From a candidate division WWE3 bacterium (lineage in GTDB: Bacteria > Patescibacteriota > WWE3 > UBA101185 > UBA10185): DNA of 64,000 bases. The translations under genes were made by a program, and so were the position numbers. Where the stretch lies: positions 459,338-523,337 of the forward strand of contig JBPOHV010000001.1 in NCBI GenBank assembly GCA_052035175.1. Direction: 5' to 3'. The notes under the pieces are model-generated. The model ran no database searches, was not told the origin of the DNA, and saw only the letters and a list, made by a program, of their open reading frames with translations. Below are positions 1 through 64,000 of this stretch, piece by piece. The first letter of the stretch is position 1. Every line of letters starts with the position of its first letter.

Positions 1-1
1 C

Positions 2-298
2 TATAGAAAAAAGATGTCTTCGATTGCACGAGAAGCCAAAAACCATCCAATTCAAGGCACAAATGCTGATGCGATAAAATTTGCTTTGGTATTTTTGCAA
101 GAGCGTTTGACCAAAGATAACGTCGATGGTTTTGTAGTTTCTACGGTGCACGACGAAATTGTTTGTGAAGTTCGAGAAGATCAAGCTCAAGACTTTTCAA
201 AAGTGTTATCAGACGAGATGGTAAGGGCAGCGAATTTATTTTTGAAAAAAGTTAAAATAGTTTCAGAGCCTTTTGTCGGCGATGTTTGGGAACACTAA
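2..298 (+). CDS. polA: DNA polymerase I, C-terminal fragment (gene begins upstream of window)
   Basis: The translation ends ...HPIQGTNADAIKFALV...VHDEIVCEV... This matches the family A polymerase motif C region (VHDE) and the conserved C-terminal H. The ORF is open to the window edge. Confidence 0.75.
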   Translation, partial: YRKKMSSIAREAKNHPIQGTNADAIKFALVFLQERLTKDNVDGFVVSTVHDEIVCEVREDQAQDFSKVLSDEMVRAANLFLKKVKIVSEPFVGDVWEH

Positions 299-348
299 AG
301 ACTAGCACTCGTATTGACTAGTTGCTAGAAGGATTGTAAACTAAATTT

Positions 349-2436
349 ATGGTTTTATGTCACAGATGCGGGCAACGCCCAGCACAATATCCAGTCAATC
401 AAATAATAGACGGTAAGCAAGTGTATATGGCTTTTTGTGAAGAGTGTTACAACGAATACATGCAAAAAGCTAATAATGTTTCTTCGAAAGTAGAAAAGTT
501 TGGTCGCGATCTTACAAAGCTTGCAGAAGAAGGTAAGCTCGACCCTGTAGTTGGCCGCAAAGACGAAATTCAAAGAGTAATCCACATTTTATCTAGGCGC
601 ACAAAAAATAACCCTGTTTTAATAGGAGATCCAGGTGTAGGTAAAACTGCAATTGTTGAAGGGCTTGCTCAAAAAATTATAGACGGAGCTGTTCCTGAGC
701 CTTTGCGAGGTAAAAGAGTTTTCATGTTAGATTTAGCTTCGGTTGTAGCAGGCACTCATCACAGAGGTATGTTTGAGCAAAGGCTCAAAGATATTATAGA
801 CGAAGTCATCAAATCTCAAGGACAAATTATTTTATTTATAGACGAATTGCATACAGTTGTAGGTATGGGTGGTGCAGAAGGTGCTATGGATGCAGCAAAT
901 ATTTTAAAGCCGGCATTGTCTCGTGGTCAATTGCAAATGGTAGGTGCTACAACAATAGACGAGTATCGTAGGTATGTAGAAAAAGATGCAGCTTTGGAAA
1001 GAAGATTTCAACCAATAGTTGTAGAGGAGCCTAGCTTAGAAGAAACAATCGAAATATTGAGAGGTTTGCGTGAAAGATACGAAGAATATCACCACGTAAC
1101 GATAAAAGACGAAGCTTTGATTTCTGCAGCTAAGATGAGTGATAGATATATTAGTGATAGATTTTTGCCAGACAAAGCTTTGGATATGATAGATGAAGCT
1201 TGTGCCTTGGTTAGATTATCTTTAGTTCAAGAACCAGAAAATTTAAAAGGCGTGATACAAGAATTAACAACACTCAAGTCAAAGTCCCGAGATGATTTAC
1301 CAGAAGTAGAACTTAAAAAGCTAAAAGCTCAGATAGCAGATTTAGAAAAGATAAAAAAAGAATTGGTTGAAATTTGGACAAAAACCAAATTGGAAGAAAC
1401 AGCTTATGTCACAGAACACGATGTTCTCAAAGTAATCTCTCGTGCTACAAGTATACCGCTAGAAAGACTTAGTGAAGCAGAGAAAGAAAAGCTTTTGCAT
1501 ATGGAAGATAGGTTGAAAGATCGAATAGTAGGTCAAGAAGAAGCAATTCATTTGTTGGCAGAAGCTATTCGTCGCGCGCGCTCTGGTTTGAAAGATCCAA
1601 AGAGACCTATTGGTTCTTTCTTATTCTTAGGTCCAACAGGTGTAGGTAAAACTGAACTTGCAAAGACTTTGGCTGAGGTTTTGTACGGCGATGAAGATAT
1701 GCTTGTACGCCTGGATATGAGTGAATATATGGAAAAGCATGCAGTTAGTAAAATGATAGGTGCACCACCGGGATACGTTGGTTACGATAAAGGTGGTCAG
1801 CTGACTGAAATAGTTAGAAGAAAACCGTTTTCAGTTATCCTTTTTGACGAAATAGAAAAAGCACATCCAGATACATTTAATGCACTATTGCAGATAATGG
1901 AAGATGGGCGATTAACAGATGGGCAGGGGAGAACGGTTGATTTCAAGAATACTACTTTAATCATGACTTCAAATGTAGGGTCAGAATATCTTCGTAGGTC
2001 ACAAATAGGCTTTGATGCTGAGGAAAAGACCAAAGAGCATGCCAAGCGTTCATTTGAACAAAAGATTGATGTGGCGCTTAAAGATTCGTTTAAGCCTGAA
2101 TTTTTGAATAGAATAGATGAAATAATCGTCTTTTCTTCATTGACAATAGAAGATATCGAAGAGATTTCAAAGAGAATTGTAAATAAGACTATAAAACTGT
2201 TGTCAGAAAAGGGTATTCAGTTGGAAGTAGATCATAAAGTAATAAAGCATTTAGCCCAGGTCGGTTATAGCGATGAATACGGTGCCAGACCGCTCAGAAG
2301 GCTTATACAGCGCGAACTAGATAATGTTATATCTACTATGATCATCTCAGAAGAAGTTAAAGACGGAGCTCAAATAGAGGCAACTTTGTCAAAAGACGCT
2401 GTCAAACTCAAAGTAAAACAGCCCGTTAACGTATAA
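349..2436 (+). CDS. ClpC/ClpB-like two-domain AAA+ chaperone ATPase. A short N-terminal CxxC...CxxC zinc ribbon replaces the usual Clp_N repeat domain.
   Basis: D1 Walker A is [17 protein letters not shown] coiled-coil M-domain is present ([18 protein letters not shown]). D2 Walker A is [15 protein letters not shown], followed by [17 protein letters not shown] and a sensor-2 GARPLRR. The N-terminus is [11 protein letters not shown]...[10 protein letters not shown]. Confidence 0.85.
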
Positions 2437-2481
2437 CTTGTTGATATTTTAAGGTTAATTTGGTATTCTTTCTGGCAGTCT

Positions 2482-2943
2482 ATGGCCGATGAATCAGTAA
2501 AACAAGTCAATAAACAAGCTGCTGTAAAGCCAAACTTTAAGTCTGGGGATACAGTAAATGTCTACTATAAGATTATAGAAGGCGAAAAGACTAGAATACA
2601 GCCTTATCAAGGTATTGTTATTTCTAGAAAAGGCCACGATATGTCCAAAAGCTTTACAGTCAGACGCCTTGGTGCTGATGGTGTAGGCGTAGAAAGAATA
2701 TTCCAACTGCATTCTCCAAACATAGAAAAGATAGAATTAGTCAAATCTGGCCGTGTTCGTAGAGCAAAACTTTATTATTTAAGAGATAAAAAAGGAAGCG
2801 CCGCTTATAGAATCAAAGAAAGCCCATCCTCTAAAAAACAAGCTATTAAAAATAGCGATGAGATAATAGCCCCAGAACCAGAGGTTATACAAGAATCTGA
2901 GGTTTTAACTCAAACAACTGAAGAGTCTCCAATAACAGAATAA
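2482..2943 (+). CDS. rplS: 50S ribosomal protein L19 with a ~40-aa low-complexity C-terminal extension
   Basis: The L19 core is [30 protein letters not shown]...[25 protein letters not shown]. The acidic/Ser-Pro-rich tail is not part of canonical L19. Confidence 0.88.
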
Positions 2944-2984
2944 TTGCAAATTTTAATTGCACAGCATAATATCTATTTACAACT

Positions 2985-4289
2985 TTGGCAAGATATTTCT
3001 TTTATTTAATAGATAGCGTAGTATCGTCAAATATGTCACATAAAAGTATTGATTTAGACAACTTAATAGACCAGGGTAATAAAGTTTTCGCAGAATTTTT
3101 GCAATACGATAGACATCGTACCCAGTTAAACTCAATTACCGATTTGTCGAGGGTAGAAGGCTTAATAAATAAATTTGATGAGCTTTATAAAGCAATACCA
3201 GATATCAATATTAGTGATGAAAAAAGCCTGTATGTTAGGGAGCTTAAACGCATGTGTAAATTTCATGTTAGTTTATTAGCCGAAGAGTTTACAAGTGAAA
3301 TTACAACACCAGAAGCAATTATTGAAAGGTACCACGTTAAAGACGAAGATATTACTGCGCTAAAAGACTGGTTGTTGTCAAATAAACAAGAAATATTAGC
3401 AGCTAACAACCGTCAATACGAGTATTATTCTAGTGTAGAGCGCAGCAGCATACGTATGGGGTCATTAGAACTAGTTACTACTGCGGAGAATTTGTTAAGA
3501 GACTATGTAGAAGCTATTAAAACTACCCTCCTTAAGAACGTTTCGCATCTGTCGATTGGTGAAGTTTTAAAAGACTATATAATAACCTTTGATCGTGTCA
3601 ATGGTAGGTCTGCAGCAAACAGGATTGCCAAATACGCTATTTTGGGTATTGATCCATGTGTATACATGAATAAAGGTACAATTTATTTACTCGAAGAAGA
3701 AGTTATTAGTAAGTTTGGACACGAAGTTTTAGGTCACACCGCAAATTTTTATGCTACTGCTGTTTCTGATATGCCTTTATTTATAAAAGAAAATTATTTT
3801 CAGAATTCAACGTCATCAAGAGAATCTGTTACTAATTACTTTGAAAGTAGAATATTTGATTTTCTTACAGGCTTAGATGAATTTAGAAGTAAATCAAACT
3901 TTGAAGGTCTATTAACAGACGTAGTATCTCGTTATCATGATACACGTATTTTAGAAGATTATAATTGGAAGCTTAGGATGGTTGGTTATTGGGTTCTTTG
4001 TAAGACTAAAATGGAGGACTTTGATAAACAAGTGAAAGAGCTTAATATTTATTCTATAGAACCACAGTGGCCACCATATTTTTTGGCTGGTTATAGAAAT
4101 GATTGGAATAAAGCGACTGGTCTAATTATGCCTAGAATTGCGGCCGAGCTCAGATATAGTGTAGATGCAGTAGGTAAGCTACTAGCAGAGAAAAAGCCCA
4201 CAGACCTAGCAAAATTTGAGCAAGCTATCTTGGTTGGCGCGTGGTCACCTCAAGGGTTCGAAGAATGGGTCAAAATGACGGGTTACTGA
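2985..4289 (+). CDS. Hypothetical protein (alternative start at 3033, MSHKS)
   Basis: Long intact ORF with no TM segment and no recognisable motif. The start is ambiguous between 2985 and 3033. Confidence 0.5.
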   Translation: MARYFFYLIDSVVSSNMSHKSIDLDNLIDQGNKVFAEFLQYDRHRTQLNSITDLSRVEGLINKFDELYKAIPDINISDEKSLYVRELKRMCKFHVSLLAEEFTSEITTPEAIIERYHVKDEDITALKDWLLSNKQEILAANNRQYEYYSSVERSSIRMGSLELVTTAENLLRDYVEAIKTTLLKNVSHLSIGEVLKDYIITFDRVNGRSAANRIAKYAILGIDPCVYMNKGTIYLLEEEVISKFGHEVLGHTANFYATAVSDMPLFIKENYFQNSTSSRESVTNYFESRIFDFLTGLDEFRSKSNFEGLLTDVVSRYHDTRILEDYNWKLRMVGYWVLCKTKMEDFDKQVKELNIYSIEPQWPPYFLAGYRNDWNKATGLIMPRIAAELRYSVDAVGKLLAEKKPTDLAKFEQAILVGAWSPQGFEEWVKMTGY

Positions 4290-4299
4290 TCATAACTCA

Positions 4300-4322
4300 A
4301 AATACTACAAAATGTGTTATAA
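4300..4322 (+). promoter_or_regulatory. Candidate sigma70 extended -10 promoter (TGtTATAAT) driving a ~150-nt leader ahead of the RRM gene
   Basis: aatgtgTTATAATgtc lies in the intergenic region upstream of 4476. No clear -35. Confidence 0.3.
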
Positions 4323-4475
4323 TGTCTGTGTTTCTAGGATGCAAGAAGATAGAGGCACTTTTGTCCGTCATAGCCTTGGCGTAGCCGGATCACCCTTAAT
4401 GCTTTCCCAAGTTTTAGAATCATCGTAATTGAGATTAAAAAAAAGAAGGCGGTGACGTAATTTTAAAACGCTAAT

Positions 4476-4793
4476 ATGAAAAAACTATACGTAGGTAATT
4501 TACCTTATTCTTATGACGAGAATTCATTAAGAGATCTTTTCGCTGATTATGGTGAAGTTTTCTCAGCAGCAATCATCATGGATAGAGCTACAAACAGAAG
4601 CAAAGGTTTCGGTTTCGTAGAACTTAATGATGCAGAAGCTGATAGAGCTATCGCAGAACTTCATGGAAAAGAACAAGATGGCAGAGCTTTGGTAGTTTCC
4701 GAAGCAAGACCAATGGCAGAAAGACCACAAAGATCTAGCCGAGATTTCGGTAATAGAAATGGTGGTGGACACGACAGAAGAAGTAGATATTAA
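4476..4793 (+). CDS. RRM-type RNA-binding protein (RNP-2 LYVGNL, RNP-1 KGFGFVEL) with a Gly/Arg-rich tail
   Basis: Canonical RNP motifs. The C-terminal RDFGNRNGGGHDRRSRY resembles RGG tails of bacterial Rbp proteins. Confidence 0.85.
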   Translation: MKKLYVGNLPYSYDENSLRDLFADYGEVFSAAIIMDRATNRSKGFGFVELNDAEADRAIAELHGKEQDGRALVVSEARPMAERPQRSSRDFGNRNGGGHDRRSRY

Positions 4794-4811
4794 TAACAAC
4801 TTAAATTAGCT

Positions 4812-4845
4812 ACAGCGACCCCCGCCTAGGCGGGGGTCGCTCTGC
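4812..4845. terminator. Bidirectional intrinsic terminator hairpin (gcgacccccgcc tagg cgggggtcgc) between convergent genes
   Basis: Perfect 12-bp GC-rich stem with a 4-nt loop, lying between the + gene ending at 4793 and the - gene ending at 4869. Confidence 0.7.
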
Positions 4846-4868
4846 TAAGTCAAATTTTCACTATTAAA

Positions 4869-5534
4869 TTACTCTTTAACTTCAATTGAAAGAATTTTTA
4901 CAGGGTTTACAGGTTTTGAATTTTCTCCTGACATTACATTTGCCGTTACGGGTGATGTAGCAATTTTATCGACTACATCAAGGCCTTGTGTAACTTTTCC
5001 AAAGATAACGTAATTTTTTGGCAAATTGTAATCGGCATGCATAATGAAGAATTGACTGCCATTTGTATTTGGTCCTGCATTCGCCATGGCAATGGTACCT
5101 TTTGTGTATTCACCCTCGAATACTTCGTCGTTGAATCTGTATCCTGGTCCACCAGTACCATCACCTTTTGGATCTCCGCCTTGAATCATAAAATCTTTAA
5201 TAGTTCTATGAAAAATTGTGTTGTCGTAAAATCCTTCTTTGGCGAGGTTGACAAAATTACCGACTGTAATAGGTGTCTTTGTTCCTGTCAAAAGTAGTGT
5301 GATATTTCCTTCTGATGTTTTCATTGTTACTGCTACATCTTTATTTAGTGGAGCGGGAGCGTTATTTGTCTCTGGTTGCATAACTTGTTCACTTTCTTGC
5401 TGTGTAGGTATAGTAGTTTCATCAATAATATTTGATTTTTGGGCTGAGTTCTTTTGTGAAAAGACTATTCCTGCAGCTAAAATTAATAATACTAAAGTAG
5501 TTACGAGTATAGTTGGTATATAATCTTTATTCAT
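4869..5534 (-). CDS. Cyclophilin-type peptidyl-prolyl cis-trans isomerase with an N-terminal membrane anchor (ORF-track start 5603; MNKDY start at 5534 is more likely)
   Basis: Cyclophilin core FHRTIKDFMIQGGDP...GTIAMANAGPNTNGSQFFI, preceded by a TM helix ILVTTLVLLILAAGIVF. Starting at 5534 avoids overlap with the upstream gene's stop at 5548. Confidence 0.85.
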   Translation of the reverse strand: MNKDYIPTILVTTLVLLILAAGIVFSQKNSAQKSNIIDETTIPTQQESEQVMQPETNNAPAPLNKDVAVTMKTSEGNITLLLTGTKTPITVGNFVNLAKEGFYDNTIFHRTIKDFMIQGGDPKGDGTGGPGYRFNDEVFEGEYTKGTIAMANAGPNTNGSQFFIMHADYNLPKNYVIFGKVTQGLDVVDKIATSPVTANVMSGENSKPVNPVKILSIEVKE

Positions 5535-5547
5535 GCCTAAGATAATA

Positions 5548-6267
5548 TCATATCTCTGGGTAACCTTCTCTTGACCAATGCCAAAGCGCTGAATGCATTT
5601 CATGTGGAGGAATGTTTACTTCTTTTAAAATAGGTTTCCAGGCAATTTCAACTTCATTTGGTTTTGCATTCTCATTTACAACTCCTAGCTTAGCAGATGC
5701 GTTTATAATGTGTGTGTCAGGTACTATTGATAAATTGTACATATCTTTAAACTTTATATCTGTGTATGCATTCAAAACCATCATTGTGTAATTTGAAAGT
5801 TTGATTCCACCAAGATATGGAAATATATCTTTTTTTTCTTTTTGTAACATTGGAATAATCTTAGCAATCTCATATGCGCATTCTTCCATAATCTTACGTG
5901 GATCATTTTCATAATATTTATTTAATGTTTCTGATATTTTTATCCAAATTGTTGGATGTTTATTTTTTTGTAATGCTAGTTTATGTTTTGTCATTGCCGC
6001 TTGTATCTCTTCAAAGCTTTTTGTTACTACTTGTTCAGGGAAAAATAAAAAATTAGTTTCACTGTCATGCCATGTAGCATAAGAAGCTTGCCATAAAGCA
6101 GGGGAGCTGCGTTGAAAATTGATAGTGCACGACATAAAAAAATACAAATATCTTTCACGTGAGCCTTTGGGAAGATCGGGATGCACTTCATGGTTTTCTA
6201 GTCGTTTTATTCTTCCGTCTTGAAATGCTTGGTGTATTGCTTTTATCTTACTAATGTAATTATTCAT
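5548..6267 (-). CDS. HhH-type DNA glycosylase-like protein (AGOG/8-oxoG-glycosylase-like); function tentative
   Basis: FPYLGGIKLSNYTMMVLNA...PDTHIINASAKLGVV resembles the helix-hairpin-helix followed by a catalytic Asp (L.G.G.K...vDtHv.R) of the HhH-GPD superfamily. A Lys in the hairpin would fit a bifunctional lyase. Confidence 0.4.
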   Translation of the reverse strand: MNNYISKIKAIHQAFQDGRIKRLENHEVHPDLPKGSRERYLYFFMSCTINFQRSSPALWQASYATWHDSETNFLFFPEQVVTKSFEEIQAAMTKHKLALQKNKHPTIWIKISETLNKYYENDPRKIMEECAYEIAKIIPMLQKEKKDIFPYLGGIKLSNYTMMVLNAYTDIKFKDMYNLSIVPDTHIINASAKLGVVNENAKPNEVEIAWKPILKEVNIPPHEMHSALWHWSREGYPEI

Positions 6268-6647
6268 ATCTTTGCAATCTCTAATTCTTCATTTGTTACG
6301 TATTTACTTGGCAATGTATCTAAATGCATGTTTATAGCTTTCTCAAGCCTATGTACACCATCTAAAGTCACAAGCTTTCCATTATCTTTAATAATAATTA
6401 TTGGTGTATTAACATCACAGTCATTCACACGCTGTGCATGCCAATTTGGTAGGCCATGCTTACAGCTAGTGCACTGCATATTTCCATTGCCGTCAACAGT
6501 TTGTGTATACTTCAGTATCCATTTCAAATCAGATACTTTGACTTGTGTTATTTCTTTATCATGTATAATTTCAAAAATCTTATTTAAGTTGTATTTTTGC
6601 CCATTATGTGTAAAAGTACCTTCACCTGATTCTTGGTATATACTCAT
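6264..6647 (-). CDS. Small ParB/sulfiredoxin-like nuclease-domain protein (tentative)
   Basis: PIIIIKDNGKLVTLDGVHRLEKA resembles the ParB N-terminal DGHHR box. Its stop overlaps the start of the downstream glycosylase-like gene by 4 nt. Confidence 0.4.
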   Translation of the reverse strand: MSIYQESGEGTFTHNGQKYNLNKIFEIIHDKEITQVKVSDLKWILKYTQTVDGNGNMQCTSCKHGLPNWHAQRVNDCDVNTPIIIIKDNGKLVTLDGVHRLEKAINMHLDTLPSKYVTNEELEIAKI

Positions 6648-6671
6648 GGATATACTATAACAAATAAAAAT

Positions 6672-7424
6672 ATGGAATTTTATAAACTAAAACAAAAACC
6701 GCGAATAGCACTAGAACTACTCAAAAAGTCTCCTGATTTTTTGAAATACTTTTTTGATTACTTTGGTATCTTTCATCAAGATTGGATTTTTCATGTAAAT
6801 AAGTTTCAGTTTTATGTAAGACCAAATAGCGTAGATAAATGGATAGTTACAGAAAACGTTGTGCTAGATTCGTATCATTTAAATGCATTAAAAACCGAAT
6901 CTTTTGATCAGATCATAGATATAGGAGGAAATATTGGGGCATTTACTATACCTCTTTCATACATGTTCCCATCTGCTAAAGTCGTGACGTTTGAACCAAG
7001 CAATGAAAATTATTTGATGCTCAAAAAGAACATAGAGCTAAATAAGTCAACGAATATAACTTTGTATAACAAAGCAGTTACAATGTCGAAAGAGGCGAAA
7101 ATAAAACTTTATTCTGGTGCAGACTTTGGTTCTAATTCGACGACCGAGACTTCTGAAGAGTTTCATGTCGTTGATAATTATTATTTTCGAGATTTATTAC
7201 CTATGATTACGCCAAATACGCTTTTGAAAATAGACATTGAGGGTGGTGAAATAAGTTTGTTTACTCAAGAAAACCTCGACATTCTAAAAGCTGCCAAATT
7301 GATAATTACTGAATATCATTTCTTTTTGGAAACTCACAGTAAACAAGAGTTTGAAGCTTTTTTAAAAAATAACGGGTTTACATTTGTCCAAGATGACTTG
7401 ATATATATAATCCGAAGTCAGTAG
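6672..7424 (+). CDS. FkbM-family SAM-dependent methyltransferase (ORF-track start 6633; MEFYKL start at 6672 is likely)
   Basis: IIDIGGNIGAFT ... VVTFEPSNENYLMLKKNIELN ... LLKIDIEGGE match the Methyltransf_21/FkbM pattern. Confidence 0.7.
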   Translation: MEFYKLKQKPRIALELLKKSPDFLKYFFDYFGIFHQDWIFHVNKFQFYVRPNSVDKWIVTENVVLDSYHLNALKTESFDQIIDIGGNIGAFTIPLSYMFPSAKVVTFEPSNENYLMLKKNIELNKSTNITLYNKAVTMSKEAKIKLYSGADFGSNSTTETSEEFHVVDNYYFRDLLPMITPNTLLKIDIEGGEISLFTQENLDILKAAKLIITEYHFFLETHSKQEFEAFLKNNGFTFVQDDLIYIIRSQ

Positions 7425-7455
7425 AGTGTTATACTCACTGTGATATCATAATTTT

Positions 7456-7797
7456 ATGAAGATTAATATTCGACTTTTATATCTTTATTTATTTTCTTTT
7501 GTAGGCCTCTTAATAATTGTTTTTGGAAGTGTGAATTTAGTGAATTTGGGTTTAAAGACTTTAGTATTTCCTGATATTGATAGCTATGAAGTTTATCCTG
7601 TAAAAATAACCGAAGTCGAAGGTCAGCCTATAGAGCCAAGTGTAGAAGAGCAGTTAGCTTCGCAAAAAAGAGAAATTTCACGCCAAAGACAACGCCAGCT
7701 AGTAGAAGCAGTTTCGATGATTACAGTAGGGTTACCTTTATATTTGTATCATTGGAAAACTATTCAAAAGGAAAATAAGAATGACACCATTGCGTGA
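7456..7797 (+). CDS. Hypothetical small membrane protein
   Basis: N-terminal TM helix and a charged SRQRQRQ segment. No homology recognised. Confidence 0.4.
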   Translation: MKINIRLLYLYLFSFVGLLIIVFGSVNLVNLGLKTLVFPDIDSYEVYPVKITEVEGQPIEPSVEEQLASQKREISRQRQRQLVEAVSMITVGLPLYLYHWKTIQKENKNDTIA

Positions 7798-8683
7798 TAC
7801 TAGTAAATTAGCTGCTTTATTTGAGTCTTCTGGTAATCACGAAACAATAACTGATTCTAACAGACATTTGCGCAAGTCGATTGCAAGATTTGAAAAGTGC
7901 AGTTCTCCAGACACTGTTCTTTCAGTATTAATGTTGAATGCAGTTAAACAAGTGCCTGATATGTTAAAAGAAATTGAAGCACAAATGCTTAATGATGCAC
8001 CTGATCTAGAAGCTATTGAATCGGGAGAAGGTCGTATAAGCCCAGAAGATTTTATGTATAGGCGTATTACAGGCGTTGCTACTGGTATCAACGGCCTAGG
8101 AGTGTTAATGCAAAATGGACCTTATAAACAACATAGGAAACAAATGCCTGGTGTTTTTCGATTTATTCCTCCAGCTGATATGGCACCTGCTCAACAAAGT
8201 TTATATGCAAATGCTCTTGAAATTATGTATAAGCCAGTAGATTTGCAAAGGTTATATCGCCTTGAACCTGATTGGTATGGTTTACCTCTTGACGAGATAG
8301 CTAACCGCTTGCAAAAGCGTGATAATCAAGATAGAGGCCATAAAGGCGCAGACAAGCAATTTGATTCTAATAAACAGGCTTTATCTGAATTAACAACTGT
8401 CGCAGATACATGGGAGAAGTCTTCACCAGCACGCTTGTCTGTCAGATGGGGATACATGGTCGATGATGCATTTATACCTGCAGATACTCAATTGCTTGTA
8501 AATGTGAAATATACACAAAAAAATGGATTTGTTTGTAGGCCAGATCTATATATTCAACCTTATGCTATTGAATCAAAAGAGCCAGTTTTGACAGCAAAAG
8601 GCAAGCCATTTAGTTTTCTAAAACTCAAGAATTCCTCAGATGAAGAACTTAATAACTCGATTACCGATAAGTTTAATATTTAG
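7781..8683 (+). CDS. Hypothetical protein
   Basis: Intact 300-aa ORF overlapping the previous gene by 17 nt. No motif recognised. Confidence 0.45.
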   Translation: MTPLRDTSKLAALFESSGNHETITDSNRHLRKSIARFEKCSSPDTVLSVLMLNAVKQVPDMLKEIEAQMLNDAPDLEAIESGEGRISPEDFMYRRITGVATGINGLGVLMQNGPYKQHRKQMPGVFRFIPPADMAPAQQSLYANALEIMYKPVDLQRLYRLEPDWYGLPLDEIANRLQKRDNQDRGHKGADKQFDSNKQALSELTTVADTWEKSSPARLSVRWGYMVDDAFIPADTQLLVNVKYTQKNGFVCRPDLYIQPYAIESKEPVLTAKGKPFSFLKLKNSSDEELNNSITDKFNI

Positions 8684-9417
8684 AGATTTGTGTCTAAGGT
8701 TACTAGAGTGCCAATTTTATTTGTATATTTAACTTTTCCATTCTCAAAATAGGCTGGGTCTCCTGGGATGCCGATTGGGCCAGCATCTGTAGCTAATACT
8801 TTGCACGAGGTTTCTGAACAATATATGACTGAAAATGGATCGCTACTTGTTAAATCATAAGGCGCAGCTTCTGGTCCAGCCGTAAATACAATGCCATCAC
8901 GTGTAGGTGACCAACTTAGTTTATCTACATACTCTACAAATAAAATTTTTGAAAATAGTTGCGTAGCTTTTCCAGTAGAAGTATTTATCATATACAGTGC
9001 ATTTTCTGCTGGTGCTCCGCCTGTTTTTATATAATCATCTGAGTAAGTTACGGCAAATATCAGATGGCCGTTTGGTGCAACCGCGTATTTAGTAATATGC
9101 GCCACTACAACACTGCTTTTAAATCGGATTTCTTGTTTATCAAAGCCAAATTTCTCAGGATAGTTGCAGACTTGTATATTGCTATTTACATTTTCAAGTG
9201 GTGCGCAAGGGTATGTAGCTGGTTTAGCAGGTTCTCCCATTTTTGTTATAGGTTCTGTGTCATTTGGTGTTACCTTAATGCTTGTTTTGTTAAGCATTTC
9301 GTTTGCTCTTTGCATTCGTTCATCAGCTAGTTTAAGACCTGAAATAAATGCTTTTCCGACAGTAAAAATGGCTACTACGCCTAATAACCATATTGAGATG
9401 ATTATATATTTTTTCAT
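8680..9417 (-). CDS. Hypothetical N-terminally anchored extracytoplasmic protein
   Basis: Signal anchor MKKYIIISIWLLGVVAIFTVG. No recognisable family. Confidence 0.5.
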   Translation of the reverse strand: MKKYIIISIWLLGVVAIFTVGKAFISGLKLADERMQRANEMLNKTSIKVTPNDTEPITKMGEPAKPATYPCAPLENVNSNIQVCNYPEKFGFDKQEIRFKSSVVVAHITKYAVAPNGHLIFAVTYSDDYIKTGGAPAENALYMINTSTGKATQLFSKILFVEYVDKLSWSPTRDGIVFTAGPEAAPYDLTSSDPFSVIYCSETSCKVLATDAGPIGIPGDPAYFENGKVKYTNKIGTLVTLDTNL

Positions 9418-9420
9418 TTA

Positions 9421-10158
9421 TTAAATCGTAACATATTTTAAACGTTCGTAGTTTTTGCCTGGTTCAAGATTTGTTTCTTGCAAAAACTCTTCTTCAATAG
9501 CCTCTGGAGTTAGGGCGCTTTCATGTTTCAAAAGTGCCTTTTTCTTTTTATCCATGTATTTAGTTATTTCAAAATACAAAACATCAGGATATGTATAAGA
9601 ATCTGAGAACATAAGTTCGTGCACTGTATGTGGCGTTAAGTTATTTTCAGTAAATTGCTCTGGGAAAAATCCACGGTCGCGTGAATATGGGTAAGCTGCA
9701 TCTAGTACATTTAGCGCTGTTGCTCTGTGATCTCTATGATTAACCCAACTTGTACCTTCTGAGAAAGAGTTTATTGGATCGAATGGGTTGTGCGTTATTA
9801 TAATATCGGGTTTGAATTGTCTTATATGAAAAACAAGCTTTTTTATGTTTTCCAAACTATTTTCGTTTTCTCCGTCAGGTATACCAAGATTGAAGTTTTC
9901 GGTTTCTGGTATCCCTAGTTCGAGTCCTGCTGCGATTTGCTCTTTAAATCTTATTTCTGCAAATTCTTCTTCTGTTACATCTGTACGATCTTGATAACCT
10001 TTACCACCAGTTGTCATAACTACTAATCTTACTTTTTTACCTTCGTCAATAAGCCTTGCCACAATGCCACCGCAAATGATTTCATTATCGTCAGGATGTG
10101 CTGTGACTACGAGAATATTACTTTTGTCTTTGAATATTTGATCAAATGCGTCTGTCAT
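9421..10158 (-). CDS. PIG-L/LmbE-family N-acetylglucosaminyl deacetylase
   Basis: VVTAHPDDNEIICGG is the AHPDDE signature. Supporting motifs are HNPFD and HRDHRAT. Confidence 0.8.
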   Translation of the reverse strand: MTDAFDQIFKDKSNILVVTAHPDDNEIICGGIVARLIDEGKKVRLVVMTTGGKGYQDRTDVTEEEFAEIRFKEQIAAGLELGIPETENFNLGIPDGENENSLENIKKLVFHIRQFKPDIIITHNPFDPINSFSEGTSWVNHRDHRATALNVLDAAYPYSRDRGFFPEQFTENNLTPHTVHELMFSDSYTYPDVLYFEITKYMDKKKKALLKHESALTPEAIEEEFLQETNLEPGKNYERLKYVTI

Positions 10159-10212
10159 AGAATTTATATTAATCCTTGAAATCTGCAGTGATTATAAATT
10201 ATTCGTGGTTTT

Positions 10213-10252
10213 TATTCCAGAGATTAAAAATACCCAACTGTATTTAATAGTT
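10213..10252 (-). terminator. Intrinsic terminator downstream of the 10258..10575 gene
   Basis: On the minus strand: atacccaact attaaatac agttgggtat followed by a T-run. Confidence 0.55.
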
Positions 10253-10257
10253 GGGTA

Positions 10258-10575
10258 TCATTTTGTGAGGTGATTGTTAATTGTTCTAAGTTCTGTTAAG
10301 AACTCTATTAACCAATCATCCCCTATGGCGGTTTTTTCCGGGTATACTGCTTGGAGTAGAAATTCCATTTTCTTGGTGAGTCGATTACCTACTGCCAAAG
10401 TTTTACCTCGATATGTGACGAGAATTACTTCTCGCCACTGTTTGCGCGGCGCTCTGTTATGCCCCCGCGACTTACTGACGAACTCTGTCAGCACAACCCC
10501 TTGCTTTACCAAGGGATTTTCTTTTTGGAGCTCGCGTTCTATCTCCTCAAGGATTTCTTGTTCCCAAGTTTCCAT
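10258..10575 (-). CDS. Hypothetical small protein
   Basis: Intact 105-aa ORF, followed by the terminator above. No motif recognised. Confidence 0.4.
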   Translation of the reverse strand: METWEQEILEEIERELQKENPLVKQGVVLTEFVSKSRGHNRAPRKQWREVILVTYRGKTLAVGNRLTKKMEFLLQAVYPEKTAIGDDWLIEFLTELRTINNHLTK

Positions 10576-10676
10576 GTGTCTCCTTTTTTAAATTTTAGTT
10601 TATAGGTTATCAGATTTGATGTAAATAGGTTACATCTTAACTTTTGTATGTGTAGCTTTTATCGTATAGTGGTGTT

Positions 10677-11204
10677 ATGAAAACTTGTGTTATAGGTCCT
10701 TCTGGCGGCGGAAAAACTTATTTAGCTACTAAATTATCCGAAAAATTGGGAATTTCACACATAAACTTGGACTATGTTTTTTATAAGCACGTTGTAGCTA
10801 AAAAGCGTGAAGCAATTCCAGAAGTTGAGTGGAAAGCAAATTTGGCTACTATTATTTCACAAAGTTCATGGATAATTGAAGGTGTAAACCCTATAAAAGA
10901 AGTTTTTGATGCTGCAGATAGTATTGTTTATTTAAGACCATCAGTTATTTTCGCTTTGTATAGACAGTGGAAAAGATATTTTACTGACCCAAAGCAAAGA
11001 AGAGAGCATGGTTTTAAGAATAATTTACTGCTGTCAAAGTATTTGATTATGCAATATATAGAAGAGCCTGATGCTACAAAAATGGATGATCCTAAATATT
11101 CACGCGTGAAGAAGTTGGATAAAGTATTACAAGGTTATGGTGATAAAGTGATTGTTTTAAAAACTAAATCCGACGTGGCTAGCTATCTGGCTAGTATGCA
11201 TTAG
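10677..11204 (+). CDS. P-loop NTPase (adenylate-kinase/FlaR-like AAA domain protein)
   Basis: Walker A GPSGGGKTYLATKL near the N-terminus, small size, and kinase-like fold cues. Confidence 0.65.
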   Translation: MKTCVIGPSGGGKTYLATKLSEKLGISHINLDYVFYKHVVAKKREAIPEVEWKANLATIISQSSWIIEGVNPIKEVFDAADSIVYLRPSVIFALYRQWKRYFTDPKQRREHGFKNNLLLSKYLIMQYIEEPDATKMDDPKYSRVKKLDKVLQGYGDKVIVLKTKSDVASYLASMH

Positions 11205-11307
11205 TATTTTGTGTGGATTCCTTATAATGGGTCAGGTATGGTTTCACACCAAGAACTATGGTGTAGTTATAACCTGGTTTTGGTGTGTGCGGATATAGAT
11301 AGGGATG

Positions 11308-12006
11308 TTAAGGGTTACTAGTATGTTGCGATTTGAAATAGCTAACTACTTCTTCCTGAAAAGCCCGCATTGATTTGTATCCTAAGTCCCACGAATCCTT
11401 TGCACTTCTAGCGTATATGTAGTCTTTACCATTTTTTGAATAATCTTTATATTTGTGAATTTTGAATTTTCCACCTGAGGGGTCAACAGTAATCCACCTA
11501 CCCTCATTTTCTAAATAAACATCAATAAATATATGTCCTTGCATTGGCGGTGTTTCTGGATTGCCTATTTCAAAAGAAGCCGCCTCGTGTTCGCACCATT
11601 CCTTCTGCAAGGTTTCCGTATATACGCAAGGTATGCCTTTGGCTAGTAATAATGCTCTGACAACATGACCAGTTTCAATACACCCGCTTATATTTCTAGT
11701 TCTCATTCTATCCGGCAATAGATTACTTTCATCTAACAGTTCATCGGCGGTTCTTAGTCTTTTATCAATTTTTAGATTCGGTTGTTGTTGGTATAGTTGT
11801 AGTAAGTCTTCTCTTGAAGGAATCATAGTCATAACAAAGTCGCATACTTCCAAAGTAAGTTTTTCTCCTTGGACTTCGTGTTTAGGATCTATTTCTTTTG
11901 CTACTGCTTTAACTTTTTCTGTTACTAATGTTTGTTCCCCTTGTTTTCTAGCAAGTTCTAGAAGCGTGTCTTCTGATTGTATATCGTTGTTTTTTAGGTA
12001 TGTCAT
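11308..12006 (-). CDS. Transglutaminase-like (Cys-His-Asp) superfamily protein
   Basis: GCIETGHVVRALLLAKGIP (catalytic Cys context), then GHIFIDVY and WITVDPSGG (His/Asp). Confidence 0.65.
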   Translation of the reverse strand: MTYLKNNDIQSEDTLLELARKQGEQTLVTEKVKAVAKEIDPKHEVQGEKLTLEVCDFVMTMIPSREDLLQLYQQQPNLKIDKRLRTADELLDESNLLPDRMRTRNISGCIETGHVVRALLLAKGIPCVYTETLQKEWCEHEAASFEIGNPETPPMQGHIFIDVYLENEGRWITVDPSGGKFKIHKYKDYSKNGKDYIYARSAKDSWDLGYKSMRAFQEEVVSYFKSQHTSNP

Positions 12007-12090
12007 AAATTAAATTATAGATATAAAAGTTGTTTTAAAAATAGTATGAGATGTTGGCTGACTATAATGTTGTTGTGACGGGAAAATATT

Positions 12091-12165
12091 TGGTGAGGGC
12101 GGTGGGGATCGGACCCACGACACGCGGCTTAAAAGGCCGCTGCTCTACCACTGAGCTACGCCCCC
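12091..12165 (-). tRNA. tRNA-Lys (anticodon UUU) with encoded CCA
   Basis: The minus strand reads GGGGGCG TA GCTC AGTGGTA GAGC A GCGGC CTTTTAA GCCGC ... GTGGG TCCGATC CCCAC CGCCCTC A CCA. The cloverleaf folds with one G-U pair in the acceptor stem. The T-loop reads UCC rather than UUC as transcribed here. Confidence 0.8.
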
Positions 12166-12194
12166 AAACTGAATATATTCAAATGTCAAAAGCA

Positions 12195-12226
12195 AAAGGC
12201 CGATGCTCTACCACTGAGCATTAGTC
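12195..12226 (-). other. Partial tRNA-like duplicate (D-arm plus 5' half of the anticodon stem) 30 nt upstream of tRNA-Lys on the same strand
   Basis: GCTCAGTGGTAGAGCAtCGGCCTTTT matches the tRNA-Lys 5' half at 25 of 27 positions. It lacks a T-arm and the 3' acceptor strand. Confidence 0.4.
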
Positions 12227-12311
12227 ACGCTTAGCGGGACGCTGGCGAGCATGATTTACATGCGAGACAGACACCCCCTCACTAATGGGGCGATGCCCCA
12301 AACTCCATGGA

Positions 12312-12340
12312 ATTATACATAATTTACCCGTGGTTTACAA
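12312..12340 (-). promoter_or_regulatory. Near-consensus sigma70 promoter (TTGTAA, 17-bp spacer, TATAAT) reading toward the tRNA-Lys region
   Basis: The minus strand reads ttgtaaaccacgggtaaattatgTATAATtcc. It would give a ~130-nt leader containing a GC hairpin (GGGGCATCGCCCC) before the partial tRNA copy and tRNA-Lys. Confidence 0.4.
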
Positions 12341-12370
12341 AGGTTTAGCACTGCCAGTACAATAGTACAT

Positions 12371-13537
12371 ATGTCACTAAGCATTTATCCAGAACATTAC
12401 TCAAACTTTGAAGATCAGCAAGAGACAGGCAAAAAGACTTACATACTACCAATTCCTAGTGGGGGATCTATAGAAATAACAGCAGCTCAAGAAAAAGGCA
12501 CGATGAAACAAGGTCTATACAGCGTTGTCTACCCATTGGACGATAACAGAGTAGCCAAATTGAGCCATTTGGGGGTTACAGATATGGCTGGTGGATCTAT
12601 AGAAATAGATGGTCCAGAATTGGGAGACCGTTTGCAAGAAGTTTCAGAGTCTTCTGATAAGTCTGCAGCTGATTTAGCAAGGCGCAAAGCTTGGGTGAAG
12701 ATGCTAGAGGTAGCCAATCACAAGCAAGATATTCATGAATATCTAGAGCATTACGTGCATGGGTTTTTACTAGACCGTGACCTTATGACGATTGTTGACT
12801 CTCCAAGGAAAGCTTTGGATAAAATCTTACAATCATTTCCTGAAGGCGCGTATATTGATAAGCGTGTGCCTGATCACGAAATAAGCGTTTTGGAGATAGT
12901 TGAGAAGATTAGATTTAGTTTTTCCGATTTACCATTTGAAGGGTTGCAAGTCGCTTACGAGCGCCCATCGATTAAGCCTCAACTTAAGCAATTTTCTACA
13001 GGCGCATTACATTCTATTTTACAAGGTGGTCAGATGCTAGATATATCAGATTCAAATGGTGTGAGGTTGGTTTTTAAAGATGGCAGTGACCCTGTAGATA
13101 CTACGAATATCGAAACACTCTTAGGAGTTTTGACTGGCGAAATAACAGATATTATGCCTGTACCCAAAAATGTCGGGGTTACAAAAGATAAGCAAAATCC
13201 TAGACTAGTTTTGTACGATGAAGACCCTCTTCACGAAATAATAAATACGCCTATGCACGGTTTTGCACACGAAATAGCAAATTTGATACGTAACCAAGAT
13301 TATCAAGGAATAAAAGATATGTTTGATGCAGATGAGATTGTAGAAAGACCAACAAAGTCCAATGAAACTGGTAGAGTAATAAGTAAAAAACCTGACGATC
13401 GCTTGTTGCAGGCTAAATTGGCCATAACTAATCATTTATTATTACTGAAATACCTAGGGGCTGATTTTGATGAAGATTACACTTTTGATGCTACGACAAC
13501 CCATCTTTTGAGGTCTAGAAAGCCTACACACGTATAA
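12371..13537 (+). CDS. Hypothetical protein
   Basis: Intact 388-aa ORF. Its 3' end overlaps the convergent sortase gene by ~60 nt. No motif recognised. Confidence 0.45.
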   Translation: MSLSIYPEHYSNFEDQQETGKKTYILPIPSGGSIEITAAQEKGTMKQGLYSVVYPLDDNRVAKLSHLGVTDMAGGSIEIDGPELGDRLQEVSESSDKSAADLARRKAWVKMLEVANHKQDIHEYLEHYVHGFLLDRDLMTIVDSPRKALDKILQSFPEGAYIDKRVPDHEISVLEIVEKIRFSFSDLPFEGLQVAYERPSIKPQLKQFSTGALHSILQGGQMLDISDSNGVRLVFKDGSDPVDTTNIETLLGVLTGEITDIMPVPKNVGVTKDKQNPRLVLYDEDPLHEIINTPMHGFAHEIANLIRNQDYQGIKDMFDADEIVERPTKSNETGRVISKKPDDRLLQAKLAITNHLLLLKYLGADFDEDYTFDATTTHLLRSRKPTHV

Positions 13538-13995
13538 AGAGTAATTCTTGAGTCATCGGTCTCGTTTAGTATGTGTGTTTGATCTGGGGACACCATAAAA
13601 GTGCTAGAAATTTCAAACTTTTGAGTTGATCCATCAGAATAATCGATTTCAATATAATCGCCTTTATTTACTTTGTTTAAGCTTCCCAAAAGGTTTGGTC
13701 GATTGTGACCATAGAACACACTATTTCCTTGTGCACCTGGGATAGGCGTATTCGACAAGTATGAAACGCCATCATCTGTATATTCCCACGTATGTCCTTT
13801 GTATGTACTTGGGAAAATGTTTAGGTCGATATTTACTGCAGGTATTTTTATTCTTTTTGGTAAAACATTTTTTTGTAAAGGTGTGTTTGCTGTTTCTGCG
13901 ATTATAGGTCTATTTCTCACATAGTAAATGTTGCCAATAGTATATATTGAATACGAACAAACCAGTAAAAGGGCTATAGTAATAGCTTTTTTCAT
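13477..13995 (-). CDS. Sortase (class E/A-like transpeptidase), membrane anchored
   Basis: N-terminal TM, a His-containing VFYGHN segment, and the catalytic TLxTC box ITLYTCVGF with a downstream Arg. Confidence 0.75.
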   Translation of the reverse strand: MKKAITIALLLVCSYSIYTIGNIYYVRNRPIIAETANTPLQKNVLPKRIKIPAVNIDLNIFPSTYKGHTWEYTDDGVSYLSNTPIPGAQGNSVFYGHNRPNLLGSLNKVNKGDYIEIDYSDGSTQKFEISSTFMVSPDQTHILNETDDSRITLYTCVGFLDLKRWVVVASKV

Positions 13996-13996
13996 T

Positions 13997-14647
13997 TTAG
14001 TCTTTCTTTTTATTTTTAGAAGGTCTGTTTATATAAACACTAGTACCGAATGTGGTAGCAGCTGTTATACCAAATCCAATAATTGCTGGAGTGTCACCAG
14101 TATTTGCGAGTCCTAGTACTTGGCCACCAATGCCCAAGCGCGTTGTTGAGTAACCTGTAGCCAGTATGTCCCCGCCAAGTCCACCGCGACCACCATCATT
14201 ATCGTCATCTTCATCTTCATCGTCGTCGTTGTTGTTATCGTGGCAATCGTAAGACAAGTTCTTTGCTAGGTAAGGCTCTTCCTCAAGTCCCCAAAGTGCT
14301 CCATTTGGGATATATGTCCAACCTTGCTTTTGAAGCTCTGCAACCTCTTCTAGAGACATTTCAGACACTTTCCACCAATTGGTTTGCGTTCCGTTACCTT
14401 CATTAGGACAAAAGCATTGTACCAAGGTGTCTTGTGTAAGCGTATAGACTGCATCGCTTCCAGTTTGTTCTGAATAAACTCCAACAATGCCGTGTATACC
14501 AGAAGCATATGAGACTTTAAGTTGTCCTTGTGGATTTTCGCAATCTGCAAAAGTAGGTTCTGATATCTCAGAAGCGTTGGTTATTTGAGTTACAGCAAGA
14601 GAAGCTATTAAAATAAATGTTGCTACAAAGAGCCTGCCTTTTTTCAT
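13997..14647 (-). CDS. Sortase-substrate surface protein with a C-terminal LANTG sorting signal (ORF-track start 14701; MKKGRLF signal-peptide start at 14647 is likely)
   Basis: The C-terminus reads LANTG, then a hydrophobic segment TPAIIGFGITAATTFGTSVYI, then a basic tail NRPSKNKKKD. There is an internal D/E-rich run DNNNDDDEDEDDDND. It lies immediately upstream of, and is co-oriented with, the sortase. Confidence 0.65.
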   Translation of the reverse strand: MKKGRLFVATFILIASLAVTQITNASEISEPTFADCENPQGQLKVSYASGIHGIVGVYSEQTGSDAVYTLTQDTLVQCFCPNEGNGTQTNWWKVSEMSLEEVAELQKQGWTYIPNGALWGLEEEPYLAKNLSYDCHDNNNDDDEDEDDDNDGGRGGLGGDILATGYSTTRLGIGGQVLGLANTGDTPAIIGFGITAATTFGTSVYINRPSKNKKKD

Positions 14648-14737
14648 ATAAAACATTGGCAGGTTGGGGCAGATAGTACCACAATGACCTATAAAGATCA
14701 ACTATAAGGAAGGCAGCACATACTTGGTTTGATATAG

Positions 14738-15982
14738 TTAGTTATTTGTGAAGTAATCGATAAGTGAGATTAACTTTTCGTGAAGTTTGTATAATAGGTT
14801 CTTTTTTTGCTTTATTAATTCGATTGTTATGTCTGCTTGTTCTGTTGTTGGAATATTTATACTTTTGTCGAAATAACCATCTGCCTTTATATCTACTTTT
14901 GTTGTGTTCTCTATGTATGTTATTTCAAACTTACCTGTATCGTTTGCAATAAATAATTTATTTCCAACATACAATTTGGCAAACGGTACACTTTTGCCCA
15001 AACTATTTATTATCTGACCTGTTAATACTTTTGGCGTGTAAAATTTTGTTAGCGTCGTCACAGCTTTTCGCGGTGTGCTATCTGGTTCCCATAATGCCGT
15101 AGAACTATCTATGTTTGACCAATAATTCATTCCAATAACGTTGTTGTTGTTCATCAATAAACTTAGTGCTTTTTCTAACCAGTCTTGTTGTTCCTGCTGT
15201 GTAAATTCTCCGTGTATGTCTGGAATTGGCGCGCCAAATTCTCCCAATATAATTTTTCCTCCACTTGATATCGCCAATTGTGTTAAATCGGCCGAAAGCT
15301 TTTCTGGAGTTTCAACGTAATGATCGACTGCTACTATTCCATCTAGTGCTTTTGTTGTTGGTTTATCCATTGTAGCTAAAGCAACATCGCCATTCATAGA
15401 TAAATAATTAGACGCGACATTTTTGTTTATTTTTTTGAACGCTGCTTTTGTAATCTTATATTCTTGTATCAAAAAATCTCGATGACCTTGTATATCACCT
15501 GTATGCCTTGGATCTCCAGGCCCGCCATTCTCACATTCTGGACATGCCGAAAAGACATCTCCATCTTCAAAAAGATCTTGATGTGACAAAATAAATTGTT
15601 CAGTCATTTCCAAATGCGTTTCGCGCGTTATACGTGGGTATTTGAACCATCCTTCCCAGCCGCTCCAGTTACCACGAAACCAAACATGCAAGTTATACTT
15701 TCTGGCTGTAGCAACCCATCTTTTTAAGAATGGTAGAAACTCTTCGTCATAAGGTGTCGCAATACCAATATGCGTAGCGCCAGTTTTTGCTATTTCATTT
15801 ACTTGTTGATCTATTATTGCGTCAAAAGTTGGATTGTCTAGTTTTTCGCGCGCTTTATCTCGAGAATATTTCATAGTATCAATTGATTGAAAGTCCCAAA
15901 GTGATTTTGCGGATATATGATGTGGTATCAAACTAATACACACAAATATTAATACAGAAAATAATTTTTTAGTGTTTTTCAT
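14738..15982 (-). CDS. Secreted TIM-barrel glycoside hydrolase (GH5/GH113-like)
   Basis: Signal peptide, then CPECENGG (acid/base-like) and ILGEFGAP (nucleophile-like GEFG) motifs. Confidence 0.5.
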   Translation of the reverse strand: MKNTKKLFSVLIFVCISLIPHHISAKSLWDFQSIDTMKYSRDKAREKLDNPTFDAIIDQQVNEIAKTGATHIGIATPYDEEFLPFLKRWVATARKYNLHVWFRGNWSGWEGWFKYPRITRETHLEMTEQFILSHQDLFEDGDVFSACPECENGGPGDPRHTGDIQGHRDFLIQEYKITKAAFKKINKNVASNYLSMNGDVALATMDKPTTKALDGIVAVDHYVETPEKLSADLTQLAISSGGKIILGEFGAPIPDIHGEFTQQEQQDWLEKALSLLMNNNNVIGMNYWSNIDSSTALWEPDSTPRKAVTTLTKFYTPKVLTGQIINSLGKSVPFAKLYVGNKLFIANDTGKFEITYIENTTKVDIKADGYFDKSINIPTTEQADITIELIKQKKNLLYKLHEKLISLIDYFTNN

Positions 15983-17673
15983 TTTTGATTGTTAAATGTA
16001 GCATCTGTATTTAGTTGACCAATATATTCTGGTTTTATTTCATAAATATCTGCAAAAGGGAATTTACCAACCAAATTATATTTTTCTAGACCTGTTGTTT
16101 CTTTTACTGCTTTCCATGTCAGGTCGTTATCGTCATATGTCCTCATGATAATCCAACGTGCCCACCTATCTGGTAAGGCTGTAGCGCTTTGCCAGTATAA
16201 GCCAGTACCTTCATGTATAAACCGTTTCATAGGCAAACCAGATGAAAATATAATTGCGTCGTGCGAAGCTGCTGATATTAAAACAAAGCCTTTTTCGTTT
16301 AATGCATGGTCATACAACCAACCACTTACTTCAGAGACATTTTTTTGGCTAGATCCAACTCGTGCATCGTCTATCGTTACCGCGTCAAAACTTACAAATT
16401 GAAAAAACGTAACTAAAAAGAGCAAGCCAGCTATTGCTATTCGCATGTTTACTGCTTTATCAAATAAGTATCCAATGAAAATAGCAATAGCTGGCATAAG
16501 CATTATTCCGTATCTTACATTAAACCAAGTATCACCAGATAAGCCTTGTATAAACAAAACAGAGTGCCCCATGTATAAAGCTAATATATTAAAAAAGAAT
16601 GGAGCTATAAGTGCTGTTGAAGCATACTTAACATACTTGGTTATTCTTTTATCAAACCATGAGTATACCAATCCTAATACTCCCAAGATTACGTGCATAG
16701 CCCCAGAGTTGTAGACTAACGCGTATATATAGAACTTTACAGATAACCATAAGTTATGCTTGGTTTGCAATACTCCTGCGTTTTGTAGTTGGTCTTGTTG
16801 TGCTTTGGCTGAAAATGGTCCAAAAGCAAAATATAGCGGGTCTTTAAATATCAAAGCGTTCCACAATAACCATAGCATTATGCCAAAAGAAGCGAGCGTA
16901 CCGAACAAAACCAAAGTTCCTTCAGTTTGGAAATAATTGTTTTTTAATTGGTGAAAAACCCTTTGTAATCTTTGTTTAAGTGGTGCATGTTCTATGTCGG
17001 CATATTTGAAAAGAGTATGTATTGCTACCAAAGCACAACCCCACGCAAGCAAAAACCAACCATCATATCTAGCTAATGTAGAAAACATTATCCACATAGC
17101 AGACTTAATTAAATGCAAGATCTTGTCATTTTTATGCCAAAGCATCAACTCGTATGCTGCTATTGTCATAGTCGCAATTAATAACAATTCGGTCATAGCG
17201 GTTGATTGCAGATAAAGTACATTTAAATTCGTCACCCATACGATTACGCCTGCAAGCTTTCCGACCATGCTTATATTCAAAGCATCTAGATATTTGTAGA
17301 TAATCATGCCTGTGACAACAAAAGAAATCATCGAGATGATTGCTCCTGCCAACCCAGAGTGCCACATAAAATCATTCCAGATTGTAGGTACCATTAGTAA
17401 ATGTGGTAACGGTAGCCAGACAGACCCCAACTGCGCAAGTCCTGGTTTCAAACCTTCTACTACGCGCCTACCAATATCCAAGTGTGAGCGAGCATCATTA
17501 TAAGCGAGACCTAAATGGTTGTTGTAATAATATATAAATTGAGAAATGGATATCGTAGAGAGTGCGATAAACAAAAATATAGAAATGTGTTTTTGCAAAA
17601 AATATACTAGCCGGTCAAACCAGTTTGTGGGGATATTGAGGCTAATAATGTATTTCTCGTGTTCATTTCTCAT
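15979..17673 (-). CDS. Polytopic membrane protein, GT-C-fold glycosyltransferase-like (ArnT/PMT-like), with a C-terminal soluble domain
   Basis: At least 10 predicted TM helices followed by a ~150-aa hydrophilic tail. Paralogous architecture to the next gene. Confidence 0.45.
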   Translation of the reverse strand: MRNEHEKYIISLNIPTNWFDRLVYFLQKHISIFLFIALSTISISQFIYYYNNHLGLAYNDARSHLDIGRRVVEGLKPGLAQLGSVWLPLPHLLMVPTIWNDFMWHSGLAGAIISMISFVVTGMIIYKYLDALNISMVGKLAGVIVWVTNLNVLYLQSTAMTELLLIATMTIAAYELMLWHKNDKILHLIKSAMWIMFSTLARYDGWFLLAWGCALVAIHTLFKYADIEHAPLKQRLQRVFHQLKNNYFQTEGTLVLFGTLASFGIMLWLLWNALIFKDPLYFAFGPFSAKAQQDQLQNAGVLQTKHNLWLSVKFYIYALVYNSGAMHVILGVLGLVYSWFDKRITKYVKYASTALIAPFFFNILALYMGHSVLFIQGLSGDTWFNVRYGIMLMPAIAIFIGYLFDKAVNMRIAIAGLLFLVTFFQFVSFDAVTIDDARVGSSQKNVSEVSGWLYDHALNEKGFVLISAASHDAIIFSSGLPMKRFIHEGTGLYWQSATALPDRWARWIIMRTYDDNDLTWKAVKETTGLEKYNLVGKFPFADIYEIKPEYIGQLNTDATFNNQK

Positions 17674-19390
17674 GATCAGGCTTTACAAATTTTAATAGTA
17701 TCAAAACAAAAGTGGATGATATCAAACCGTATATTATCCAGAAATATTGCCAAGCGGTTATATGTTTGTGTGCAAAGCTTACAAACCCAGCAGATTTTGA
17801 AATGTTACTACTAAGTGTATCCAAATTTCTTTGCACTGTATACCTTTGTACTTTATTTGTAGTCTTTTCTAAAGCGAGAATTTCCACTTTTGGAGGCATA
17901 GCATTAGATGTTAACGCTCCTGCAGTATTAATATATGCAGATACATCAAACAAAATCACAAAAGCAATTACAAATAAAAAGCTTTTTTTATAGTTTGAAA
18001 GCGCTATCGCTAAATAAATAGCCAATATACCAAATACAGGAACTAAGTACCTTGGGCCAAACGCCCATCCACCCCAAACATCACCCCACATGGCATAAAG
18101 ACATACCAAGAGGCCAGAAACTCCTAGGAGTAGCGTGTGCATAACTTTATTAGATTTTTGTAAGAAGGCCATTCCATAAAAAGCCAAGATCATTACAGGT
18201 GCAAAAAATATAAATCCGCGATCTGGACTCAAAAATAAGATATACAGCCCATTTAACATTTCTCGCGTTTCAAAGTAATGCAAAGTATTTCTACTTTCGG
18301 TCTCTTGTTCAACGTCAAGATTTTCTTTTATAACAGCCTTGTTTTCGTCTTTGAATACTATTGGGTTACCTTGTTTGTCAAATTCCTGTACTTGTACAAC
18401 CGTACCAGCCAACTGCAAAGGATTTCCGTAAGATGTTTTATTAAACCAAAAGAAGAACGCAATAGCAGGAATTGCAGTGACTACACACAGAGTATATAGA
18501 GGTCTAAAAACCATTTTTAATTTATTGGTCTCTTTAGATATTTTTAGTACTTGTGTAACTGCATATATAGCAAAAGGTAGTAAAATTATCGCATTTGGGT
18601 AGTCTACTGAAATTGCAAGAAAGTAGGTAAAAGAAATAACCAACAATGTTTTATAGTTATCCCACTTCACAATCGCGTACAGACTTATCAAAATTAATAG
18701 TAATGTAACGTGGTGTTGATAAAGGCTTACTCCATATGCAAAAGCATTGGTGCCGAATAAAAAAGCCAGTGCAGCCAATACAGCTGCATATTTATTTGCT
18801 CCTAATTTTTTTGAAATCTCTATAATCAGTAAAACATTTATAAAAGCAATAAAAGTAATTACAGCATAAGTTCCCAATTGTGCTGCACCCAAAGCTTTAC
18901 CTATAACATATCCTGGAATTATTAAAAAAGAAACGCCTGGTGCAAATAACGAAACAAAGTTCCCATTAAAAAATCCCAAGTCGGGTGCAGCCAAACGCGC
19001 GACATCTTTTGAAAAATACAGTGTGTGATCTTCGACGACCGAATACATAAGCGCATAGCGTCCTCTGTCTGGGGATAGCTCGAGCGGGCCATCTTCTTTC
19101 CAGTTACTAGTGTTGAGTTCGGTTATAGAAGGATTTCCCACCATGCCTTTTATGCTTAGTGCAAGTATTGCAATTACTAAGATAAAGGCTATATATAGTG
19201 TTTTTTCTTTTATGCTTATTACTTTTTGAACCAATTGCTTAAGTAAAGGTGCAGCTATTTTGGCATTTATATCGAGGTTAGATATTTTGTTGTATATATA
19301 CTTTACGTTAAGCATTTTAGATATTCTGATATTTATTTTTAATAACAAAATTTTCGAAATCGACTTCATCGTATCTAATAATGTCTCCAA
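17663..19390 (-). CDS. GT-C-fold membrane glycosyltransferase (ArnT/PMT family-like). An alternative start at 19315 would avoid overlap with the SDR gene.
   Basis: Many TM helices, a large extracytoplasmic loop, and a C-terminal WGDVWGGWAFGPRYLVPV segment typical of PMT_2/ArnT-like enzymes. Confidence 0.5.
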   Translation of the reverse strand: METLLDTMKSISKILLLKINIRISKMLNVKYIYNKISNLDINAKIAAPLLKQLVQKVISIKEKTLYIAFILVIAILALSIKGMVGNPSITELNTSNWKEDGPLELSPDRGRYALMYSVVEDHTLYFSKDVARLAAPDLGFFNGNFVSLFAPGVSFLIIPGYVIGKALGAAQLGTYAVITFIAFINVLLIIEISKKLGANKYAAVLAALAFLFGTNAFAYGVSLYQHHVTLLLILISLYAIVKWDNYKTLLVISFTYFLAISVDYPNAIILLPFAIYAVTQVLKISKETNKLKMVFRPLYTLCVVTAIPAIAFFFWFNKTSYGNPLQLAGTVVQVQEFDKQGNPIVFKDENKAVIKENLDVEQETESRNTLHYFETREMLNGLYILFLSPDRGFIFFAPVMILAFYGMAFLQKSNKVMHTLLLGVSGLLVCLYAMWGDVWGGWAFGPRYLVPVFGILAIYLAIALSNYKKSFLFVIAFVILFDVSAYINTAGALTSNAMPPKVEILALEKTTNKVQRYTVQRNLDTLSSNISKSAGFVSFAHKHITAWQYFWIIYGLISSTFVLILLKFVKPDHEK

Positions 19391-20063
19391 TTATTTCTGC
19401 AACCCGATATGGGGACAAGTGATTGCCTGCTTTACTAGATACAAAATTTGTCATAGCAGATGGTAAGACGGCAATTACTCTTATGCCAAAGGGTTTTAAC
19501 TCATTTTTAAGAACATTAGTCATGCCTTCGACTGCATATTTTGTACTAGCATACAAAGATTTGTAAGGTGAGATCATACTATTGCGGGAGATTTTAGAAC
19601 CAATGTTTATTATAGTTCCTTGTTTTTGCTCTTTCATGTATTCTGCTGCATACTTTGATGTCAAAAAGTTTGATTTGATATTAACCGCAAGATATTCGTC
19701 TATGATATCTGAGGTAATCTCGCTTAGTTGTTTGTCGTATGTTACCGCGGCATTATTTATCAAAACATCTATTTTGCCGTATTCTTTGTGTATTTGATCA
19801 AAAATTGCGGCCACTTCGCTTTCATTTGTTATATCGCAAACCAGTGTATGCAACTTGTCTTGATTAGTAGCCGCAGATCTTGATAATGCGATAACATTAG
19901 CACCAGAATTATGCATATACTCTACAAGACACTTACCCAACCCCGTACTTGTACCAGTAATCACGATGATTTTTTCTGACAATTTGTTACTCGTCGGAAC
20001 CTCTAGCAGTTTTTGTTTGACAAGCAGATGAATTGTACGTTTTATATCCTTTAAAATTGTCAT
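19317..20063 (-). CDS. Short-chain dehydrogenase/reductase (SDR) family oxidoreductase
   Basis: ITGTSTGLG is the TGxxxGxG motif. Also NNAAV and the catalytic Ser...YASTK. Confidence 0.8.
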   Translation of the reverse strand: MTILKDIKRTIHLLVKQKLLEVPTSNKLSEKIIVITGTSTGLGKCLVEYMHNSGANVIALSRSAATNQDKLHTLVCDITNESEVAAIFDQIHKEYGKIDVLINNAAVTYDKQLSEITSDIIDEYLAVNIKSNFLTSKYAAEYMKEQKQGTIINIGSKISRNSMISPYKSLYASTKYAVEGMTNVLKNELKPFGIRVIAVLPSAMTNFVSSKAGNHLSPYRVAEIIGDIIRYDEVDFENFVIKNKYQNI

Positions 20064-20064
20064 A

Positions 20065-21237
20065 TTAAATTTTACTCATATAAAAATCGTGCATTCTTTT
20101 TGCTACTTCTTCCCATGTGTTTCTTAAGCCAAATTCTCGACTATTATTTTCAATTTGCTTAATTTCATCAGAGTTAGAATGCTCTAATACATAGTTAATC
20201 TTTTTTGCTAATGCATCACTATCTTTTGTTTCTATAAGATAGCCAGTTTCATTATCTTTGATTAAATAGGGGAGTGCGGTATTGTTTGCTACGATGCAGA
20301 CTTTTCCTTGACTTAAACCTTCGTGAACCACATTACAAAAGCTTTCCCACAAAGCCATATGCACCATCATTTGAGAGTGTTTGATCAAATAGTATTTATC
20401 GATGCCTTTTGAGATACCATAAAATATGACTCTATCTTCTACGCCCAAGCTTTTTGCCAAGTTGATTAACATTGTTTTATAACTTTCTTCTCCTACCGGA
20501 CCTACCAATAAGTATTTTACGTCTTTTGGTAATTTTGTAAGAGCCTTTATAGTTGTTTCATTATTTTTAATTTTGTAGATACGGCCAATCTGAATAATGT
20601 ATCTTCCAAATTGGTTTACGTGAGTCTTTACCAATGCACTTGCTTTGGCATCTACATCTTCAAAAGCTTCGTTTTCGAGCCCATTGTCGATAACTACTAC
20701 TTTTTCTTTGTTTACTCCTTTTGCAACAATTTGTTCTTTTTCCCATTCTGATACAGCCCTCACGCCATCAACAACAAGGTTTATCATCAATGTACCTAAA
20801 GTATAATGATATGTGGATTTCACTAGTCGTGTTGGAAGATCATATATAGACCATTCAGGATTAAACCCACCGTGTGGTGTTAGAAAGAGCTTAAATTTCT
20901 TTTTACCAAATATTTTTAGTATCAATGCAAAAGCCATTATGGCGAAATGAGGTAATATGTTGAAATTGTGCAAACATACAAAGTCTGCCTTTTGCCAATC
21001 TATTTTAGGCCAATAACCCATAGGCCCATAATTATATCTATTAACATTAATACCACTTATGATTTCTTCAGACTTCAGCACGTTTTTTTCGGTCAACGTA
21101 TCTGTAGTCGTATGCATGATTATGTCCCAGCCGCCTTTTACAAGCACTTTGTAAGTTTCATGTGTATTTACCTCAATTCCAGCTGTTACAGGAATAAAGT
21201 ATTTTTCTATAACATGTACAATCTTTTTTTCTGACAT
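20065..21237 (-). CDS. GT4-family (GT-B) glycosyltransferase
   Basis: C-terminal EX7E-type motif HMALWESFCNVVHEGLSQGKVCIVANNTALPYLIKDNETGYLIE. Confidence 0.7.
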   Translation of the reverse strand: MSEKKIVHVIEKYFIPVTAGIEVNTHETYKVLVKGGWDIIMHTTTDTLTEKNVLKSEEIISGINVNRYNYGPMGYWPKIDWQKADFVCLHNFNILPHFAIMAFALILKIFGKKKFKLFLTPHGGFNPEWSIYDLPTRLVKSTYHYTLGTLMINLVVDGVRAVSEWEKEQIVAKGVNKEKVVVIDNGLENEAFEDVDAKASALVKTHVNQFGRYIIQIGRIYKIKNNETTIKALTKLPKDVKYLLVGPVGEESYKTMLINLAKSLGVEDRVIFYGISKGIDKYYLIKHSQMMVHMALWESFCNVVHEGLSQGKVCIVANNTALPYLIKDNETGYLIETKDSDALAKKINYVLEHSNSDEIKQIENNSREFGLRNTWEEVAKRMHDFYMSKI

Positions 21238-21977
21238 TATGCTTTCCTCGCTTTTATAGAAACTATAACTGGGAAGTATTGATCATTGTAATCAAGTTCT
21301 TTTTTATCCATTTCTTCTAACGCCATTCCAACCCAGAAACATTGGCCTGCCAATGCATTTCCATATGTTTTAACTTCGAGTTCATCATGTACGAAGTATT
21401 TGTTAAAAATATATTCACCAGAAGCACGTGTCCATCTCCAATGATGGTGGTCGATATTCCAGACTGGTCCCAAGCATGGCATTGTAACAAGTATATATCC
21501 ACCTTTCTTCAAGATTCTATGACATTCTTTAATAGCTGCAGGGTAGTCATCGATCATTACAAAAGTTTGAGTGATTATCAAACAATCATATGTTTCATCA
21601 GCAATGTCTTTTAAGTCTCTTAAGTCTCCATAAAGATTGGCAACTTTATTATTTGTGTTTATATCCAAAGCATCTGCCCTAGAAACTTTTTCTTTGCCGT
21701 ATTTTTGTATATAAGCTGTGTCTGTAATTTCCAAGCAAGCTCCCTTTACTACATCAGCATTTTTTTCCATAAATTGTTCTATATAATATCGATCTATTGG
21801 TGTGCCTCTATCGTATCCGTAGACAGTGCTTAGCGGTTCTACGTTTTTAGTGTCTTCTACTCTTTTTGGTAATGGTGCGATGTAATAATTACTCAATGGT
21901 CTTAGTGTTTTCACTACAACATTTTGCACTTTTCGTACTATTTTATAAACTATTGAATTAGGATCTTTTTTTATCAT
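21237..21977 (-). CDS. Class I SAM-dependent methyltransferase (tentative)
   Basis: ACLEITDT...DCLIITQ...ILKKGGYILVT has Rossmann MTase-like spacing. Confidence 0.5.
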   Translation of the reverse strand: MIKKDPNSIVYKIVRKVQNVVVKTLRPLSNYYIAPLPKRVEDTKNVEPLSTVYGYDRGTPIDRYYIEQFMEKNADVVKGACLEITDTAYIQKYGKEKVSRADALDINTNNKVANLYGDLRDLKDIADETYDCLIITQTFVMIDDYPAAIKECHRILKKGGYILVTMPCLGPVWNIDHHHWRWTRASGEYIFNKYFVHDELEVKTYGNALAGQCFWVGMALEEMDKKELDYNDQYFPVIVSIKARKA

Positions 21978-22795
21978 AATATTGATCTTTCTATTATTTG
22001 TTTTTTTACAAATTTCTTAATAAACTTTCTAAACTTTATTACAGATGGAGATATTGTCCATAAGACTTCATTTATCCCGTGCGAACTATCTATTCCCACT
22101 CTTGGAATAGTTAGTAAGTCAGTGTTGGATGTTAGCGCCGCGTCATCCATACTAAATGCCGCTGTATACCCAGCTGATCTAATATATTTCAACACGTCGC
22201 TTGTATAATTTCCCTTTGGATAAGCAAAATAGTCTATGTTTATACCTAGGTCCGCCTGAAGCTTTTCTTTTGCTGTGATTACCTCTTCTTTTATCTGTGC
22301 TTTTGAAATACCAGAAAAGTTGATATGAGTCAAACTATGAGCCCCTACAGACCAGCCATTTCTATATAGCATTTTAATGTCATCGATAGATAAAAAGTCT
22401 TTTTTTGTATTCAAAGCTAGTTCGCCAAAATTATAATTTTCAGTATCAGCTATTACAAATATGCATGGTTTTATTTTCAATTGTTCCAAAAATTGCTCCG
22501 TTCGCAATATGTTTTTATATCCGTCGTCAAACGTTAGAACTACAGATTTTGTCATCGGCTTATTTGTTTGGAGATTTTCTAGCAGTTCGTTTACAGTTAT
22601 GAAGTTATATCCGTGCATTAAAAGTTTATTTATGTGTAATATGAATAGTTCTGGTTTTGTACTAAATCTCCATGCATCATTTGAAATACTGTGGTAACAC
22701 AAAACAACTGCGCTATTCTTTGTCTGCAGTATGTTGTCGATACTAAATAACGTAAAATAAATTATTTTTCTAATTAGTATAAAGAAGTTTTTCAT
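21974..22795 (-). CDS. Polysaccharide deacetylase (NodB homology domain, CE4) with an N-terminal membrane anchor (ORF-track start 22831)
   Basis: VVLTFDDGYKN (the TFDDG motif) and WSVGAHSLTHINFS (the His motif). Confidence 0.75.
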   Translation of the reverse strand: MKNFFILIRKIIYFTLFSIDNILQTKNSAVVLCYHSISNDAWRFSTKPELFILHINKLLMHGYNFITVNELLENLQTNKPMTKSVVLTFDDGYKNILRTEQFLEQLKIKPCIFVIADTENYNFGELALNTKKDFLSIDDIKMLYRNGWSVGAHSLTHINFSGISKAQIKEEVITAKEKLQADLGINIDYFAYPKGNYTSDVLKYIRSAGYTAAFSMDDAALTSNTDLLTIPRVGIDSSHGINEVLWTISPSVIKFRKFIKKFVKKQIIERSIL

Positions 22796-23721
22796 ATGTT
22801 TACTGTCTTTGACGAATTTGCCAATGTCCATGTGTCTTTATTGATTTTTTCAGGTTTGATTGCACTATACAGATAACAATATAAGACTAAGAAAGGATAT
22901 ATAGTGCTGTAAATAGGACTTTTTAGAAATACCTTTATTCCAGATATTGCTAGTTTTACCCATGGCCATTTAGTAAGTCTATGTATCAATTGCTTAGGTA
23001 AATCGTCATAAAATATCTTGTTAGAATTATAAAAGCGTATTTCTTGTTTTAAATGATCGTATAACGTTGCAGGTAATGCATACCAGCATTCTGTATCTTT
23101 TACAAAACTAAACTTAAACCCATTAGCGTGACAAAAAATATACGAATACATATCTTCTGCAAAGCTCTTTTTGAATTCAAATTTAAGTACAAATGCTTTG
23201 GATAAGGCTCTAATAGTGCCGTGGCAATTGTACCAATTATCACCGTCATTTAGATCTTCAAACGTTTCTCTTTTTATTTCGTTCCCAATAGCGAGAACTT
23301 TTTCTATAAATGTGCGTGGCTTGCTTTCTAAAAGGCGACAAGATACTAGATCGGCATGATCTTCACTTATTGGCTTGATCATTTTTTGTAAGCATTTGTT
23401 ATCTGTAATTCTAATGTCACCATTTAACAACAATACTATGTCAGCATTTTTATAGTGCATCAATTCATTTGATCTTGCGGCTAAGCCTTTGTTTTCTTTA
23501 TTGTCTACAACGATGATTTTGTCATTACTGACACTTTGCGCTTGCGCTACCGTATTATCGGTAGAACCATCAGAAAGAACAACTATGTTTATTAATTCAA
23601 ATGTTGATATGTCTTGTGCAACTAGGTCTGTTAAAAGATTTTTTATATTTGATCCTTCGTTGTAAGCTGGTATTCCGATAAGTACTTTTGGTTTATCCAT
23701 ATTATTTGTTTGAGTTACCAA
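22792..23721 (-). CDS. GT2-family (GT-A) glycosyltransferase
   Basis: IGIPAYNEGSNI and VVLSDGSTDNT motifs. Confidence 0.75.
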   Translation of the reverse strand: MVTQTNNMDKPKVLIGIPAYNEGSNIKNLLTDLVAQDISTFELINIVVLSDGSTDNTVAQAQSVSNDKIIVVDNKENKGLAARSNELMHYKNADIVLLLNGDIRITDNKCLQKMIKPISEDHADLVSCRLLESKPRTFIEKVLAIGNEIKRETFEDLNDGDNWYNCHGTIRALSKAFVLKFEFKKSFAEDMYSYIFCHANGFKFSFVKDTECWYALPATLYDHLKQEIRFYNSNKIFYDDLPKQLIHRLTKWPWVKLAISGIKVFLKSPIYSTIYPFLVLYCYLYSAIKPEKINKDTWTLANSSKTVNI

Positions 23722-26221
23722 CTTTATCTGTCAAATTTAGTTTCCATACAGAATCTTCTATATTAGACGTTTGAATACTGAGTGTTTTTCGTATTTCGTG
23801 TAAAAATTTATTTGCTGTCATTTCCCAGCTAAAATTATTTGCCCACAATTTACCAGTCTTACCAAATGTAGTTCTTAATTCATGATCAGATATCAATTTA
23901 TCAAGGGCTTCTGCTGTTTGGTCTACATTTGCCCATTCGACCAGCAATCCAGTTTTTTCATGATTTACCGATTCTTTGAGTCCGGGAACATTTGTTGCAA
24001 CTACTGGAGTTTCACACATATTTGCTTCTATAACAGTAATTCCCCAACCTTCTACCATTGATAATTGTACTGCTATCCACGATTTGGTAAACAGTTGTGC
24101 CTTTGTTTTTTCAGTAACATTACCTTTGAAAACCACATGTTTTTGAAGTCCTAATTGGTTGACTTGTGCTTTTAGTGTTTTTTCGTGTTCTCCGCTTCCG
24201 GCTATTATCAGCTTGATATTAGTATATTTCTCTTTTAATTTATGAATAGCGTGAATTGCTGTATCTACGCCTTTATACTCGCGCAGACGTCCAAGATATA
24301 AAACGGTTGGCGTTGACGTCTTTTTCACTTTTGCTGGTTTGATTTCGACGCCAGGGTACATAATTTCTATGTTTTGATTTTTCCCAAGACCTATTTTGAG
24401 CATTTCTTCTCTTGTAGAATCTGATACAGCTAACATTTTGATTTTTCTGTATAAGAACGGCATCAATATACCTTCTAAAAACATAGAAAGTTGCTTGGTA
24501 GGGAATGGTAATTCTTTTTTAAACATTTCTTGATGTACTTGATGAACAAGACATATCTTTGGTTTTGTTACAAATAGAGGAGTAAAGAAAGGTACACCTT
24601 TGGGAATATCGATGACTACATCAAAGTTTTTTCTAAACTTGATTACGTAATATATAAATCCCCAGATTGCTACAGTATAAATCCCGCCGCGTCTAAAAAC
24701 TTTAACGCCATCTACTTCTTCATAATGCTCGCTTTGTTGATCATTTCCGCAAAAGAATGTTACATCATGCCCTTGTTTCACAAAATTTTTAGCAACTTGA
24801 TGTATATATATTTCTGCACCGCCACCCCATACGTGTTTTGTATCGTACCAGTTATATATTAATATACGGAGCTTATCAGGGTTTAGTTTACGTGGTTTGG
24901 GAAGAGGCGAGAACAACCCATAAAAAGCTACTAGGTTATTTAACGCTATTTCTATATGAGTATTAAACAAATGCAAAAGTAGTGCCGTACTCAAATTTAC
25001 AAATCCTAGTACAGCCATAAGTATGACGAAGCTTTCTAAATCGGTATTAAAATGTCCAAGCACATATATTTGTACTAAAGCTAGTAAAAAGCTAGTAATT
25101 GGGAACAAAGATTTGTCTTTAATTTGATAGTAACCAAAGATTGTAGAGGCCAACGAAAACAAAAGTACTGCAAAGCCATAAATAGGTAAAAGCTCAGTTA
25201 CATTTGAGATCTTATCTCCAAATAAAAACGCTGCAGTGTGATTGCCAAAGAGTCCTACTGCTATATATACACAAAAGCTACATAACGCAGAAATGAAGAA
25301 CAAAGTATAAAACTTGTTAGAACTATCTACCTTTGAGCCTTCATCTTTACTAACTAACGGTAAGATAAATTGACTAAAAAGGCCTCCTATCGAAAATATC
25401 ATTTTGCCGACCAAAGCTACTAATGCGTATTCACCTGCTTCAATTGGAGATAAATAGTGTTTTGCTAAAAGCACATCAAAGCTTAAAAAAGCTATAATCG
25501 AGAAATTATACACAAATGAAGACGTATAGAATTTTGTTGGGAATTTGATGTTGTCCGATTTAGCTTGTGCTGTTTGTTTTCTAACCATGAATTTTACAGA
25601 GAGATATGCTATCGACAAAGCTACAAACAGTGATGTAGGTATAGCCAAATAAGCAAATTCGCCATAGCCAGTTACGACTAAGATATATGCAACGAGAAGC
25701 TTACAAATAGCTTCTACAGTTATCAAAATTCCAACAGCAGTAAACTTCAAATTACCGTTTATAAAGCCAGTATCTATAGAAGCTAAGCTTGCTATGAAAA
25801 TACAAGGTGTAAACAAAAGTATAGGTAGTAGTGAGTCGGTTTTAAAATAGTTCATCAAGAAAGGGGAGGCAACGATCCATACAACACTGAACAATCCAGA
25901 AATCAAAAAGATATTTTTGCGAGTTTCATACCAAAACGTTGTAAATGGTTTTTTATATTTTCCAAAATAAAAAGCAGACTCGTGTATAACTGTACGGTTC
26001 AAAGCATTTAGCGGTATCGATAATAAAAATAAGAAGCTACCGATCAAACTAATCAATCCAAAATCTTCGATTGACACAGCTCGCGTTAAAAAAGCGTTAT
26101 AGGCGTAGTTGAGAAAATTTGCAACTACACCAGAGGCTACAAGAACCATTCCAGATGTTGCATAAGCTTTTACCGAGGAAAAAGCTTTGTTGATTAGTGC
26201 ATAAATTTTGTTTAGCACCAT
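23702..26221 (-). CDS. Fusion protein: N-terminal Wzx/MOP-type polysaccharide flippase-like polytopic domain plus C-terminal GT4 glycosyltransferase
   Basis: The first ~430 aa contain more than 12 TM helices of the polysaccharide-biosynthesis-protein type. The last ~380 aa are GT-B, with LAVSDSTREEM...EGWGITVIEANMCETPVVATNVPGLKESVNHEKTGLLV. Confidence 0.65.
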   Translation of the reverse strand: MVLNKIYALINKAFSSVKAYATSGMVLVASGVVANFLNYAYNAFLTRAVSIEDFGLISLIGSFLFLLSIPLNALNRTVIHESAFYFGKYKKPFTTFWYETRKNIFLISGLFSVVWIVASPFLMNYFKTDSLLPILLFTPCIFIASLASIDTGFINGNLKFTAVGILITVEAICKLLVAYILVVTGYGEFAYLAIPTSLFVALSIAYLSVKFMVRKQTAQAKSDNIKFPTKFYTSSFVYNFSIIAFLSFDVLLAKHYLSPIEAGEYALVALVGKMIFSIGGLFSQFILPLVSKDEGSKVDSSNKFYTLFFISALCSFCVYIAVGLFGNHTAAFLFGDKISNVTELLPIYGFAVLLFSLASTIFGYYQIKDKSLFPITSFLLALVQIYVLGHFNTDLESFVILMAVLGFVNLSTALLLHLFNTHIEIALNNLVAFYGLFSPLPKPRKLNPDKLRILIYNWYDTKHVWGGGAEIYIHQVAKNFVKQGHDVTFFCGNDQQSEHYEEVDGVKVFRRGGIYTVAIWGFIYYVIKFRKNFDVVIDIPKGVPFFTPLFVTKPKICLVHQVHQEMFKKELPFPTKQLSMFLEGILMPFLYRKIKMLAVSDSTREEMLKIGLGKNQNIEIMYPGVEIKPAKVKKTSTPTVLYLGRLREYKGVDTAIHAIHKLKEKYTNIKLIIAGSGEHEKTLKAQVNQLGLQKHVVFKGNVTEKTKAQLFTKSWIAVQLSMVEGWGITVIEANMCETPVVATNVPGLKESVNHEKTGLLVEWANVDQTAEALDKLISDHELRTTFGKTGKLWANNFSWEMTANKFLHEIRKTLSIQTSNIEDSVWKLNLTDKVGNSNK

Positions 26222-26222
26222 A

Positions 26223-28382
26223 TCAGCCGCCGATCTTGGCAGGAACTTGGTTAGCAGCCTTTTTAAGATGGAGACCGTGTTGTGTTTTTTCCCAGTGATG
26301 TGGTTTAAATAACAATTGATAAAATGCCATTACTGCAGCAATACTCATCAAAAACCAATAAAAGGGTACTAAAAAGACGTATTTCATGAGTTCCCAGTGG
26401 CCTCTTTTTGCAAGGCCTATCATATAGTTGTACAAGTATAAAAAGTTGCCGAATACCAGTGAAATAGCCCCCATATAAAACACAGTTGTTGGATAAAAAG
26501 ATTCAATAGTTGGTCCTACATATTTATATAAAACAAAATATGAAATAGTCATCGCCCACCAGATAGGATTAATCAAAATGAATATAATTCTCAAACCAAT
26601 TATCAACTGGAATAGTAATGCATGTGCGCCGTTTGTTCTAAAGAAGTTTATTGGGTCGCGCATGTGTACCTGATATGTTTGCATGTAGCCTTTGAGCCAG
26701 CGTGATCTTTGGCGGATCCAGTTCTTTGTATTGCTGTTTGCTTCTTCTAGTGTTACAGAATCAATAATTGCAGTTTTGTATCCTTCTTTAAATAGCCTTA
26801 CTCCCAAATCACAATCTTCTGTTACATTAAATGGATCCCAACCTTCAAGCTCTCGTAATTTCTGAGTTTTGAAATGATTGCTTGTGCCACCTAAAGGTAT
26901 ATAAGTGTCGATGCTTTGTAAACCTGGTAAAACTACATCAAACCACAAAGAATATTCCGCAGTAAATAAGCGTGTTAATAAATTGTGGTGTGGGTTGTAA
27001 TAATTGAGTTTTGCCTGGACGCAGACTGTTTTTTCACCAAGCTGTGTGAACGCAAGGTATGCTTTTTTTAACTGCATAGGCTCAGTTTTATCTTCAGCGT
27101 CATATATTACTATATATTCACCTTTTGCTTGTAACAACCCGTAGTTGCACGCTTTTGGTTTTGTTTTTGGTGCTGAATGAGGAGTAACTACTATTCTAAA
27201 GTAATCGGGTAAACTCATACTTTGTGCCACATGTATAGTTTTAGCATCGTCTTCTTCAAGTAACAAAATGACATCAAGTTTATTTTTTGGCCAATCAATA
27301 TTGTTGATAGCTTCGATGAAATGAGGCAAAACTTCGGATTCTTTATATAAAGGACACAAGATCGTATAAACCGGTAATGTTTTGTCGTTTATACTGGCTA
27401 ATTGTGCGTCTGAAAAAGCCAGTTCTGGCGGAAAATAGAGGCTTTTTGATATAACGAATACGCTGAAAATGACATCTGCAAAATAAATAGCAGTTAAAAA
27501 AGCAATAAGGCCAATAAGTGTGTACATGTAATTTGTATAGAGTCCATAACCTAATGCAAGTATTCCAGATACTATTATAATTTTTTGCCATCTTTGAAAT
27601 GTGTATATAGCCGATTTTGAATGATGTCTATTTGTGTGAGTTACATATTTCTTTTTCCTATAAATAACGCCAGATTCAATGTTATAGACTCTTCTATTCT
27701 TAAACCTAGTTTTAAAAGCGCACTTAGCTATATCAAAACCTGTTTTTAGGATACCAACCTTTGATGCGCCTTCTTCTCGAGCTTCAAACTCTATGTCAAC
27801 TTTGTCGATTTTGTATCCCAATTCTTGTGCCGCGAATAAAAGTGGGATATCAAATGTCCATGGTGTTACGAGAGACTTGTCTATTTCTATTCCTATACTT
27901 TTTCTAAAAATCTTGAGACCCGATTGAATGTCTGTATTTATACCAGCCAGCAATCTACCAAAAACAAATACCCCCAATCTAGACAATATTCTGCGTAGAA
28001 GAGGTGCTTTAAAGACTTTTCTGTTTGCTACAACTACTCCTATTGTTTCGTCTTGCATCTTGGCATACATCTCTGGTAGGTATTTGGGTGAGTACTGCAA
28101 ATCACCGTCTATAAAAGCTATCAATTTGGCATCAGATACAGATATACATTCAAGTAGCGTATACCCTTTGCCAGGTTTACCTTGCTTTTCGTGTAATAAT
28201 ATTTGATTCTGATCTTTAATTTTGTGTATTTCTTTGAGTGTGTTGTCGGTAGATTTATCGACGCCAAAAAGTATCTTATAGTCGATATTTAGTGGGTCAA
28301 GTGCACTTTTTATACCAGCCACCATTTTGGCAATATTCTTTTCTTCGTTTTTGACTGGTACTATTATGTCTAAGTCTCTCAT
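26223..28382 (-). CDS. Tandem GT2 fusion: polyprenyl-phosphate glycosyltransferase-like (DPM1/GtrB-like) domain, TM segment, then a processive synthase-type GT2 with a QxxRW motif and C-terminal TMs
   Basis: The N-terminal domain has IIVPVKNEEKNI...FIDGDLQY. The second domain has LCPLYKESE...YDAEDKTEP...NWIRQRSRWLKGY (the Q/RxxRW box). It is flanked by multiple TM helices. Confidence 0.65.
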   Translation of the reverse strand: MRDLDIIVPVKNEEKNIAKMVAGIKSALDPLNIDYKILFGVDKSTDNTLKEIHKIKDQNQILLHEKQGKPGKGYTLLECISVSDAKLIAFIDGDLQYSPKYLPEMYAKMQDETIGVVVANRKVFKAPLLRRILSRLGVFVFGRLLAGINTDIQSGLKIFRKSIGIEIDKSLVTPWTFDIPLLFAAQELGYKIDKVDIEFEAREEGASKVGILKTGFDIAKCAFKTRFKNRRVYNIESGVIYRKKKYVTHTNRHHSKSAIYTFQRWQKIIIVSGILALGYGLYTNYMYTLIGLIAFLTAIYFADVIFSVFVISKSLYFPPELAFSDAQLASINDKTLPVYTILCPLYKESEVLPHFIEAINNIDWPKNKLDVILLLEEDDAKTIHVAQSMSLPDYFRIVVTPHSAPKTKPKACNYGLLQAKGEYIVIYDAEDKTEPMQLKKAYLAFTQLGEKTVCVQAKLNYYNPHHNLLTRLFTAEYSLWFDVVLPGLQSIDTYIPLGGTSNHFKTQKLRELEGWDPFNVTEDCDLGVRLFKEGYKTAIIDSVTLEEANSNTKNWIRQRSRWLKGYMQTYQVHMRDPINFFRTNGAHALLFQLIIGLRIIFILINPIWWAMTISYFVLYKYVGPTIESFYPTTVFYMGAISLVFGNFLYLYNYMIGLAKRGHWELMKYVFLVPFYWFLMSIAAVMAFYQLLFKPHHWEKTQHGLHLKKAANQVPAKIGG

Positions 28383-28511
28383 ATTTCATATAAACCCAAC
28401 TGCAGTGCCCTGGCCGGATAGTAAAGATGATTATACCCGATTATCTGGCTATTTCAACTTTTATGGTATATGTTGCCAGTATATAGTAAAGTATTTAATT
28501 ATGGTGCTTAT

Positions 28512-29186
28512 ATGAGACTATTACTTGTAGAAGACGAAGTTAAATTGTCTAGCAACCTTAAAAAGCTATTAAAAGGGGAGTCCTATAGTATTGATGTCTC
28601 TGATACAGGGGCTTATGCACTTGAACTAGCTAATACGACAAATTATGACGTAATCATTCTAGACCTTGGTTTGCTAGATATGTCTGGCTTGGAGGTTTGT
28701 AAAAAGTTTAGAGAGCAGTTAATAACTTCGCCTATACTTATACTTACTGCGAGAGATGATGTTTTTTCTAAAGTAAAAGCATTGGATTCTGGGGCAGATG
28801 ACTATTTGGTGAAGCCTTTTGAATTTAATGAACTTACCGCACGCTTACGTGCTTTGCTTCGTAGAAATACGGCAGTACTAGATACTATATATAGTATTGA
28901 TTCTTTAGAGATATATCCAGATAAAAAATTGTGTGTTCGCGAAGGTCGTGACGTTGCGTTGAGTGCAAAAGAATACGCATTGCTAGAGTATTTGATACGA
29001 AATAAAGACAAAGTAATCTCAAAAAGCCAGTTGATCGATCATGTATGGGATGACGGTTTGGATCCATTTTCTAATGTTGTCGACGTATATATTGGTTATG
29101 TACGCAATAAAATAGATAAGGCATTTCCAGACGCCAACCCATTGGTACATACAATAAAGGGATTAGGTTATAAACTATCGTTATGA
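28512..29186 (+). CDS. OmpR-family response regulator (ORF-track start 28470)
   Basis: A receiver domain MRLLLVEDE...DVIILDLGLLDMSG...LTAR...LVKPF plus a winged-helix effector domain. It is divergent from the glycan locus. Confidence 0.85.
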   Translation: MRLLLVEDEVKLSSNLKKLLKGESYSIDVSDTGAYALELANTTNYDVIILDLGLLDMSGLEVCKKFREQLITSPILILTARDDVFSKVKALDSGADDYLVKPFEFNELTARLRALLRRNTAVLDTIYSIDSLEIYPDKKLCVREGRDVALSAKEYALLEYLIRNKDKVISKSQLIDHVWDDGLDPFSNVVDVYIGYVRNKIDKAFPDANPLVHTIKGLGYKLSL

Positions 29187-30160
29187 CAGAATTTGAAAAA
29201 GCTCGTGCAAAGCTAACCTTATATTATTTTTTACTTAGTTTCGTGTTGTTAACTTTTTTTAGCATTATGGCTATAGGAGCAGAGCGTACTGCCTTCAAGA
29301 AAATTACTGATGCACTGAGTAATCCTACCGAAAGACCAGTTTTGACAAAAGTTTTGTCTACAAGTTTGAATGAGTTTGATAGCGATTTTATAAAAACTTT
29401 ACTTATTTTTGATCTGGCGTCGTTAATAGTTGCTATGTGGTTTGGGTATTATATGAGCGGCCAGACATTGCGTCCAATAGCTGAAATGTTGACAAGGCAC
29501 GAAGAATTTTCTCAAGACGTTTCGCATGAACTTAGAACACCACTTACAAATATTTCTCTAGAGTTAGAAGTTTTGAACCGTCAAAGTTTGGATGTTGAAA
29601 CAAAAAAGTCTTTATCTAGTATTACGAGCGAAGTAACACGGATGCAAAGATTGATAAATGGGCTTTTGTCCTTGGTACATATGCAAAACCCTTATGACAA
29701 ATCGATTTTCAAACCTGTCGATCTTGTAGATATAAGCATAAAGGCATTTGATACATTCAAGCGTTTAGCAGAAGAAAAAAATATTACACTTCATTTTAAA
29801 TATTCAAAAAAACCTATTTTAGTTACAGGAATTTCAGATCAAGTATATCAATTGGTTGTGATTCTTTTGGAAAATGCAATTAAATACACAAGTTCACGCG
29901 GCAGCGTTGCGATCAACATATATGCAACCCCAGACAGTGGCATTATAGAAATAACTGATACTGGCGTGGGTATAAAAAAATCTGAGCAGCGTAATATATT
30001 CAAAAGATTTTATAAGGGCGATAAGTCTTTGGGTTTTGGTCTAGGCTTATCGATAGCCCAAAAAATTGTCAAAGATAATAAAGGTAAATTGATATTAGAT
30101 GATACTTATGTCAAAGGGTCAAAATTTGTTGTCAGTTTTGACCTCTTAAGTTCTTCTTAA
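29183..30160 (+). CDS. Sensor histidine kinase (two TMs, HisKA plus HATPase_c)
   Basis: H-box VSHELRTPL, N-box LLENAIKYT, G1 ITDTGVGI, G2 GLGLSIAQ. There is a 4-nt overlap with the regulator. Confidence 0.8.
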   Translation: MTEFEKARAKLTLYYFLLSFVLLTFFSIMAIGAERTAFKKITDALSNPTERPVLTKVLSTSLNEFDSDFIKTLLIFDLASLIVAMWFGYYMSGQTLRPIAEMLTRHEEFSQDVSHELRTPLTNISLELEVLNRQSLDVETKKSLSSITSEVTRMQRLINGLLSLVHMQNPYDKSIFKPVDLVDISIKAFDTFKRLAEEKNITLHFKYSKKPILVTGISDQVYQLVVILLENAIKYTSSRGSVAINIYATPDSGIIEITDTGVGIKKSEQRNIFKRFYKGDKSLGFGLGLSIAQKIVKDNKGKLILDDTYVKGSKFVVSFDLLSSS

Positions 30161-30182
30161 GTTAGTATGGTAATTTAATAAT

Positions 30183-30800
30183 ATGAAATATTCTTATTTA
30201 ACTAAATATATAGCTTTTCTTTTGGTAATTACTTTGGTTGTAGTGCCTACCGTGTATGCAAATCACACTGGGGTTGTTGATGACCATGACAAGAATGGTG
30301 TCGGTTTGCTACGTAAAGACGGCACTGAAAGACCTATGAAAGAAGCAGTTTCATGCGAAGTCCTAGTAAATCGAATTGAAAAACGCATAGAAGTAAATGA
30401 AAGAATTCTTGGTAATCGAAAAGAGGCTTATAATAGATTGTCTACAAGATTAACCAACCTTATCGAGCGTTTGAAAGAAAAAGATCTCGATACGTCAAAA
30501 TTGGAAGAACATTTACTTGTTTTAAATGAGAAGTTCGAAACCGCATTAAACAGCAATAGCTCATATGTTGCAAAATTAAATGATGCTAAAGGTCATGCTT
30601 GCGATGAAGATAGAACTGTTTTCAAAAGCCTCGTAGAAGATGCGCGTAAGTTGTTGGAGCAGACAAGAACAGATGCAAAAGCTGTGAGAGAGTATTTTAG
30701 AACTGTTATATTAGAAGATTTGAAAGCATTAAATGCTGAGTTTGCGATAAATAAGCACAATAATGAAACACGCGTAAGAGAAATTAATCCTTTGAATTAG
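30183..30800 (+). CDS. Hypothetical secreted coiled-coil protein
   Basis: Signal peptide ending ...VYA, then helical heptad-like sequence. Confidence 0.4.
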   Translation: MKYSYLTKYIAFLLVITLVVVPTVYANHTGVVDDHDKNGVGLLRKDGTERPMKEAVSCEVLVNRIEKRIEVNERILGNRKEAYNRLSTRLTNLIERLKEKDLDTSKLEEHLLVLNEKFETALNSNSSYVAKLNDAKGHACDEDRTVFKSLVEDARKLLEQTRTDAKAVREYFRTVILEDLKALNAEFAINKHNNETRVREINPLN

Positions 30801-32034
30801 CGTTAGTCGGTGCAATCTTTCTTGAATACCATCTGTTGGTTTTGATGCCTTGTTCTGGACCTAAACTTCTAGGAGTTAGTTCGTTGAAATCTTTCGGTTT
30901 TGGTAATCTTACGTTATCTTCTGACTCTCTTATAGCTGTTATTGGTAAAGTTGGTTGTACTGTAATCGGAGCTTTTTCAACGCCTAATCTTTCGAGTACT
31001 CGTCGGGTTTTTATTGCAGCTGCAGCCTCTGCTAGAGAAGAGAAAAGTAATTTGGTTTGTATCAATGCGGTTATCTCAATTTTCAATTTTTTTTGCTCTG
31101 CCTCAGTTAGTGAGGTTTCTATAGCGTAGAGTCGCAATTCATTTGCAAGTAAATCGGCCAGCTTAGCGATACTATTTGGTGTATCTAATTTTACAGTGTG
31201 CGGGTTTACTTCTGGGTCATGTAACGCTTTGATAATGCCTATTCGTTTTGCAGCTTTGTTTCTTTTTATATTTAAAGGGCGGTCAGCCTCATCGTCTGGG
31301 TTGGCAACAAATGCTTCAATTTCAGGTAGCTTAAAAGTCTCTACTGCCATAGCTTTATATCTATTATAGGTAGTTTTTAATTCTGCTTGTACTTGGTTAT
31401 ATGAAGATGTATTAGTAGCTGTAAGTTTGTTTGCGGAGTATTTATGTATAGTATTTATAGCTCTACCTATCCAAATGGCTGCGATATTAAGTCTTATTCT
31501 TTCATTTTCTCCTGATGTATCTTGAGATATGTCTACTGCGTATTTTTTCCAATATACCTTTAAATCTTCTTCTAATGCGCTGTAGTTTTGATCTTCTAAG
31601 TGATTGATGTATGTGTCAGCCATTGCTACTGCGTATGCTTCGCTGGCGGTGGTTGGGGGCATATTAGGGCTCATATCATACGTATTCGTACTATAGAGTG
31701 TACGCATTTTGTCAACATCGGGATCAGCTTGAAGCACAAACTTTGGTGCTGGGTTAACCTTGATCTGCTTGAAGAGTTCGAACGCAGTTCTTGCATCATC
31801 TAACTCTTGTTGTGTTATGTCGGTACTTTCTTTTGTACTTGCATAAGCTGGTAGTGCCTTGACGGTAAGACTTGGTGCATTACGCTTATTAGTATGCTGT
31901 GTTCTCTGCTTATCAACTTTAAATGGCGCCTTGCCGTTTAGTTTTGCTTCTTGACCAGCGATATCTAAAAAAAGAGGCAAGTAATCATCTGGCAGGTCAT
32001 TGGCTACTTTTTCAAAATTGGATCCTAGGGGCAT
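30784..32034 (-). CDS. Hypothetical protein
   Basis: Intact 416-aa ORF. No TM segment and no motif. Confidence 0.45.
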   Translation of the reverse strand: MPLGSNFEKVANDLPDDYLPLFLDIAGQEAKLNGKAPFKVDKQRTQHTNKRNAPSLTVKALPAYASTKESTDITQQELDDARTAFELFKQIKVNPAPKFVLQADPDVDKMRTLYSTNTYDMSPNMPPTTASEAYAVAMADTYINHLEDQNYSALEEDLKVYWKKYAVDISQDTSGENERIRLNIAAIWIGRAINTIHKYSANKLTATNTSSYNQVQAELKTTYNRYKAMAVETFKLPEIEAFVANPDDEADRPLNIKRNKAAKRIGIIKALHDPEVNPHTVKLDTPNSIAKLADLLANELRLYAIETSLTEAEQKKLKIEITALIQTKLLFSSLAEAAAAIKTRRVLERLGVEKAPITVQPTLPITAIRESEDNVRLPKPKDFNELTPRSLGPEQGIKTNRWYSRKIAPTNANSKD

Positions 32035-32066
32035 ATATAGATTATACTTTATTCAACTTAATTTTG

Positions 32067-32483
32067 TTAACTATTAATCAATTTTACAGAAAATACTGCG
32101 CGTTTTTTGTCTCCATTGTTATCTTCGATTTCCATTTCGCCAGATTCTCGGTAATACTCAACAATCTCTTGCGATAGTAATTCTTTGTTTTCTTTCATTG
32201 TTTGTCTGATATCTTTTAGTTTTTCTTCAATTTCTTTAAATTTTGGTGCCAAAAGTGTTTTTGCTTTTTTTTCATTGAGTTGACTTTTGACTTTATTAAC
32301 TTCTTCGAGCACATCTTGGTAAGAATTATCTTCTTCAAGGTACTCGTTAAAAATTTCTTTAACTTTATTCATTTCTGCTTGCAGGTCTGAAATTATTTTT
32401 AATCGTTTTTTTATAATATCTGTAGTCATAAGAAATATTGTATCAGGTTTGTGTATATATGTTGAGATATATCTTCTTGACAA
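32067..32483 (-). CDS. Hypothetical coiled-coil protein
   Basis: Lys/Glu-rich helical 138-aa ORF. Confidence 0.4.
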   Translation of the reverse strand: MSRRYISTYIHKPDTIFLMTTDIIKKRLKIISDLQAEMNKVKEIFNEYLEEDNSYQDVLEEVNKVKSQLNEKKAKTLLAPKFKEIEEKLKDIRQTMKENKELLSQEIVEYYRESGEMEIEDNNGDKKRAVFSVKLINS

Positions 32484-32513
32484 AACAGGTATATAGGATT
32501 TATCTTACATTGA

Positions 32514-35500
32514 ATGAGTATTTTTGTATTCGTTCACAATATTATTAATCGAAAATTATTTTTTTCCTCAACAATTTTTCTAACGCTTCTAACATCTTCA
32601 TTTTTAGTTTCAAATATATCTTACGCAGCGACAGATTGGTCTATGGCTGGAGGAAATCCTCAGCGTAATAGTTGGACACCCGATGAAGCTCCCGGTGGTA
32701 AAAAAATATCTTGTGTAGTTCCTATAGAACCATACGTTCAATTTGAAGCTCAACCTATTGTTGCGAATAATAAAGTTTTTGTATCTACTGCCAAAGGTTT
32801 GTATGCATTCAATATTGCTGATTGTACCCAAGCATGGGCAAACCCTTTTGCTACAGAGCTACCTTTAGGTAACTCGCCAACTTATTCAAACGGGAAATTG
32901 TATGTAAGTGGTACAGATCGCAAACTTTATGCACTAGATGCAACTAATGGTACAAAACTTTGGGAATTTATTGCTGATGGTCCTTTTGAAGTAAATCCTT
33001 TGGTAGTTGATGGAGTTGTTTATGCCGGAAACCATGATGGAAATATGTATGCTATTGATGCTACTACCGGACAAAAGCTATGGAATTACAACGTAGGTGC
33101 TCAAATATTCCAATCTGCGACATACAATAACAATAAAATCTTTTTTGGTGCAATGAATAGCAAAGCATATGCTTTAAATATTGACGGTACATTATCTTGG
33201 AGTACTCCATTGCCAGTCATGGGTTGGAGAACTTTTTGGCCAGTGGTTTATCAAGACAAAATAATATGGACACGTACAGATTTTGCACGAAACAGTAATT
33301 ATCCCAATGATTTTTCTGGTGAATCTTCTATGGTAAAAGAAAGAGATTATTTGTTTGGACCAAATCCAAATGACTCTGGAAGTATAGCTGGTCAAGTTTA
33401 TACACAAACACAACCAAATAGTTGGTTACCAGTCAATTCAAAATATGCAGACTTAAGCGTAAATCCAATAATACCTGGAAACAGTGTTGTGAATTATTTG
33501 GAAGCAAATATACAAAGCAGAAATCTTTTTATCCTCAATCAAAGTGATGGCGTCGAAAACTTTTTTCAACTTGACGACGATAACAATGATGGCTTAATAA
33601 ATTCAAGTGATACTCCAGATGCAGCTCCATTTCTTACATATTCTGGAGATAATAATACTGGGTATCCACCAGTAGTTAGTGGTTATAATGGTCTTATCTA
33701 TACAAGAAACCCAATCTATCAAAGCGGAGTTCTTTCTGGATCTATGGCGCAAGGTTGGAATTATGGTACACCTTTGGTAAGTATAGCTTTATCGAGCCAA
33801 AGTGGTACTAGTCCAGATTGGCCAATGGATGAATATGTAGGATTATCAGCAGGCGGCAAATATTTACATTGGAGCGTGATTTTGGGAAGAAATATTGGTG
33901 GTGTAGATTTGTCCAAACCAAATGCCGCATTTCCTGGATTTGATAAGACTCGCCAATTTAGATATATAAATCGAAGTCAGCCAGGTACAAATAGTGGTTT
34001 ATTTCCTGTTGGATTCAATACACAAACACACAAATTCTTTTGGTATCCATCACAAGTTCAACCAGATAGCCAGTTATACTTCGGCCACAATTATCAGACT
34101 GGACCTGTTGTATACGGCACCAATGTTGTTTCTACTGTCAGTAATTCTTTGGTAGTTTTTGCTCCTACTGGAAGTGCTTCATTAAAACCTGTAGCTTTAA
34201 GCCCGACCAATACGCCTTCTGCTGCTACCACTGTTTCAAATACAATTTTACGAGAAAGATTAATTAATGAAATCACCAAAATTGTTACACCAGATTCAAA
34301 TGGTAATTTTGTGACCTTTAAACCTGGTTATACAAATGTAGGTAATTTTGATTCTCATGCGTATGCTTCGCTTGGAGATAATATTTTGGATTATTGGAGT
34401 AATCCTGCAGAAACTATAACTGCTCTTATTTCGACACTTCCTTATTTAGATGAACCTTTAAAAACACAAACCCGTTCTTATATACAACATATATATGCAA
34501 CTTATCCTCCATATCAGTACACGCATGTTGGTTGGGTAGAAGGTTCATTTAGACAAAATTTTGTTTGGCCAGAAGCAATGATCAACAATACTTTGCAAAA
34601 AGTTGGTGTTTCAAGTTTTTACAGTGGGATAACTCCGTTCAATGTATATAGTATGTATAAATATGCCGAAGTTGGTCTTGGTGATCCTGTTGCTGTTTAT
34701 CAAAACGCTAAAAATATTTTACCGCCTCAAGTTCCTTCTTTTGCAACAGACACTTATTTAAAAACATATACACATGTCTTAAATAGTTATATTGCTGGGT
34801 ATATTGGTTATGTAAAATTGGCTCAATTAGCTCAAACTACTGATAATTATAATGCTTATATTACTGAAAGAGATCGTTTGTTGACTCTTCGTAAAAATAA
34901 TTGGGCTACTACACCTCCTACTGCAGGTATAAATAATGCAGCACCCAAACTTTATTTTCATACTTTAATTACTGGTTGGAATTTTATGTATATGGTACCT
35001 GAGTTGGCAGATTATTTGAGTGCAAATATTCTTTCTGCTGTGAATACTACTATTAATATGTATACAGATAAAGTTCCTTATCCTGTACCAGGAACTAATA
35101 ACGGACCACGAGCCCCTTATTGGTTTATTCCTGAGAATAAAGAAGTACAAGGTGAAAATGGTATTACACCTTACTATCAAACTTTTGGTATTTTCCAAGC
35201 AAAAGCTTTAATTTCAAAAAGCACTCAAACTGAACTAAGTAAATATATTAGTATGCCAGTTACTCCTGTTGGAGATTTATTCTACATACAAAATTTAGTT
35301 GCAGTTCTAAATGCACCCGATGATACTGCTCCAGTAGTAACAATCACTTCACCAAGTAATAATTCTATATTGACTAATGTAGTATCTGTTACAGCTGCCG
35401 CACAAGATAATGGGTGGTTGAGTAATGTTTCTTTTTACAAAGACGCAGACTTGTTATTCACTGATACATCAGCACCTTACGAGTATGATCTTGACACTAC

Positions 35501-36158
35501 GCAGTTTACAAACGGTGACTACACACTCACTGCAATTGCTACTGATGCGTCGAACAATACAGCGTTCTATTCTATTAATATAACTGTTGATAATGTTTTA
35601 CCTGATACTACAAACCCAACAGTTGATATAACGCAGCCAGCAGATAATACTGTAGTTGCTGGTAATGTAACTTTAACTGCTAACGCATCAGACGATGTAG
35701 CATTGTCGGGCGTCCAGTTTAAGCTTGATGATATAGACTTAGGCGTATTAGATACTGAAGCACCCTATACTGTAGATTTAGATACTACTTTATATAGTAA
35801 TAGCACTCATACAATAAGTGCAGTGGCATACGATACATCGGGAAACACAAGTACAGATCAAATTTCTTTGACTTTTGATAATGAACTGCCGGAGGCACAG
35901 ATTACAAGTCCGCTACCAGATGAAACTCTATTTGGTTTAGTTACAATTTCTGCAAATGCCATAGATAATATTGGAATCTCCACGGTACAGTTTAAACTCG
36001 ACGATTCAGAGTTAGGAGCTCTTTTGATTGAATCTCCTTATACAGTTGACTTTGACTCAACTCAGGTTACAAATGGAGCTCATACGTTATCTGTTGTTGC
36101 ACTCGATACTGTTGGTAATGTCACTAATCATACAATAAACATTATTGTTCAAAATTAG
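32514..36158 (+). CDS. Large secreted protein: N-terminal PQQ/BamB-like beta-propeller repeats, a central domain of unknown function, and four C-terminal bacterial Ig-like domains
   Basis: Signal peptide, then repeats KLYALDATNGTKLWEF and MYAIDATTGQKLWNY. The C-terminus has four ~95-aa repeats of the form P..V.IT.P.......V.....A.D..G...V.F..D......D...PY....D.T....G.HT....A.D..GN. Confidence 0.6.
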   Translation: MSIFVFVHNIINRKLFFSSTIFLTLLTSSFLVSNISYAATDWSMAGGNPQRNSWTPDEAPGGKKISCVVPIEPYVQFEAQPIVANNKVFVSTAKGLYAFNIADCTQAWANPFATELPLGNSPTYSNGKLYVSGTDRKLYALDATNGTKLWEFIADGPFEVNPLVVDGVVYAGNHDGNMYAIDATTGQKLWNYNVGAQIFQSATYNNNKIFFGAMNSKAYALNIDGTLSWSTPLPVMGWRTFWPVVYQDKIIWTRTDFARNSNYPNDFSGESSMVKERDYLFGPNPNDSGSIAGQVYTQTQPNSWLPVNSKYADLSVNPIIPGNSVVNYLEANIQSRNLFILNQSDGVENFFQLDDDNNDGLINSSDTPDAAPFLTYSGDNNTGYPPVVSGYNGLIYTRNPIYQSGVLSGSMAQGWNYGTPLVSIALSSQSGTSPDWPMDEYVGLSAGGKYLHWSVILGRNIGGVDLSKPNAAFPGFDKTRQFRYINRSQPGTNSGLFPVGFNTQTHKFFWYPSQVQPDSQLYFGHNYQTGPVVYGTNVVSTVSNSLVVFAPTGSASLKPVALSPTNTPSAATTVSNTILRERLINEITKIVTPDSNGNFVTFKPGYTNVGNFDSHAYASLGDNILDYWSNPAETITALISTLPYLDEPLKTQTRSYIQHIYATYPPYQYTHVGWVEGSFRQNFVWPEAMINNTLQKVGVSSFYSGITPFNVYSMYKYAEVGLGDPVAVYQNAKNILPPQVPSFATDTYLKTYTHVLNSYIAGYIGYVKLAQLAQTTDNYNAYITERDRLLTLRKNNWATTPPTAGINNAAPKLYFHTLITGWNFMYMVPELADYLSANILSAVNTTINMYTDKVPYPVPGTNNGPRAPYWFIPENKEVQGENGITPYYQTFGIFQAKALISKSTQTELSKYISMPVTPVGDLFYIQNLVAVLNAPDDTAPVVTITSPSNNSILTNVVSVTAAAQDNGWLSNVSFYKDADLLFTDTSAPYEYDLDTTQFTNGDYTLTAIATDASNNTAFYSINITVDNVLPDTTNPTVDITQPADNTVVAGNVTLTANASDDVALSGVQFKLDDIDLGVLDTEAPYTVDLDTTLYSNSTHTISAVAYDTSGNTSTDQISLTFDNELPEAQITSPLPDETLFGLVTISANAIDNIGISTVQFKLDDSELGALLIESPYTVDFDSTQVTNGAHTLSVVALDTVGNVTNHTINIIVQN
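35320..36150 (+). repeat. Four tandem ~285-nt Ig-like-domain coding repeats (diverged)
   Basis: Seen as a periodic protein motif (TSP.....V...V.A.A.D...S.VQFKLDD..LG). Confidence 0.5.
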
Positions 36159-36195
36159 TATTGACATACCACTTAATTTTCTTCACCATATACAC

Positions 36196-37752
36196 ATGAA
36201 TAATAAAAATTTGCCCGGAATTATACATGCAGGCCTAGCGGTATTGTCTATAGCGCTGTTAGTGCTTGCTTTTTCTTTTAGTTTTAAAATTGTAGACAGA
36301 ATGAGAGGCGAAGTAGCTGCAGCAAAATCAGCGTTACCGACTATTGGCAGAAAACCAAGTGCGGTCTCAATGGTTTTTTGGCCTAATAATTTCTCTCCTA
36401 TAAATTATCCAGTTGCCGATCATGAGCAACTTCCAGTAGAAAATAACAACATAGTAGTTTTACAAAACATGAATCACACAGGAAGTGTTGGTTATTATTG
36501 GTCTAGGTTTACAGATACTCCATTTATTTGGAAAAACCAACAAGACTCTGGTGATCAAGATACAAAAGCTAGAATGTATGGTTATACTACTGCACCTTGT
36601 GGTGTGTATCAGGATATGCGTATGGAAATTTGGCCTGTGAGAGATAATATTCAGTATTATAACCATGGCGTTGTTTTCCCAAATACTGATCAATGGGTTT
36701 GCGGACCAAATGGAGACGGTACGAACTGGTTTAAGACTGTATCCGGCTTGCCAAATGGTGGCTTTAATAATGAACCGATATATGAATTGTTTTTTAGAGC
36801 TGCACCGATAAAGCTCGGTACTAATTATTTTTGGAATATCTCAAAACTTGATGTCTGTAATCCAGATGTAGGCGGTACAGGGTGTGAACTTGCAACCTGG
36901 CCACCTGTACAAGTTTTGGGTACAGTAGTAACACCAAAACAAATGTGTTCTGATGCCACAACAAATGCTAAGAATGCTATTTCTTGGGAACCTATTGTAA
37001 ATGCAACTGATTATCAAGTTGATGCATGTGCTGGCGCTTCTTGTACAAATTTTGCAAATGTTGCTACAGTTCCTGCCACACAACCTACTAGATTTATACA
37101 TCAAGGATTAGTTGATGATACTTATTACAGATATAGAGTACGTGGACATAACTCTAATGAGAACGTGTATGGTATCTGGTCAAATCCAGTTTCTGTAAAA
37201 GTTGACCCTACTTGTACAACATTTGTTTCATCTAAAAAGTACACAGGTGCCATTACAAATGGTAATAACACAGGTCTTGTTGCTGCTGATCTTGAATGCC
37301 AAGCCATGGCTGATACAGCTACTTTAGATGGTACATTTAAAGCTTGGTTGTCAACTGATGCTGCTGGTGGTGATGCAGTTACTCGTATAAGTAACTCTAA
37401 GTATAGACTTGTCACTGGCGTTCAAGTAGCTGATAGCAAGTCAGATTTGATTGATAGTGATCCACTTACTTCAGTTATAAATAAAACTGAGCTTGGCGCT
37501 ACTTCATCAGAAAGATTTGTGTACACAGGTACACTTGCCAATGGGCAAAATGCTTCTAATACTTGCTACAATTGGACATCAAGTAACCAAGCGCACAACG
37601 CAAACGTTGGAGATACTCAAAGTACTACAGGTGCATGGACAAATTATTCTAGTACCTTGCCATGTAGTTACAACAACACGCCTCCAAATAACCCAACAAT
37701 GTATCCCATCTACTGTTTCCAGACAGATGGTTTGATTGGCAACGGTTACTAA
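36196..37752 (+). CDS. Membrane-anchored extracytoplasmic protein with a fibronectin type III-like domain and a Cys-containing C-terminal domain (ORF-track start 36145)
   Basis: An N-terminal TM helix, then an FN3-like segment ATDYQVDACAGASCTNFANVATV...YYRYRVRGHNSNENVYGIWSNPVSV. Confidence 0.5.
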   Translation: MNNKNLPGIIHAGLAVLSIALLVLAFSFSFKIVDRMRGEVAAAKSALPTIGRKPSAVSMVFWPNNFSPINYPVADHEQLPVENNNIVVLQNMNHTGSVGYYWSRFTDTPFIWKNQQDSGDQDTKARMYGYTTAPCGVYQDMRMEIWPVRDNIQYYNHGVVFPNTDQWVCGPNGDGTNWFKTVSGLPNGGFNNEPIYELFFRAAPIKLGTNYFWNISKLDVCNPDVGGTGCELATWPPVQVLGTVVTPKQMCSDATTNAKNAISWEPIVNATDYQVDACAGASCTNFANVATVPATQPTRFIHQGLVDDTYYRYRVRGHNSNENVYGIWSNPVSVKVDPTCTTFVSSKKYTGAITNGNNTGLVAADLECQAMADTATLDGTFKAWLSTDAAGGDAVTRISNSKYRLVTGVQVADSKSDLIDSDPLTSVINKTELGATSSERFVYTGTLANGQNASNTCYNWTSSNQAHNANVGDTQSTTGAWTNYSSTLPCSYNNTPPNNPTMYPIYCFQTDGLIGNGY

Positions 37753-37784
37753 AAACTAAATAGAAATTCAATGATATGCCCCGG

Positions 37785-37830
37785 TACTACAAAGTACCGG
37801 GGCATATTTTATTTGTATGAAATTCTACTT
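37785..37830 (+). terminator. Strong intrinsic terminator
   Basis: atgccccggtact acaa agtaccggggcat followed by attttatttg. Confidence 0.7.
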
Positions 37831-37863
37831 GCAAGTAATTTATATTTGGAGTAGCTTTAAAGT

Positions 37864-39351
37864 ATGAAGCTTATAAATAATACAAAACTAATAACCTTAT
37901 TATTTATTTCATCTTTTTTTATATCCATATTTATAATCAACCCTGTATTCGCAAATAGTGATTTTGCAACATCTCCTGTTAATTATCGTTTGCTAGAAAC
38001 AAGCTATGATCACTTACCCGAACAGTTAGATGAGCAGATGCTTTGGGTTTATGTAGCAGTTCCCTGGCATATTGCAGAACCTTGTGATTCTGCTAAGCGT
38101 AATTGCCCATACAACTGGAATGACCCTGCTATGGTAGAGGTTGAGGATGCAATTGACCAATACATAGCCGCAGGGAAGAAAGTCTTTATTACAATAAAAA
38201 CCACTCCTGAGTGGGCAAGAGACCCACTATGTATTACAGCTGGTGCACCTACTTGTAGGCCCAAACAGTCAGCTTGGGATAATTTTGAACGATTTGCTAT
38301 AGCGTTATACGAACGACATCCATTAATTTTTGGACTTGAAGTTTGGAATGAGCCTGATGCTCCAGCATTTGAGACTTACTATGGTGGATGGGCAAATCCA
38401 GGAGATCCCACTTATGGAGGAGTTTGGTATGGAGAGTTTTTAGCTGACATTTATCCCACTATCAAAGCTGCGTTCGGTCCAAATAGATTTATATATATAG
38501 GTGGTTTAGCTCAAACTAATGTAGTCACTCACCCAAGTATGCAGTTTTTTTCTGGTGTCATGCAAACTATAAAAAATAGATCTGCGTGTATAAATGTAAT
38601 TGGCAGTAATTATGATTTGTGCGCAGACGGAATGCTGATGCATATGTATCCTTATTGGAAGTGTCTTGACGCTACTTGTACTGGTCTAGACTGGGATGTT
38701 GCGCGCGGTCAGTTAATGCAACTTGGCAATGAAGGCATGATAAAAGGAAAAATCATGTTTAATAAACAAATAATTTCTGATAACTGCAGTACAGAGGATT
38801 GTGTTAATAAATTTCCAATTAAAATTAATGAAACTGCTTTAATAAAAAATGACGCGAGTTGTGATCAGCCACATTATGCAGAGTATAAGCTAGCTAAAAT
38901 TAAATTTTTACCAAAGTTGTATTTTAGAGCGTTAGTCAACTTGGTAGGAAATACTCCATCGATAGCATATTTTGATTATGAAGATAGCTGGCAATGCGTA
39001 GGACTCAAGTATAATAATGAAACTGAACCGTTTGAAGTTTATGACTTCTTGTCTGAAAAACTTTATAATTACTCATGGAAGTTAGACTCTTACGTTTTTG
39101 GTGCAGGCAATAATACAGAGGTTGTTAAATTAAGAGATGAATATCAGCCAAACATTCAATTTTGGGCAGTTTATAATAATTCAAGTACAGTAATGTCGTG
39201 TTTCGATATACCGGTTGCAAATAGTGTTACAGTTTATGATGTGTTTGGTATTATAATGACTCCTCGGGTAGACTTCTGTAACCCAGTTCCGGGTGTATGG
39301 AACAGAGTTACACTTTACGATAGCCCAGTATATTTTAGTATTACCAATTGA
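37864..39351 (+). CDS. Secreted TIM-barrel glycoside hydrolase-like protein (clan GH-A style NEP motif)
   Basis: Signal peptide, then FGLEVWNEPDAP, the acid/base motif typical of GH5/GH39/GH42-type enzymes. Confidence 0.5.
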   Translation: MKLINNTKLITLLFISSFFISIFIINPVFANSDFATSPVNYRLLETSYDHLPEQLDEQMLWVYVAVPWHIAEPCDSAKRNCPYNWNDPAMVEVEDAIDQYIAAGKKVFITIKTTPEWARDPLCITAGAPTCRPKQSAWDNFERFAIALYERHPLIFGLEVWNEPDAPAFETYYGGWANPGDPTYGGVWYGEFLADIYPTIKAAFGPNRFIYIGGLAQTNVVTHPSMQFFSGVMQTIKNRSACINVIGSNYDLCADGMLMHMYPYWKCLDATCTGLDWDVARGQLMQLGNEGMIKGKIMFNKQIISDNCSTEDCVNKFPIKINETALIKNDASCDQPHYAEYKLAKIKFLPKLYFRALVNLVGNTPSIAYFDYEDSWQCVGLKYNNETEPFEVYDFLSEKLYNYSWKLDSYVFGAGNNTEVVKLRDEYQPNIQFWAVYNNSSTVMSCFDIPVANSVTVYDVFGIIMTPRVDFCNPVPGVWNRVTLYDSPVYFSITN

Positions 39352-39354
39352 GTA

Positions 39355-40455
39355 TTATTCAGTCAAATACACATTTCCAGTTTTTATTGAATATTCTAAG
39401 TTGTACTCAGACTTATTGTATCTATCTTTACCAGATGAAGTTGGGTAAAGCTTGAATTTGAGTGTTTCACTATCTATTATCATTATCTCTGGTTGTAAGC
39501 CTTTTGAATAATCTGAGAAATATAAATCTTTTATGATTGCCTGTACTTGTTTATTCTCCGACTTGTGTATAAGCCATTTTATAGTCATAGCATCAAGAAA
39601 AGCGAAATCATTGAGAATATAGTTATCATTCACTTTATACGAAGCTGTAAGTGTACTGTATATTTTATCTTGTGTTTTTATGCTTAGCTGGTTTAGATCT
39701 GTAACATACTGTTGGCTGTATGAACGTAATAAATGTCCCAATGCCTCATTGTCTACCAGATAAGACGTATCCTCATTAAAATGTTGTGAAAGATTGAAAT
39801 TACCTTCTTCGTTTTGTTGAAGCTCAAATGTTTTTGTACTTGGCAGGTATTTCCAACTTATGACGCTATACCAAATACCTATATCACCTGATTGCTTCTG
39901 ATTTACAAGATAATAGTTGGTGTACGCATCTGAGTTATAGACTATTATTTCTTTATCTGTAGTAACTAATATTTTATCTGGTGATAGATTATCTTTAGCA
40001 ACTTCTGTCGTGTTAGTACGATTTTTCCAGCCAAGTGTTTCGGTGTTTACTGAAGGAAGCTCTACTTTTTCTAATGAGTTATTGTCTTGTATATATAATC
40101 CATCTGCCAATATGACATAATAAGTGTTTTCTACTTTTCTAACATGCTTATTTAAGGCACTAGTTATGTCTGTTATCTCTTTGTATATTCCTTCATATTG
40201 TCTTAGGCTGGATAAAACTTGTTGATATATGATTGTGTCTGGCTTTCCATAAGTTGAAGCGCTGAGTTTAAATGTATCTACCCTTAAAATAGGTGTTCCT
40301 ATGTTACCTATTGGCATTTTCTTTTGTATGGCTGGCTGACCGTTATTAGTTTGCTTATAGTTACGTGCAGTTTGAAGAAGTGCCATACTGCTTCCAAAAA
40401 GTACCAATAAAATTATTGTTATACCAGATGCTATTAGTTGTTTATTTTTATGCAT
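39355..40455 (-). CDS. Hypothetical N-terminally anchored extracytoplasmic protein
   Basis: TM helix ASGITIILLVLFGSSMALL. No motif. Confidence 0.45.
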   Translation of the reverse strand: MHKNKQLIASGITIILLVLFGSSMALLQTARNYKQTNNGQPAIQKKMPIGNIGTPILRVDTFKLSASTYGKPDTIIYQQVLSSLRQYEGIYKEITDITSALNKHVRKVENTYYVILADGLYIQDNNSLEKVELPSVNTETLGWKNRTNTTEVAKDNLSPDKILVTTDKEIIVYNSDAYTNYYLVNQKQSGDIGIWYSVISWKYLPSTKTFELQQNEEGNFNLSQHFNEDTSYLVDNEALGHLLRSYSQQYVTDLNQLSIKTQDKIYSTLTASYKVNDNYILNDFAFLDAMTIKWLIHKSENKQVQAIIKDLYFSDYSKGLQPEIMIIDSETLKFKLYPTSSGKDRYNKSEYNLEYSIKTGNVYLTE

Positions 40456-40526
40456 ATCAAAATTGTACGCCGTTTGGGGTTAATTGTAGATACTTGTGTT
40501 GATTTATATAGAAAATCGCTATAGAT

Positions 40527-40724
40527 CTATGTTGTTCTTGGTTTAAAGTTGGTTTCAAAAAGCAATTTTAAGTAATGTTTGTCTTGTGGGATCATGTTCA
40601 AAGCATCTAAATCTTTCGCATCTACCCATAGCATGCTTTGCCCTTCATTCAAGTTTAATTTTTGATCAGGATTATATTTTGCCACCAAATAAGCTATAGA
40701 GAGACGGGTAAATAGGAGCATCAT
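40527..40724 (-). pseudogene. Possible remnant of a NUDIX-like hydrolase C-terminus (gene fragment)
   Basis: A 65-aa ORF bounded by a stop codon six codons upstream of its Met. It sits inside an unusually long 525-bp non-coding stretch. The NUDIX assignment is weak. Confidence 0.2.
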
Positions 40725-40980
40725 CTGTCCGTTGTTGTATTAAGGCTTGGTTACTTTCGTTATAAAGTACTATATTAGCTACTCTTCGAATTGATTCCAT
40801 ATTTATCTTTGGTGACCCAACTGAGATTAAACTGGAACCCCCTACTTTCATCTATTATTGATTTGGTAGGTGTGCTTAAGAGTCCAAGTCCGTCTATAAC
40901 TTTAGCTTTCAACTAAGCACTTATAGCTCATCTATTACTACCCAATATGTACTAGAAACCCTCAGTACTACTTTCAAGTC

Positions 40981-41886
40981 CTATTTCTTCTTTGACTTTC
41001 GCTCCTTTGCAATATCCTCGACAAAAAACTTGTTATACGTTTTAAAACTGCAGTTCAATATCTTGTATTGCTTAAGTCTGGTGGCAAAGTACAGATAAAA
41101 TGTAAACGCGGTAGCTAGAACTAAATCGATCCTATCAGGGTTTTTATCAAGCAATAATGACTCTTCCCCAGCGGTATCCTTTACCCAAAAATGCTGCAAA
41201 CCAGTAATGGGCAAATGGGTATATTCTGACAAATATCTATATACAAGTGTGTACATATGCTCCACACCACCGTTTTTAGTTTTCTGGCGTTTTTTTAATC
41301 TCTTGTCTACGCGTGATGCGCGATCGTATAGACTACCCCAAACCTTTCTAAACTCATCTTTGTTTTCATATGAAATATTTAGGGAGTCTTTGTACTTTTC
41401 AAGCTCTTTTAATGGGAGTTCTCTCATTTTATCCAGGATACTATCAGGAAACGTAGAAGGTCTTAGGTGGGGATATTTACTGTAGACACTTTGTAGCTCG
41501 TTCACTACGGTTACCTTATAGTAACTGCCCTCAATTACATAATGATATAGTGGATTATTGTTAGGTGACCCTAAAATGTAATGTGAGTTGATCCATGTTT
41601 CTGATATGCTCCTTAGTATTACGATGGCAGCATCCGGTCTACTCTGTTTACAAAGTTCAAATATAGCCTCTGTATAGGAGTTAATTGCGGCGAACGCCGA
41701 CAGTACATAATATTGTTTTGGCGATAGTTCGCTTTTAACAATTGTTTTTTTGACAAGTTCTTCTTTTGTGTAATTTATAAGCTCTGCTAGCGTATTTAAG
41801 ATTTTTTGATTTTCTTCACTTAATTTTGGCAACTCATTCATACAAGGATTATAGCTTTTATTACTATTGTTATATAATCGAAGCAT
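40981..41886 (-). CDS. Hypothetical protein (element cargo)
   Basis: Intact 301-aa ORF. Lys-rich C-terminus. Confidence 0.5.
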   Translation of the reverse strand: MLRLYNNSNKSYNPCMNELPKLSEENQKILNTLAELINYTKEELVKKTIVKSELSPKQYYVLSAFAAINSYTEAIFELCKQSRPDAAIVILRSISETWINSHYILGSPNNNPLYHYVIEGSYYKVTVVNELQSVYSKYPHLRPSTFPDSILDKMRELPLKELEKYKDSLNISYENKDEFRKVWGSLYDRASRVDKRLKKRQKTKNGGVEHMYTLVYRYLSEYTHLPITGLQHFWVKDTAGEESLLLDKNPDRIDLVLATAFTFYLYFATRLKQYKILNCSFKTYNKFFVEDIAKERKSKKK

Positions 41887-41888
41887 AA

Positions 41889-41981
41889 CTTAGCCGGTCA
41901 CTATGTTTTGAACGACACTAAATGTGTCTTGAACCCAAGAAGGGGCTACCTTTTTATTGGGTTCAAGGCTGACCGGCTAAG
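41889..41981 (+). repeat. Nested inverted-repeat element: a 12-bp perfect IR (cttagccggtca / tgaccggctaag) enclosing a 5-bp hairpin and an 11-bp perfect IR (cttgaacccaa / ttgggttcaag)
   Basis: Read directly from the sequence. It folds as a three-way junction if transcribed. Confidence 0.45.
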
Positions 41982-42008
41982 GACTACGAAAGGTAGTCCC
42001 TTTTTTAT
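41981..42008 (+). terminator. Intrinsic terminator-like hairpin plus T-tract immediately after the nested IR element
   Basis: ggactac gaaag gtagtcc cttttttatgg. Confidence 0.5.
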
Positions 42009-42034
42009 GGTATTAATTATGGGTAATTTCTAAT

Positions 42035-42373
42035 ATGTATATACTTTTGATTATATTTACAGTCTACTTAGCCAAGAAGTATTTTGAACTAAGGGAAGGC
42101 TATGCAGATCTATTTAAGGCAGATGGATTTATGACTGCGCGGCTCACAGAAGAGGTTGGTATCCGGCGTGTGGTTGAAATGTCCTGTGACTATATATGCA
42201 CCTTATCCGGTGCAGAAAAAGAACGAGCTGTACGGAACTTGAACCAGAGATTTGGTATTGCGATTAAGCTTAACTCAGATGGGAGCGTTACACGGGAGAC
42301 TGTAAACAAAATAGCGGAAATTTTTAGTGCAAGAAATCCAAGATTACCTATAGACAATGCTACTGAAAATTAA
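42035..42373 (+). CDS. Hypothetical small protein (element cargo)
   Basis: Intact 112-aa ORF with an N-terminal hydrophobic segment. Confidence 0.4.
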   Translation: MYILLIIFTVYLAKKYFELREGYADLFKADGFMTARLTEEVGIRRVVEMSCDYICTLSGAEKERAVRNLNQRFGIAIKLNSDGSVTRETVNKIAEIFSARNPRLPIDNATEN

Positions 42374-42465
42374 GATAGGAGGGGGGTACCTTTGCAGTTG
42401 TCCTGTTTGTAAATAGTTATGGCAAACAGACCTTGTACAATTTTGTATCAAATTTTTTGATATTA

Positions 42466-42804
42466 CTACTCCCGGCTGTATTTATACAGATCAATTATTT
42501 CCTGAGGTACCTCTTCATATTTTGAGTAAAGAGCCTCAATTTTAGTTTGTATAACTGCCTGTTCTTTGAACAAGTTAGCTACGGCAGCATAGTCTTTTTC
42601 TAACAAAGCTTTGTTTTCTTCGCGGCATAAGTTGTACATTTGGTTGAAGTCAGAGCCCATAGTACCCATATCAGTACCTATTTCGTAAAGTTTATCGTTT
42701 TGCGTTTGTAGCTCTCTTATAAGTTTTTCTTTTTGAAACGCATTTATACCAAGACCAACAACTAACATTGTGAAAAGTATTGTGACCGCTTTACTCTTAC
42801 TCAT
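42466..42804 (-). CDS. Hypothetical membrane-anchored coiled-coil protein (ORF-track start 42948; MSKSK start at 42804 is likely)
   Basis: TM helix AVTILFTMLVVGLGINAF followed by a helical region. Confidence 0.4.
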   Translation of the reverse strand: MSKSKAVTILFTMLVVGLGINAFQKEKLIRELQTQNDKLYEIGTDMGTMGSDFNQMYNLCREENKALLEKDYAAVANLFKEQAVIQTKIEALYSKYEEVPQEIIDLYKYSRE

Positions 42805-42889
42805 GTTTCTGATCGTAGCACTTCCCCCACCCGGAAACAATAAATTAGCTATACCTCGTCTATAAAACAAATAGTGGTAAAATGACCTC

Positions 42890-43927
42890 ATGAACATATT
42901 TTTGGCGCCTCGTTCAAACGAAACATCATATAAAAACTTTTTGAGCACTATTGAAAGTGGTGTTGACTACTCAATAATTGAACCTCATCTAGACGAACAA
43001 GGAAAACAACTATTGGCCTCCGAAGATAAAATCTTTGCATGGGGTACTAAAGACTCTAAAAAAAGTTCATGGGAGAAGCTATTACCAGGTGATGTAGTGT
43101 TATTTTACAAGGGGAGAGAAGGCGAAGAACGCGAAGGCAAGCTTGTTTATGCAGGCAGATTACTATACAAACAAAACAGTAAGGCGTTGGGCACCTCTTT
43201 ATGGCCACCTAAAACCGGAGAAGAGCCTTGGACATGTATTTTCTTTTTAAACGATCTTAAACCAGTTTATATACCAATAACCGACATAGCGGATTTTGCA
43301 GGTTACAGTAGAAATCTTATTGTTCAAGGTTTTATGCCTATTAATGAGGATGGTGTAAATGCTATTTTGGCAAAGTTTGGAGATGTTGATAAATTTATTA
43401 AACATTACTCAGCGGATGCCCCAGTAAGTGCGAACGATTTGGAAGAAGAAGAAAACCACATTAGTGCTCATTCTGAAGCACAACTTCTATTACTGAAAAT
43501 AGGTACATTACTTGGGTTTGATACTTTTTGTCCTGATAAAGGTGCGGAGGCATACGGGGAAAAGTTAATCGACTATATTTCTTTACGAGAAGTCCCTAAG
43601 AGGTTTCTTGGTGAGGATATTTTAAAACTAGTCACTCAAATAGATGTAATTTGGTTTAAAGACGAGGTTCCAGTCGCAGCATTTGAAGTAGAACACAGCA
43701 CAAAGATTTTAAGTGGCATGCAGCGGCTGTGCCAGCTTAGTCCACTATCGACTAGGCTATACATAGTAGCCTCGACTAAGGATTATCATTTGTACGAAAA
43801 ATTTATTAATACAGACCCATATTATAAAAATAAAGGCTCTTTTAGATTTAGAAGCTACAAACAACTAGAAAGCTATTTTAAGTCAGTATCTGAGTTCACG
43901 GCCATACGTGACGTATTTATGGAGTAA
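42890..43927 (+). CDS. PUA/EVE-like domain fused to a PD-(D/E)xK-like nuclease domain; a candidate modification-dependent (Type IV-like) restriction endonuclease
   Basis: The N-terminal KIFAWGTKDSKKSSWEKLLPGDVVLFYKG...KLVYAGRLLYK fits the PUA-like EVE pattern (W...GD.v.FY). The C-terminal HSEAQLLLLKIG...IDVIWFKDEVPVAAFEVEHSTKI has E, then D, then the E.E..K spacing of restriction-endonuclease-fold proteins. Confidence 0.45.
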   Translation: MNIFLAPRSNETSYKNFLSTIESGVDYSIIEPHLDEQGKQLLASEDKIFAWGTKDSKKSSWEKLLPGDVVLFYKGREGEEREGKLVYAGRLLYKQNSKALGTSLWPPKTGEEPWTCIFFLNDLKPVYIPITDIADFAGYSRNLIVQGFMPINEDGVNAILAKFGDVDKFIKHYSADAPVSANDLEEEENHISAHSEAQLLLLKIGTLLGFDTFCPDKGAEAYGEKLIDYISLREVPKRFLGEDILKLVTQIDVIWFKDEVPVAAFEVEHSTKILSGMQRLCQLSPLSTRLYIVASTKDYHLYEKFINTDPYYKNKGSFRFRSYKQLESYFKSVSEFTAIRDVFME

Positions 43928-43947
43928 ATTACATTGGATATGAACAT

Positions 43948-45408
43948 ATGTCTAAAGTAGGTAGAAATGACAAATGTCGATGTGGTTCTGGGAAGAAATA
44001 TAAATACTGTTGCGGCATTGATGGTGCACCAAAACTCCCAACAAATGTTAATAGACCCATAAGAGATAGAAATTTGATGATGATGCATGCAGTTGATGAT
44101 ATTTTCAAGTTTGATAAAAAAACTACATGGGATGATTTTCGAAAAAATATCAATGATGAACAAGTAAGAGAGTTTTATAGTTTTATGGATTGGCTGTGGC
44201 CGCTTGAAACTAATGTGGAAGCACTCTTACCTAAACCGTCAGATAAGCTTCGCGGCTTATACATTGGTGATATTAAGCCAGACAAAATTAGTACAAATAT
44301 ACTGCGCTACAGTTTATACACTGATGAAATTGTTGTTGTTAATCCATTTCCACATCCAAGAGCAATGTCCCCAGATTACAATCCGATTTTAAACCCCGGT
44401 CAATATAAACAAGATACATTGCAGATGATTTTTTTTGTAATGTCCTTATACAATTGGGTAGGTAAAGGTATTGTTCATTTAGTCCCTAACCCTATGGATT
44501 TCAATTATAAATTGCGTGATTCGTTCTTTTCTTCTGCTGAAGCACGGTGGAAAGATATCACTCCCGAAGATATGGAAAGCATATTAAGTGAAGAGGAAAA
44601 AAAGGAACTTGAAGAAGAAGGTAAGGATATGATTTTGAACACAATATCTCGTATGCCAGTAGATGCCCAAAAGGAGTTTATAAAACGACATCTACCTTCG
44701 ATTTCAGATACTGAAATGAACGCTCAAATCGACTTTATAAAGAGACAACGTAAAGCTAATGTATTATGGTTAGATCAAGATATGCCGGCAAACACGCCAG
44801 AACTTAAGGCTATGAGGTTAGGTGGCAATTTAGAACTAGGTTTGTATCTTAGTCAGTTAACAGGGTCCTATATGTATACAAATCGTAAATCCCAATGGAA
44901 CGAAATCTTATCGGTGCAGGTCAATAGCAATGATGAACAAGATATTTGGTCACCACTTACCAATGCGTTTCAATCGCTAGATTTCCAGTTTTTAGACAAT
45001 GTAAATTATGCTTTTATAGATAGATTGCAGGAAGAACAACGGCTTGAAAGTTTTAGAAACTACTTGCGTCGTGTGTGGGAAAGCATTAATAGTCCCACTC
45101 AAGCGTCAGAGGGTACTGTGCGCGAGTTTAAGGATGAACTTAAAGAGCAATACGCTATTGCAAAAGAGGATTGGAAGAAAATAGACATTACATTGAGAGA
45201 TTGGTTACTGAAAAAAAGCATACTCAACTCTGGCGCTGTTGCAGGAGCAAGTCAAATTCTTACAGGAAACATTAATTTGATAGCTCCAATGCTTGGGTTC
45301 TGCCTAGATGGTGTTAACCAGCTGCTTCAAGCAAATGATAAAAGAAAAGAGTTTAAGACAAAAGTACCCTTATCTGTATTTATTGATTTGGAAAATCATA
45401 GGCCATAA
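43948..45408 (+). CDS. SEC-C-motif (CxCGSGKKYKxCC zinc-binding) protein; the ~450-aa remainder has unknown function
   Basis: N-terminal KCRCGSGKKYKYCCG. It starts 20 nt after the nuclease-like gene. Confidence 0.5.
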   Translation: MSKVGRNDKCRCGSGKKYKYCCGIDGAPKLPTNVNRPIRDRNLMMMHAVDDIFKFDKKTTWDDFRKNINDEQVREFYSFMDWLWPLETNVEALLPKPSDKLRGLYIGDIKPDKISTNILRYSLYTDEIVVVNPFPHPRAMSPDYNPILNPGQYKQDTLQMIFFVMSLYNWVGKGIVHLVPNPMDFNYKLRDSFFSSAEARWKDITPEDMESILSEEEKKELEEEGKDMILNTISRMPVDAQKEFIKRHLPSISDTEMNAQIDFIKRQRKANVLWLDQDMPANTPELKAMRLGGNLELGLYLSQLTGSYMYTNRKSQWNEILSVQVNSNDEQDIWSPLTNAFQSLDFQFLDNVNYAFIDRLQEEQRLESFRNYLRRVWESINSPTQASEGTVREFKDELKEQYAIAKEDWKKIDITLRDWLLKKSILNSGAVAGASQILTGNINLIAPMLGFCLDGVNQLLQANDKRKEFKTKVPLSVFIDLENHRP

Positions 45409-45418
45409 ACACTTGATT

Positions 45419-45802
45419 ATGCCCAAGATACTTCGCACACCCAAAAACAAGTATGGCTTAAGTATAAAGCAGCGTATGGTGATAGAGGATATAGTATCTG
45501 ATATCAAACATAACAGACCGTTTAACCCCGTAACATCACATAAAAAATACTACAATGCCAAAAATAAGTTGAGTTTATCAGTTATAACTCATGAAAACTT
45601 AAATAGACCTAACTTTAAAGCAGCTCTTTTTGAGGCTTTGGAGTATGAAGGTGTATTAGGAGTATCGGGAAATGCACCACATGTTCTCATTTCGGGTTTA
45701 AACGCTTATCAAATTATAAATGGCGAAAAAGTACCGGACTATAAAACACGGCTAAAATATATCCAAGAAATAAATAAAATAACCGGTGTTTATCCAAAAT
45801 AA
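45419..45802 (+). CDS. Hypothetical small basic protein immediately upstream of the recombinase (ORF-track start 45308 overlaps the previous gene)
   Basis: 127 aa from MPKILRTPKNK. No motif. Confidence 0.4.
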   Translation: MPKILRTPKNKYGLSIKQRMVIEDIVSDIKHNRPFNPVTSHKKYYNAKNKLSLSVITHENLNRPNFKAALFEALEYEGVLGVSGNAPHVLISGLNAYQIINGEKVPDYKTRLKYIQEINKITGVYPK

Positions 45803-45816
45803 GCTATAATTACCTT

Positions 45817-45885
45817 GTGCTCATCTATATGTTTGTAAGCAGAAATGACCGTCTTAGTCATCTATAAAAATATGGATGAGCACAC
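45817..45885. promoter_or_regulatory. Imperfect 14-bp inverted repeat (gtgctcatctatat / atatggatgagcac) with a central small hairpin, 20 bp upstream of the recombinase start
   Basis: Read from the sequence. A candidate operator or recombination site. Confidence 0.3.
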
Positions 45886-45903
45886 TAGGGCGGTCTTTTT
45901 TGT

Positions 45904-47616
45904 ATGAAAAACACACTTGAAGGTAAAAACGCAGTAATAATAGCTAGAGCATCAACCACAAAACAATTTGATGCTGGAGATACTCTGGATCACCAAATAA
46001 ATCAATGTGAAATATATATTAAGAAAATGGGTATGCACCTAATTAAAGCGTTTACGTTAGTTGAGTCAGGTAGAAATGAGGAAAGGGAGTTTTTCACGGG
46101 TATATTAAACTACTGTTTAAATCCTAAAAACAGGGTTCAAGCAGTTGTTTTTAAAGACATATCCAGATTTACCAGGCAAGGAAGCAATACCTATACAAAT
46201 CTGAAGCAACAGTTATCTCGTGCCAATATACGGTTAGTAGATACTATGGGGATAATACAAGAAGAAGAAAACATTCTCGCTCACTTAAATGTTGTTTTTG
46301 ATTGGAGTCTTCGTTCACCGTCCGAAAGAACGGAGATAATGGAAGCTGAGGAAGCTCGTAATGAAGTAAAAAATATATTAAGCAGGACTATTGGCGCGGA
46401 AATCCAATATGTACAAGATCCCGCTAGCTACTCTGTTCGTCAACCTGAGTTTGGCTATAAGAACATTAAAACAGACGTTGATGGGAAAAAACGAACTATT
46501 AGAGCACCTGATGAAGCAGAAGCTCATTGGGTAAGGGAAATGTTTAGATTACGAGCAGAAGGTATATTAAGTGATGAAGAAATTGCACAAGACCTAAATA
46601 ATAGGGGTTTTGTTACGAGGACATTTAATAGAAGGGATAAGGAAACTAAAAAGATTGTAGGTAAGTCCGGTGGCAAGAAGTTAACTGCGAAAACCTTGAA
46701 AAAGTACATTCACAAAACAGTTTATGCCGGAGTTGTACAGGAAACTTGGGGAGGAACAACACTTTTAACTGTAAAATCAAATTTGTGGGAGGGACTAGTT
46801 ACAATCGAGACATTTAATAAAGCTAACAAAGGAAAGGTTTACATTGAAGTTCGGGATGATAGAACAGCGCATATCATGTACAACGTTAAAGATAAAAGGC
46901 GCACTCGTAGTAAAAATAACGCTTTGTTTCCATATAAAAACTATGTTTTATGTCCTATATGTAAGCGCACTCTCATGGGTAGTGCTTCTACGGGGAAGCT
47001 AGGTGGGAAGTATCCCTACTATCATTGTGAACGCAACCACAAAAGATTTAGTGTTAAAACAAGCGATATGGACAAAACAATTGAAAACTTTGTCGCTAGC
47101 CTAAAGTTTAAGGAAAGCTTTGCCAACGATTTTAGACTTGTGGTCAGGGATTTGTATCAACAGGAAAAGAAAAGGCTTCTAGAAAACACCGTAGAGGCAT
47201 CAAACCTTTTAGTTGAGCTAAAATCGCAGCAGGATCTTCTAATGGATAACCTTGTCGTGACCAAGTCCGCTTTAGTACGAGCTGAGTTGGAGAAGAAGTA
47301 CGAAGAGCTTGAACTAGATATTGCGCTAGCCATAGATTCCAGAAATAAATCTGAAGCAAAAGAGCTAGATCTTTACTATTTCGAAAATCAACTTATAAAG
47401 CTAATGGAAAACCCGAGGAAATTGTTGTCACAAGGCGCTGAAACAGTTGGTATAGGTAATATGTTTAGTAGGTTCTTTAGTGAGCCTCCCACATACGAAG
47501 ATTTAGTTAAGGGAACCCCAAAATTAACGCCTATTTTCGAGTTATCTAGAAATCAAGAAGTATCAAAGGATTTAATGGTGACCCTACGGGGAATCGAACC
47601 CCGGTTATCAGGATGA
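45904..47616 (+). CDS. Large serine recombinase (resolvase/invertase-type catalytic domain, recombinase domain, zinc ribbon, coiled coil)
   Basis: The catalytic N-terminus AVIIARASTTKQ is the Y.RVST..Q family signature. The zinc ribbon is CPICKRT...YYHCERNH, followed by a long helical C-terminus. The final 13 codons read through the tRNA-Glu T-arm and acceptor-stem sequence, giving GIEPRLSG. Confidence 0.85.
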   Translation: MKNTLEGKNAVIIARASTTKQFDAGDTLDHQINQCEIYIKKMGMHLIKAFTLVESGRNEEREFFTGILNYCLNPKNRVQAVVFKDISRFTRQGSNTYTNLKQQLSRANIRLVDTMGIIQEEENILAHLNVVFDWSLRSPSERTEIMEAEEARNEVKNILSRTIGAEIQYVQDPASYSVRQPEFGYKNIKTDVDGKKRTIRAPDEAEAHWVREMFRLRAEGILSDEEIAQDLNNRGFVTRTFNRRDKETKKIVGKSGGKKLTAKTLKKYIHKTVYAGVVQETWGGTTLLTVKSNLWEGLVTIETFNKANKGKVYIEVRDDRTAHIMYNVKDKRRTRSKNNALFPYKNYVLCPICKRTLMGSASTGKLGGKYPYYHCERNHKRFSVKTSDMDKTIENFVASLKFKESFANDFRLVVRDLYQQEKKRLLENTVEASNLLVELKSQQDLLMDNLVVTKSALVRAELEKKYEELELDIALAIDSRNKSEAKELDLYYFENQLIKLMENPRKLLSQGAETVGIGNMFSRFFSEPPTYEDLVKGTPKLTPIFELSRNQEVSKDLMVTLRGIEPRLSG

Positions 47617-47650
47617 AAACCTGATGTCCTGACCATTAGACGATAGGGCC
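47576..47650 (-). tRNA. tRNA-Glu (anticodon UUC) with encoded CCA
   Basis: The minus strand reads GGCCCTA TC GTCT AATGGTCA GGAC A TCAGG TTTTCAT CCTGA TAAC CGGGG TTCGATT CCCCG TAGGGTC A CCA. The cloverleaf folds cleanly. Confidence 0.85.
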
Positions 47651-47729
47651 TTATACTAGATATATATCAGAAACGTCACTATTTTAGCAAAGAATACCCC
47701 TAAGTATCAATGATTAAGTAATCTAGTGC

Positions 47730-49844
47730 TTATTCGTATCTAAGAGCATCTAGCGCAGAGATCTTTTTTGACCTTTTTGCAGGGTAAATACCAGTAAATA
47801 CACCTACAAAAAGTGAAAGTAAAAGAATGACGAATATAAATGATCCCGGGATTTTTGATACATCGATGTATCCTTGACCTTTGAACATTGAGAATGATGA
47901 AAGCAGTAAGCCTACGCCTTTGCCACCCAACCAGCCTAATAGTAGTCCACTAAGGCCTGCACAAAAACCCATAATCATAGACTCAGTTAAGAAAAGTTCT
48001 TGTACTTCAGAAGTTTTCATTCCCATTGCTTTCATCAGGCCTACTTCACGCGATCTTTCCAAAAGCGATACGGTCAATGTATTAAACATTCCCAACGAAG
48101 CAACCGCCAAAGCGATCATACCCATAACTCCTAATACCAATCTTATAGTTCCAAACAAGCTGTTTATTTGTGTGACAGTATCAACTACCGAAGTTGTATT
48201 ATAACCAATAGACTCAATCTTTTTACGAATGTCTGCCAAAGATTCTGGTGTTTGTGACATTACTTTGAATTGCGAAAAATTAACTATGCCGAGAGACCTC
48301 AAATCTATGAAAGGTACATAAAAAACAGGTGAAGTGTCGTCTGGAGTTACTCCTACGATAGTGTACTCGCTTGGTTCAGATTCGACTCTTTTAGAAGAGC
48401 CTTCTATCAAATAGCTTGGTAATACAAATGAAGCCATAAAAGTTTTGCCTACAGCATTTTTTTCATCAAGTCCCAAGATTTTTATCATGGCTCGGTTTAC
48501 TACTGCTTGGCGAATCGCTTTGTCTGACAGCATAACTTTGGTAAGTTCATTTGCCTCGGTTTCAGTTTCATCAGATAACGCAACCCATTCAGAGTTGGGG
48601 TCAATTTCTAATGCACTCAATGGATCTACTTCGGCGTCAGGTTGTAAAGTTGTTGTTGTAGCTTCTGTTGTCGAAGTTTCAGTATCACGTGTATCTGTTT
48701 CAGCTAATACGTCTGTATCAATTGCATAATTTGCAGTGTTTACAATTATATTTAACATCGAAAAATACCCACTTCTTTTAGATTGTTCATTTGTTACTTC
48801 GTCAATAATTGGCTCATATCCATTCTCAGTTTCTTGCCACAACAAAACGTCCGATCTTATCCATTCACCAAGATTTTCTCCGCTAGACGTTGTTTGAGAG
48901 CTACCTTTGTCACTCCCTTCATACTCAGTTCCCAAGTATATATCTCCAGTTTGTTTATATTCTGTATGCTTTGTATAACCTAAGATTTCATTTTCGGCAC
49001 CAGGCCCACCTCGAACTCTTATCCACGTGTCGGGTAAAATATCGTACTCGAGTGTACCAACTTTATCACCTTTATCTACAGTGTTTGATACAGATATACC
49101 AGCTACACTTCCGTAATCTTTGGTAGTGTAAGATAAAGGTTTTTCTTCAGACAAAAATGAAGTTTCATTGCTATCAAATATTTTACCTTCGGTTGGTTTG
49201 ATTGCAGATCTTTCCAAATAACCAGAAGTCACTCCGTACACAGCCATATCAGTTATAGAATTTTGAAAATTTACTCTACCTACTACTGCGATTAATGGAT
49301 AAACTTCAAAAACATTTGGAAATTGTTTGACGTCAGACAATGTTTTGTCGTCTATACGTACTTTAGAGCCTGGTTGCGTTGCAACATCTGCTTGCTTAAG
49401 CTCGTCAAGCCTAGCTACACGCGATATTACCAATTCTTGCAAACCGTATCCGAGCGAGACCAAAAAAACAATTGCTCCTATACCTATCGCAACACCACCG
49501 ATAGTAATAAGTGTTCTTGTTTTTTTTACTTGCATATTTCGAATAGCAAGTTTGATAAGATCAATTTTTGGAATCGTCGCATCATCAGATGCGTCTAGTT
49601 TTTTTTCTAATTTACCGAATAGTCTATAAAATTGCGCCAACACTGTAGACGTAACAGAGTAGGGGAGTATTTTTGTAAGTCTTTTGATTAATAAAGTATC
49701 TATTACATAAAATAAAACCAAGACATTAAAAGATATAAAATCTTTGAAGATGTAATTTAAAAAGCCTGGTAACTGCTTGAGACTTTGGGCCAAGGATTTA
49801 ATTTTTTCTTTGATTTTTGGTAATGCTGCTTTTATTTTATCCAT
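47730..49844 (-). CDS. MacB/FtsX-like ABC transporter permease with a large extracytoplasmic domain
   Basis: An N-terminal TM, a ~450-aa extracytoplasmic region containing a Thr/Asp/Glu-rich insertion, and a C-terminal FtsX 3-TM domain (GLMKAMGMKTSEV...). Its start overlaps the ATPase stop by 8 nt. Confidence 0.75.
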   Translation of the reverse strand: MDKIKAALPKIKEKIKSLAQSLKQLPGFLNYIFKDFISFNVLVLFYVIDTLLIKRLTKILPYSVTSTVLAQFYRLFGKLEKKLDASDDATIPKIDLIKLAIRNMQVKKTRTLITIGGVAIGIGAIVFLVSLGYGLQELVISRVARLDELKQADVATQPGSKVRIDDKTLSDVKQFPNVFEVYPLIAVVGRVNFQNSITDMAVYGVTSGYLERSAIKPTEGKIFDSNETSFLSEEKPLSYTTKDYGSVAGISVSNTVDKGDKVGTLEYDILPDTWIRVRGGPGAENEILGYTKHTEYKQTGDIYLGTEYEGSDKGSSQTTSSGENLGEWIRSDVLLWQETENGYEPIIDEVTNEQSKRSGYFSMLNIIVNTANYAIDTDVLAETDTRDTETSTTEATTTTLQPDAEVDPLSALEIDPNSEWVALSDETETEANELTKVMLSDKAIRQAVVNRAMIKILGLDEKNAVGKTFMASFVLPSYLIEGSSKRVESEPSEYTIVGVTPDDTSPVFYVPFIDLRSLGIVNFSQFKVMSQTPESLADIRKKIESIGYNTTSVVDTVTQINSLFGTIRLVLGVMGMIALAVASLGMFNTLTVSLLERSREVGLMKAMGMKTSEVQELFLTESMIMGFCAGLSGLLLGWLGGKGVGLLLSSFSMFKGQGYIDVSKIPGSFIFVILLLSLFVGVFTGIYPAKRSKKISALDALRYE

Positions 49845-50631
49845 TTATATCTACCCCGCGTTTTAATTTGACGCCTTTTTGAATTTCTTCTTTCTCTTTA
49901 CCTCTTGTTATGTCCAAAACTTTTCCGTCTTGTATTCTGACTGCTGATTTTCCATATCTAAGATATTCTAGGTCGTGCGTAACCATTAATATTGTACGTC
50001 CTGTATTATTTAAATCTACTAGTATTTGTAATAAGTTTTGACCAGACTCGTAATCAAGGTTTCCTGTAGGTTCATCGGCGATAATTAATTCTGGGTCGGT
50101 AACCAAAGCTCGTGCGAGTGCAACCTTTTGCTGTTGACCTCCGGATAGCTCTGTAGGACGGTAGCTCGCCCAGTTTTGCATACCCATACTTTCTAGGGAT
50201 TTCCAAGCTTTTTGCAAAGCAGTTACGCGGTCTACTCCTAATAAAGATAAAGGAAATGCAATATTCTCAATTACTGAAAGCGATTTGACCCAGTTGGCTT
50301 GTTGATAAACCATACCTATATGTTTTTTTCTAAATCCAGATCTATCATCGTCAGTTGCTAATGCGTACAAATCTGTATCCAAACAAAAAACCTTCCCAGA
50401 TGTTGGTATTTCCAAACCTAGTAAGACGTGTAATAAAGTTGATTTACCAGATCCAGATGGACCAAGAATAATTGCAAAATCACCGCGAGGCACTTCAAAC
50501 GAAATGCCTTTTAGTACTTCGATAGTTTGTGTACCTACGATAAAAGACTTGGTTATCTCTGTTGCTTTTAAAACAATTGCGGGTGCCGCTGGTGCTGCTG
50601 CCTCAGCAGTTTGTGCTGGAATATCACTCAT
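49837..50631 (-). CDS. ABC transporter ATP-binding protein (MacB/LolD/FtsE-like)
   Basis: Walker A GPSGSGKST, signature LSGGQQQKVALARAL, Walker B IIADEPTGNLD, H-loop VTHD. Confidence 0.9.
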   Translation of the reverse strand: MSDIPAQTAEAAAPAAPAIVLKATEITKSFIVGTQTIEVLKGISFEVPRGDFAIILGPSGSGKSTLLHVLLGLEIPTSGKVFCLDTDLYALATDDDRSGFRKKHIGMVYQQANWVKSLSVIENIAFPLSLLGVDRVTALQKAWKSLESMGMQNWASYRPTELSGGQQQKVALARALVTDPELIIADEPTGNLDYESGQNLLQILVDLNNTGRTILMVTHDLEYLRYGKSAVRIQDGKVLDITRGKEKEEIQKGVKLKRGVDING

Positions 50632-53600
50632 TTTTTAAGACCTCCCAAGAATCCAAACACTTCACCCAAATTTGTAATTACCAAGTTCAATGCGCTGTCA
50701 GAAGATTTTGGCGTAATGCTTACAGTGTCTATAGATTTTGCTTCATTGGTTGCTTTGTCTTTAGAAAGAGCTCGTAAATGATAAACTTTTGAAGTATTTA
50801 AACCTGAAATTACCACGACGTGGTTGTAAGTTAGGTTTGAGTCTTCTTGCGTCTTTTGAGAATAGGTTGTTCCTGTACCTTCGCCAAATTCCACTTGAGA
50901 TGTTCCGGGTTCGTCTGTATCCCAACTTACTACCAATTGCGCTGTAGCTACTTGTTCACTTGTATTAACGATATTTCCTTCGACTCGTAAGTTTGAAATC
51001 AAAGGAGGTCTCGTATCTGTTGCAGTTGTTAATTGTTGTGGATCGCTCGAGGCCTGATTCCCTGCTTTGTCTATACCTTTTACTACCATTGTATAAGGTG
51101 TTTCTGGGAATAATCCTTTTATTAATAACCTATGTACACCTTTAACGAGCTTAACATTAACTTCGTCTCTTGCTTGTGATGCATCGCTGCTTGGGTAATA
51201 CGTAATTATTGATGAAACTTCTGTATTAGTTGACCATGATACTAAAACTGCTGGTTGTGCACTACCTTTGACTTGTTGGATTTTGACATTATCTATTTTT
51301 GGTCGTGGTAAAGTTTCAAACGACAAAATACTTCCTTCATACTCTTCGCCTTCTGTATCAAAAGTGTTTATTTTATAATAGTATTTTGTACCATCTTCCA
51401 AGCTATCTATTGTTGTATTATAAGTTGTTTCGCTTGTAGAAGTTGAAAGTTCAACAGAACCTCCAAATGCAGAAGTTTTGCCATAATAAATTTTAACTTT
51501 TGAAGAACTATTTACGGTATATTGCAGAATTACACTGTTAATGCCAACTGTTTTGGCTGTTGGATCAGTTACAGTCGGCGCTGGTGCAGTCTCAAAAGTA
51601 AATTCATCTGTTAGTCCAGTATTTCCATCTTCATCAGTCCACTTTGCTACTGCATAATAATTTGTTCCTGGTGAAAGATTTGTAAGCGTTATTTCGTGTG
51701 CAGTTACTTGAGTTGAGTTTGAAGGCTCTTCGTCAAAATAATCACCCTCACTCGTACCAAATTGTATTTTTGAATCGCTGGCTCGATCTGTGGACCATGT
51801 TATTGTAGCTTGCTTTGTTGTTATGCCAGTTACTTCTGGTTCACTTTCTAGCGCTGCAGCTTCTGTAAATTTACCTGTAGGCAATAAGGAAACAGCTGCA
51901 GTAGATGCGCCGCAGTTGCTTACGCTATCGCAAGCTTTCACTTTATAATAGTATGTTTCTTGTTCTAGTGATGTATCGATATACGCTGATCCTGTTGTAG
52001 ATGCTAATAATGTATATGTACTATCGTCAGAAGATCTATATATTTCATATTCTTCTACGCCAGAACCTACATCAGTAGGAGCTGTCCATGATAATGCCAA
52101 CCTCCATGCTGATGTACTTTTGATAGAAACGTCTGAAATTTCTAGATTTAACGGAATGCCTGGTGCAGATGTATTGGCTGTGAAACTTACACTAGTGTAA
52201 GATCCATAATTTATAGTTCCTCCTACATCATCTCCGTTTTTTGCAACTAAATAAAAAGTATTCAAACCTACTTGTGTAGCAAATGAGCTCGCCGAAACAG
52301 ATGTAGCTCCAGCGCTTGTATAAGTACATGTATCTACAGAAGGTAGTGTATTTACTGTATAACAATATGTCAGGTCAGATGAGTCACCGCTATACGTTGC
52401 AGGAATTTGCCAAGAAAACGCAAAAGAGTTAGTTGTATTTGTGCTAGGTGTAGCAGTCAAAAATTGTGGTGCCGATGGTCCATCTCCTCCATAATAGTAT
52501 GTAGCTTGTAATGGTGTTGCCGATACATTACCCGCTGTATCAATTACTCTTAAATAAAATGTATTTGCGCCTGTTTGATATGCAGCAGAAGGGATATCAA
52601 TACTAGTAGAAGCAGTAGTCGACGACCAATCGCTTAGATCTCCACTTGGTGCACCAGTTTTATATTGATATCCTGCTAAACCTGATCCGGTATCTGATGC
52701 AATTCCATCCCCAGACGAGGGCCATGAAAATGTAAACGAATTTGTAGATGCATAACCAGAAGGTGTAACAGTAACTGTACTTGGGTTGCTTGGATTTGTA
52801 TTATCAAACTTATATATAAAAGGTGCGTACACTGTGCTTAAGTTTTGTGCATTATCTTTGGCTTGAATTCGCAAATAATACGTCGATCCGCTCGACAACC
52901 CTGAAGCTGAGTATGATGTACCCACTTGAAATACTCCTGCTGTAGATGGTGTTGCAGTATTATCTGTTCCAAAATAAACATAATAACCAGCAACTCCAGC
53001 TTCTGTGTCTGATGCGCCGCTCCAAGAGAAATACGGTGTTGTATACGTATACCAAGTGTTTGTTGTCAAAGATGTTCCTCCGCCAGAAACATTTAGAGCT
53101 GTCAAACTACTTGGTGGGTTAGGATTTGTTGTATCTGCTTCAGCTTCAACTGTTATAGAATTTAGTGTTACAGCTTGTGTACCATCTCCATCCAAGATAG
53201 CTTGCCATTTAATACCGCTAGAGCTTATAGAAAAAGTGTCTATATTGGTATCAATCGTTGAACTAGCGTTGGCTTGTGCGGTAGACGCAGATGTAGCCCA
53301 AGCTCCGCCATCCCAATATTTCCAAGTAGTGCCGCCATCGTTAGACAACCGATAAGTTATTGCTCCGCCATTTGCAGTTTCTGAAACTACAAATCCGGTA
53401 TATGTATATATATCTTCAGTAAACACGGCTGTCGCATTTTGTATAGTTTGTGCCGATGTAGAATAAGCTGTTGTATTAAATGATGGTAGTGCAGTATTGC
53501 TTATTCTCACTTCGTCTATATTGCCATTAAAAAATCCTTGAGGACTACCCTGACTAGTGCTTCCATAAGTTGTTCCTAGTAAAACTGCTTTTGCGGTATT

Positions 53601-56477
53601 TGGTATTGATAACGAGGCACTTCCAGAGTTATCCAAAGTTCCGTCAATATAAATTTTCATAGTAGAACCATCGTATGTAGCAGCTATATGATGCCAGCTA
53701 GTATTTTGTGACGTAGTTGCCGATTGCAAATACCCATTGTTTCCATAAGACCAAATAGCAGCATCTACATTTGCACTTTCACCTAATCCAGCATAAAGTT
53801 TGCCTTTGTAAACACTTAAAGAGTGTACGCTTTCAGATGCATTAATATCCCAGCTAGAATTTAAGGCATCGCCTCCGACTTGTGCCCATGTTGAACCATC
53901 GTATTTCCATACTTCTGATTCTCCTGCTGTAGTACCAAGGCCAGCATAAATGTCCCCATTATAAGAAGCTAGTGCTCTGAGTCTTTCATAAGTTCCTGCT
54001 GTCCAACTTCCTCCAATATCGTCGCCACCTATTTGTGTCCAAGCAGCGCCATCCCATTTCCATAAATCAGCATCACCTGCTGTTGTACCTAATCCTGCAT
54101 ATATTTCACTGTTATGTACAATCAGTGTTTCTACTATTTCATGTAAAGATGCCCATCCAGAATTTGTGCTGTCGCCTCCTATTTTAGTCCATGCAGTGCC
54201 ATTAAAACTCCAAACCTCAGCATCCCCAGCAGTGTTACCAATGCCTGCGTAAACAACCCCATTATAAGAGGTCATACTATACACAGCTTCAAAATTTGTT
54301 GTCCAACCAGAGTTAAGACTGTCTCCTCCAACTTTTTCCCACACTGTCCCATTCCATCGCCACACTTCTGCATCATTTGCAGACAACCCCAAACCTGCGT
54401 ATAAATATCCTCCTGAAACTGTCATGCTTTGCACTGTTTCAAAACCGGTATTCCAACCCGAGTTTAAATTGTCACCTCCAACTTGTGTCCAAGTTGTACC
54501 GTTGTAGCTCCAAACTTCCGCGTCGTTGGCGGTTGATCCAATACCCACATATAAATCTCCATTATAGCTTCGCATAGAGAATACGCCTTCATATGTAGCA
54601 GCTGACCAGCTACTATTTACTCCTTGCCCACCAACAATTGCCCAAGAACTACCGTCGTATTCCCATACTAATGCATTGCCTGCAACGGTATACCCGGTAC
54701 CAGCATACAGTTTACCGTTGTGAGTTTTCATAACTTCTACACTTTGCAAATTATAAAAGCCCCAACTTTTGTTAATATAATTTCCGCCTATTCTGGTCCA
54801 AGCAGATCCATTCCAAGTCCAGAATTCTCCTGAAGCTGATGCTGCTGTAGTTCCTGTATATAAAGTCCCGCCAGTATAAAGAAGCGTATTTATTATTGTA
54901 TGTGTATTTGTAAATCCAGAATTTATAGCATCTCCACCAATTTTGGTCCAAGCAGAACCATTCCAACGCCATACTTCATTGTCACCTGCTGTTGTACCAA
55001 GCCCTGCGTAAATATTAGTACCATCACTCTCTAATGCGTAAACACCTTCATAATTTGTAGTCCACCCAGAATTTGTGCTGTCGCCTCCTATTTTGGTCCA
55101 GCTGCCACCTGTATACTGCCAAACTTCTGCATCATTTGCCGAATTTCCTAGGCCTGCATACAAACTAGTACCAGCATATTCCATTGTAAGGACTTGTTCA
55201 TAATCAGTATTCCAGCTAGAGTTTGTCCCATCTCCGCCAATTTTGGTCCAAGCAGATCCATTCCAGCTCCAAATCTCTGCGTCTGTCGTACTGCTTCCTA
55301 AGGCTGCATATACTGTAGATCCGTCATTAACCAGTTTCATTACTGTCTCAAAATTTGTAGTCCATCCTGAGTTTATACTATCTCCACCTATTTTGGTCCA
55401 AGCAGATCCATTCCAGCTCCAAACCTCCGCATCATTAGCACTACTACCAGTACCAGCGTACAAAGTTGAACCCATATATGTAAGAGTAGCAATATATTCA
55501 TAAGTTCCTACTGCCCAGCTTGAATTGATGGCATCGCCACCAATTTTAGTCCAACTGTTACAACCAGTACTTGTATTGCAATACCAAACTTCAGCATCTC
55601 CTGCGGTTATACCAATACCTATATATAAGTTTGTACCATCTGTTGCCATAGCAGAAACAGTCTCAAACGTTTGAGCTGCCCAGCTTGAATTAATGGCATC
55701 GCCACCCACTTGTTCCCAAATAGTCCCATCCCATTTCCAGACTTCTGCATCACCTGCAGCATTTCCTAAGCCAACATAAATGTTGCTCCCAACAACAATA
55801 GATGAATTTACATCCAGTTTTCCGTTTAAATCCCAACTTTCGTTTATATCAAGGCCAGCTCTTTGAGTCCAATCTGTTTCTGTGGTATTAACTAACTCAT
55901 ACGTCACTTTACCTGTTTCATTGTCGTAATAAAGTTTGTAATCACCTTTATCGATAATACCTTGTTCATATTCGGTACTTCCTGCAGAAAATGCTGTTCC
56001 AAACTTTGTCCAAGCTTCCAAAGTATTTGATTGGCTAAGTGATAAAGATGAGCTATCTGGTATAGATATTTTTTTTGTAAGTCCATCCAATGAAAATGCG
56101 TTGTTTAGATTACCTGTAGTCCAAGAAGCAATTGATGCAGTACCGTCGTTATTATTTGCAGATGCATCGTCTACAGTTGTTCCGCTAGACTCATCTAAGT
56201 GCCACAGACCCATTGTATTAGCGTCAGTTGTATAATTTTGTACTTTAAGTCTCGCAGTATTGCTACTTACTTCTATTGCTGCAGAGTCAGATAATGTGTA
56301 ATCACCAGAGCTAGCAAATGTCCAAGCTTGGCTTACATATCCAGCAGCTAATGCTTTTAAATAGGTTTGAGTTAATACAACAGTAAAACATATTAAAACC
56401 AAAGATATTACAACGTAAGTAATTTTTTTCTTTGTATTGAAAAACTTATAAAAGATTAATGGCAGCTTTTGTATCAT
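50628..56477 (-). CDS. Giant (1949-aa) cell-surface protein: N-terminal anchor, LamG/ConA-like domain, ~13 Kelch-like beta-propeller repeats, a second LamG-like domain, multiple FN3-like domains
   Basis: N-terminal TM. Repeats have the form DAEVW.WNGSAWTKIGGD..NSGW...YE.V.....G..LYAG.G. FN3-like segments include YYLRIQAKDNAQN. Its stop overlaps the ABC ATPase start by 4 nt. Confidence 0.7.
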   Translation of the reverse strand: MIQKLPLIFYKFFNTKKKITYVVISLVLICFTVVLTQTYLKALAAGYVSQAWTFASSGDYTLSDSAAIEVSSNTARLKVQNYTTDANTMGLWHLDESSGTTVDDASANNNDGTASIASWTTGNLNNAFSLDGLTKKISIPDSSSLSLSQSNTLEAWTKFGTAFSAGSTEYEQGIIDKGDYKLYYDNETGKVTYELVNTTETDWTQRAGLDINESWDLNGKLDVNSSIVVGSNIYVGLGNAAGDAEVWKWDGTIWEQVGGDAINSSWAAQTFETVSAMATDGTNLYIGIGITAGDAEVWYCNTSTGCNSWTKIGGDAINSSWAVGTYEYIATLTYMGSTLYAGTGSSANDAEVWSWNGSAWTKIGGDSINSGWTTNFETVMKLVNDGSTVYAALGSSTTDAEIWSWNGSAWTKIGGDGTNSSWNTDYEQVLTMEYAGTSLYAGLGNSANDAEVWQYTGGSWTKIGGDSTNSGWTTNYEGVYALESDGTNIYAGLGTTAGDNEVWRWNGSAWTKIGGDAINSGFTNTHTIINTLLYTGGTLYTGTTAASASGEFWTWNGSAWTRIGGNYINKSWGFYNLQSVEVMKTHNGKLYAGTGYTVAGNALVWEYDGSSWAIVGGQGVNSSWSAATYEGVFSMRSYNGDLYVGIGSTANDAEVWSYNGTTWTQVGGDNLNSGWNTGFETVQSMTVSGGYLYAGLGLSANDAEVWRWNGTVWEKVGGDSLNSGWTTNFEAVYSMTSYNGVVYAGIGNTAGDAEVWSFNGTAWTKIGGDSTNSGWASLHEIVETLIVHNSEIYAGLGTTAGDADLWKWDGAAWTQIGGDDIGGSWTAGTYERLRALASYNGDIYAGLGTTAGESEVWKYDGSTWAQVGGDALNSSWDINASESVHSLSVYKGKLYAGLGESANVDAAIWSYGNNGYLQSATTSQNTSWHHIAATYDGSTMKIYIDGTLDNSGSASLSIPNTAKAVLLGTTYGSTSQGSPQGFFNGNIDEVRISNTALPSFNTTAYSTSAQTIQNATAVFTEDIYTYTGFVVSETANGGAITYRLSNDGGTTWKYWDGGAWATSASTAQANASSTIDTNIDTFSISSSGIKWQAILDGDGTQAVTLNSITVEAEADTTNPNPPSSLTALNVSGGGTSLTTNTWYTYTTPYFSWSGASDTEAGVAGYYVYFGTDNTATPSTAGVFQVGTSYSASGLSSGSTYYLRIQAKDNAQNLSTVYAPFIYKFDNTNPSNPSTVTVTPSGYASTNSFTFSWPSSGDGIASDTGSGLAGYQYKTGAPSGDLSDWSSTTASTSIDIPSAAYQTGANTFYLRVIDTAGNVSATPLQATYYYGGDGPSAPQFLTATPSTNTTNSFAFSWQIPATYSGDSSDLTYCYTVNTLPSVDTCTYTSAGATSVSASSFATQVGLNTFYLVAKNGDDVGGTINYGSYTSVSFTANTSAPGIPLNLEISDVSIKSTSAWRLALSWTAPTDVGSGVEEYEIYRSSDDSTYTLLASTTGSAYIDTSLEQETYYYKVKACDSVSNCGASTAAVSLLPTGKFTEAAALESEPEVTGITTKQATITWSTDRASDSKIQFGTSEGDYFDEEPSNSTQVTAHEITLTNLSPGTNYYAVAKWTDEDGNTGLTDEFTFETAPAPTVTDPTAKTVGINSVILQYTVNSSSKVKIYYGKTSAFGGSVELSTSTSETTYNTTIDSLEDGTKYYYKINTFDTEGEEYEGSILSFETLPRPKIDNVKIQQVKGSAQPAVLVSWSTNTEVSSIITYYPSSDASQARDEVNVKLVKGVHRLLIKGLFPETPYTMVVKGIDKAGNQASSDPQQLTTATDTRPPLISNLRVEGNIVNTSEQVATAQLVVSWDTDEPGTSQVEFGEGTGTTYSQKTQEDSNLTYNHVVVISGLNTSKVYHLRALSKDKATNEAKSIDTVSITPKSSDSALNLVITNLGEVFGFLGGLKK
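53700..55800 (-). repeat. Tandem ~141-150-bp nucleotide repeats inside the giant gene; some copies are near-identical
   Basis: For example 55231-55277 versus 55381-55427 (tctcc.cc.attttggtccaagcagatccattccagctccaaa.ctc), with similar units near 54781, 54931 and 55078. Confidence 0.6.
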
Positions 56478-56691
56478 AATTCATCGTTTACATCTTAATG
56501 TATATATTCAAGCCTTTACATAAATTATATCTTTAAAATACAACCAAGCACAAGACGCAAAACATGTATTTTTATTGTAATAAAAGCAATTTTCATAGAT
56601 CGTCATCTATATCACTTGTGTGATTGATTGATATCTTATATATCATAGGTTAAGACTATATAAATATTTACGTGTTAAAATAAAATGGCAT

Positions 56692-58107
56692 ATGTTTACA
56701 TTGCAACAATTATTTCTTTTTATTACCTCTACATTAGTAGCATTTTCTCCAGCAGCGACATACACCGAAGGTGTTGTCGGTCAACCTATATCATTTAACC
56801 CTGTAAAAGCAAAAACTCAGCACGAAATTGCTGTATCAAGATTGATTTACAGAGGTTTATTTAAATACGATATTTATGGTTCGTTAATACCAGATTTAGC
56901 TGATACCTGGGCAGTCTCCGAAGATGGATTGACTTATACAATTAAACTTAAGTCTAATCAAACATGGAATGATGGTAAACCAATATCTGCAGATGATTTA
57001 ATTTATACAGCTTTTAATTCTCCAAATCTTACAGGAGTTGCTACTGATAGAGTTGATCCGCTTACTGTTAGATACACGTTACCAAATAAATATGCCCCTT
57101 TTGTAAGTTTATTGACAATAGGAGTTATCCCAAATGGATCTTTAGAAAAAGATAACCCGATAAAGCCAACTTCGAGTGGAGATTTTAGCGTGGTGCGTAT
57201 AGATAAAACTGGTTCACTTATAAATGAAGTTGTTTTATACAATCCAAATACTCATATAAAAAGATTAAACTTTAAATATTATAGTAACGATGATGAAATA
57301 CTAGCTGCTGCCAAATTGGGCGAGATTGATGGCTTTCTTTTCAAAGACAACATAAATCTCGATAGATTTAACGAATACAAGTATCCAATGCAAGGTATTT
57401 TTTATGGCTTGTTCTTCAATATGTCTAATGACAACGTCAAAGAAGAGCTTTTTAGAAAGCAATTACGAAATACGCTAAATGTTGAAAGAATGATAGAAAC
57501 TCGAGGCATCTTGGTACAAGGGCCAATAAGTAGAAGTACTTTTACAGATCGCGCGCTAAATTTTAATCATTACGATCCGTTATTATCGGCCGATTTACTC
57601 GGCAAACAGCTGGTTTTGACGGTACCAGATATAGAAGGTCACATAAATTTGGCGGAAGAAATTAAAAATATTTGGGAAGACAAACTGAATATAGATGTGA
57701 CTATTCGCAAAATATCTCCTAGTGAAATCGACGAACGCGTCTTAAAACCCAGAAATTTTGAAGTACTGCTATACGGGCAAGAAGTAGGACGTGATCCTGA
57801 CAGATACAATACATTTCATTCGGCTCAAGCTCCTTACCCGGGTGCTAATATTAGTCAATTTAATCATGTAAGATCTGATCGTGCATTGGAGGAAGGAAGA
57901 AACGAACTCGACGATTCAAAACGTGTTACGCATTATAATGAGCTTCAAAAAGTCATAGATGAGCAAGTGCCAGTTATCTTTTTGTACCACCCTTATGATA
58001 GATACTATGTTTCAAAATATATAAGTGGAATAGGGGATAAGTATACTTTTGCTCCTGGTGATAGATTCTTAGACTTTTATAACTGGCAAAGAAAAAAGAT
58101 TAATTAA
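56692..58107 (+). CDS. ABC transporter substrate-binding protein, family 5 (peptide/nickel type) with a signal peptide
   Basis: LADTWAVSEDGLTYTIKLKSNQTWNDGKPISADDLIYT matches the SBP_bac_5 N-lobe signature. Confidence 0.6.
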   Translation: MFTLQQLFLFITSTLVAFSPAATYTEGVVGQPISFNPVKAKTQHEIAVSRLIYRGLFKYDIYGSLIPDLADTWAVSEDGLTYTIKLKSNQTWNDGKPISADDLIYTAFNSPNLTGVATDRVDPLTVRYTLPNKYAPFVSLLTIGVIPNGSLEKDNPIKPTSSGDFSVVRIDKTGSLINEVVLYNPNTHIKRLNFKYYSNDDEILAAAKLGEIDGFLFKDNINLDRFNEYKYPMQGIFYGLFFNMSNDNVKEELFRKQLRNTLNVERMIETRGILVQGPISRSTFTDRALNFNHYDPLLSADLLGKQLVLTVPDIEGHINLAEEIKNIWEDKLNIDVTIRKISPSEIDERVLKPRNFEVLLYGQEVGRDPDRYNTFHSAQAPYPGANISQFNHVRSDRALEEGRNELDDSKRVTHYNELQKVIDEQVPVIFLYHPYDRYYVSKYISGIGDKYTFAPGDRFLDFYNWQRKKIN

Positions 58108-58172
58108 TTGGTATACAAGCAAAATCCTTAGTATAATGCATTGGGGTGAGTGAGGGCTTACCCCTCTTTTAT

Positions 58173-58250
<78 letters not shown>

Positions 58251-58276
58251 TAATAAAGTTATGCTACTATATCTTT

Positions 58277-58618
58277 ATGATTACATTTGAAGTAGGAAAT
58301 AGCGAAAAACATAGTATTAACTTTGATTACGACATAATGTGGGGAGGGTTAACTATCTCAGTCGATGGCAAAGAACTTACGAAAACCAGAAAAATGGTAG
58401 TTGGAGAAACACCCTTTCAGTTTCAAATCGGAAACGAAGAAAAGCATGATGTTAGAATTTTACTAAATAACCCACTTGGTTTCGCATTTAGAGGTTCTAG
58501 TATGAAGGCATTTGTTGACGGAAAACTTATACATGAAGAACATATAGGCGCGTCCAGATTATTTATTATTATACTCGCTGTACTTCTTGCATTAACTGTA
58601 TATATGTCGTCTAGATAG
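58277..58618 (+). CDS. Hypothetical small protein with a C-terminal TM (ORF-track start 58208 lies inside the tRNA)
   Basis: MITFEV... ORF of 113 aa. Weak support. Confidence 0.35.
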   Translation: MITFEVGNSEKHSINFDYDIMWGGLTISVDGKELTKTRKMVVGETPFQFQIGNEEKHDVRILLNNPLGFAFRGSSMKAFVDGKLIHEEHIGASRLFIIILAVLLALTVYMSSR

Positions 58619-58751
58619 CGTTGATAAACGCACATTTCTTATTTTTTATCAAAGTTGTATCTAAAAGTTGAAATAAGTAACTTACCCATTTCATTTCATC
58701 AAAATCATTAATTTAGTTATAATTGGGACTTCAGTTAATAATTATACTTTT

Positions 58752-59216
58752 ATGTCAAAAACAAAAAGCACAAAGATTACATATATTAAAATAAAAGAAT
58801 GGCTTAGACGCTACTTTCCTGCAGAAATTACAGCAATTATCGGTGCTATGGCAGGTGGATTAATTACACACTATATTTTTGATAATCCAATTTTAACTGC
58901 TCTCGGAGGAACGTGGGGAGAAAATATAGGTTATTACGGCAAAATGTTGCATGTAGACATTAGAGCTAGAATAAAAGTAGATGAAACAATTACACTTACA
59001 GGCTTAGTCAAAGTTCTGCGAAATAGCTTTATCGAATTTGGCTTAGCCGAATATTTTGATAGCTTTTTGATAAGGCCATTAACAATGTACTTTTTTACTC
59101 AATGGGCAGGAAACATTAGTTTAGGTTTGTTCCTTGGCAAAATTAGTGCAGATATTACTTTTTATGCACCTACAATCTTTTTTTACGAATTTCGAAGAGA
59201 ATATTTAAAAGACTAA
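58752..59216 (+). CDS. Hypothetical protein
   Basis: Intact 154-aa ORF with hydrophobic segments. Confidence 0.4.
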   Translation: MSKTKSTKITYIKIKEWLRRYFPAEITAIIGAMAGGLITHYIFDNPILTALGGTWGENIGYYGKMLHVDIRARIKVDETITLTGLVKVLRNSFIEFGLAEYFDSFLIRPLTMYFFTQWAGNISLGLFLGKISADITFYAPTIFFYEFRREYLKD

Positions 59217-59249
59217 GTATAGATTTTTCACTGGTGTTATGTATGTACT

Positions 59250-60806
59250 TTATACTTTGTGCTTAGGTATTTTAAATAATGTAGCAGATTTAGTTTTTAT
59301 ATACCCTCTAATACTAGGCAACGCTCCTTTTTTTCTAGCGATATATACTACAAAGACTAACGTGAGTACTATTAGTAATAATACAATCAGGCTTATCAAT
59401 AAAATCATCAACGAATCGTAAAAACTAAAATTGGTAAAGTCTTTGCCAAGGATTTGACCTAATGGGACTGTTATTGCTTGAAGTGCATTTGGTGTAGTTT
59501 CTTGTATACTTTTAGGCAAGCTTGGCACAGCATCCTTTTTGCTGATTTGTGTTGTCTGGTCTTTGTCATTGTCGTCATCGTTGCTTTTTGATGGTTCAGG
59601 TTTATTTTCTGTAGTAAGCGCAGCCTCTTTTGACAACGTAAAAGTTGTATTTTTTGATGACTTAACAAAATAGCTTAATCCTGACTCTAATGAAAAGTTA
59701 TCGTTGTTATCACCACATTCATAATTAGTATAGTTTGCTTCAGTATTCTTTTCATAATAGCGAGTGTATTGAATTTCTGTAACTCCATCATATTCGCAAA
59801 GGTCACTGGCATTAGTAAACTGTGAGTTGCCTTCTATTAATGTTTTTGGAAAAGATATCAAATTCCATGAGGCTTTTAATTCGTATGTCATTGAGTTTAT
59901 GTCTGTCCATGAATCTAGTATGTCGTGTATATTTGCTTGCGGATTATCGACAGAAATAATATAACCTTCTCCAGCATTTATCTCAAAATCATTAAAAGGA
60001 AAACCTTTAACATGACCGTCCCACCCGCTATTCTTCCATCTATCAATCTCAGTTGCAAAGACACCTTCTGCATTTAATTTATCCAAAAGTTCTTTTGCTT
60101 TATTCCAACTATCTCCAGGTATACCTTTTGGTCCCCAAAATACAAAGTATGCTTTTTGTTTTTTTTCTGGTTTCCATGTACTGTAATCTGTTCCTTTTAA
60201 AAAATAAGAATGCGCTTCTTTTATCTCAAAGTTATTATCAGATGATCCACATTGATGTGACTTGTAGCCAGGTGATTCATCGATAGGTTTCAGTTGTTCT
60301 TCCATAGGTTCTGTATATGCAACTTCACTTAGTGTACTGCCTATATTTTTGCAAATGTCTTCTGCCTGAAAAATTTCATATTCTTCTTTAAATCCTTTTG
60401 GAAAGTTGATTAGGTTCCAACCAATACTTAATTCATATTCACTAGGTATATAGGTCTCATAATCATTTAGAATATTTTCGATATCAAGTTCGTTAGTAGT
60501 TATTTTCAGGAAATAACCTTCCTCAGCTTTAATATCAAAGTTATTAAATGGAAAATCTTTTATATGGCCATCCCATCCGCTATTTTTCCATCTATTTAAT
60601 TCTGTTGCTTGTATACCGTTGTTACTGAGTTTTTCCAATAATTCTTCTGCTGTATCCCAGTCGCTTGAGGGTTTTCCTGGTGTACCAAATTGTATCCAGT
60701 AATTGGTAGCAGCATTAATAGGTGCATTACCAAATAGTGTGAAAATAAACAAAAAAATAAAAAAAGCATTCAATTTATAAATAAAATGTTTAAATTGCAT
60801 GTTCAA
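59250..60806 (-). CDS. Secreted, C-terminally membrane-anchored protein with two tandem ~190-aa paralogous domains
   Basis: Signal peptide, then a duplicated block (RWKNSGWDGH.K.FPFN.F.I.A.EGY ... SWNLI.FPK). A Thr/Asp-rich linker is followed by a C-terminal TM and a KK tail. Confidence 0.5.
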   Translation of the reverse strand: MNMQFKHFIYKLNAFFIFLFIFTLFGNAPINAATNYWIQFGTPGKPSSDWDTAEELLEKLSNNGIQATELNRWKNSGWDGHIKDFPFNNFDIKAEEGYFLKITTNELDIENILNDYETYIPSEYELSIGWNLINFPKGFKEEYEIFQAEDICKNIGSTLSEVAYTEPMEEQLKPIDESPGYKSHQCGSSDNNFEIKEAHSYFLKGTDYSTWKPEKKQKAYFVFWGPKGIPGDSWNKAKELLDKLNAEGVFATEIDRWKNSGWDGHVKGFPFNDFEINAGEGYIISVDNPQANIHDILDSWTDINSMTYELKASWNLISFPKTLIEGNSQFTNASDLCEYDGVTEIQYTRYYEKNTEANYTNYECGDNNDNFSLESGLSYFVKSSKNTTFTLSKEAALTTENKPEPSKSNDDDNDKDQTTQISKKDAVPSLPKSIQETTPNALQAITVPLGQILGKDFTNFSFYDSLMILLISLIVLLLIVLTLVFVVYIARKKGALPSIRGYIKTKSATLFKIPKHKV

Positions 60807-60840
60807 ATTATAGTCTCGGAATTTTGTTTTGTAAATTTTA

Positions 60841-61464
60841 CTAAATAAGACTGTGCCAAAGGGCTATGCTTGCGTAAGTTTTGTAGGGGGACCAACCTTT
60901 TATAATATCTTCTATTTGATCTGGTGTAGGATCTGTTAAGTTATATACTTTTTCAATCCCGCGTTTTAACCCAAGATCACCAAATGAGAATATATTTTCT
61001 CTGTGCAAATTAAACATTAAAAACATTTCTGCAGTCCATTTTCCAATGCCTTTTACAGTTATTAACTCGGAAATTACATCTTCGTCGCTAAGGTTTTCTA
61101 GATTTGATAAATCTATTTGTTTATCAAAAACCTTTTGAGCTAAATCTTTTATATATTTTACTTTTGACCAAGATAAACCGATTTCACGCAATTTAATATC
61201 TTCAGTGTCCAAGATTGCTTTGGCCGTAGCAATACTGGGCTTATATAAATCAGTAAATCTGTTATATATCGAACTAGCCGCTTTCACAGATAATTGCTGT
61301 CCTATTATTGCTCTACACAAAGCGGTAAAGTAATCATTACCCCTAAACTCTTGCCAAGGTTTAAACCATTCATTCAAGTCTATATTTTGCAAAATAGCAT
61401 AAATCTTGGGATCGTTTGTTTTGTAGTGTTCTAATATGTCACTGAAATCAGTGCGCTTAAACAT
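60841..61464 (-). CDS. HhH-GPD superfamily DNA glycosylase (AlkA / 3-methyladenine glycosylase II-like)
   Basis: HhH VKGIGKWTAEMFLMF followed by the catalytic-Asp loop FSFGDLGLKRG. Confidence 0.75.
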   Translation of the reverse strand: MFKRTDFSDILEHYKTNDPKIYAILQNIDLNEWFKPWQEFRGNDYFTALCRAIIGQQLSVKAASSIYNRFTDLYKPSIATAKAILDTEDIKLREIGLSWSKVKYIKDLAQKVFDKQIDLSNLENLSDEDVISELITVKGIGKWTAEMFLMFNLHRENIFSFGDLGLKRGIEKVYNLTDPTPDQIEDIIKGWSPYKTYASIALWHSLI

Positions 61465-61488
61465 AAACTGAGTTTAGCATAATAGTCA

Positions 61489-62124
61489 TTGTCATTTTTT
61501 CTAGTAATAATCCATTATATAATTAACAATATGAATATAGATTCTTACCCATCAGATGAATTAGGAAGTTATCTCGAACACCGTTACCGCACTGCTGAGT
61601 ATTGGCTAGGTAAGCATCTGAAACTTTTAAAAAAGTTCGGACACGAAGATAAAGCAGCAGGTTGTGCGATTGCAGCAGTAGCTTTTACACATCAAGGTAA
61701 AAATAGAATAGATATACTTGATACATCTTTAGCATCGACATTACTTGGTAAGTGGCCGATATCTCCGGCTGATATTAGAAACGTGCAATTTAATACAGCC
61801 AACAAATTTGCACAATCCCCAGATTACAAGGCTACACTCTACGAAAGTTTATATTTAACTAATTTTCAAGCAATTGTTCAACCAACTGAAAGTATGTGGG
61901 TAGCATACACATCCAGAAATTCACAAGACTCAACAACCGGGCATGTTTTAGGTGCAATACATATTGGCCAAGATAAATGGGCTGTCGCGGACACAAGATA
62001 TATTCGCAATAAATTAGAACTAATCCCAAGTGTTGTCACTACAGAAGGTTTATACGATGAAGTAATGAGTTCAGCAAAAATCAATACAGACATTCATACT
62101 TATACATTTAGACCGTTTAAGTAG
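61489..62124 (+). CDS. Hypothetical protein (alternative start 61531)
   Basis: Intact ORF. No motif. Confidence 0.4.
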   Translation: MSFFLVIIHYIINNMNIDSYPSDELGSYLEHRYRTAEYWLGKHLKLLKKFGHEDKAAGCAIAAVAFTHQGKNRIDILDTSLASTLLGKWPISPADIRNVQFNTANKFAQSPDYKATLYESLYLTNFQAIVQPTESMWVAYTSRNSQDSTTGHVLGAIHIGQDKWAVADTRYIRNKLELIPSVVTTEGLYDEVMSSAKINTDIHTYTFRPFK

Positions 62125-62135
62125 ATATAAATACA

Positions 62136-63464
62136 ATGAAAACAAAATATTATGTAAAAGGCATGCATTGCGCAAGCTGCGAAATACTTATAGAAAAAGG
62201 CTTGATGAAGTTGGATGAGGTTTCTGATGCTCAAGTTTCATTAAAAAATAATACTGTAGAAATAACAGCTGCAAAACAATATGATGCACAGTTTTTAACC
62301 GATAAATTTTCTGATGCGGGTTATTCGTTTTACAATGATAAGCCGCTTATAAACACAACGCAGAAAGACGTGAAACAAGTGATGTTAATCTTTGGACTTT
62401 TTGTTTTTGTGTTTTTAACATTTGAAAAAACAAGTATGTTTTCGACATTTTCTGTAAATGCCAACTCGTCAGTTTTTAATTACTTTGTCTTTGGATTATT
62501 AGCAGGCGTTTCTAGCTGTGCAGCCTTGGTAGGGGGGTTGCTCTTATCAATGTCTAAACAATGGAACACCTTATACAACGGGAATACAAAAGAAAGTAAA
62601 AAACCTTTTATATATTTCAATGTGTCTAGAATTGTAGCTTTTGGTGTTTTGGGAGGTGTGTTAGGGCTAGTAGGTACAGCATTCAAAACTACAATCTTAT
62701 TTTCCACAGCTCTTACAATAATTACGACATTAATAATGCTGAGTATAGGTTTACAAATGCTCAATATCATTTTTTTCAAAAAATTCAAATTAGCTTTGCC
62801 AAAGAAAGTAAGTAAATACATTAATACAGAATCCAACTTTACAGGAAAGTACATGCCTATGATGATAGGTGCATTAACATTCTTTTTGCCATGTGGGTTC
62901 ACATTAATTGCTCAAACAAACGCTCTTGCATCTGGGTCATTTACTCAAGGAGGGCTAATCCTTTTTGCATTTTCGTTGGGAACACTTCCAATGCTTGCTT
63001 TAATTAGTTTTTCGAGTTTCAAGTTTTATACAAATCCAAAGTTTGCAAAAAATTTTAACCTATTTGCAGGTCTACTTATAACTTTTTTTGCACTGTATAC
63101 ACTTAATGCACAATTAAATGTTTTGGGTTATCCAAGTCTTAGTGACATTAAATTTTCAGCTCAAACAACAGAGTCAACTGCTCTTACCTCTGATAATGTA
63201 CAAATTATGCAAATGGAAGCTACAACTTTTGAGTACTCTCCTTCTGTAATAAATATAAAAGCAGGTATTCCTACTAGATGGGAGATTTATAACAGTGGTG
63301 CTGCAGGATGTGCCAATGCTGTGTACGCGCGCGGGCTATATCCTGATGTTATACCATTAAAACCTGGGATGAATATTGTCGAATTTACACCTATAGAAAA
63401 AGGTAGTTATAAGGTTTCATGCTCTATGGGTATGGTTCCTCCTATAACTGTAAATGTAAATTGA
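62136..63464 (+). CDS. Fusion membrane protein: N-terminal heavy-metal-associated (HMA, GMxCxxC) domain, a ~7-TM permease-like core, and a C-terminal cupredoxin-like beta-sandwich with Cys/Met residues
   Basis: The N-terminus KGMHCASCEILIEKG is the HMA motif. The central region has multiple TM helices. The C-terminus is EIYNSGAAGCANAVYARG...SCSMGMVPP. Confidence 0.55.
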   Translation: MKTKYYVKGMHCASCEILIEKGLMKLDEVSDAQVSLKNNTVEITAAKQYDAQFLTDKFSDAGYSFYNDKPLINTTQKDVKQVMLIFGLFVFVFLTFEKTSMFSTFSVNANSSVFNYFVFGLLAGVSSCAALVGGLLLSMSKQWNTLYNGNTKESKKPFIYFNVSRIVAFGVLGGVLGLVGTAFKTTILFSTALTIITTLIMLSIGLQMLNIIFFKKFKLALPKKVSKYINTESNFTGKYMPMMIGALTFFLPCGFTLIAQTNALASGSFTQGGLILFAFSLGTLPMLALISFSSFKFYTNPKFAKNFNLFAGLLITFFALYTLNAQLNVLGYPSLSDIKFSAQTTESTALTSDNVQIMQMEATTFEYSPSVINIKAGIPTRWEIYNSGAAGCANAVYARGLYPDVIPLKPGMNIVEFTPIEKGSYKVSCSMGMVPPITVNVN

Positions 63465-63466
63465 AT

Positions 63467-63982
63467 TTAGTCTTGTTCAATTACTTTATAAGCAACGATC
63501 GATGCAGCGACGTGGACATTGAGGGAATAATTTTTGCCATACATAGGTATATAAACAACTTCATCAGAATGGGCTAAAACCGAATCATAAACGCCTTGTA
63601 CTTCGTTACCCAAGACTAAACAAACTTTTTTGCCATAATCAGCAGTACCATATTCAATAGATTTATCAGTTACTTCCAAAGACACAATTTTATAGCCATC
63701 AGCTTTTAGCTCTTTCAAAGCTTCTTCTGCAGTACCATAATGTTTCCAGTCTACGCGTGCTTCTTGACCCATAGAAGTTACTGCAATATCTGAATTTGGT
63801 GGAGTAGGGGTTCTGCCGGTTAAAATGACTTTTTTAGCCCCAGTAGCATCGGCCAGTCTAAAGATATGGCCTACGTTAAAAGGGCTTTCAAAGCTTAGTA
63901 GTACAAATACAAGATCTACATCGTGCATTTGTACATTTTTATTAAAGAATTTCTTAATCTTTGGACGATTTAAAGGTTTCAT
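63467..63982 (-). CDS. SpoU/TrmH-family (SPOUT) RNA 2'-O-methyltransferase
   Basis: SPOUT motifs VCLVLGNEVQGV and IPMYGKNYSLNVHVAASIVAY. Confidence 0.8.
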   Translation of the reverse strand: MKPLNRPKIKKFFNKNVQMHDVDLVFVLLSFESPFNVGHIFRLADATGAKKVILTGRTPTPPNSDIAVTSMGQEARVDWKHYGTAEEALKELKADGYKIVSLEVTDKSIEYGTADYGKKVCLVLGNEVQGVYDSVLAHSDEVVYIPMYGKNYSLNVHVAASIVAYKVIEQD

Positions 63983-64000
63983 AATGAAATAATGATGTTT

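Follow-up and report, generated by a model that had tools for sequence, protein, structure and literature searches.

We identified in a candidate division WWE3 bacterium an intact gene for a 719-aa protein in which a GT2 of the polyprenyl-phosphate type is joined to a BcsA/HAS-like synthase. The gene (26223..28382, minus strand) opens a long minus-strand glycan cluster in the window, the 64,000-nucleotide stretch of DNA that was analysed, and its product is predicted to be a bifunctional GT2-GT2 membrane protein. Profiles, motifs and predicted folds support the identity of both halves. Together with a neighbouring flippase-like domain and a predicted GT-C-fold glycosyltransferase of the same cluster, the fusion suggests a route to a decorated surface polysaccharide that has not yet been described; our literature search found no paper on any member of this GT2-GT2 fusion family.

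The open reading frame starts with ATG and runs through its 719 codons without an internal stop. Pfam places two separate GT2 regions in it (PF00535, aa 6-151; PF13641/PF13632, aa 339-616), and sequence matches to the PDB split just as cleanly, with aa 3-222 matching GtrB, PfDPMS and ArnC and aa 297-616 matching BcsA. A family profile sharpens this split (DPMS, E 1.5e-31; GtrB, 6e-26; ArnC, 7e-26; BcsA, 3.6e-17), the AF2 model (mean pLDDT 88.3, pTM 0.82) contains two GT-A domains that Foldseek recovers, and an alignment of 40 sequences shows no variation at the catalytic residues of either domain. The protein thus carries two GT2 domains, as originally predicted, and not a single one with a non-catalytic region. 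All of the 120 best database matches, mostly from Patescibacteria, have the same architecture, with coverage of 93-100% (98-100% for nearly all) and identities of 51-65%, and the join is kept across many distinct MAGs and no fewer than 120 database clusters, so that the two-domain architecture is far beyond chance. The original prediction had called such a fusion unusual; it is uncharacterised, but it is not rare and is common in Patescibacteria.

The N-terminal domain (aa 1-230; 27693..28382) corresponds to the unit of a GT-A fold and two interface helices found in polyprenyl-phosphate glycosyltransferases of the DPMS/GtrB/ArnC type, the resemblance first noted for these residues. Among PDB entries, PfDPMS (5MLZ), GtrB (5EKP) and ArnC (9ASC) match it best, more than 12 orders of magnitude ahead of other GT2s, which reach 1e-12 or worse, and they superpose on the AF2 model with an rmsd of 2.5-3.4 Å over about 234 residues (Foldseek). 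The interface helices, which the AF2 model alone places at aa 128-146 and 211-228, lie as do the flanks of the DPMS-type acceptor site. The DGDLQ motif (aa 92-96; 28095..28109), with D92, D94 and Q96 invariant in the 40-sequence alignment, is the counterpart of PfDPMS 89-DADLQ-93, which binds the donor diphosphate and metal (PMC5526996), and conforms to the DxDxQ pattern shared by all three enzymes. Residues R121, R130, S134, D151, R202 and K208 (27759..28022) are the putative acceptor-phosphate and acceptor-loop positions; they align to PfDPMS Arg117, Arg131, Ser135, Arg202 and Lys208 and to GtrB R122, reproduce the Arg/Arg/Ser and Arg/Lys sets of the three enzymes, and are kept in fused and split relatives across phyla. 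E13 is also among the DPMS donor/acceptor residues retained. The putative catalytic Asp157 of GtrB has no counterpart, the aligned position being L156; PfDPMS likewise lacks it and needs no catalytic base (PMC5526996), which makes the domain DPMS-like rather than GtrB-like at this site. It falls outside the named orthologue groups PgfS, ArnC, AglJ and PpgS (25-57 bits against cutoffs of 325-529). Unlike PfDPMS, GtrB and ArnC, the N-domain has no TM domain of its own and is joined to the N-terminus of the synthase instead; PfDPMS keeps full activity when truncated to residues 1-229, and human DPM1 also lacks TM helices (PMC5526996). Judged by profile, residues and model, the domain would charge polyprenyl phosphate with a sugar taken from a nucleotide sugar.

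The two enzymes are connected by a conserved beta-hairpin linker (aa 231-263; 27594..27692; strands at 232-247 in the AF2 model) and a membrane segment. Stand-alone CPR synthases match the protein from about aa 208-235 onward and thus have the linker too, so we assign it to the synthase module; G238, H249 and, just beyond it, Q266 are invariant in the alignment. Hydropathy suggests that the membrane segment (aa 264-316; 27435..27593) is a hairpin with TM1 at about 267-283, a turn at N284 and TM2 at about 288-312, followed within TM2 by the motif YFxDxxF (aa 300-306), of which Y300, F301, D303 and F306 are invariant. AF2 instead draws a single 53-residue helix, which, taken literally, would put the GT domains on opposite sides of the membrane. 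Because 23 of 40 homologues have Asn-Pro at the turn, we argue for the predicted hairpin against the AF2 drawing.

The second GT-A domain (aa 337-550; 26733..27374) is of the BcsA/HAS/PgaC synthase type. It follows the TM segment and bears, as the original prediction stated, the DAED (aa 428-431; 27090..27101) and RQRSRW (aa 557-562; 26697..26714) motifs, the former a DxD-type donor-binding and the latter a QxxRW acceptor-binding motif, to which we add TED (aa 521-523; 26814..26822), known from BcsA as the catalytic-base motif of such synthases. D428 to D431, T521 to D523 and R557 to W562 are all invariant. The anticipated C-terminal TM helices appear in the AF2 model as a series of interface and TM helices (552-573, 577-584, 586-617, 619-629, 632-659 and 663-692; 26307..26729), predicted to form the translocation channel. 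Foldseek aligns the module with BcsA and hyaluronan synthases over 446-491 columns that include membrane helices (rmsd 5.0 Å over 456 columns for BcsA 4P00). From these matches, aa ~264-719 is predicted to be a complete membrane-embedded BcsA/HAS-like synthase, whose TM bundle and N-terminal hairpin would form a channel over the active site.

The module shares with BcsA, hyaluronan synthases and PgaC/IcaA the D, DxD, TED and QxxRW motifs, the interface helices and the TM bundle, at 13-18% identity to the solved synthases. It has no PilZ domain; Pfam finds neither PilZ nor MshEN in the protein, and no BcsB-, PgaD- or Alg44-type partner was recognised among the cluster genes by Pfam or NCBIfam. 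It also lies outside the named groups (PgaC_IcaA, 86.5 against 422 bits; CelA, 61 against 699; NodC, 26 against 550). E. coli NfrB is a GT2 synthase with an MshEN domain (PMC8669469), a c-di-GMP receptor domain that non-CPR members of the present family carry at their N-terminus, where the window protein has the DPMS-like GT2; the NfrB models match the window protein weakly (38 and 27 bits, cutoffs 409-537). The C-module belongs to a distinct synthase family whose partner is a GT-C enzyme. Relatives carry a fused polysaccharide hydrolase of GH5 or GH113, and these fusions, like the deacetylase of the cluster described below, hint that the module makes and exports a polysaccharide.

The next gene (23702..26221, minus strand) starts one nucleotide past the stop codon of the GT2-GT2 gene (TGA-T-ATG) and encodes an 839-aa protein with a putative MOP/Wzx-type flippase-like membrane domain (aa ~1-445) and a GT4 recognised by Pfam. 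In relatives it is fused to the GT2-GT2 gene, as in a 1585-aa protein of four modules (L001) that scores 39.3 bits against PF01943 (cutoff 28.2). Pfam does not recognise the flippase-like domain of the window directly; the TM half of the protein shares 36% identity (E 4e-34) with a region of a relative (P0055) that is positive for PF01943, PF13440 and MatE. It would probably be this putative flippase that moves the lipid-linked sugar, and a MATE-family transporter is the flippase of a characterised three-component system (PMC11127046). Further along the minus strand, Pfam recognises a GT2 (22792-23721), a polysaccharide deacetylase (21974-22831; nearest to IcaB and PgaB, below cutoffs), a methyltransferase (21237-21977), a GT4 (20065-21237) and an SDR (19317-20063), and these accessory genes (19317..23721) recur in several CPR loci. 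They are followed by u575 (17663..19390, minus strand), a multi-pass membrane protein with about 12 hydrophobic segments, present in 17 of 80 loci, which resembles the LA_3751/LA_3752 family of putative glycosyltransferases (NCBIfam NF047440, E 4e-9, below cutoff).

The partner that accompanies the synthase most consistently is u564 (15979..17673, minus strand), a 564-aa multi-pass membrane protein that lies close by in 40 of 78 synthase loci. It has no sequence match in Pfam, NCBIfam or the PDB, and hhalign detects no relationship to u575. Its AF2 model (mean pLDDT 78.6, falling below 50 at aa 58-106, where GT-C active-site loops sit) is the basis for predicting a GT-C-fold glycosyltransferase: the top 36 Foldseek matches all belong to the GT-C superfamily, with modest E-values of 4e-5 to 1e-3, and relatives of u564 exceed the Pfam cutoff for PMT_2. 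Characterised GT-C enzymes of the PMT_2 type, such as PMT and ArnT, use polyprenyl-P-monosaccharide donors and transfer single sugars. Such donors are the product class of DPMS/GtrB enzymes. Neither the GT-C partner nor the flippase figured in the original prediction, and together they give the fusion its most likely rationale.

The triad of synthase, lipid-sugar GT2 and u564-type GT-C recurs in at least five phyla, with all pairwise fusions seen. Besides the GT2-synthase join, there are synthase-GT-C fusions in Chloroflexota (117 of the 120 matches listed for L031), GT2-GT-C fusions (L030, P0461 and P0510) and three triple fusions of GT2, synthase and GT-C (P0339, P0354 and P0420). In Firmicutes and Chloroflexi the three components are adjacent separate genes, and the GT2 there has a GtrA/DPMS TM domain; in non-CPR synthases the MshEN domain occupies the position of the GT2, and the lipid-sugar GT2 is a separate adjoining gene. 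The split homologues sought at the outset do occur (L022, L024, L037, L046 and L047). In 33 of 78 synthase loci the sequence covered contains neither partner, and 21 of these have flanks of 5 kb or more on either side. Many CPR loci (L010, L012, L016-L018 and L021) hold synthase and GT-C without a fused N-domain, which implies that the donor there comes from another GT2 or that the GT-C acts independently of the N-domain.

Architecture, motifs, predicted folds and genetic linkage together point to a synthase-dependent polymer glycosylated by a Gtr-like three-component system, in which a donor is made, flipped and used by a GT-C on the extruded chain, and we favour this reading with moderate confidence. 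The GT2-GT2 protein would hold two active cytoplasmic GT-A domains on a common TM anchor in the inner membrane. The N-domain would use a nucleotide sugar to load one sugar onto polyprenyl phosphate, giving a polyprenyl-P-sugar, while the C-module (aa ~264-719) would polymerise a beta-linked glycan and thread the chain through its own channel. The lipid-linked sugar would be flipped to the outside, for which the MOP-type domain encoded by the following gene is the probable agent, and u564, possibly with u575, would use it to attach side-branch sugars to the polymer as it emerges. The fusion would therefore tie the supply of donor for extracytoplasmic decoration to backbone synthesis. We infer both activities, the identities of the sugars and the flow of lipid-linked sugar to the GT-C; it is gene fusion and adjacency that suggest the polymer as the GT-C acceptor.

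A second reading, which we consider unlikely but of some weight, is that the product of the N-domain primes the synthase chain and that the GT-C then moves the finished chain to wall, lipid or protein, by analogy with synthase-dependent O-antigen assembly followed by ligation, or with the archaeal Dol-P N-glycan started by AglJ. A linear three-step route would explain every fusion combination, the triple one included, and joining the initiator to the synthase would be most economical if the product were handed over within one molecule. The N-domain does match AglJ, an initiator of a Dol-P-linked glycan (E 2e-10, below cutoff), and the best Foldseek matches of u564 are the oligosaccharyltransferases STT3 and AglB, which transfer glycans en bloc; the relatives of u564, however, match PMT_2, a type whose characterised members transfer single sugars. 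A dedicated MOP or GtrA-type flippase module would be superfluous if the synthase channel carried the lipid-linked chain, and we know of no BcsA/HAS-type synthase that extends a polyprenyl-monophosphate sugar. Since the synthase occurs without partners, and in CPR also without the N-domain, priming by this domain is not obligatory. The 33 partnerless loci lead us to favour decoration over obligate priming.

Rather less probable is that the two enzymes merely share an anchor, the N-domain serving another process, such as protein O-glycosylation or the modification of a different wall polymer by the GT-Cs, and the synthase making an unrelated exopolysaccharide. The fusion would then provide co-expression and a tether for a DPM1-like domain without TM helices, and the tether of a DPMS-type domain can indeed come in trans or from an unrelated partner, as for human DPM1 with DPM3 (PMC5526996). 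PMT_2-type GT-Cs include protein O-mannosyltransferases, and the cluster's GT4s, further GT2 and flippase could form a lipid-linked pathway of their own. Against this stand the independent synthase-GT-C fusions of Chloroflexota, the triple fusions and the strict adjacency across five phyla, which would be difficult to account for if the GT-C had nothing to do with the synthase product.

A single chain with two GT-A domains also recalls K4CP (2Z86) and class II hyaluronan synthase, and Foldseek aligns both domains to K4CP (E ~7e-14). That the window protein is such a co-polymerase, its two active sites alternating sugars on one chain, is nevertheless very unlikely: the K4CP superposition is poor (rmsd ~19 Å, TM 0.25), and K4CP and class II HAS are soluble or peripheral enzymes without a channel, both domains working on the same chain, whereas the window protein has a predicted TM channel module. 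The N-domain is moreover of the lipid-phosphate-acceptor type, with conserved phosphate-binding Arg/Ser and interface helices; its split orthologues bear GtrA/DPMS TM domains, and the C-module alone has the full single-site processive motif set and is widespread without the N-domain. We give slightly less credence still to a GT21-like C-module, that is, a processive glycolipid synthase acting on membrane lipid rather than secreting a polymer. Pfam does report a Glyco_transf_21 match (E 2.8e-8), and CPR bacteria scavenge and remodel lipids; the matches to PF13641/PF13632, PgaC_IcaA, CelA and BcsA are, however, much stronger, the BcsA/HAS fold match covers the channel-forming helices, and both the GH5/GH113 fusions of relatives and the deacetylase of the cluster speak for a polysaccharide. 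That an assembly error or frameshift joined two genes is refuted by the continuous frame and by the join and conserved linker in all of the best 120 homologues, drawn from NCBI, JGI, ENA and Logan assemblies; we found nothing in its favour. A close relative (L015) has its gene broken inside the membrane hairpin, which shows that such breaks can occur.

For the preferred reading, decoration of an extruded polymer, the nearest precedents are the three-component systems GtrA/GtrB/GtrC, CsbB-YfhO and PPRS-MATE-GT136 of C. youngae, in which polyprenyl phosphate is charged, the product is flipped and a GT-C decorates an outer glycan (PMC11127046). Candidates for the charging enzyme, the flippase and the GT-C are all represented here. 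The glycans modified by the systems described so far depend on Wzx/Wzy or on ABC transporters, and the components of those systems are separate proteins (PMC11127046), whereas the window system is linked to a synthase-type polymerase and its components are variously fused. A further precedent is the BcsA-BcsG complex (9FMV), itself among the Foldseek matches of the window protein, where a membrane enzyme docks on the synthase and modifies the polymer on the outer face as it is made; BcsG differs in that it transfers pEtN from phospholipid, is not a GT-C and uses no lipid-linked sugar donor.

Cellulose, PNAG, hyaluronan, alginate and other synthase-dependent polymers are generally considered to form without lipid carriers, and lipid-linked sugars with GT-C enzymes are known to decorate Wzx/Wzy- or ABC-dependent glycans. 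The conserved and repeatedly fused triad would connect these two worlds, and its GT-C would stand as a new family, with some 2,700 clusters at 50% identity that are currently without annotation. A bolder proposal, to which we attach little confidence, is that the triad is a new phylum-spanning assembly line, in which a major glycopolymer of the cell surface is begun on polyprenyl monophosphate, elongated and translocated by the synthase, and then transferred or branched outside by the new GT-C family. If true, this would be a fourth combination of lipid carrier and polymerase beside the Wzx/Wzy, ABC-transporter and classical synthase routes, and many Patescibacteria may rely on it as their principal route to envelope polysaccharide. 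CPR/Patescibacteria depend on surface contact with hosts, and to our knowledge almost none of their envelope biochemistry has been characterised; the triad is a concrete, testable candidate for a major surface glycan pathway in them, and the triple-fusion proteins and the culturable Paenibacillus and Sporolactobacillus versions give experimental access.

Two minor observations concern the ends of the cluster. The 87-bp gap upstream of the GT2-GT2 gene contains the best sigma-70-like site of the region (TTGAAA-16-TATAAT, score 11/12; 28430..28457, minus strand), which is only suggestive because the total of such sites in the region is no higher than in shuffles. At the other end lies u414 (14738..15982, minus strand), predicted to be N-terminally anchored or secreted, with a weak CarboxypepD_reg-like domain; it is co-conserved in 10 of 80 loci at 30-64% identity.

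The gene at 26223..28382 (-) is one unbroken ORF with an ATG start that encodes a protein of 719 aa, in which Pfam recognizes two distinct GT2 regions, PF00535 at aa 6-151 and PF13641/PF13632 at aa 339-616. NCBIfam divides the protein at the same place, the N-terminal part resembling PgfS, ArnC, AglJ, dolichyl-phosphate hexose transferase and PpgS, and the C-terminal part PgaC/IcaA, CelA and EpsU, all with scores far under the curated cutoffs. A sequence search of the PDB matched aa 3-222 to GtrB, PfDPMS and ArnC, and aa 297-616 to BcsA. These results bear out the original prediction that a DPM1/GtrB-like GT2 and a QxxRW processive-synthase-type GT2 share a single polypeptide here; the two motifs it named are present (DAED, aa 428-431; RQRSRW, aa 557-562), along with TED at aa 521-523. 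We found 6,831 homologues in a search space of 5.8 billion proteins. The best 120 share 51-65% identity with the protein at a query coverage of 93-100% (nearly all 98-100%), and the named ones among them belong to the Patescibacteria (CPR), namely Chisholm-, Woese-, Levy-, Buchanan- and Daviesbacteria and Saccharimonadales, which suggests that the source organism is also a member of this group. With a separate profile for each half, the N-terminal domain (N-domain, aa 1-230) preceded the synthase in all 120. In a 40-sequence alignment, the catalytic residues of both halves are invariant and the linker is conserved. Given the continuous frame and the same join throughout these homologues, the chance that a frameshift or assembly artefact joined two genes is negligible. 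The fusion had also been called unusual, a description that did not hold, as GT2-synthase fusions are common in metagenomes. No second copy was found elsewhere in the 64-kb window.

The N-domain resembles polyprenyl-phosphate sugar transferases, as had been proposed for the first ~230 aa. A PDB search with its family profile placed PfDPMS (1.5e-31), GtrB (6e-26) and ArnC (7e-26) on top, and the next-best GT2 of another kind scored 1e-12. In the AF2 model of the whole protein (mean pLDDT 88.3, pTM 0.82), the N-domain superposes by Foldseek over ~234 columns on ArnC at 2.5 Å, PfDPMS at 3.3 Å and GtrB at 3.4 Å, and the helices at aa 128-146 and 211-228 occupy the positions of the interface/juxtamembrane helices. 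Residues of defined function in PfDPMS (PMC5526996) have family-conserved counterparts: Glu12 corresponds to E13, 89-DADLQH-94 to 92-DGDLQY-97, Arg117 to R121, Arg131 to R130, Ser135 to S134, Arg202 to R202 and Lys208 to K208. R121 likewise lies opposite the acceptor-phosphate-binding residue R122 of GtrB (PMC4728340). In the profile alignment, GtrB Asp157 faces L156, which is not acidic; D151 was ruled out as its counterpart, being set opposite the Asp of the DPMS motif KDPVSGF. PfDPMS also has no counterpart of Asp157, and a catalytic base is unnecessary for that enzyme (PMC5526996). Since PfDPMS cut to residues 1-229 keeps membrane targeting and wild-type activity, and human DPM1 has no TM helices (PMC5526996), the missing dedicated TM domain should be no obstacle. 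From the alignments and the model, we conclude that the N-domain is probably a competent DPMS-type catalytic unit.

A conserved beta-hairpin linker leads into a hydrophobic segment at aa 264-316 (27435..27593, -), which AF2 draws with high confidence as a single continuous 53-residue helix. Against this drawing, we read the segment as a putative two-pass hairpin that would bring the chain back to the cytoplasm, because the topology needs two passes, the predicted turn (aa 284-285) is Asn-Pro in 23 of 40 homologues (Asn-Tyr in the window protein), and positive charges stand at both ends. The second helix of this hairpin bears an invariant Y-F-x-D-x-x-F at aa 300-306 (27465..27485, -), in which D303 is buried. 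The second GT-A domain (aa 337-550), with DAED, TED and QRSRW invariant across the 40-sequence alignment, is followed in the AF2 model by six helices at aa 552-692. Foldseek aligned 446-491 columns of the module with BcsA (4P00, rmsd 5.0 Å), Chlorella virus hyaluronan synthase and Xenopus HAS1. This alignment takes in the six helices, in agreement with the proposed synthase-type GT2 with C-terminal helices, and the C-terminal module (aa ~231-719) is predicted to be a complete BcsA/HAS-like synthase embedded in the membrane. By the NCBIfam cutoffs, it falls outside every named orthologue group. Each half of the protein is of a known kind by fold and motifs, yet neither belongs to a named orthologue group.

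The comparison of loci covers 80 synthase loci from a scan of one genome per species, a biased sample picked by synthase similarity, with neighbourhood statistics covering ~10 kb on each side of the synthase. The synthase module, alone or otherwise extended, occurs at 44-50% identity in Chloroflexota, Actinomycetota, Bacillota, Bacteroidota, Proteobacteria, Planctomycetota, Dormibacterota and others. An MshEN c-di-GMP receptor domain forms the N-terminal extension in Paenibacillus, Sporolactobacillus and Mucilaginibacter, at the position of the window's DPMS-like domain (for example, L037:9128-11482, L046:9086-11407 and L064:9584-11431). This arrangement suggests that c-di-GMP may control the synthase in non-CPR phyla and that such control may have been replaced in CPR; our literature search on MshEN and glycosyltransferases found only work on the NfrB type. 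Within CPR, the architectures comprise synthase alone, synthase-GT4, synthase-flippase-GT4, GT2-synthase and GT2-synthase-flippase-GT4, the last reaching up to 1,585 aa. The conserved core is therefore the synthase module, and the N-terminal appendage varies. A Saccharimonadales MAG (L009, 3887-16275) carries three GT2-synthase paralogues in tandem, a local expansion in which a GT-C gene of the type described next follows two of the three; farther along is a fourth synthase that is more divergent.

The third component of the system is represented in the window by u564 at 15979..17673 (-). The u564 protein (564 aa) has no match in Pfam (E up to 5) or NCBIfam, and no PDB entry was matched by its family profile in a search that extended to E = 10. 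Across CPR, the protein shares 60-70% identity, and it has an invariant YNDARSH motif (aa 58-64) directly after TM1. Its AF2 model (pLDDT 78.6) is least reliable in the loops that hold the active site in GT-C enzymes; the first 36 Foldseek matches all belong to the GT-C superfamily (STT3, AglB, AftA, ArnT, ALG9, PMTs and Emb proteins), and distant family members clear the gathering cutoff of the GT-C model PMT_2. We therefore predict that u564 is a GT-C-fold enzyme; its family, with 2,683 representative clusters at 50% identity, appears to be uncharacterized.

Profile searches placed a u564-type gene close to the synthase at 40 of 78 loci; outside CPR, it is usually the immediate next gene. 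Every combination of the lipid-sugar GT2, the synthase and the GT-C is found as a fusion: GT2-synthase in the window and all 120 best homologues; synthase-GT-C in L029, L031, L034 and L035 and in 117 of 120 matches to the L031 protein; GT2-GT-C, often with GH5, in L030 and in proteins P0461 and P0510; and all three in single chains of ~1,450-1,470 aa (P0339, P0354 and P0420). The three also occur as adjacent separate genes in Bacillota (L037, L038, L045, L046 and L047) and a Chloroflexi MAG (L024). Nearly all of these split GT2s retain the DPMS hallmark residues, with a GtrA/DPMS transmembrane domain in L024, L037, L046 and L047 and without one in L038 and L045. Split versions exist within CPR too, in L022 and in a Ca. 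Daviesbacteria locus (L015:9971-14660), the closest genome relative by best-segment identity. In the latter, the orthologous gene is broken inside the membrane hairpin into a 336-aa GT2-hairpin ORF and a 1,210-aa remainder; the break may reflect a frameshift, a sequencing error or a true split.

The gene following the GT2-GT2 gene, at 23702..26221 (-), encodes an 839-aa protein in which a putative MOP/Wzx-like flippase domain is fused to a GT4; at the junction (26221-26225, TGA-T-ATG), one base separates the GT2-GT2 stop from its start. The membrane half has no match in Pfam (E up to 5) or NCBIfam, and it is 36% identical to the region of its relatives that matches Polysacc_synt/MatE models, which indirectly points to a MOP-type flippase domain. 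Because both genes are joined in L001-L005 as a four-module protein of 1,362-1,585 aa, the window may represent either a fission or the ancestral unfused state.

The donors of PMT/ArnT-type GT-C enzymes are polyprenyl-monophosphate sugars, used on the outward face of the membrane, and DPMS/GtrB-type enzymes make exactly those compounds. Judged from sequence, structure prediction and gene context, the most economical reading, which we think somewhat likelier to be right than wrong, is a four-step decoration pathway. The N-domain would load a sugar onto polyprenyl phosphate, the MOP-type domain (GtrA-type in other phyla) would flip the lipid-linked sugar, u564, perhaps with u575 (17663..19390, -), would move the sugar to the polymer leaving the synthase channel, and accessory enzymes would modify the polymer (a deacetylase in CPR, GH5 or GH113 domains elsewhere). 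In classical three-component systems, a lipid-sugar synthase, a flippase (of the GtrA, SMR or MATE family) and a GT-C together attach side-chain sugars to glycans that are already polymerized (PMC11127046). In contrast to our case, those described act only on Wzx/Wzy- or ABC-dependent glycans and consist of separate proteins (PMC11127046). BcsA-BcsG provides a precedent for a docked enzyme that modifies a synthase product outside the cytoplasm. In a literature search of incomplete coverage, we found no description of a DPMS-type enzyme fused to a processive synthase or of its triad with a GT-C. The parts are familiar and the GT2-synthase fusion is common; the conserved triad and its recurring fusions make up a putative pathway that is specific, testable and apparently undescribed, in organisms that are poorly understood.

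In the main rival reading, the lipid-linked sugar would act as a primer for the synthase, and the GT-C would ligate the chain once it is complete. We regard this as unlikely, since the synthase occurs without either partner in 33 of 78 loci, a separate flippase module exists, and the GT-C has PMT_2 character. That the lipid-linked sugar serves an unrelated role is more doubtful again. A K4CP-like dual-site co-polymerase seems very improbable, and a glycolipid synthase marginally more so.

As to the nature of the polymer, the synthase scores best in NCBIfam against PgaC/IcaA, and the cluster deacetylase is nearest IcaB/PgaB, both far under cutoffs, and these likenesses hint at a GlcNAc-containing polymer in the window. 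The GT-C of Dormibacterota and Chloroflexota carries a GH5 or GH113 domain on its extracytoplasmic C-terminus (L030:11407-14709, P0370, P0452 and P0510). GH113 is a family of beta-mannanases, and GH5 has both mannanases and cellulases among its members, so that the backbone in these phyla may be a beta-1,4-mannan or glucan. The two hints conflict, and each lineage may make a different product.

Several other genes accompany the cluster. The multi-pass u575 protein (575 aa) was ruled out as a u564 paralogue (hhalign probability 2%); it bears a weak resemblance to the Leptospira LA_3751/LA_3752 family of putative glycosyltransferases and is found with the cluster in 17 of 80 loci. At the distal end, a 414-aa N-terminally anchored or secreted protein (14738..15982, -) with a weak CarboxypepD_reg-like domain is kept in 10 of 80 loci at up to 64% identity. 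A divergent response regulator and histidine kinase pair (28470..30160, +) lies 87 bp upstream of the GT2-GT2 gene; it was ruled out as a conserved regulator, as the 80 loci gave no response-regulator and four weak kinase matches. Scans for sigma-70 sites and terminators gave counts not above those of shuffled sequence. Among many ORFs without a Pfam match lie two very large predicted surface proteins (50628..56477, -, and 32514..36158, +), one of 1,949 aa with fibronectin-III-like repeats and the other of 1,214 aa with a PQQ-type beta-propeller and Big_7 Ig domains.

What the first reader, a model, noticed from the sequence alone, without database searches (positions are those of the whole stretch)
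40456..47650. Candidate ~7-kb integrated element at tRNA-Glu with a serine recombinase and a defence-like cargo
Eight co-localised genes end in a large serine recombinase whose 3' end overlaps tRNA-Glu. Seven of them, including the recombinase, have no housekeeping assignment, and one is nuclease-like. The opposite edge is an atypical 525-bp non-coding, decayed stretch in an otherwise tightly packed genome. This is the signature of a small integrative island carrying accessory, possibly anti-phage, functions.
Basis: partly seen in the sequence, partly recalled or inferred. Interest (0 to 1): 0.75.

Follow-up and report, generated by a model that had tools for sequence, protein, structure and literature searches.

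The report
Serine-integrase island inserted in tRNA-Glu
This is a genuine 6.8-kb mobile island inserted at the end of a tRNA-Glu gene by a large serine integrase whose attachment site lies inside its own gene, so insertion swaps the enzyme's tail, and the island carries a restriction-type anti-phage nuclease and a phage-packaging-like gene.

Summary
The left edge needs moving.

- **Boundaries.** The element spans 40810-47584 (6,766 bp), bounded by a 9-bp repeat, TGGTGACCC, which is the complement of the tRNA-Glu 3' end.
- **Decisive evidence.** A homologous 3.5-kb element in another Patescibacteria genome (L007) aligns with the window from exactly 40810 to exactly 47586, and its flanks are unrelated.
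- **Family pattern.** In 51 of 69 related loci the integrase ORF runs into an antisense tRNA gene. Uninserted relatives instead carry a conserved 'xVx-3aa-L-x-W-N' tail. The window keeps that tail, detached, at 40818-40913.
- **Consequence.** attP lies inside the integrase 3' end, and integration exchanges the C-terminal tail.
- **Site geometry.** The tail's TGGAAC mimics the tRNA T-loop TCGAAC but sits 5 bp further out. That is the known attP/attB geometry of serine integrases.
- **Cargo.** An EVE/YTH-reader plus nuclease (type IV-like restriction enzyme), DUF5677, a SEC-C protein and a truncated small-terminase-like gene.
- **Not shown.** Composition is native-like, and I found neither an empty site nor a circular form. 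Present-day mobility and any function of the tail swap are inferred.

The parts
40527..40800 (-). Host flank, not part of the element: a decayed NUDIX hydrolase gene. Its start codon is about 10 nt from the attL core, and the NUDIX box is broken by stops and a frameshift.
   Evidence: Translation gives MESIRRVANIVLYNESNQALIQQRTDDAPIYPSLYSLFGGKI*, with the C-terminal part in another frame. There is also a weak Pfam NUDIX hit (E 0.047).
40810..40818 (+). attL core TGGTGACCC. It is identical to the attR core and equals the complement of the tRNA-Glu 3' end GGGTCACCA.
   Evidence: Homology with L007 begins exactly here.
40818..40916 (+). Detached native C-terminal tail of the integrase (P' arm plus tail ORF): QLRLNWNPLLSSIIDLVGVLKSPSPSITLAFN*. 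The TGGAAC motif lies at 40833-40838.
   Evidence: The tail is in register with the conserved tail of uninserted family members. It is 65% identical over 26 aa to the tail at the L007 junction, with 9 synonymous against 6 non-synonymous differences. The spaced pattern has a single match in the window.
40981..41886 (-). DUF5677 protein, 301 aa (cargo).
   Evidence: Pfam PF18928, 1e-16. A paralogue (54%) sits in a second island of the same genome. A preprint reports DUF5677 as enriched next to serine recombinases (PMC12632615).
42035..42373 (+). 112-aa ORF, no family assignment.
42466..42801 (-). Small ORF of about 100-111 aa, with a hydrophobic N-terminal segment followed by a coiled-coil-like region. 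It is shared with the L007 element, so it is a backbone gene.
   Evidence: 58% identity to L007 8789-9139. It is called as 100 aa.
42890..43927 (+). 345-aa EVE/YTH-like modified-base reader fused to a PD-(D/E)xK restriction nuclease (NmeDI_C). No methyltransferase is present in the element. It is a likely type IV, modification-dependent restriction enzyme.
   Evidence: AF2 pLDDT 88. Foldseek matches 6p0g (TgMcrB N-terminal domain bound to m5C DNA, E 1.4e-6) and THYN1/YTH; the C-terminal part matches BsaWI and EcoT38I weakly. PADLOC REase_II, 2e-7. The same N-domain is fused to AAA_5 or HNH in relatives.
43948..45408 (+). 486-aa protein with an N-terminal SEC-C zinc motif. The rest is unassigned (cargo).
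   Evidence: Pfam SEC-C, 5.7e-6. PADLOC and NCBIfam hit only the motif. The second island has a YaaC-family gene at this position.
45419..45802 (+). 127-aa small-terminase-like protein. It lacks the roughly 33-aa C-terminal extension of its phage homologues. It is 91% identical to its L007 counterpart.
   Evidence: Homologues occur in phage contigs that carry TerL, portal and MCP genes. AF2 pLDDT 77. The named BFVD hits are nearly all 'Terminase small subunit' (E 1.5e-3 to 0.5). The top PDB hit is 2ao9 at E 0.8.
45816..45884 (.). 22-nt inverted repeat in the control region upstream of the integrase. The intergenic region is 91% identical to L007, whereas the integrase gene is 55-75% identical.
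   Evidence: (I11).
45904..47616 (+). Large serine integrase, 570 aa as integrated. Residues 1-560 are element-encoded. The last 10 aa (LRGIEPRLSG) are encoded by the antisense strand of tRNA-Glu.
47576..47584 (+). attR core TGGTGACCC. The crossover lies within GTGA (47578-47581), which corresponds to tRNA positions 74-71.
   Evidence: Homology with L007 ends at 47586.
47576..47650 (-). tRNA-Glu(UUC), the intact integration target. The T-loop TCGAAC at 47594-47599 forms the B' arm motif.

Best explanation
A 6,766-bp integrative mobile island (40810-47584) has been inserted by its own large serine integrase into the 3' end of tRNA-Glu(UUC).

In the free, circular form the integrase ORF would run 45904 to 47583 and continue into 40818 to 40913. 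That gives about 592 aa ending in QLRLNWNPLLSSIIDLV.... The attachment site attP therefore lies inside the last roughly 35 codons of the integrase gene.

Recombination takes place within GTGA of a shared 9-bp core. This corresponds to C74, the discriminator base and the top of the acceptor stem of the tRNA. The tRNA is regenerated. The 32-codon native tail is left at the far end of the element (attL). The integrase body becomes fused to 10 codons read from the antisense strand of the tRNA (attR).

The right half-sites fit the standard serine-integrase geometry. A T[G/C]GAAC motif lies 5 bp further from the crossover in attP' (TGGAAC, the W-N codons) than in attB' (TCGAAC, the universal T-loop). 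This would explain how the clade targets many different tRNAs.

The cargo is a probable modification-dependent restriction nuclease, together with DUF5677 and a SEC-C protein. A truncated small-terminase-like gene next to the integrase suggests interaction with phage packaging.

Shown by sequence: the boundaries, the detached tail, the family-wide tRNA overlap, the 5-bp motif shift, and the folds of two proteins. Inferred: current mobility, the directionality factor, the defence activity, the terminase function, and any regulatory consequence of the tail swap.
For: 1. Boundaries. blastn of the window against L007 (integrase 60% identical) gives 45418-47586 aligned to 9520-11677, 42489-42715 aligned to 8815-9041, and 40810-40867 aligned to 8150-8207. 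Flanks beyond both cores are unrelated.

2. Tail. Sequence following the window's attL reads LVT|QLRLNWNPLLSSIIDLVGVLKSP. The L007 left junction reads MVT|QLSLEWKPLISSIIDLVEILQMP. Nine synonymous against six non-synonymous differences indicate selection on the peptide.

3. Family. Of 69 loci with the stop codon on the contig, 44 stop inside an antisense tRNA and 7 more read through one. The tRNAs are Glu, Lys, Val, Trp, Arg, Asp and Ile. Seven loci, plus database proteins P0011/16/30/40, carry the W-N tail in fixed register.

4. Detached tails elsewhere. A tail HMM finds detached tails upstream, on the integrase strand, in integrated loci that were not used for training: L033 (E 1e-7), L017 (8e-6) and L060 (2e-3). 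After one iteration it also finds L016, L019, L012, L054 and L082. No minus-strand hit reaches E<0.1. attL/attR cores of 4-9 bp are shared.

5. Pattern. GTGA-N17-TGGAAC has one match in the window, at 40812, against 0.09 expected.

6. Motif. TGGAAC occurs in 17 of 18 P' arms. The Asn codon is AAC in 17 of 17 although the integrase genes use AAC for only 13-58% of Asn codons (joint p 4.5e-8). P'/B' profile similarity peaks at a shift of +5. This matches PMC3783163.

7. Cargo. for the nuclease; for the terminase-like gene. Relatives carry SIR2+HerA, AbiEii, SNase plus gp3-packaging, and DnaG. A second island in the same genome has the same DUF5677, EVE-nuclease and TerS-like genes next to tRNA-Lys.
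Against: - I found no empty tRNA-Glu site and no circular junction. The only other assembly of this organism has the same insertion.
- Composition does not differ from the flanks.
- The 9-bp repeat alone is not significant, because chance 9-10-mers occur in the upstream 10.9 kb.
- The tail HMM alone ranks the window's site only fourth in the window, at E 1.7.
- The left half-sites show no obvious mirror-image motif; I checked this by eye only.
- The L007 target is an attP-type site rather than an attB-type site, which the simple 5-bp model does not predict.
- No recombination directionality factor was identified.
- The terminase assignment rests on fold hits at E of 1e-3 or weaker.
- The adjacent NUDIX gene has decayed, so the insertion may be old.
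Confidence: 0.85

Rival explanations
1. The island was once integrated in this way but is now a fixed, immobile remnant. The integrase is retained without function or has been domesticated.
For: Composition is native-like. The neighbouring NUDIX gene has decayed. No empty site or circular form was found. The same insertion is present in the only other assembly.
Against: The integrase ORF is intact, with the invariant catalytic and zinc-binding residues of the family. The detached 32-codon tail is still open and conserved at the peptide level. The control region and the TerS-like gene are 81-94% identical to those of another element, which suggests recent exchange.
Confidence: 0.25
2. More specifically, the element is a phage satellite (PICI-like or tycheposon-like). 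It excises on helper-phage infection and uses its small-terminase-like protein to be packaged, or to block helper packaging. The restriction cargo is secondary.
For: The 127-aa protein has homologues in phage contigs that carry TerL, portal and MCP genes. Its named fold hits are almost all small terminases. A related element (L060) carries a gp3 DNA-packaging gene. The size range of 3-10 kb is typical of satellites. Tycheposons include elements with large serine recombinases at tRNA genes.
Against: The fold hits are weak (E 1e-3 or weaker; PDB E 0.8). The element versions lack the C-terminal extension of the phage versions. No replication or capsid-remodelling gene is present in the window. 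In the phage contigs the homologue lies 3-4 kb upstream of TerL rather than adjacent to it.
Confidence: 0.35
3. There is no mobile element. A chromosomal serine recombinase (invertase or resolvase type) happens to lie next to a tRNA gene, and the ORF overlap is accidental read-through.
For: Antisense tRNA sequence often lacks stop codons, so an overlap could arise by chance. There is no compositional signal.
Against: The ORF overlaps an antisense tRNA in 51 of 69 related loci, across seven tRNA species. Homology with L007 ends precisely at both cores. The detached tail lies at the far end of the element. The domain set is that of large serine integrases rather than invertases (PHROG integrase, 6e-38).
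Confidence: 0.03

Closest known systems
Large serine integrases of temperate phages and integrative elements (A118/LI, Bxb1, phiC31, SPbeta SprA)
   Same: Resolvase, recombinase and zinc-ribbon domains. Short att sites with a very short shared core. A right-arm motif displaced by 5 bp between attP and attB, as described for the zinc-ribbon-domain motif (PMC3783163).
   Different: No PDB relative is detectable by sequence. The target is the 3' end of tRNA genes. The literature I searched says this had not been reported for this class as of 2020, with 14 of 297 predicted cases (PMC7192596). attP lies inside the integrase ORF, so the protein's C-terminus changes on integration. I found no report of this for serine integrases in five searches aimed at it.
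Integration-dependent immunity of mycobacteriophage BPs and relatives, and SSV-type archaeal integrases
   Same: attP lies inside a coding sequence, so integration alters the encoded protein's C-terminus (BPs repressor; PMC4557955) or splits the integrase gene (SSV type; from my own knowledge).
   Different: Those systems use tyrosine integrases. In BPs the gene affected is the repressor. Here the serine integrase itself is affected, and only its last roughly 32 residues are exchanged. No functional consequence has been shown.
Tycheposons and PICI-like satellites at tRNA genes
   Same: Small cargo-carrying islands at tRNA genes with a site-specific integrase. Some carry terS-like packaging genes. 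A minority of tycheposons use a large serine recombinase (27 of 937).
   Different: The hosts are Patescibacteria and other phyla. No replication module is present in the window element. The terminase-like assignment is weak. The intragenic attP is not described for those elements in the text I read.
Serine-recombinase-associated defence islands (RADS study)
   Same: A serine recombinase is genetically linked to defence genes. DUF5677 is among the domains enriched next to such recombinases (PMC12632615).
   Different: That work treats the recombinase as a marker. It does not define att sites, tRNA targeting or an integration mechanism.
Type IV modification-dependent restriction enzymes (McrBC with EVE/YTH N-domains, EVE-HNH fusions)
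   Same: An EVE/YTH-like reader domain (best match TgMcrB NTD bound to m5C DNA) is joined to a nuclease. The same reader is fused to McrB-type AAA_5 or to HNH in relatives. No methyltransferase is present.
   Different: Specificity and activity are untested.

Membership tests
Large serine recombinase (serine integrase) | N-terminal resolvase catalytic domain with the serine nucleophile | tested here: met
   Pfam Resolvase, 6.6e-10, residues 10-115. S17, R15 and Q21 are invariant or nearly invariant across 44 relatives.
Large serine recombinase (serine integrase) | Recombinase domain followed by a zinc-ribbon domain | tested here: met
   Recombinase domain, 1.1e-7, above its cut-off. Zn_ribbon_recom scores 19.4 bits, below its 25.3 cut-off. 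However C350, C353, H374 and C375 are invariant, and the precomputed Pfam annotation of relatives lists PF13408.
Large serine recombinase (serine integrase) | Short attP/attB sites with minimal shared core and a distal half-site motif shifted by about 5 bp between attP and attB | tested here: met
   Cores are 4-9 bp. TGGAAC in P' and TCGAAC in B' are offset by 5 bp, and profile similarity peaks at +5. The left arms were not resolved.
Large serine recombinase (serine integrase) | Catalyses attP x attB recombination; excision needs a directionality factor | not testable with these tools
   No activity data are available and no directionality factor was identified.
tRNA-gene integrative island | Insertion at the tRNA 3' end with regeneration of an intact tRNA and a partial copy at the distal end | tested here: met
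   The tRNA is intact. The 9-bp 3'-end copy lies at 40810-18.
tRNA-gene integrative island | Empty site in related genomes, or the same element at other sites | tested here: inconclusive
   No empty site was found; relatives are only 52-60% identical at the protein level and not syntenic, and the attB junction pattern gave 0 hits. A homologous element at a different site was found, with matching ends.
tRNA-gene integrative island | Atypical base composition | tested here: not met
   GC 0.368 against 0.360. 14 of 115 sliding windows are more deviant in tetranucleotide content.
Phage satellite (PICI-like / tycheposon-like) | Carries a packaging gene (terS or capsid) related to helper phages | tested here: inconclusive
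   The 127-aa protein has phage homologues. Named BFVD fold hits are mostly small terminases at E 1.5e-3 to 0.5. The PDB hit 2ao9 is at E 0.8.
Phage satellite (PICI-like / tycheposon-like) | Own replication module (primase, rep, helicase) | tested here: not met
   No such domain occurs in any window ORF. A relative, L016, has a DnaG zinc finger.
Type IV (modification-dependent) restriction enzyme | Modified-base reader domain joined to a nuclease, with no cognate methyltransferase | tested here: met
   EVE/YTH fold, E 1.4e-6 to 6p0g. NmeDI_C and REase_II. No methyltransferase domain is present in the element.
Type IV (modification-dependent) restriction enzyme | Cleaves modified DNA and protects against phage | not testable with these tools
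   No functional data are available.
Integration-altered gene products (BPs-type, SSV-type) | attP inside a coding sequence, so that integration changes the encoded protein | tested here: met
   Integrated form ends ...MVT+LRGIEPRLSG. Reconstructed free form ends ...MVT+QLRLNWNPLL... (32 aa). The pattern is family-wide.
Integration-altered gene products (BPs-type, SSV-type) | The change has a regulatory consequence | not testable with these tools
   The only indirect evidence is peptide-level conservation of the distal tail.

The most novel reading that the evidence does not exclude
This clade of large serine integrases uses an attP embedded in its own 3' coding end as a built-in state switch. 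The free element makes an integrase with a conserved amphipathic tail (xVx-3aa-L-x-W-N-T-I-E...W). Insertion into a tRNA replaces that tail with tRNA-antisense-encoded residues. The altered enzyme then differs in directionality, stability or activity. This would be a serine-integrase counterpart of integration-dependent immunity. It would be coupled to recognition of the universal tRNA T-loop by the zinc-ribbon domain, which would let the clade move between tRNA species and across phyla.
Probability: 0.3. Interest if true: 0.8.

Novelty: new variant of a known kind. Interest (0 to 1): 0.62.

Why it matters
Serine integrases are the main tools for inserting large DNA segments, and their site choice and one-way behaviour are active research topics. 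A clade that systematically targets tRNA 3' ends through the conserved T-loop would do three things:

1. extend tRNA-gene targeting, until now regarded as a habit of tyrosine integrases, to the serine class;
2. offer integrases with predictable and near-universal landing sites;
3. provide a natural test of whether the extreme C-terminus influences directionality.

The clade also carries its attP inside its own gene, so the enzyme exists in two forms.

The element also shows how defence genes move in Patescibacteria, which have small genomes and few recognised mobile elements. The genes here are an EVE-reader restriction nuclease and DUF5677. Relatives carry SIR2-HerA and AbiE.

Tried and rejected
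- **Exact-repeat search for attL in related loci (8-mers or longer).** Only chance-level matches came up, and controls on the opposite strand were as long. I replaced this with a peptide-tail HMM.
- **Tail HMM on the whole window.** The true site ranked fourth at E 1.7, so it is not usable alone.
- **Empty-site search.** Relatives of the flanking permease in species-representative genomes are 52-60% identical and have no tRNA-Glu nearby. The exact attB junction pattern in metagenomes gave 0 hits.
- **Circular-form search.** The attP junction pattern and a WIN/L007 P'-arm pattern in viral contigs both gave 0 hits.
- **Family search in viral contigs.** None confirmed. The 44-sequence alignment was too diverse for locus retrieval.
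- **Dyad symmetry of the reconstructed attP and attB.** No clear signal, 11 of 22 at best.
- **A mis-spaced pattern (14 Ns instead of 15).** It gave 0 hits and is uninformative.
- **Composition tests.** Negative.
- **PADLOC.** No complete known defence system was recognised; only the nuclease domain and the SEC-C motif scored.
- **Sequence search of the integrase against the PDB.** No hit.
- **Cluster look-up for organism names.** None recorded.
- **Prophage reading.** Rejected. The bounded 6.8 kb contains no capsid, tail or lysis genes.

Full report
**1. What is in the window**

The window is AT-rich (GC about 0.36). It comes from a Patescibacteria-type genome. The neighbouring MacB/FtsX permease has its closest relatives (52-60% aa) in WWE3, Saccharibacteria and 'Patescibacteria group' MAGs.

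ARAGORN and Rfam place an intact tRNA-Glu(UUC) at 47576-47650 on the minus strand. A 570-aa ORF at 45904-47616 (+) carries Resolvase, Recombinase and a sub-threshold Zn_ribbon_recom domain. It also matches the PHROG integrase family at 6e-38. Its last 41 nt are antisense to the 3' part of the tRNA, so the protein ends in ...MVTLRGIEPRLSG.

Upstream lie the following genes:
- a 127-aa ORF
- a 486-aa SEC-C-motif protein
- a 345-aa nuclease-like protein
- two small ORFs
- a DUF5677 protein

Beyond these lies a 525-bp stretch with no intact gene. An independent assembly of the same organism (Logan SRR34217543) shows the identical arrangement, with eight called genes.

**2. Where the element begins and ends**

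The sequence TGGTGACCC, the complement of the tRNA 3' end GGGTCACCA, occurs at 47576-47584 and again at 40810-40818. On its own this 9-mer proves nothing, because other 9-10-mers shared between the integrase end and the upstream 10.9 kb occur by chance.

Comparison with L007 is decisive. L007 is a 468-kb contig of another genome (GCA_964385105.1) whose integrase, P0002, is 60% identical. blastn gives three blocks:
- 45418-47586 aligned to 9520-11677
- 42489-42715 aligned to 8815-9041
- 40810-40867 aligned to 8150-8207

Homology therefore starts exactly at the left core and stops exactly at the right core. The flanks are unrelated: a NUDIX remnant and tRNA-Glu here, another recombinase gene and a PLD-like gene there.

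The element is thus 40810-47584, 6,766 bp counting the core once. L007 holds a 3.5-kb relative with the same backbone and different cargo. The shared backbone is the small minus-strand ORF, the 127-aa gene and the integrase.

**3. The integrase gene contains its own attachment site**

The C-termini of 57 database homologues and 80 metagenomic loci fall into two classes.

- *tRNA-ending class.* Of 69 loci whose stop codon is on the contig, 44 stop inside an antisense tRNA gene and 7 more read right through one. The tRNAs are Glu 15, Lys 8, Val 8, Trp 7, Arg 4, Asp 1 and Ile 1. Three further loci have tRNA-like tails that ARAGORN did not call.
- *Non-tRNA tail class.* Seven loci and several database proteins end in a non-tRNA tail with an invariant register: x-V/A-x, three residues, L/F, x, W, N, T/A, I/F, E...

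An HMM of these tails found detached copies in integrated loci that were not in the training set. All lay upstream of the integrase on the same strand: L033 (E 1e-7), L017 (8e-6) and L060 (2e-3). After one iteration it also found L016, L019, L012, L054 and L082. No minus-strand hit reached E<0.1. The implied element sizes are 3.1-10.4 kb.

In each pair the detached tail is preceded by a remnant of the tRNA 3' end that shares a 4-9-bp core with the integrase/tRNA junction.

In the window, the sequence after the left core reads QLRLNWNPLLSSIIDLVGVLKSPSPSITLAFN-stop (40818-40916). L, W and N are in the family register, and the opening is nearly identical to the L033 tail, QLSLNWN. The family-derived DNA pattern GTGA-N17-TGGAAC has a single match in the whole window on either strand, at 40812-40838, against 0.09 expected.

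The conclusion is that the free form of the element encodes an integrase of about 592 aa, with attP lying within its last roughly 35 codons. Integration leaves the native tail at attL and fuses the integrase body to tRNA antisense sequence at attR.

**4. L007 shows the swap directly**

In L007 the homologous element is inserted in the 3' end of a different large serine recombinase gene (558 aa, 20% identical to the window's integrase).

That gene now ends ...SSMVT|QLSLEWKPLISSIIDLVEILQMP. This is the homologue of the window's detached tail, 65% identical over 26 aa. P0002 in turn ends ...MVS|LTSLSWNTFSTVYSRLTKN, a tail of the general family type. The two junctions share AATGGTGA.

The simplest reading is that the two recombinases exchanged tails by site-specific recombination. 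The target was another element's intragenic attP, which itself resembles a tRNA end.

Between the window and L007, codons 11-27 of the tail show 2 identical codons, 9 synonymous differences and 6 non-synonymous differences. The distal tail is therefore conserved as a peptide and not only as DNA.

**5. Half-site anatomy**

I aligned 18 P' arms and 45 B' arms on the central codon. Its middle base is the complement of the tRNA discriminator base, so Val corresponds to A73 and Ala to G73.

- TGGAAC occupies positions 22-27 in 17 of 18 P' arms.
- The T-loop/T-stem TCGAAC occupies positions 17-22 in the B' arms.
- Profile similarity between the two arm types peaks at a shift of +5 (0.41, against about 0.25 at most other shifts and 0.34 at the next best).
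- The Asn codon is AAC in all 17 cases, although these integrase genes use AAC for only 13-58% of Asn codons (joint p 4.5e-8, not corrected for relatedness).

The W-N dipeptide is therefore constrained as DNA. The geometry matches the published model. In that model the zinc-ribbon domain binds the same motif at positions 16-24 in attP and 5 bp closer to the centre in attB (PMC3783163).

Intersecting the shared cores of four attL/attR pairs places the crossover within G-T/C-G-A/G, that is tRNA positions 74-71.

Recognition of the universally conserved T-loop would explain the spread over seven tRNA species. This step is inference. The left arms show no obvious mirror-image motif, and the L007 target is P-type rather than B-type.

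**6. The host side**

Immediately left of the core, on the minus strand, lies a NUDIX hydrolase gene whose start codon is about 10 nt from the core. Its NUDIX box is destroyed by stops and a frameshift.

Before insertion this gene would have followed tRNA-Glu directly. The insertion may have separated it from its promoter. That is inference, and it suggests the insertion is not very recent.

Composition gives no signal. GC is 0.368 against 0.360, and the tetranucleotide distance is +1.1 SD, with 14 of 115 windows more deviant.

**7. Cargo**

*The 345-aa protein.* It models well (pLDDT 88).
- Its N-terminal half matches the Thermococcus McrB N-terminal domain bound to m5C DNA (6p0g, E 1.4e-6, TM 0.67 on the target), as well as THYN1/EVE and YTH domains.
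- Its C-terminal half matches NmeDI_C and PADLOC REase_II at 2e-7. It matches BsaWI and EcoT38I weakly.
- In relatives the same N-domain is fused to McrB-type AAA_5 ATPases or to HNH nucleases.
- The element has no methyltransferase.

This is the architecture of a modification-dependent (type IV) restriction enzyme.

*DUF5677 and the SEC-C protein.* Both remain unassigned. One preprint lists DUF5677 among domains enriched beside serine recombinases in defence contexts (PMC12632615).

*Related elements of this integrase family* carry the following:
- SIR2 plus HerA and a trypsin-like protease (L017)
- AbiEii (L012)
- a staphylococcal-type nuclease and a gp3 DNA-packaging protein (L060)
- a DnaG-type primase (L016)

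*A second island in the same genome* (L090) has DUF5677 (54%), the EVE-nuclease (80-84%), a YaaC-family gene, a 124-aa homologue of the 127-aa gene, and a different 468-aa serine recombinase next to tRNA-Lys.

**8. The 127-aa gene**

It is 91% identical to its L007 counterpart. The gene and the intergenic region before the integrase are 81-94% identical at the DNA level, whereas the integrase gene is 55-75% identical. That intergenic region contains a 22-nt inverted repeat. The contrast points to recent module exchange or to constraint at the DNA level.

Longer homologues (152-160 aa) lie in phage contigs that carry TerL, portal and major capsid genes. They have an extra C-terminal, coiled-coil-like segment.

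The model (pLDDT 77) finds, among viral structures, almost only proteins named small terminase (E 1.5e-3 to 0.5). The top PDB hit is the prophage protein 2ao9 at E 0.8. From memory, 2ao9 is regarded as a small-terminase-like oligomer.

I treat 'small-terminase-like, truncated' as a moderately supported lead. It fits a satellite-like lifestyle or interference with packaging.

**9. Comparison with what is known**

The enzyme is a member of the large serine integrases (see the membership table).

Targeting of tRNA genes by this class is at best sporadically noted:
- The tycheposon preprint mentions 27 of 937 elements with a large serine recombinase.
- The large recombinase-discovery papers do not mention tRNA at all.

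I found no description of a serine integrase with attP inside its own ORF in five searches aimed at that question. That covers only the held library.

The nearest precedents use tyrosine recombinases. One is integration-dependent immunity of phage BPs, where attP lies inside the repressor gene (PMC4557955). The other is the SSV-type archaeal integrases, whose gene is split on integration (from my own knowledge).

**10. Verdict**

As a defence-carrying island at a tRNA gene it is an ordinary kind of object. The integrase system behind it is a new variant.

Three points remain unshown: present-day mobility, any function of the tail swap, and the activities of the cargo.

Noticed in passing
L090 1-15597 (same genome as the window, different region; Logan SRR34217543_23228): A second island has the same module: DUF5677, EVE-nuclease (80-84% aa), a 124-aa TerS-like gene, plus YaaC. 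Its serine recombinase is a different one (468 aa). A 21-nt exact copy of the tRNA-Lys 3' end lies inside that ORF's 3' end (7351-7371). The intact tRNA-Lys is 128 nt further on (7499-7573), and a degenerate copy sits at 1823. This may reflect tandem or serial insertions.
   Followed up: partly
L007 6589-11734: An element within an element. The 3.5-kb relative of the window's island is inserted into the 3' end of another large serine recombinase gene (558 aa). That gene belongs to a region with a Toprim primase upstream and type IV secretion genes downstream. The two recombinases appear to have exchanged C-terminal tails.
   Followed up: partly
L056 9168, 9821, 10556; L075 1543 and 4345: Several tail-like (attP'-type) segments occur in one locus, one of them downstream of an integrase that already has a native tail. 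These may be tandem att remnants or serial insertions.
   Followed up: no
L020, L021, L023, L026, L027, L029, L038, L045, L049, L070, L071, L083: A sub-clade reads the antisense tRNA in a different frame, with tails such as ...LVPKCEPYRIRTCD, and mostly targets tRNA-Lys, Arg, Glu and Asp. Its native tail and exact crossover were not determined.
   Followed up: no
L057, L058, L082 (integrase 10001-11710 in L082; detached tail at 4681): The integrated-type arrangement is present, with a detached tail about 7 kb upstream. However the integrase ends in a non-tRNA sequence (SVNVFEQIRTYFKGSGG), which suggests a non-tRNA target.
   Followed up: no
window 45803-45903: The control region upstream of the integrase has a 22-nt inverted repeat (45816-37 / 45863-84). 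It is 91% identical to L007, far above the integrase gene itself. It may be an operator or a packaging-related site.
   Followed up: partly
window 40527-40800 (-): A NUDIX hydrolase pseudogene lies directly beside the insertion point. It may have been inactivated as a consequence of the insertion.
   Followed up: partly
L097 3446-7864 and 14792-19145: An integrase with the native tail form (P0016) sits between a type I-C-like CRISPR-Cas gene set and genes for a relaxase, a coupling-protein-like ATPase and a DnaG primase. The clade is therefore also carried by mobilisable or conjugative elements.
   Followed up: no
window 50628-56477 (-) and 36145-39351 (+): A 1949-aa protein with many repeated 'GGD..NS.W' units and fibronectin-like repeats lies next to the ABC/FtsX pair. 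Two further large, probably secreted proteins lie left of the island. These are typical Patescibacteria surface proteins.
   Followed up: no

Follow-up and report, generated by a model that had tools for sequence, protein, structure and literature searches.

A YTH/EVE-like reader domain joined to an NmeDI_C nuclease domain: a predicted modification-dependent restriction endonuclease on a small serine-recombinase island

The window, by which we mean the whole 64-kb stretch of DNA that was analysed, carries an open frame running from ATG to stop exactly where the earlier note had placed a gene for a reader-nuclease fusion (Table 1). About 140 database homologues of the 345-aa product were found, and a paralogue with 84% amino-acid identity is encoded elsewhere on the contig of the same genome, no second copy being present within the window. 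Synonymous change between the two paralogues is saturated (pS 0.88), whereas pN is 0.10. Both domains of the protein are constrained, the C-terminal domain being the more constrained half (pN 0.069), and pN peaks at 0.23 in the linker that separates them. AlphaFold (AF2) modelled the whole protein as two confident domains with a disordered linker between them, at a mean pLDDT of 86.6. The homologues, the contrast between pS and pN and the two confidently modelled domains together indicate that the gene is real and not a chance reading frame, and it is under strong purifying selection. Model and homology place a sensor-type domain and a nuclease-family domain within one polypeptide. A scan for promoters and terminators gave no signal exceeding shuffled expectation.

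The gene lies between a divergently transcribed DUF5677 gene and a gene for a protein with a SEC-C zinc motif, followed by a large serine recombinase and a tRNA-Glu(TTC) gene that is probably the right-hand edge of an integrative island. The left border falls somewhere within 40456-40980. No att repeats that would delimit the island were found; when direct repeats of att type and a second copy of the tRNA-Glu 3' end were looked for, only chance-level matches of 9-13 nt appeared. The paralogue sits in a second serine-recombinase island of the same layout, with a tRNA-Lys in the place of the tRNA-Glu. Among the 185,579 species representatives of GTDB (a set without this host genome), only about 10 have a full-length relative, and those from unrelated phyla share 56-72% identity. 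The recombinase at the tRNA-Glu, the second island at the tRNA-Lys and this patchy distribution across phyla support the description of the gene as mobile cargo, which the earlier note had given; we assign it to the cargo of the serine-recombinase island.

Table 1 Features of the fusion gene and its island, in coordinates of the window
Feature	Position	Strand	Remarks
DUF5677 gene, divergently upstream	40981..41886	-	Common to paralogous island (54% aa); unlinked to the family elsewhere
Reader-nuclease fusion gene, predicted Type IV restriction endonuclease	42890..43927	+	Complete, 345 aa plus stop
Reader domain, residues 1-176; PUA-superfamily, YTH/EVE-like, TgMcrB-NTD type	42890..43417	+	AF2, Foldseek, profile search
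W51-G52 ... G67-D68-V69-V70-L71-F72-Y73 segment	43040..43108	+	HMMER alignments
Inter-domain linker, residues 177-189, APVSANDLEEEEN	43418..43456	+	Acidic, disordered; pLDDT below 50
Nuclease domain, residues 190-345, Pfam NmeDI_C	43457..43924	+	PF27126, PADLOC, AF2, Foldseek
H194 codon, helix alpha-1	43469..43471	+	Invariant family-wide, 137/138 aligned
D252 codon, predicted catalytic Asp, start of strand beta-2	43643..43645	+	147/148
E266-V267-E268 codons, predicted catalytic ExE, strand beta-3	43685..43693	+	E266 145/148 (other 3 D); E268 144/148
R279 codon, conserved basic residue, helix after beta-3	43724..43726	+	R or K in 147/148
486-aa protein, N-terminal SEC-C zinc motif	43948..45408	+	20 nt downstream of the fusion gene; variable island cargo
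Large serine recombinase (Resolvase + Recombinase + zinc ribbon)	45904..47616	+	Pfam, NCBIfam
tRNA-Glu(TTC)	47576..47650	-	ARAGORN; 3' half overlaps last 41 nt of recombinase ORF

The DUF5677 and SEC-C proteins were rejected as obligate partners because they are absent near ten other full-length homologues and in the other homologue contexts examined. The neighbours of homologues vary, and one context is a SIR2 and DUF87/HerA defence pair. Neither an McrC-like neighbour nor an AAA domain in the protein itself was detected by Pfam scan and in the ORF list. Since both copies in this genome lie in recombinase islands, and another branch of the C-terminal domain family bears an OGG-like (DNA-glycosylase-like) N-terminal module, the protein might be thought a nuclease of housekeeping or island maintenance with no role in defence, whose reader would see damaged or non-canonical bases or which would aid integration or retention of the island. 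The rare and patchy distribution is unlike that of a repair function, however, other genomes show no linkage of the family to recombinases or island genes, and a known defence pair stands in one neighbourhood, so that such a role appears very unlikely.

The N-terminal domain, modelled by AF2 with pLDDT mostly above 85, contains the W…GDxVxFY pattern from which a PUA/EVE-like reader had been proposed, in the form W51-G52 ... P66-G67-D68-V69-V70-L71-F72-Y73. In HMMER alignments, W51 corresponds to the Trp of 'FWG' in the N-terminal domain of McrB from Thermococcus gammatolerans (TgMcrB-N; McrBC Type IV system; 6P0F, 6P0G, 6UT5), and GDxVLFY to its GDMVLFY. Searched against PDB sequences, the domain profile matched TgMcrB-N (6p0f) over residues 13-162 with E 3.1e-5, 6ut5 with E 3.6e-4 and the EVE protein PH1033 (1wmm) with E 0.029. 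Foldseek, suggested in the earlier note for a comparison with EVE and YTH structures, also ranked 6p0f best (E 7.4e-7, TM 0.68); the EVE proteins 1wmm, 2p5d and 2hd9 were matched at E values of the order of 1e-5 (2.6e-5, 4.5e-5 and 5.1e-5, respectively) and the YTH domain 5zuu at 8.6e-3. A Pfam scan of the 345-aa protein, with a model set that did not include PF27126, gave no match at E <= 1 and thus none to Pfam EVE (PF01878), NCBIfam PRK00809 reached E 0.027 only, and an hhalign comparison of the domain profile with a true EVE protein (P0229) was not significant (probability 0.6%). On account of these three results, we place the domain outside Pfam EVE sensu stricto and nearer the YTH-like branch of TgMcrB. 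As judged from profile and predicted structure, the domain belongs to the PUA-like EVE/YTH clade, with the YTH-like N-terminal domain of TgMcrB as its nearest relative and the EVE proteins next. The proposed reader fold is therefore retained, with this shift of emphasis from EVE to YTH.

The same reader domain, at 36-66% identity, was found at the N terminus of three groups of proteins, namely McrB-type AAA5 GTPases with an McrC gene directly downstream (P0094, L007), HNH nucleases that match the PADLOC models 'Type IV methyl-directed restriction enzyme' (P0108), and proteins with other nuclease-like C-termini (P0097, P0098, P0104, P0106). Relatives of the domain with up to 66% identity are themselves McrB GTPase N-termini beside McrC, and its identity to TgMcrB-N is about 21% only. 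Residues invariant in every fusion context of the alignment include W51, W61, D68, Y73, W105, W114 and F119, among which W51, W61, Y73, W105 and W114 are candidates for lining a pocket for the modified base. Among phage records, the single match to the N-terminal domain was a provirus AAA ATPase.

The C-terminal domain of the protein, like that of nearly all full-length homologues, carries the precomputed annotation PF27126 (NmeDI_C). PADLOC REase_II (PDLC03534) matched residues 193-320 with E 2.3e-7, and the tblastn matches on plasmids are genes that PGAP calls 'type II restriction endonuclease'. The AF2 model of the domain alone (pLDDT 89.8, pTM 0.86) shows secondary structure in the order of an alpha-beta-beta-beta-alpha-beta core, in which D252 lies on one strand and E266/E268 on the strand next to it. 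A Foldseek search of the isolated domain against the PDB gave no match below E 1e-3; the best nuclease matches were BsaWI (probability 0.90, E 0.038) and EcoT38I, a weak similarity, and further matches to FeoB, Ras and integrin I-domains were regarded as Rossmann-like noise. PD-(D/E)XK nucleases were enriched among the structure matches in BFVD. A profile search of the domain against PDB sequences yielded polyketide synthases and FeoB only, which we judged spurious. By family assignment and model, the domain is thus a restriction-endonuclease-family domain (NmeDI_C), which agrees with the PD-(D/E)xK-like nuclease proposed from the letters of the window, the similarity to solved enzymes being weak. 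NmeDI_C is invariably C-terminal, and the reader modules ahead of it vary, comprising a HARE-HTH type, Pfam EVE (P0229, 33 bits) and the OGG-like class. The HARE-HTH-type proteins (about 247 aa, for example WP_133275264 of Flavobacterium nackdongense) form the most populous branch; their C-terminal domain is about 31-42% identical to the one described here and has the same invariant H/D/ExE/T residues, whereas their small N-terminal module (UniRef label HTH HARE-type) is unrelated to its PUA-like barrel. Viral contigs contained five distant relatives of the C-terminal domain and no full-length ones.

Family-wide conservation was assessed in 148 NmeDI_C representatives with pairwise identity of at most 50%. 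The signature of the family reads H194...D252-x13-E266-x-E268...R/K279, and H194, D252, E266, E268, T271 and R/K279 are near-invariant. The earlier note had read the C-terminal half as a helix-E / strand-D / E.E..K arrangement and had named an alignment of the acidic residues as a check; D252, E266 and E268 withstood it (counts in Table 1), whereas the helix glutamate and the lysine did not. In the AF2 model, E196 does lie within a long helix (190-207), and E266-V-E268-H-S-T-K272 closes the strand after the D252 strand, but E196 and K272 are conserved among close relatives only and not across the 148 representatives, and the spacing is E.E...K. The position of the canonical (D/E)xK lysine is taken by E268, so that the motif reads D-x13-ExE. 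Because E268 stands in place of the motif lysine and E196 is not conserved across the family, we regard the active site as a variant one. D...ExE active sites work in some restriction enzymes, such as BamHI (D94/E111/E113). R/K279 is a candidate stand-in for the absent lysine, for which R/K279 and H194 may compensate together. The missing lysine and the weak fold matches to active restriction enzymes could instead be signs of a catalytically inactive protein whose nuclease fold has degenerated and now serves to bind DNA, as in a regulator or a factor that binds modified DNA. The essential invariance of D252, E266 and E268 in diverse representatives, along with the stronger constraint on the C-terminal domain (pN 0.069), makes this highly improbable.

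No DNA methyltransferase was found beside the gene or at any of about 15 full-length homologue loci examined. The called genes of five homologue contexts include 0 methyltransferases, and a crude motif scan around ten more full-length homologues, reaching out to 6 kb, detected neither motif IV nor PCQ. The same crude scan of the ORFs of at least 150 aa in the 64-kb window found no methyltransferase motif either, although a methyltransferase may be encoded elsewhere in the 925-kb genome. The plasmid homologues labelled 'type II' likewise have no adjoining DNA methyltransferase in the listed annotation. These results bear on the relationship of the protein to NmeDI of Neisseria meningitidis, a Type II enzyme of 351 aa that is an experimentally characterised DNA cutter; it reads unmodified RCCGGY and cuts both sides of the site to excise a fragment, and its gene overlaps the gene of its cognate C5 methyltransferase (PMC2095814). 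The C-terminal domain described here belongs to the family named for that of R.NmeDI, a relationship of family membership and not of direct alignment. The family name, the similar length and the 'type II' calls that PADLOC and PGAP give to relatives would all suit a conventional sequence-specific enzyme of the NmeDI kind, in which methylation blocks cutting and the gene for the cognate methyltransferase lies at another site in the genome. A Type II enzyme without such protection would kill its host, however, and about 15 contexts hold no adjoining methyltransferase, although R/M pairs are normally tightly linked, as in NmeDI. In addition, the N-terminal part of NmeDI is replaced in our protein by a domain homologous to a modified-base reader, a domain that is also exchanged with Type IV partners of the McrB and HNH kinds. 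We therefore consider a Type II-like enzyme quite unlikely.

The computations thus show a protein of two domains, each with recognised homologues and each swapped as a module among restriction-type partners; they also show that the acidic triad is conserved, that no methyltransferase is linked, that the gene is under purifying selection and that it lies in an island. We hold it likely that the protein is a modification-dependent (Type IV-like) restriction endonuclease made of a single chain, with its gene carried by a small integrative island. The suggestion of Type IV-like reading in the earlier note is strengthened by the occurrence of the same reader on McrB/McrC and HNH proteins, and by the absence of an adjoining methyltransferase in the contexts examined. 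Fusions of a PUA-superfamily reader with a nuclease are established modification-dependent enzymes in which a methyltransferase is rarely nearby (PMC6765204, PMC7897488). The same design, in which a base-flipping PUA-like sensor at the N terminus is followed by a linker and a C-terminal nuclease, is seen in EVE-HNH VcaM4I/TspA15I, SRA-HNH TagI, SRA-PD-(D/E)XK MspJI and EVE-DUF3427-PD-(D/E)XK YenY4I, and the present reader also occurs fused to HNH. Those are characterised enzymes with an EVE or SRA sensor, whereas the present protein has a TgMcrB/YTH-like sensor and a predicted nuclease of the NmeDI_C family with D...ExE. In contrast to McrBC, it lacks both the AAA+ GTPase motor and a partner of the McrC type; with the reader joined straight to the nuclease, NTP-driven translocation is not expected. 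The class of architecture has been known computationally since Bell, Wolf and Koonin 2020, whose paper notes YTH-like/PD-(D/E)XK fusions from bioinformatics that match this architecture; the passages concerned give no account of this family, the NmeDI_C nuclease, its catalytic signature or the island context (PMC7641849).

In the mechanism that we propose, base flipping, DNA and not RNA as the substrate, the chemistry of cutting, the formation of a dimer and the choice of modification are inferred; it would run as follows. The YTH/EVE-like domain would scan DNA and flip out a modified base, to be received by a pocket of conserved aromatic residues, for which W51, W61, Y73, W105 and W114 are candidates. 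The flexible acidic linker would tie this reader to the NmeDI_C nuclease, in which D252, E266 and E268 are predicted to bind Mg2+ with the assistance of H194 and R279. The nuclease would then cut double-stranded DNA close to the modified site, probably as a dimer that requires two engaged readers. The host would be without the modification, and only phage or foreign DNA bearing it would be cut; since host DNA would not carry the modification that is read, a protective methyltransferase would be unneeded.

The choice of DNA as the substrate has to be weighed against RNA, because modified RNA is what YTH domains of eukaryotes bind, and many EVE domains bind it too. The YTH-like domains of the McrBC relatives termed CoCoNuT are predicted to target RNA (PMC11090510), and toxin-antitoxin contexts include EVE domains (PMC7641849). 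An RNA-directed effector would use its reader to see a modified base of tRNA, rRNA or phage RNA, and its C-terminal domain would cut RNA or act as an abortive-infection toxin. TgMcrB-N, the closest characterised homologue, is reported to be a binder of ds/ssDNA that contains N6mA and to have low affinity for RNA (PMC7544203; PMC8868631), however, and the same reader is found on classical McrB/McrC pairs. Moreover, the domain to which the reader is joined has a Type II enzyme that cuts dsDNA as a relative, and in the homologue contexts examined no HEPN, cold-shock or other RNA-linked domain and no antitoxin-like partner is conserved beside the gene. An effector of this kind is accordingly unlikely.

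For a DNA-cutting Type IV-like enzyme, N6-methyladenine is our best guess for the target base, a tentative one held at somewhat less than even confidence, since DNA with N6mA is preferred by TgMcrB-N, the characterised protein closest to the reader. That preference belongs to TgMcrB-N, and for the family described here it is a guess by analogy; modified cytosines would fit an EVE-like pocket equally well. The more specific possibility of a single-chain restriction enzyme that depends on N6-methyladenine whatever the sequence context is doubtful. N6-methyladenine-responsive DNA cutters independent of a fixed sequence are scarce, and a context-independent version would, if true, make an uncommon tool enzyme of practical use. 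With its specificity established, this compact 345-aa candidate could help to map modified bases. If confirmed, the protein would bring into the modification-dependent restriction enzymes a so far uncharacterised family, in which a TgMcrB-type YTH-like reader is combined with an NmeDI-type nuclease and no motor protein. It would not constitute a new category of system, as both the design principle and the class of architecture are already published. A 2024 winged-helix paper explicitly defers YTH fusions to future work (PMC11037411).

The source appears to be a bacterium of small genome with Patescibacteria as its nearest relatives, a group generally regarded as living on the surface of other microbes and taking nucleotides from them. 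Beyond antiviral defence, the enzyme might conceivably tell the methylated DNA of a partner or host from its own unmethylated DNA and degrade the acquired host DNA for salvage, a role that we regard as most improbable; under it, the two diverged paralogues might cover two different modifications. The family also illustrates modular evolution, in which one reader is placed on McrB, HNH and NmeDI_C and one nuclease behind HARE-HTH, EVE and OGG-like readers. As predicted defence cargo in a small genome, two diverged copies of the gene are kept on the 925-kb contig, each on a tRNA-linked serine-recombinase island.

In the ORF listing of the window, the predicted reader-nuclease gene (the target) is an ATG-initiated ORF of 345 aa, exactly where the earlier note had placed it. 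With 140 homologues at E <= 1e-3, the majority full-length with 53-84% identity, and P0002, a paralogue encoded by the same genome (84% amino acid and 74% nucleotide identity), separated from it by pS 0.88 (saturated at synonymous sites) versus pN 0.10, the ORF is not a product of chance. The pN was 0.115 in the half encoding the N-terminal domain and 0.069 in that encoding the C-terminal domain, indicating constraint on both. An AlphaFold2 model of the whole target, built on a 51-sequence alignment (mean pLDDT 86.6), contained two confident domains (residues ~1-176 and 190-345) separated by an acidic disordered linker (177-189).

The W...GDxVxFY pattern on which an EVE/PUA-like N-terminus had been proposed is legible in the translation (W51-G52 and G67-D68-V69-V70-L71-F72-Y73). 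A Pfam-A search of the N-terminal domain returned no match, and in NCBIfam it matched PRK00809 only faintly (E 0.027). When the whole model was compared with the PDB using Foldseek, the best match of this domain was the N-terminal domain of Thermococcus gammatolerans McrB (TgMcrB; 6p0f, E 7.4e-7, TM 0.68), and the other leading matches included the EVE proteins PH1033 and MJECL36 (about 1e-5) and the YTH domains 5zuu and 5h8a. A 16-sequence profile of the domain, searched against PDB sequences, matched TgMcrB at E 3.1e-5 over residues 13-162, nearly full length, and PH1033 at E 0.029; comparing the profile with one genuine Pfam-EVE sequence gave no significant score. Since both Foldseek and the profile favour TgMcrB and the Pfam-EVE comparison was not significant, the N-terminal domain belongs to the TgMcrB YTH-like branch of the PUA-like EVE/YTH clade; the proposed assignment thus holds for the clade and fails for Pfam EVE proper. 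The TgMcrB domain binds double- and single-stranded DNA containing N6-methyladenine, has little affinity for RNA and, like MJECL36, retains the cage of three aromatic residues found in YTH domains (PMC7544203; PMC8868631). In our alignment, W51 corresponded to the Trp of TgMcrB 'FWG', and W51, W61, Y73, W105, W114 and F119 were invariant across all fusion contexts of the family. Because the TgMcrB domain binds N6-methyladenine DNA, this base is our leading guess for the modification recognized; modified cytosines are fully possible. YTH domains and a TgMcrB domain with little RNA affinity both stand among the relatives of the reader, and we consider it unlikely that the target is an RNA-directed effector.

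The restriction-endonuclease character proposed for the C-terminal domain was borne out by its precomputed Pfam assignment, PF27126 (NmeDI_C), shared by nearly all full-length homologues, and by the PADLOC REase_II model PDLC03534 (351 positions), which matched residues 193-320 at E 2.3e-7 and scores other NmeDI_C branches higher. Modelled by itself, the domain reached pLDDT 89.8 and pTM 0.86. Its Foldseek matches to solved enzymes were weak, namely BsaWI (E 0.038, probability 0.90, TM 0.50) and EcoT38I (E 5e-3 for the full model and 0.48 for the domain alone), and the remaining PDB matches were noise; in BFVD each match was weak, with PD-(D/E)XK nucleases predominating (ERCC4, MmcB-like, T7 endonuclease I-like, Mrr and 'restriction endonuclease'). 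The predicted elements (helix 190-207, strands 211-213, 253-257 and 260-267, helix 273-281, strand 289-294) follow the order of the alpha-beta-beta-beta-alpha-beta core of restriction-endonuclease-like nucleases, with D252 predicted to head the second strand and E266 and E268 to lie at the end of the third.

A helix-E/strand-D/E.E..K arrangement had been described in this half, and its residues are present: a long helix contains E196, 'IDVIW' contains D252, and E266-V-E268-H-S-T-K272 follows. Among 148 NmeDI_C representatives with mutual identity <= 50%, the acidic residues D252 (147/148), E266 (145/148, D in the other 3) and E268 (144/148) proved conserved, as did H194 (137 of the 138 aligned), T271 (134/148) and R or K at position 279 (147/148). 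E196, commonly Y or D, and K272, commonly D or N, were unconserved, and these two members of the pattern therefore fall away. Given this conservation, the NmeDI_C signature reads as H...D-x13-E-x-E...(R/K), apparently a variant (P)D...(D/E)xK motif with the lysine swapped for glutamate. BamHI (D94/E111/E113) is a precedent for an active site with glutamate at the lysine position. Set beside the unconserved K272 and the near-invariant D252, E266 and E268, an inactive DNA binder is the least probable reading of the target.

Both domains change partners, so that two-way shuffling is clear. The reader moves among restriction systems as a module: it heads AAA5/McrB-lid GTPases (up to 66% identity), one of which, P0094, has an McrC gene directly downstream, and HNH nucleases (36-48%) that match PADLOC 'Type IV methyl-directed restriction enzyme' models, and it is further fused to C-termini with faint Mrr/Hjc-like or AbiU-like signals. 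In annotated plasmids and phages, tblastn of the reader found 'HNH endonuclease' genes and one provirus AAA ATPase. NmeDI_C is also a mobile module, C-terminal in all of its 1,784 representative clusters (exhaustive HMMER search) and present in > 7,000 proteins by word-indexed search. Its largest branch (59 of the 150 top representatives) carries an N-terminal domain of ~90 aa labelled HTH HARE-type in UniRef, a proposed reader of DNA modification (PMC11037411). Other partners are a ~240-aa class that resembles OGG, a genuine Pfam EVE domain (P0229; 33 bits versus a cut-off of 23), PUA-like-looking domains (P0116/P0230; P0267 and relatives) and a sigma-70-type HTH. Two unusual fusions lie outside the window: in P0328, NmeDI_C follows sigma-70 regions 2 and 4, and in P0112 part of the reader domain is fused with the C-terminal domain of RNA polymerase alpha and with sigma-70 region 4. 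Either could be an artefact of assembly or gene calling, or a real variant linked to transcription. Directly upstream of the reader-HNH gene, a Magasanikbacteria MAG and a Bacillus mycoides plasmid both carry a MazG-like nucleotide pyrophosphohydrolase gene, and the pair may form a conserved two-gene module; at L008 it adjoins an OLD-like ATPase/TOPRIM gene and a serine recombinase.

No methyltransferase was found among called genes near P0002 and three other homologues (P0021, P0044, P0063), and a scan for motif IV ([DNS]PP[YFWH]) and the C5 motifs PCQ and ENV found none <= 6 kb from ten further full-length homologues, or in any frame >= 150 aa of the 64-kb window. The characterized Type II enzyme R.NmeDI (351 aa) has a gene overlapping that of its own methyltransferase (PMC2095814); this 2007 description was the only paper on NmeDI found in the limited literature searched. 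Plasmid homologues of the C-terminal domain are annotated 'type II restriction endonuclease', and in the listed annotation of two of them (L011, L012) no DNA methyltransferase adjoins the gene, so that many such labels may be names transferred through similarity to NmeDI. With no methyltransferase at the loci covered, it is quite improbable that the target is a conventional Type II enzyme whose methyltransferase lies elsewhere in the genome. Homology of both domains, their modularity, the conserved residues, gene context and selection, all found computationally, together with the lack of a methyltransferase near homologues, uphold the earlier note's Type IV-like reading, and the target is likely a modification-dependent restriction endonuclease of Type IV, formed by a single chain. 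A modified base would be flipped and inspected by the YTH/EVE-like domain, and the tethered NmeDI_C domain, presumably dimerizing, would cut nearby DNA through D252, E266, E268 and Mg2+; the host would lack the targeted modification, hence the missing methyltransferase. PUA-superfamily sensor-nuclease fusions are an established class (MspJI, TagI, VcaM4I/TspA15I, YenY4I; PMC6765204; PMC7897488), within which the target represents an uncharacterized family and no new category. Fusions of YTH-like domains with PD-(D/E)XK nucleases were noted bioinformatically by Bell et al. in 2020 (PMC7641849). A 2024 paper still left the characterization of YTH fusions to later studies (PMC11037411), and the target is of interest as a potential compact modified-base-dependent tool enzyme.

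Features of the target island and of related loci (L-numbers, own coordinates)
Locus	Feature	Coordinates	Strand	Remark
Window	Two short overlapping ORFs	40527-40851	-	65 and 59 aa
Window	DUF5677 gene	40981-41886	-	Divergent, upstream of target
Window	Two small ORFs			Between DUF5677 gene and target
Window	Target	42890-43927	+	345 aa
Window	SEC-C-motif protein	43948-45408	+	486 aa; N-terminal SEC-C zinc-binding motif, Pfam E 5.7e-6
Window	Small ORF			Between SEC-C protein and recombinase
Window	Large serine recombinase	45904-47616	+	Last 41 nt overlap tRNA-Glu
Window	tRNA-Glu(TTC)	47576-47650	-	Opposite strand to recombinase
Window	Large ORF	50628-56477	-	1,949 aa
L001	DUF5677 gene	1942-2811	-	Divergent, upstream of P0002
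L001	Serine recombinase and tRNA-Lys(CTT)	6054-7573		Recombinase stops 38 nt short of tRNA-Lys
L002/L003	P0021, SIR2_2, DUF87	8001-11987
L008/L009	MazG-like and reader-HNH genes	5628-7002
L013	MazG-like and reader-HNH genes	3630-4978
L011	Plasmid NmeDI_C gene	3122-4498		458 aa
L012	Plasmid NmeDI_C gene	3353-4615		420 aa

The claim that the gene is mobile cargo is supported by a serine recombinase running into tRNA-Glu, a second island at tRNA-Lys and a patchy spread across phyla. The paralogue locus has a similar gene plan (DUF5677, P0002, YaaC, a related small ORF, serine recombinase, tRNA-Lys). The DUF5677 proteins share 54% amino acid identity, the middle gene differs and the recombinases are only 22% identical; thus the islands are related but mosaic, and no recent duplication. 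The layout of the two loci points to a pair of serine-recombinase islands that target tRNAs, each with a copy of the fusion, in what is apparently a very small genome. A search for att repeats that would mark the left island border found none. Full-length relatives occur in ~10 of 185,579 species (GTDB representatives, one genome per species), at 56-72% identity across Gottesmanbacteria, Peribacteria, Paceibacterota, TM6, Dehalococcoidales and MAGs labelled Clostridiales, Actinomycetota and Gammaproteobacteria, the rare and patchy distribution that defence genes typically show when they move horizontally; in viral contigs the family is all but missing. Neighbour genes of full-length homologues are not conserved. 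Given this distribution, a repair or island-maintenance nuclease seems very unlikely.

P0021 is directly followed by SIR2_2 and DUF87 (HerA-like), a known defence gene pair, and its setting is therefore defence-island-like. The DUF5677 gene, divergently upstream in both islands, was absent near ten other full-length homologues and had no PADLOC match. The SEC-C protein, without further recognizable domain, starts 20 nt past the target stop on the same strand and may be another item of defence cargo; in the paralogous island its position is occupied by a YaaC-family gene that lies on the other strand. Just left of the DUF5677 gene, near the expected island border, the two short overlapping ORFs had no Pfam match and may be remnants of a disrupted gene. 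The 1,949-aa ORF, with fibronectin-III, laminin-G and Ig-like domains, GC 0.42 versus about 0.35 in the rest of the window and a strongly negative GC skew (-0.30), probably encodes a giant surface protein.
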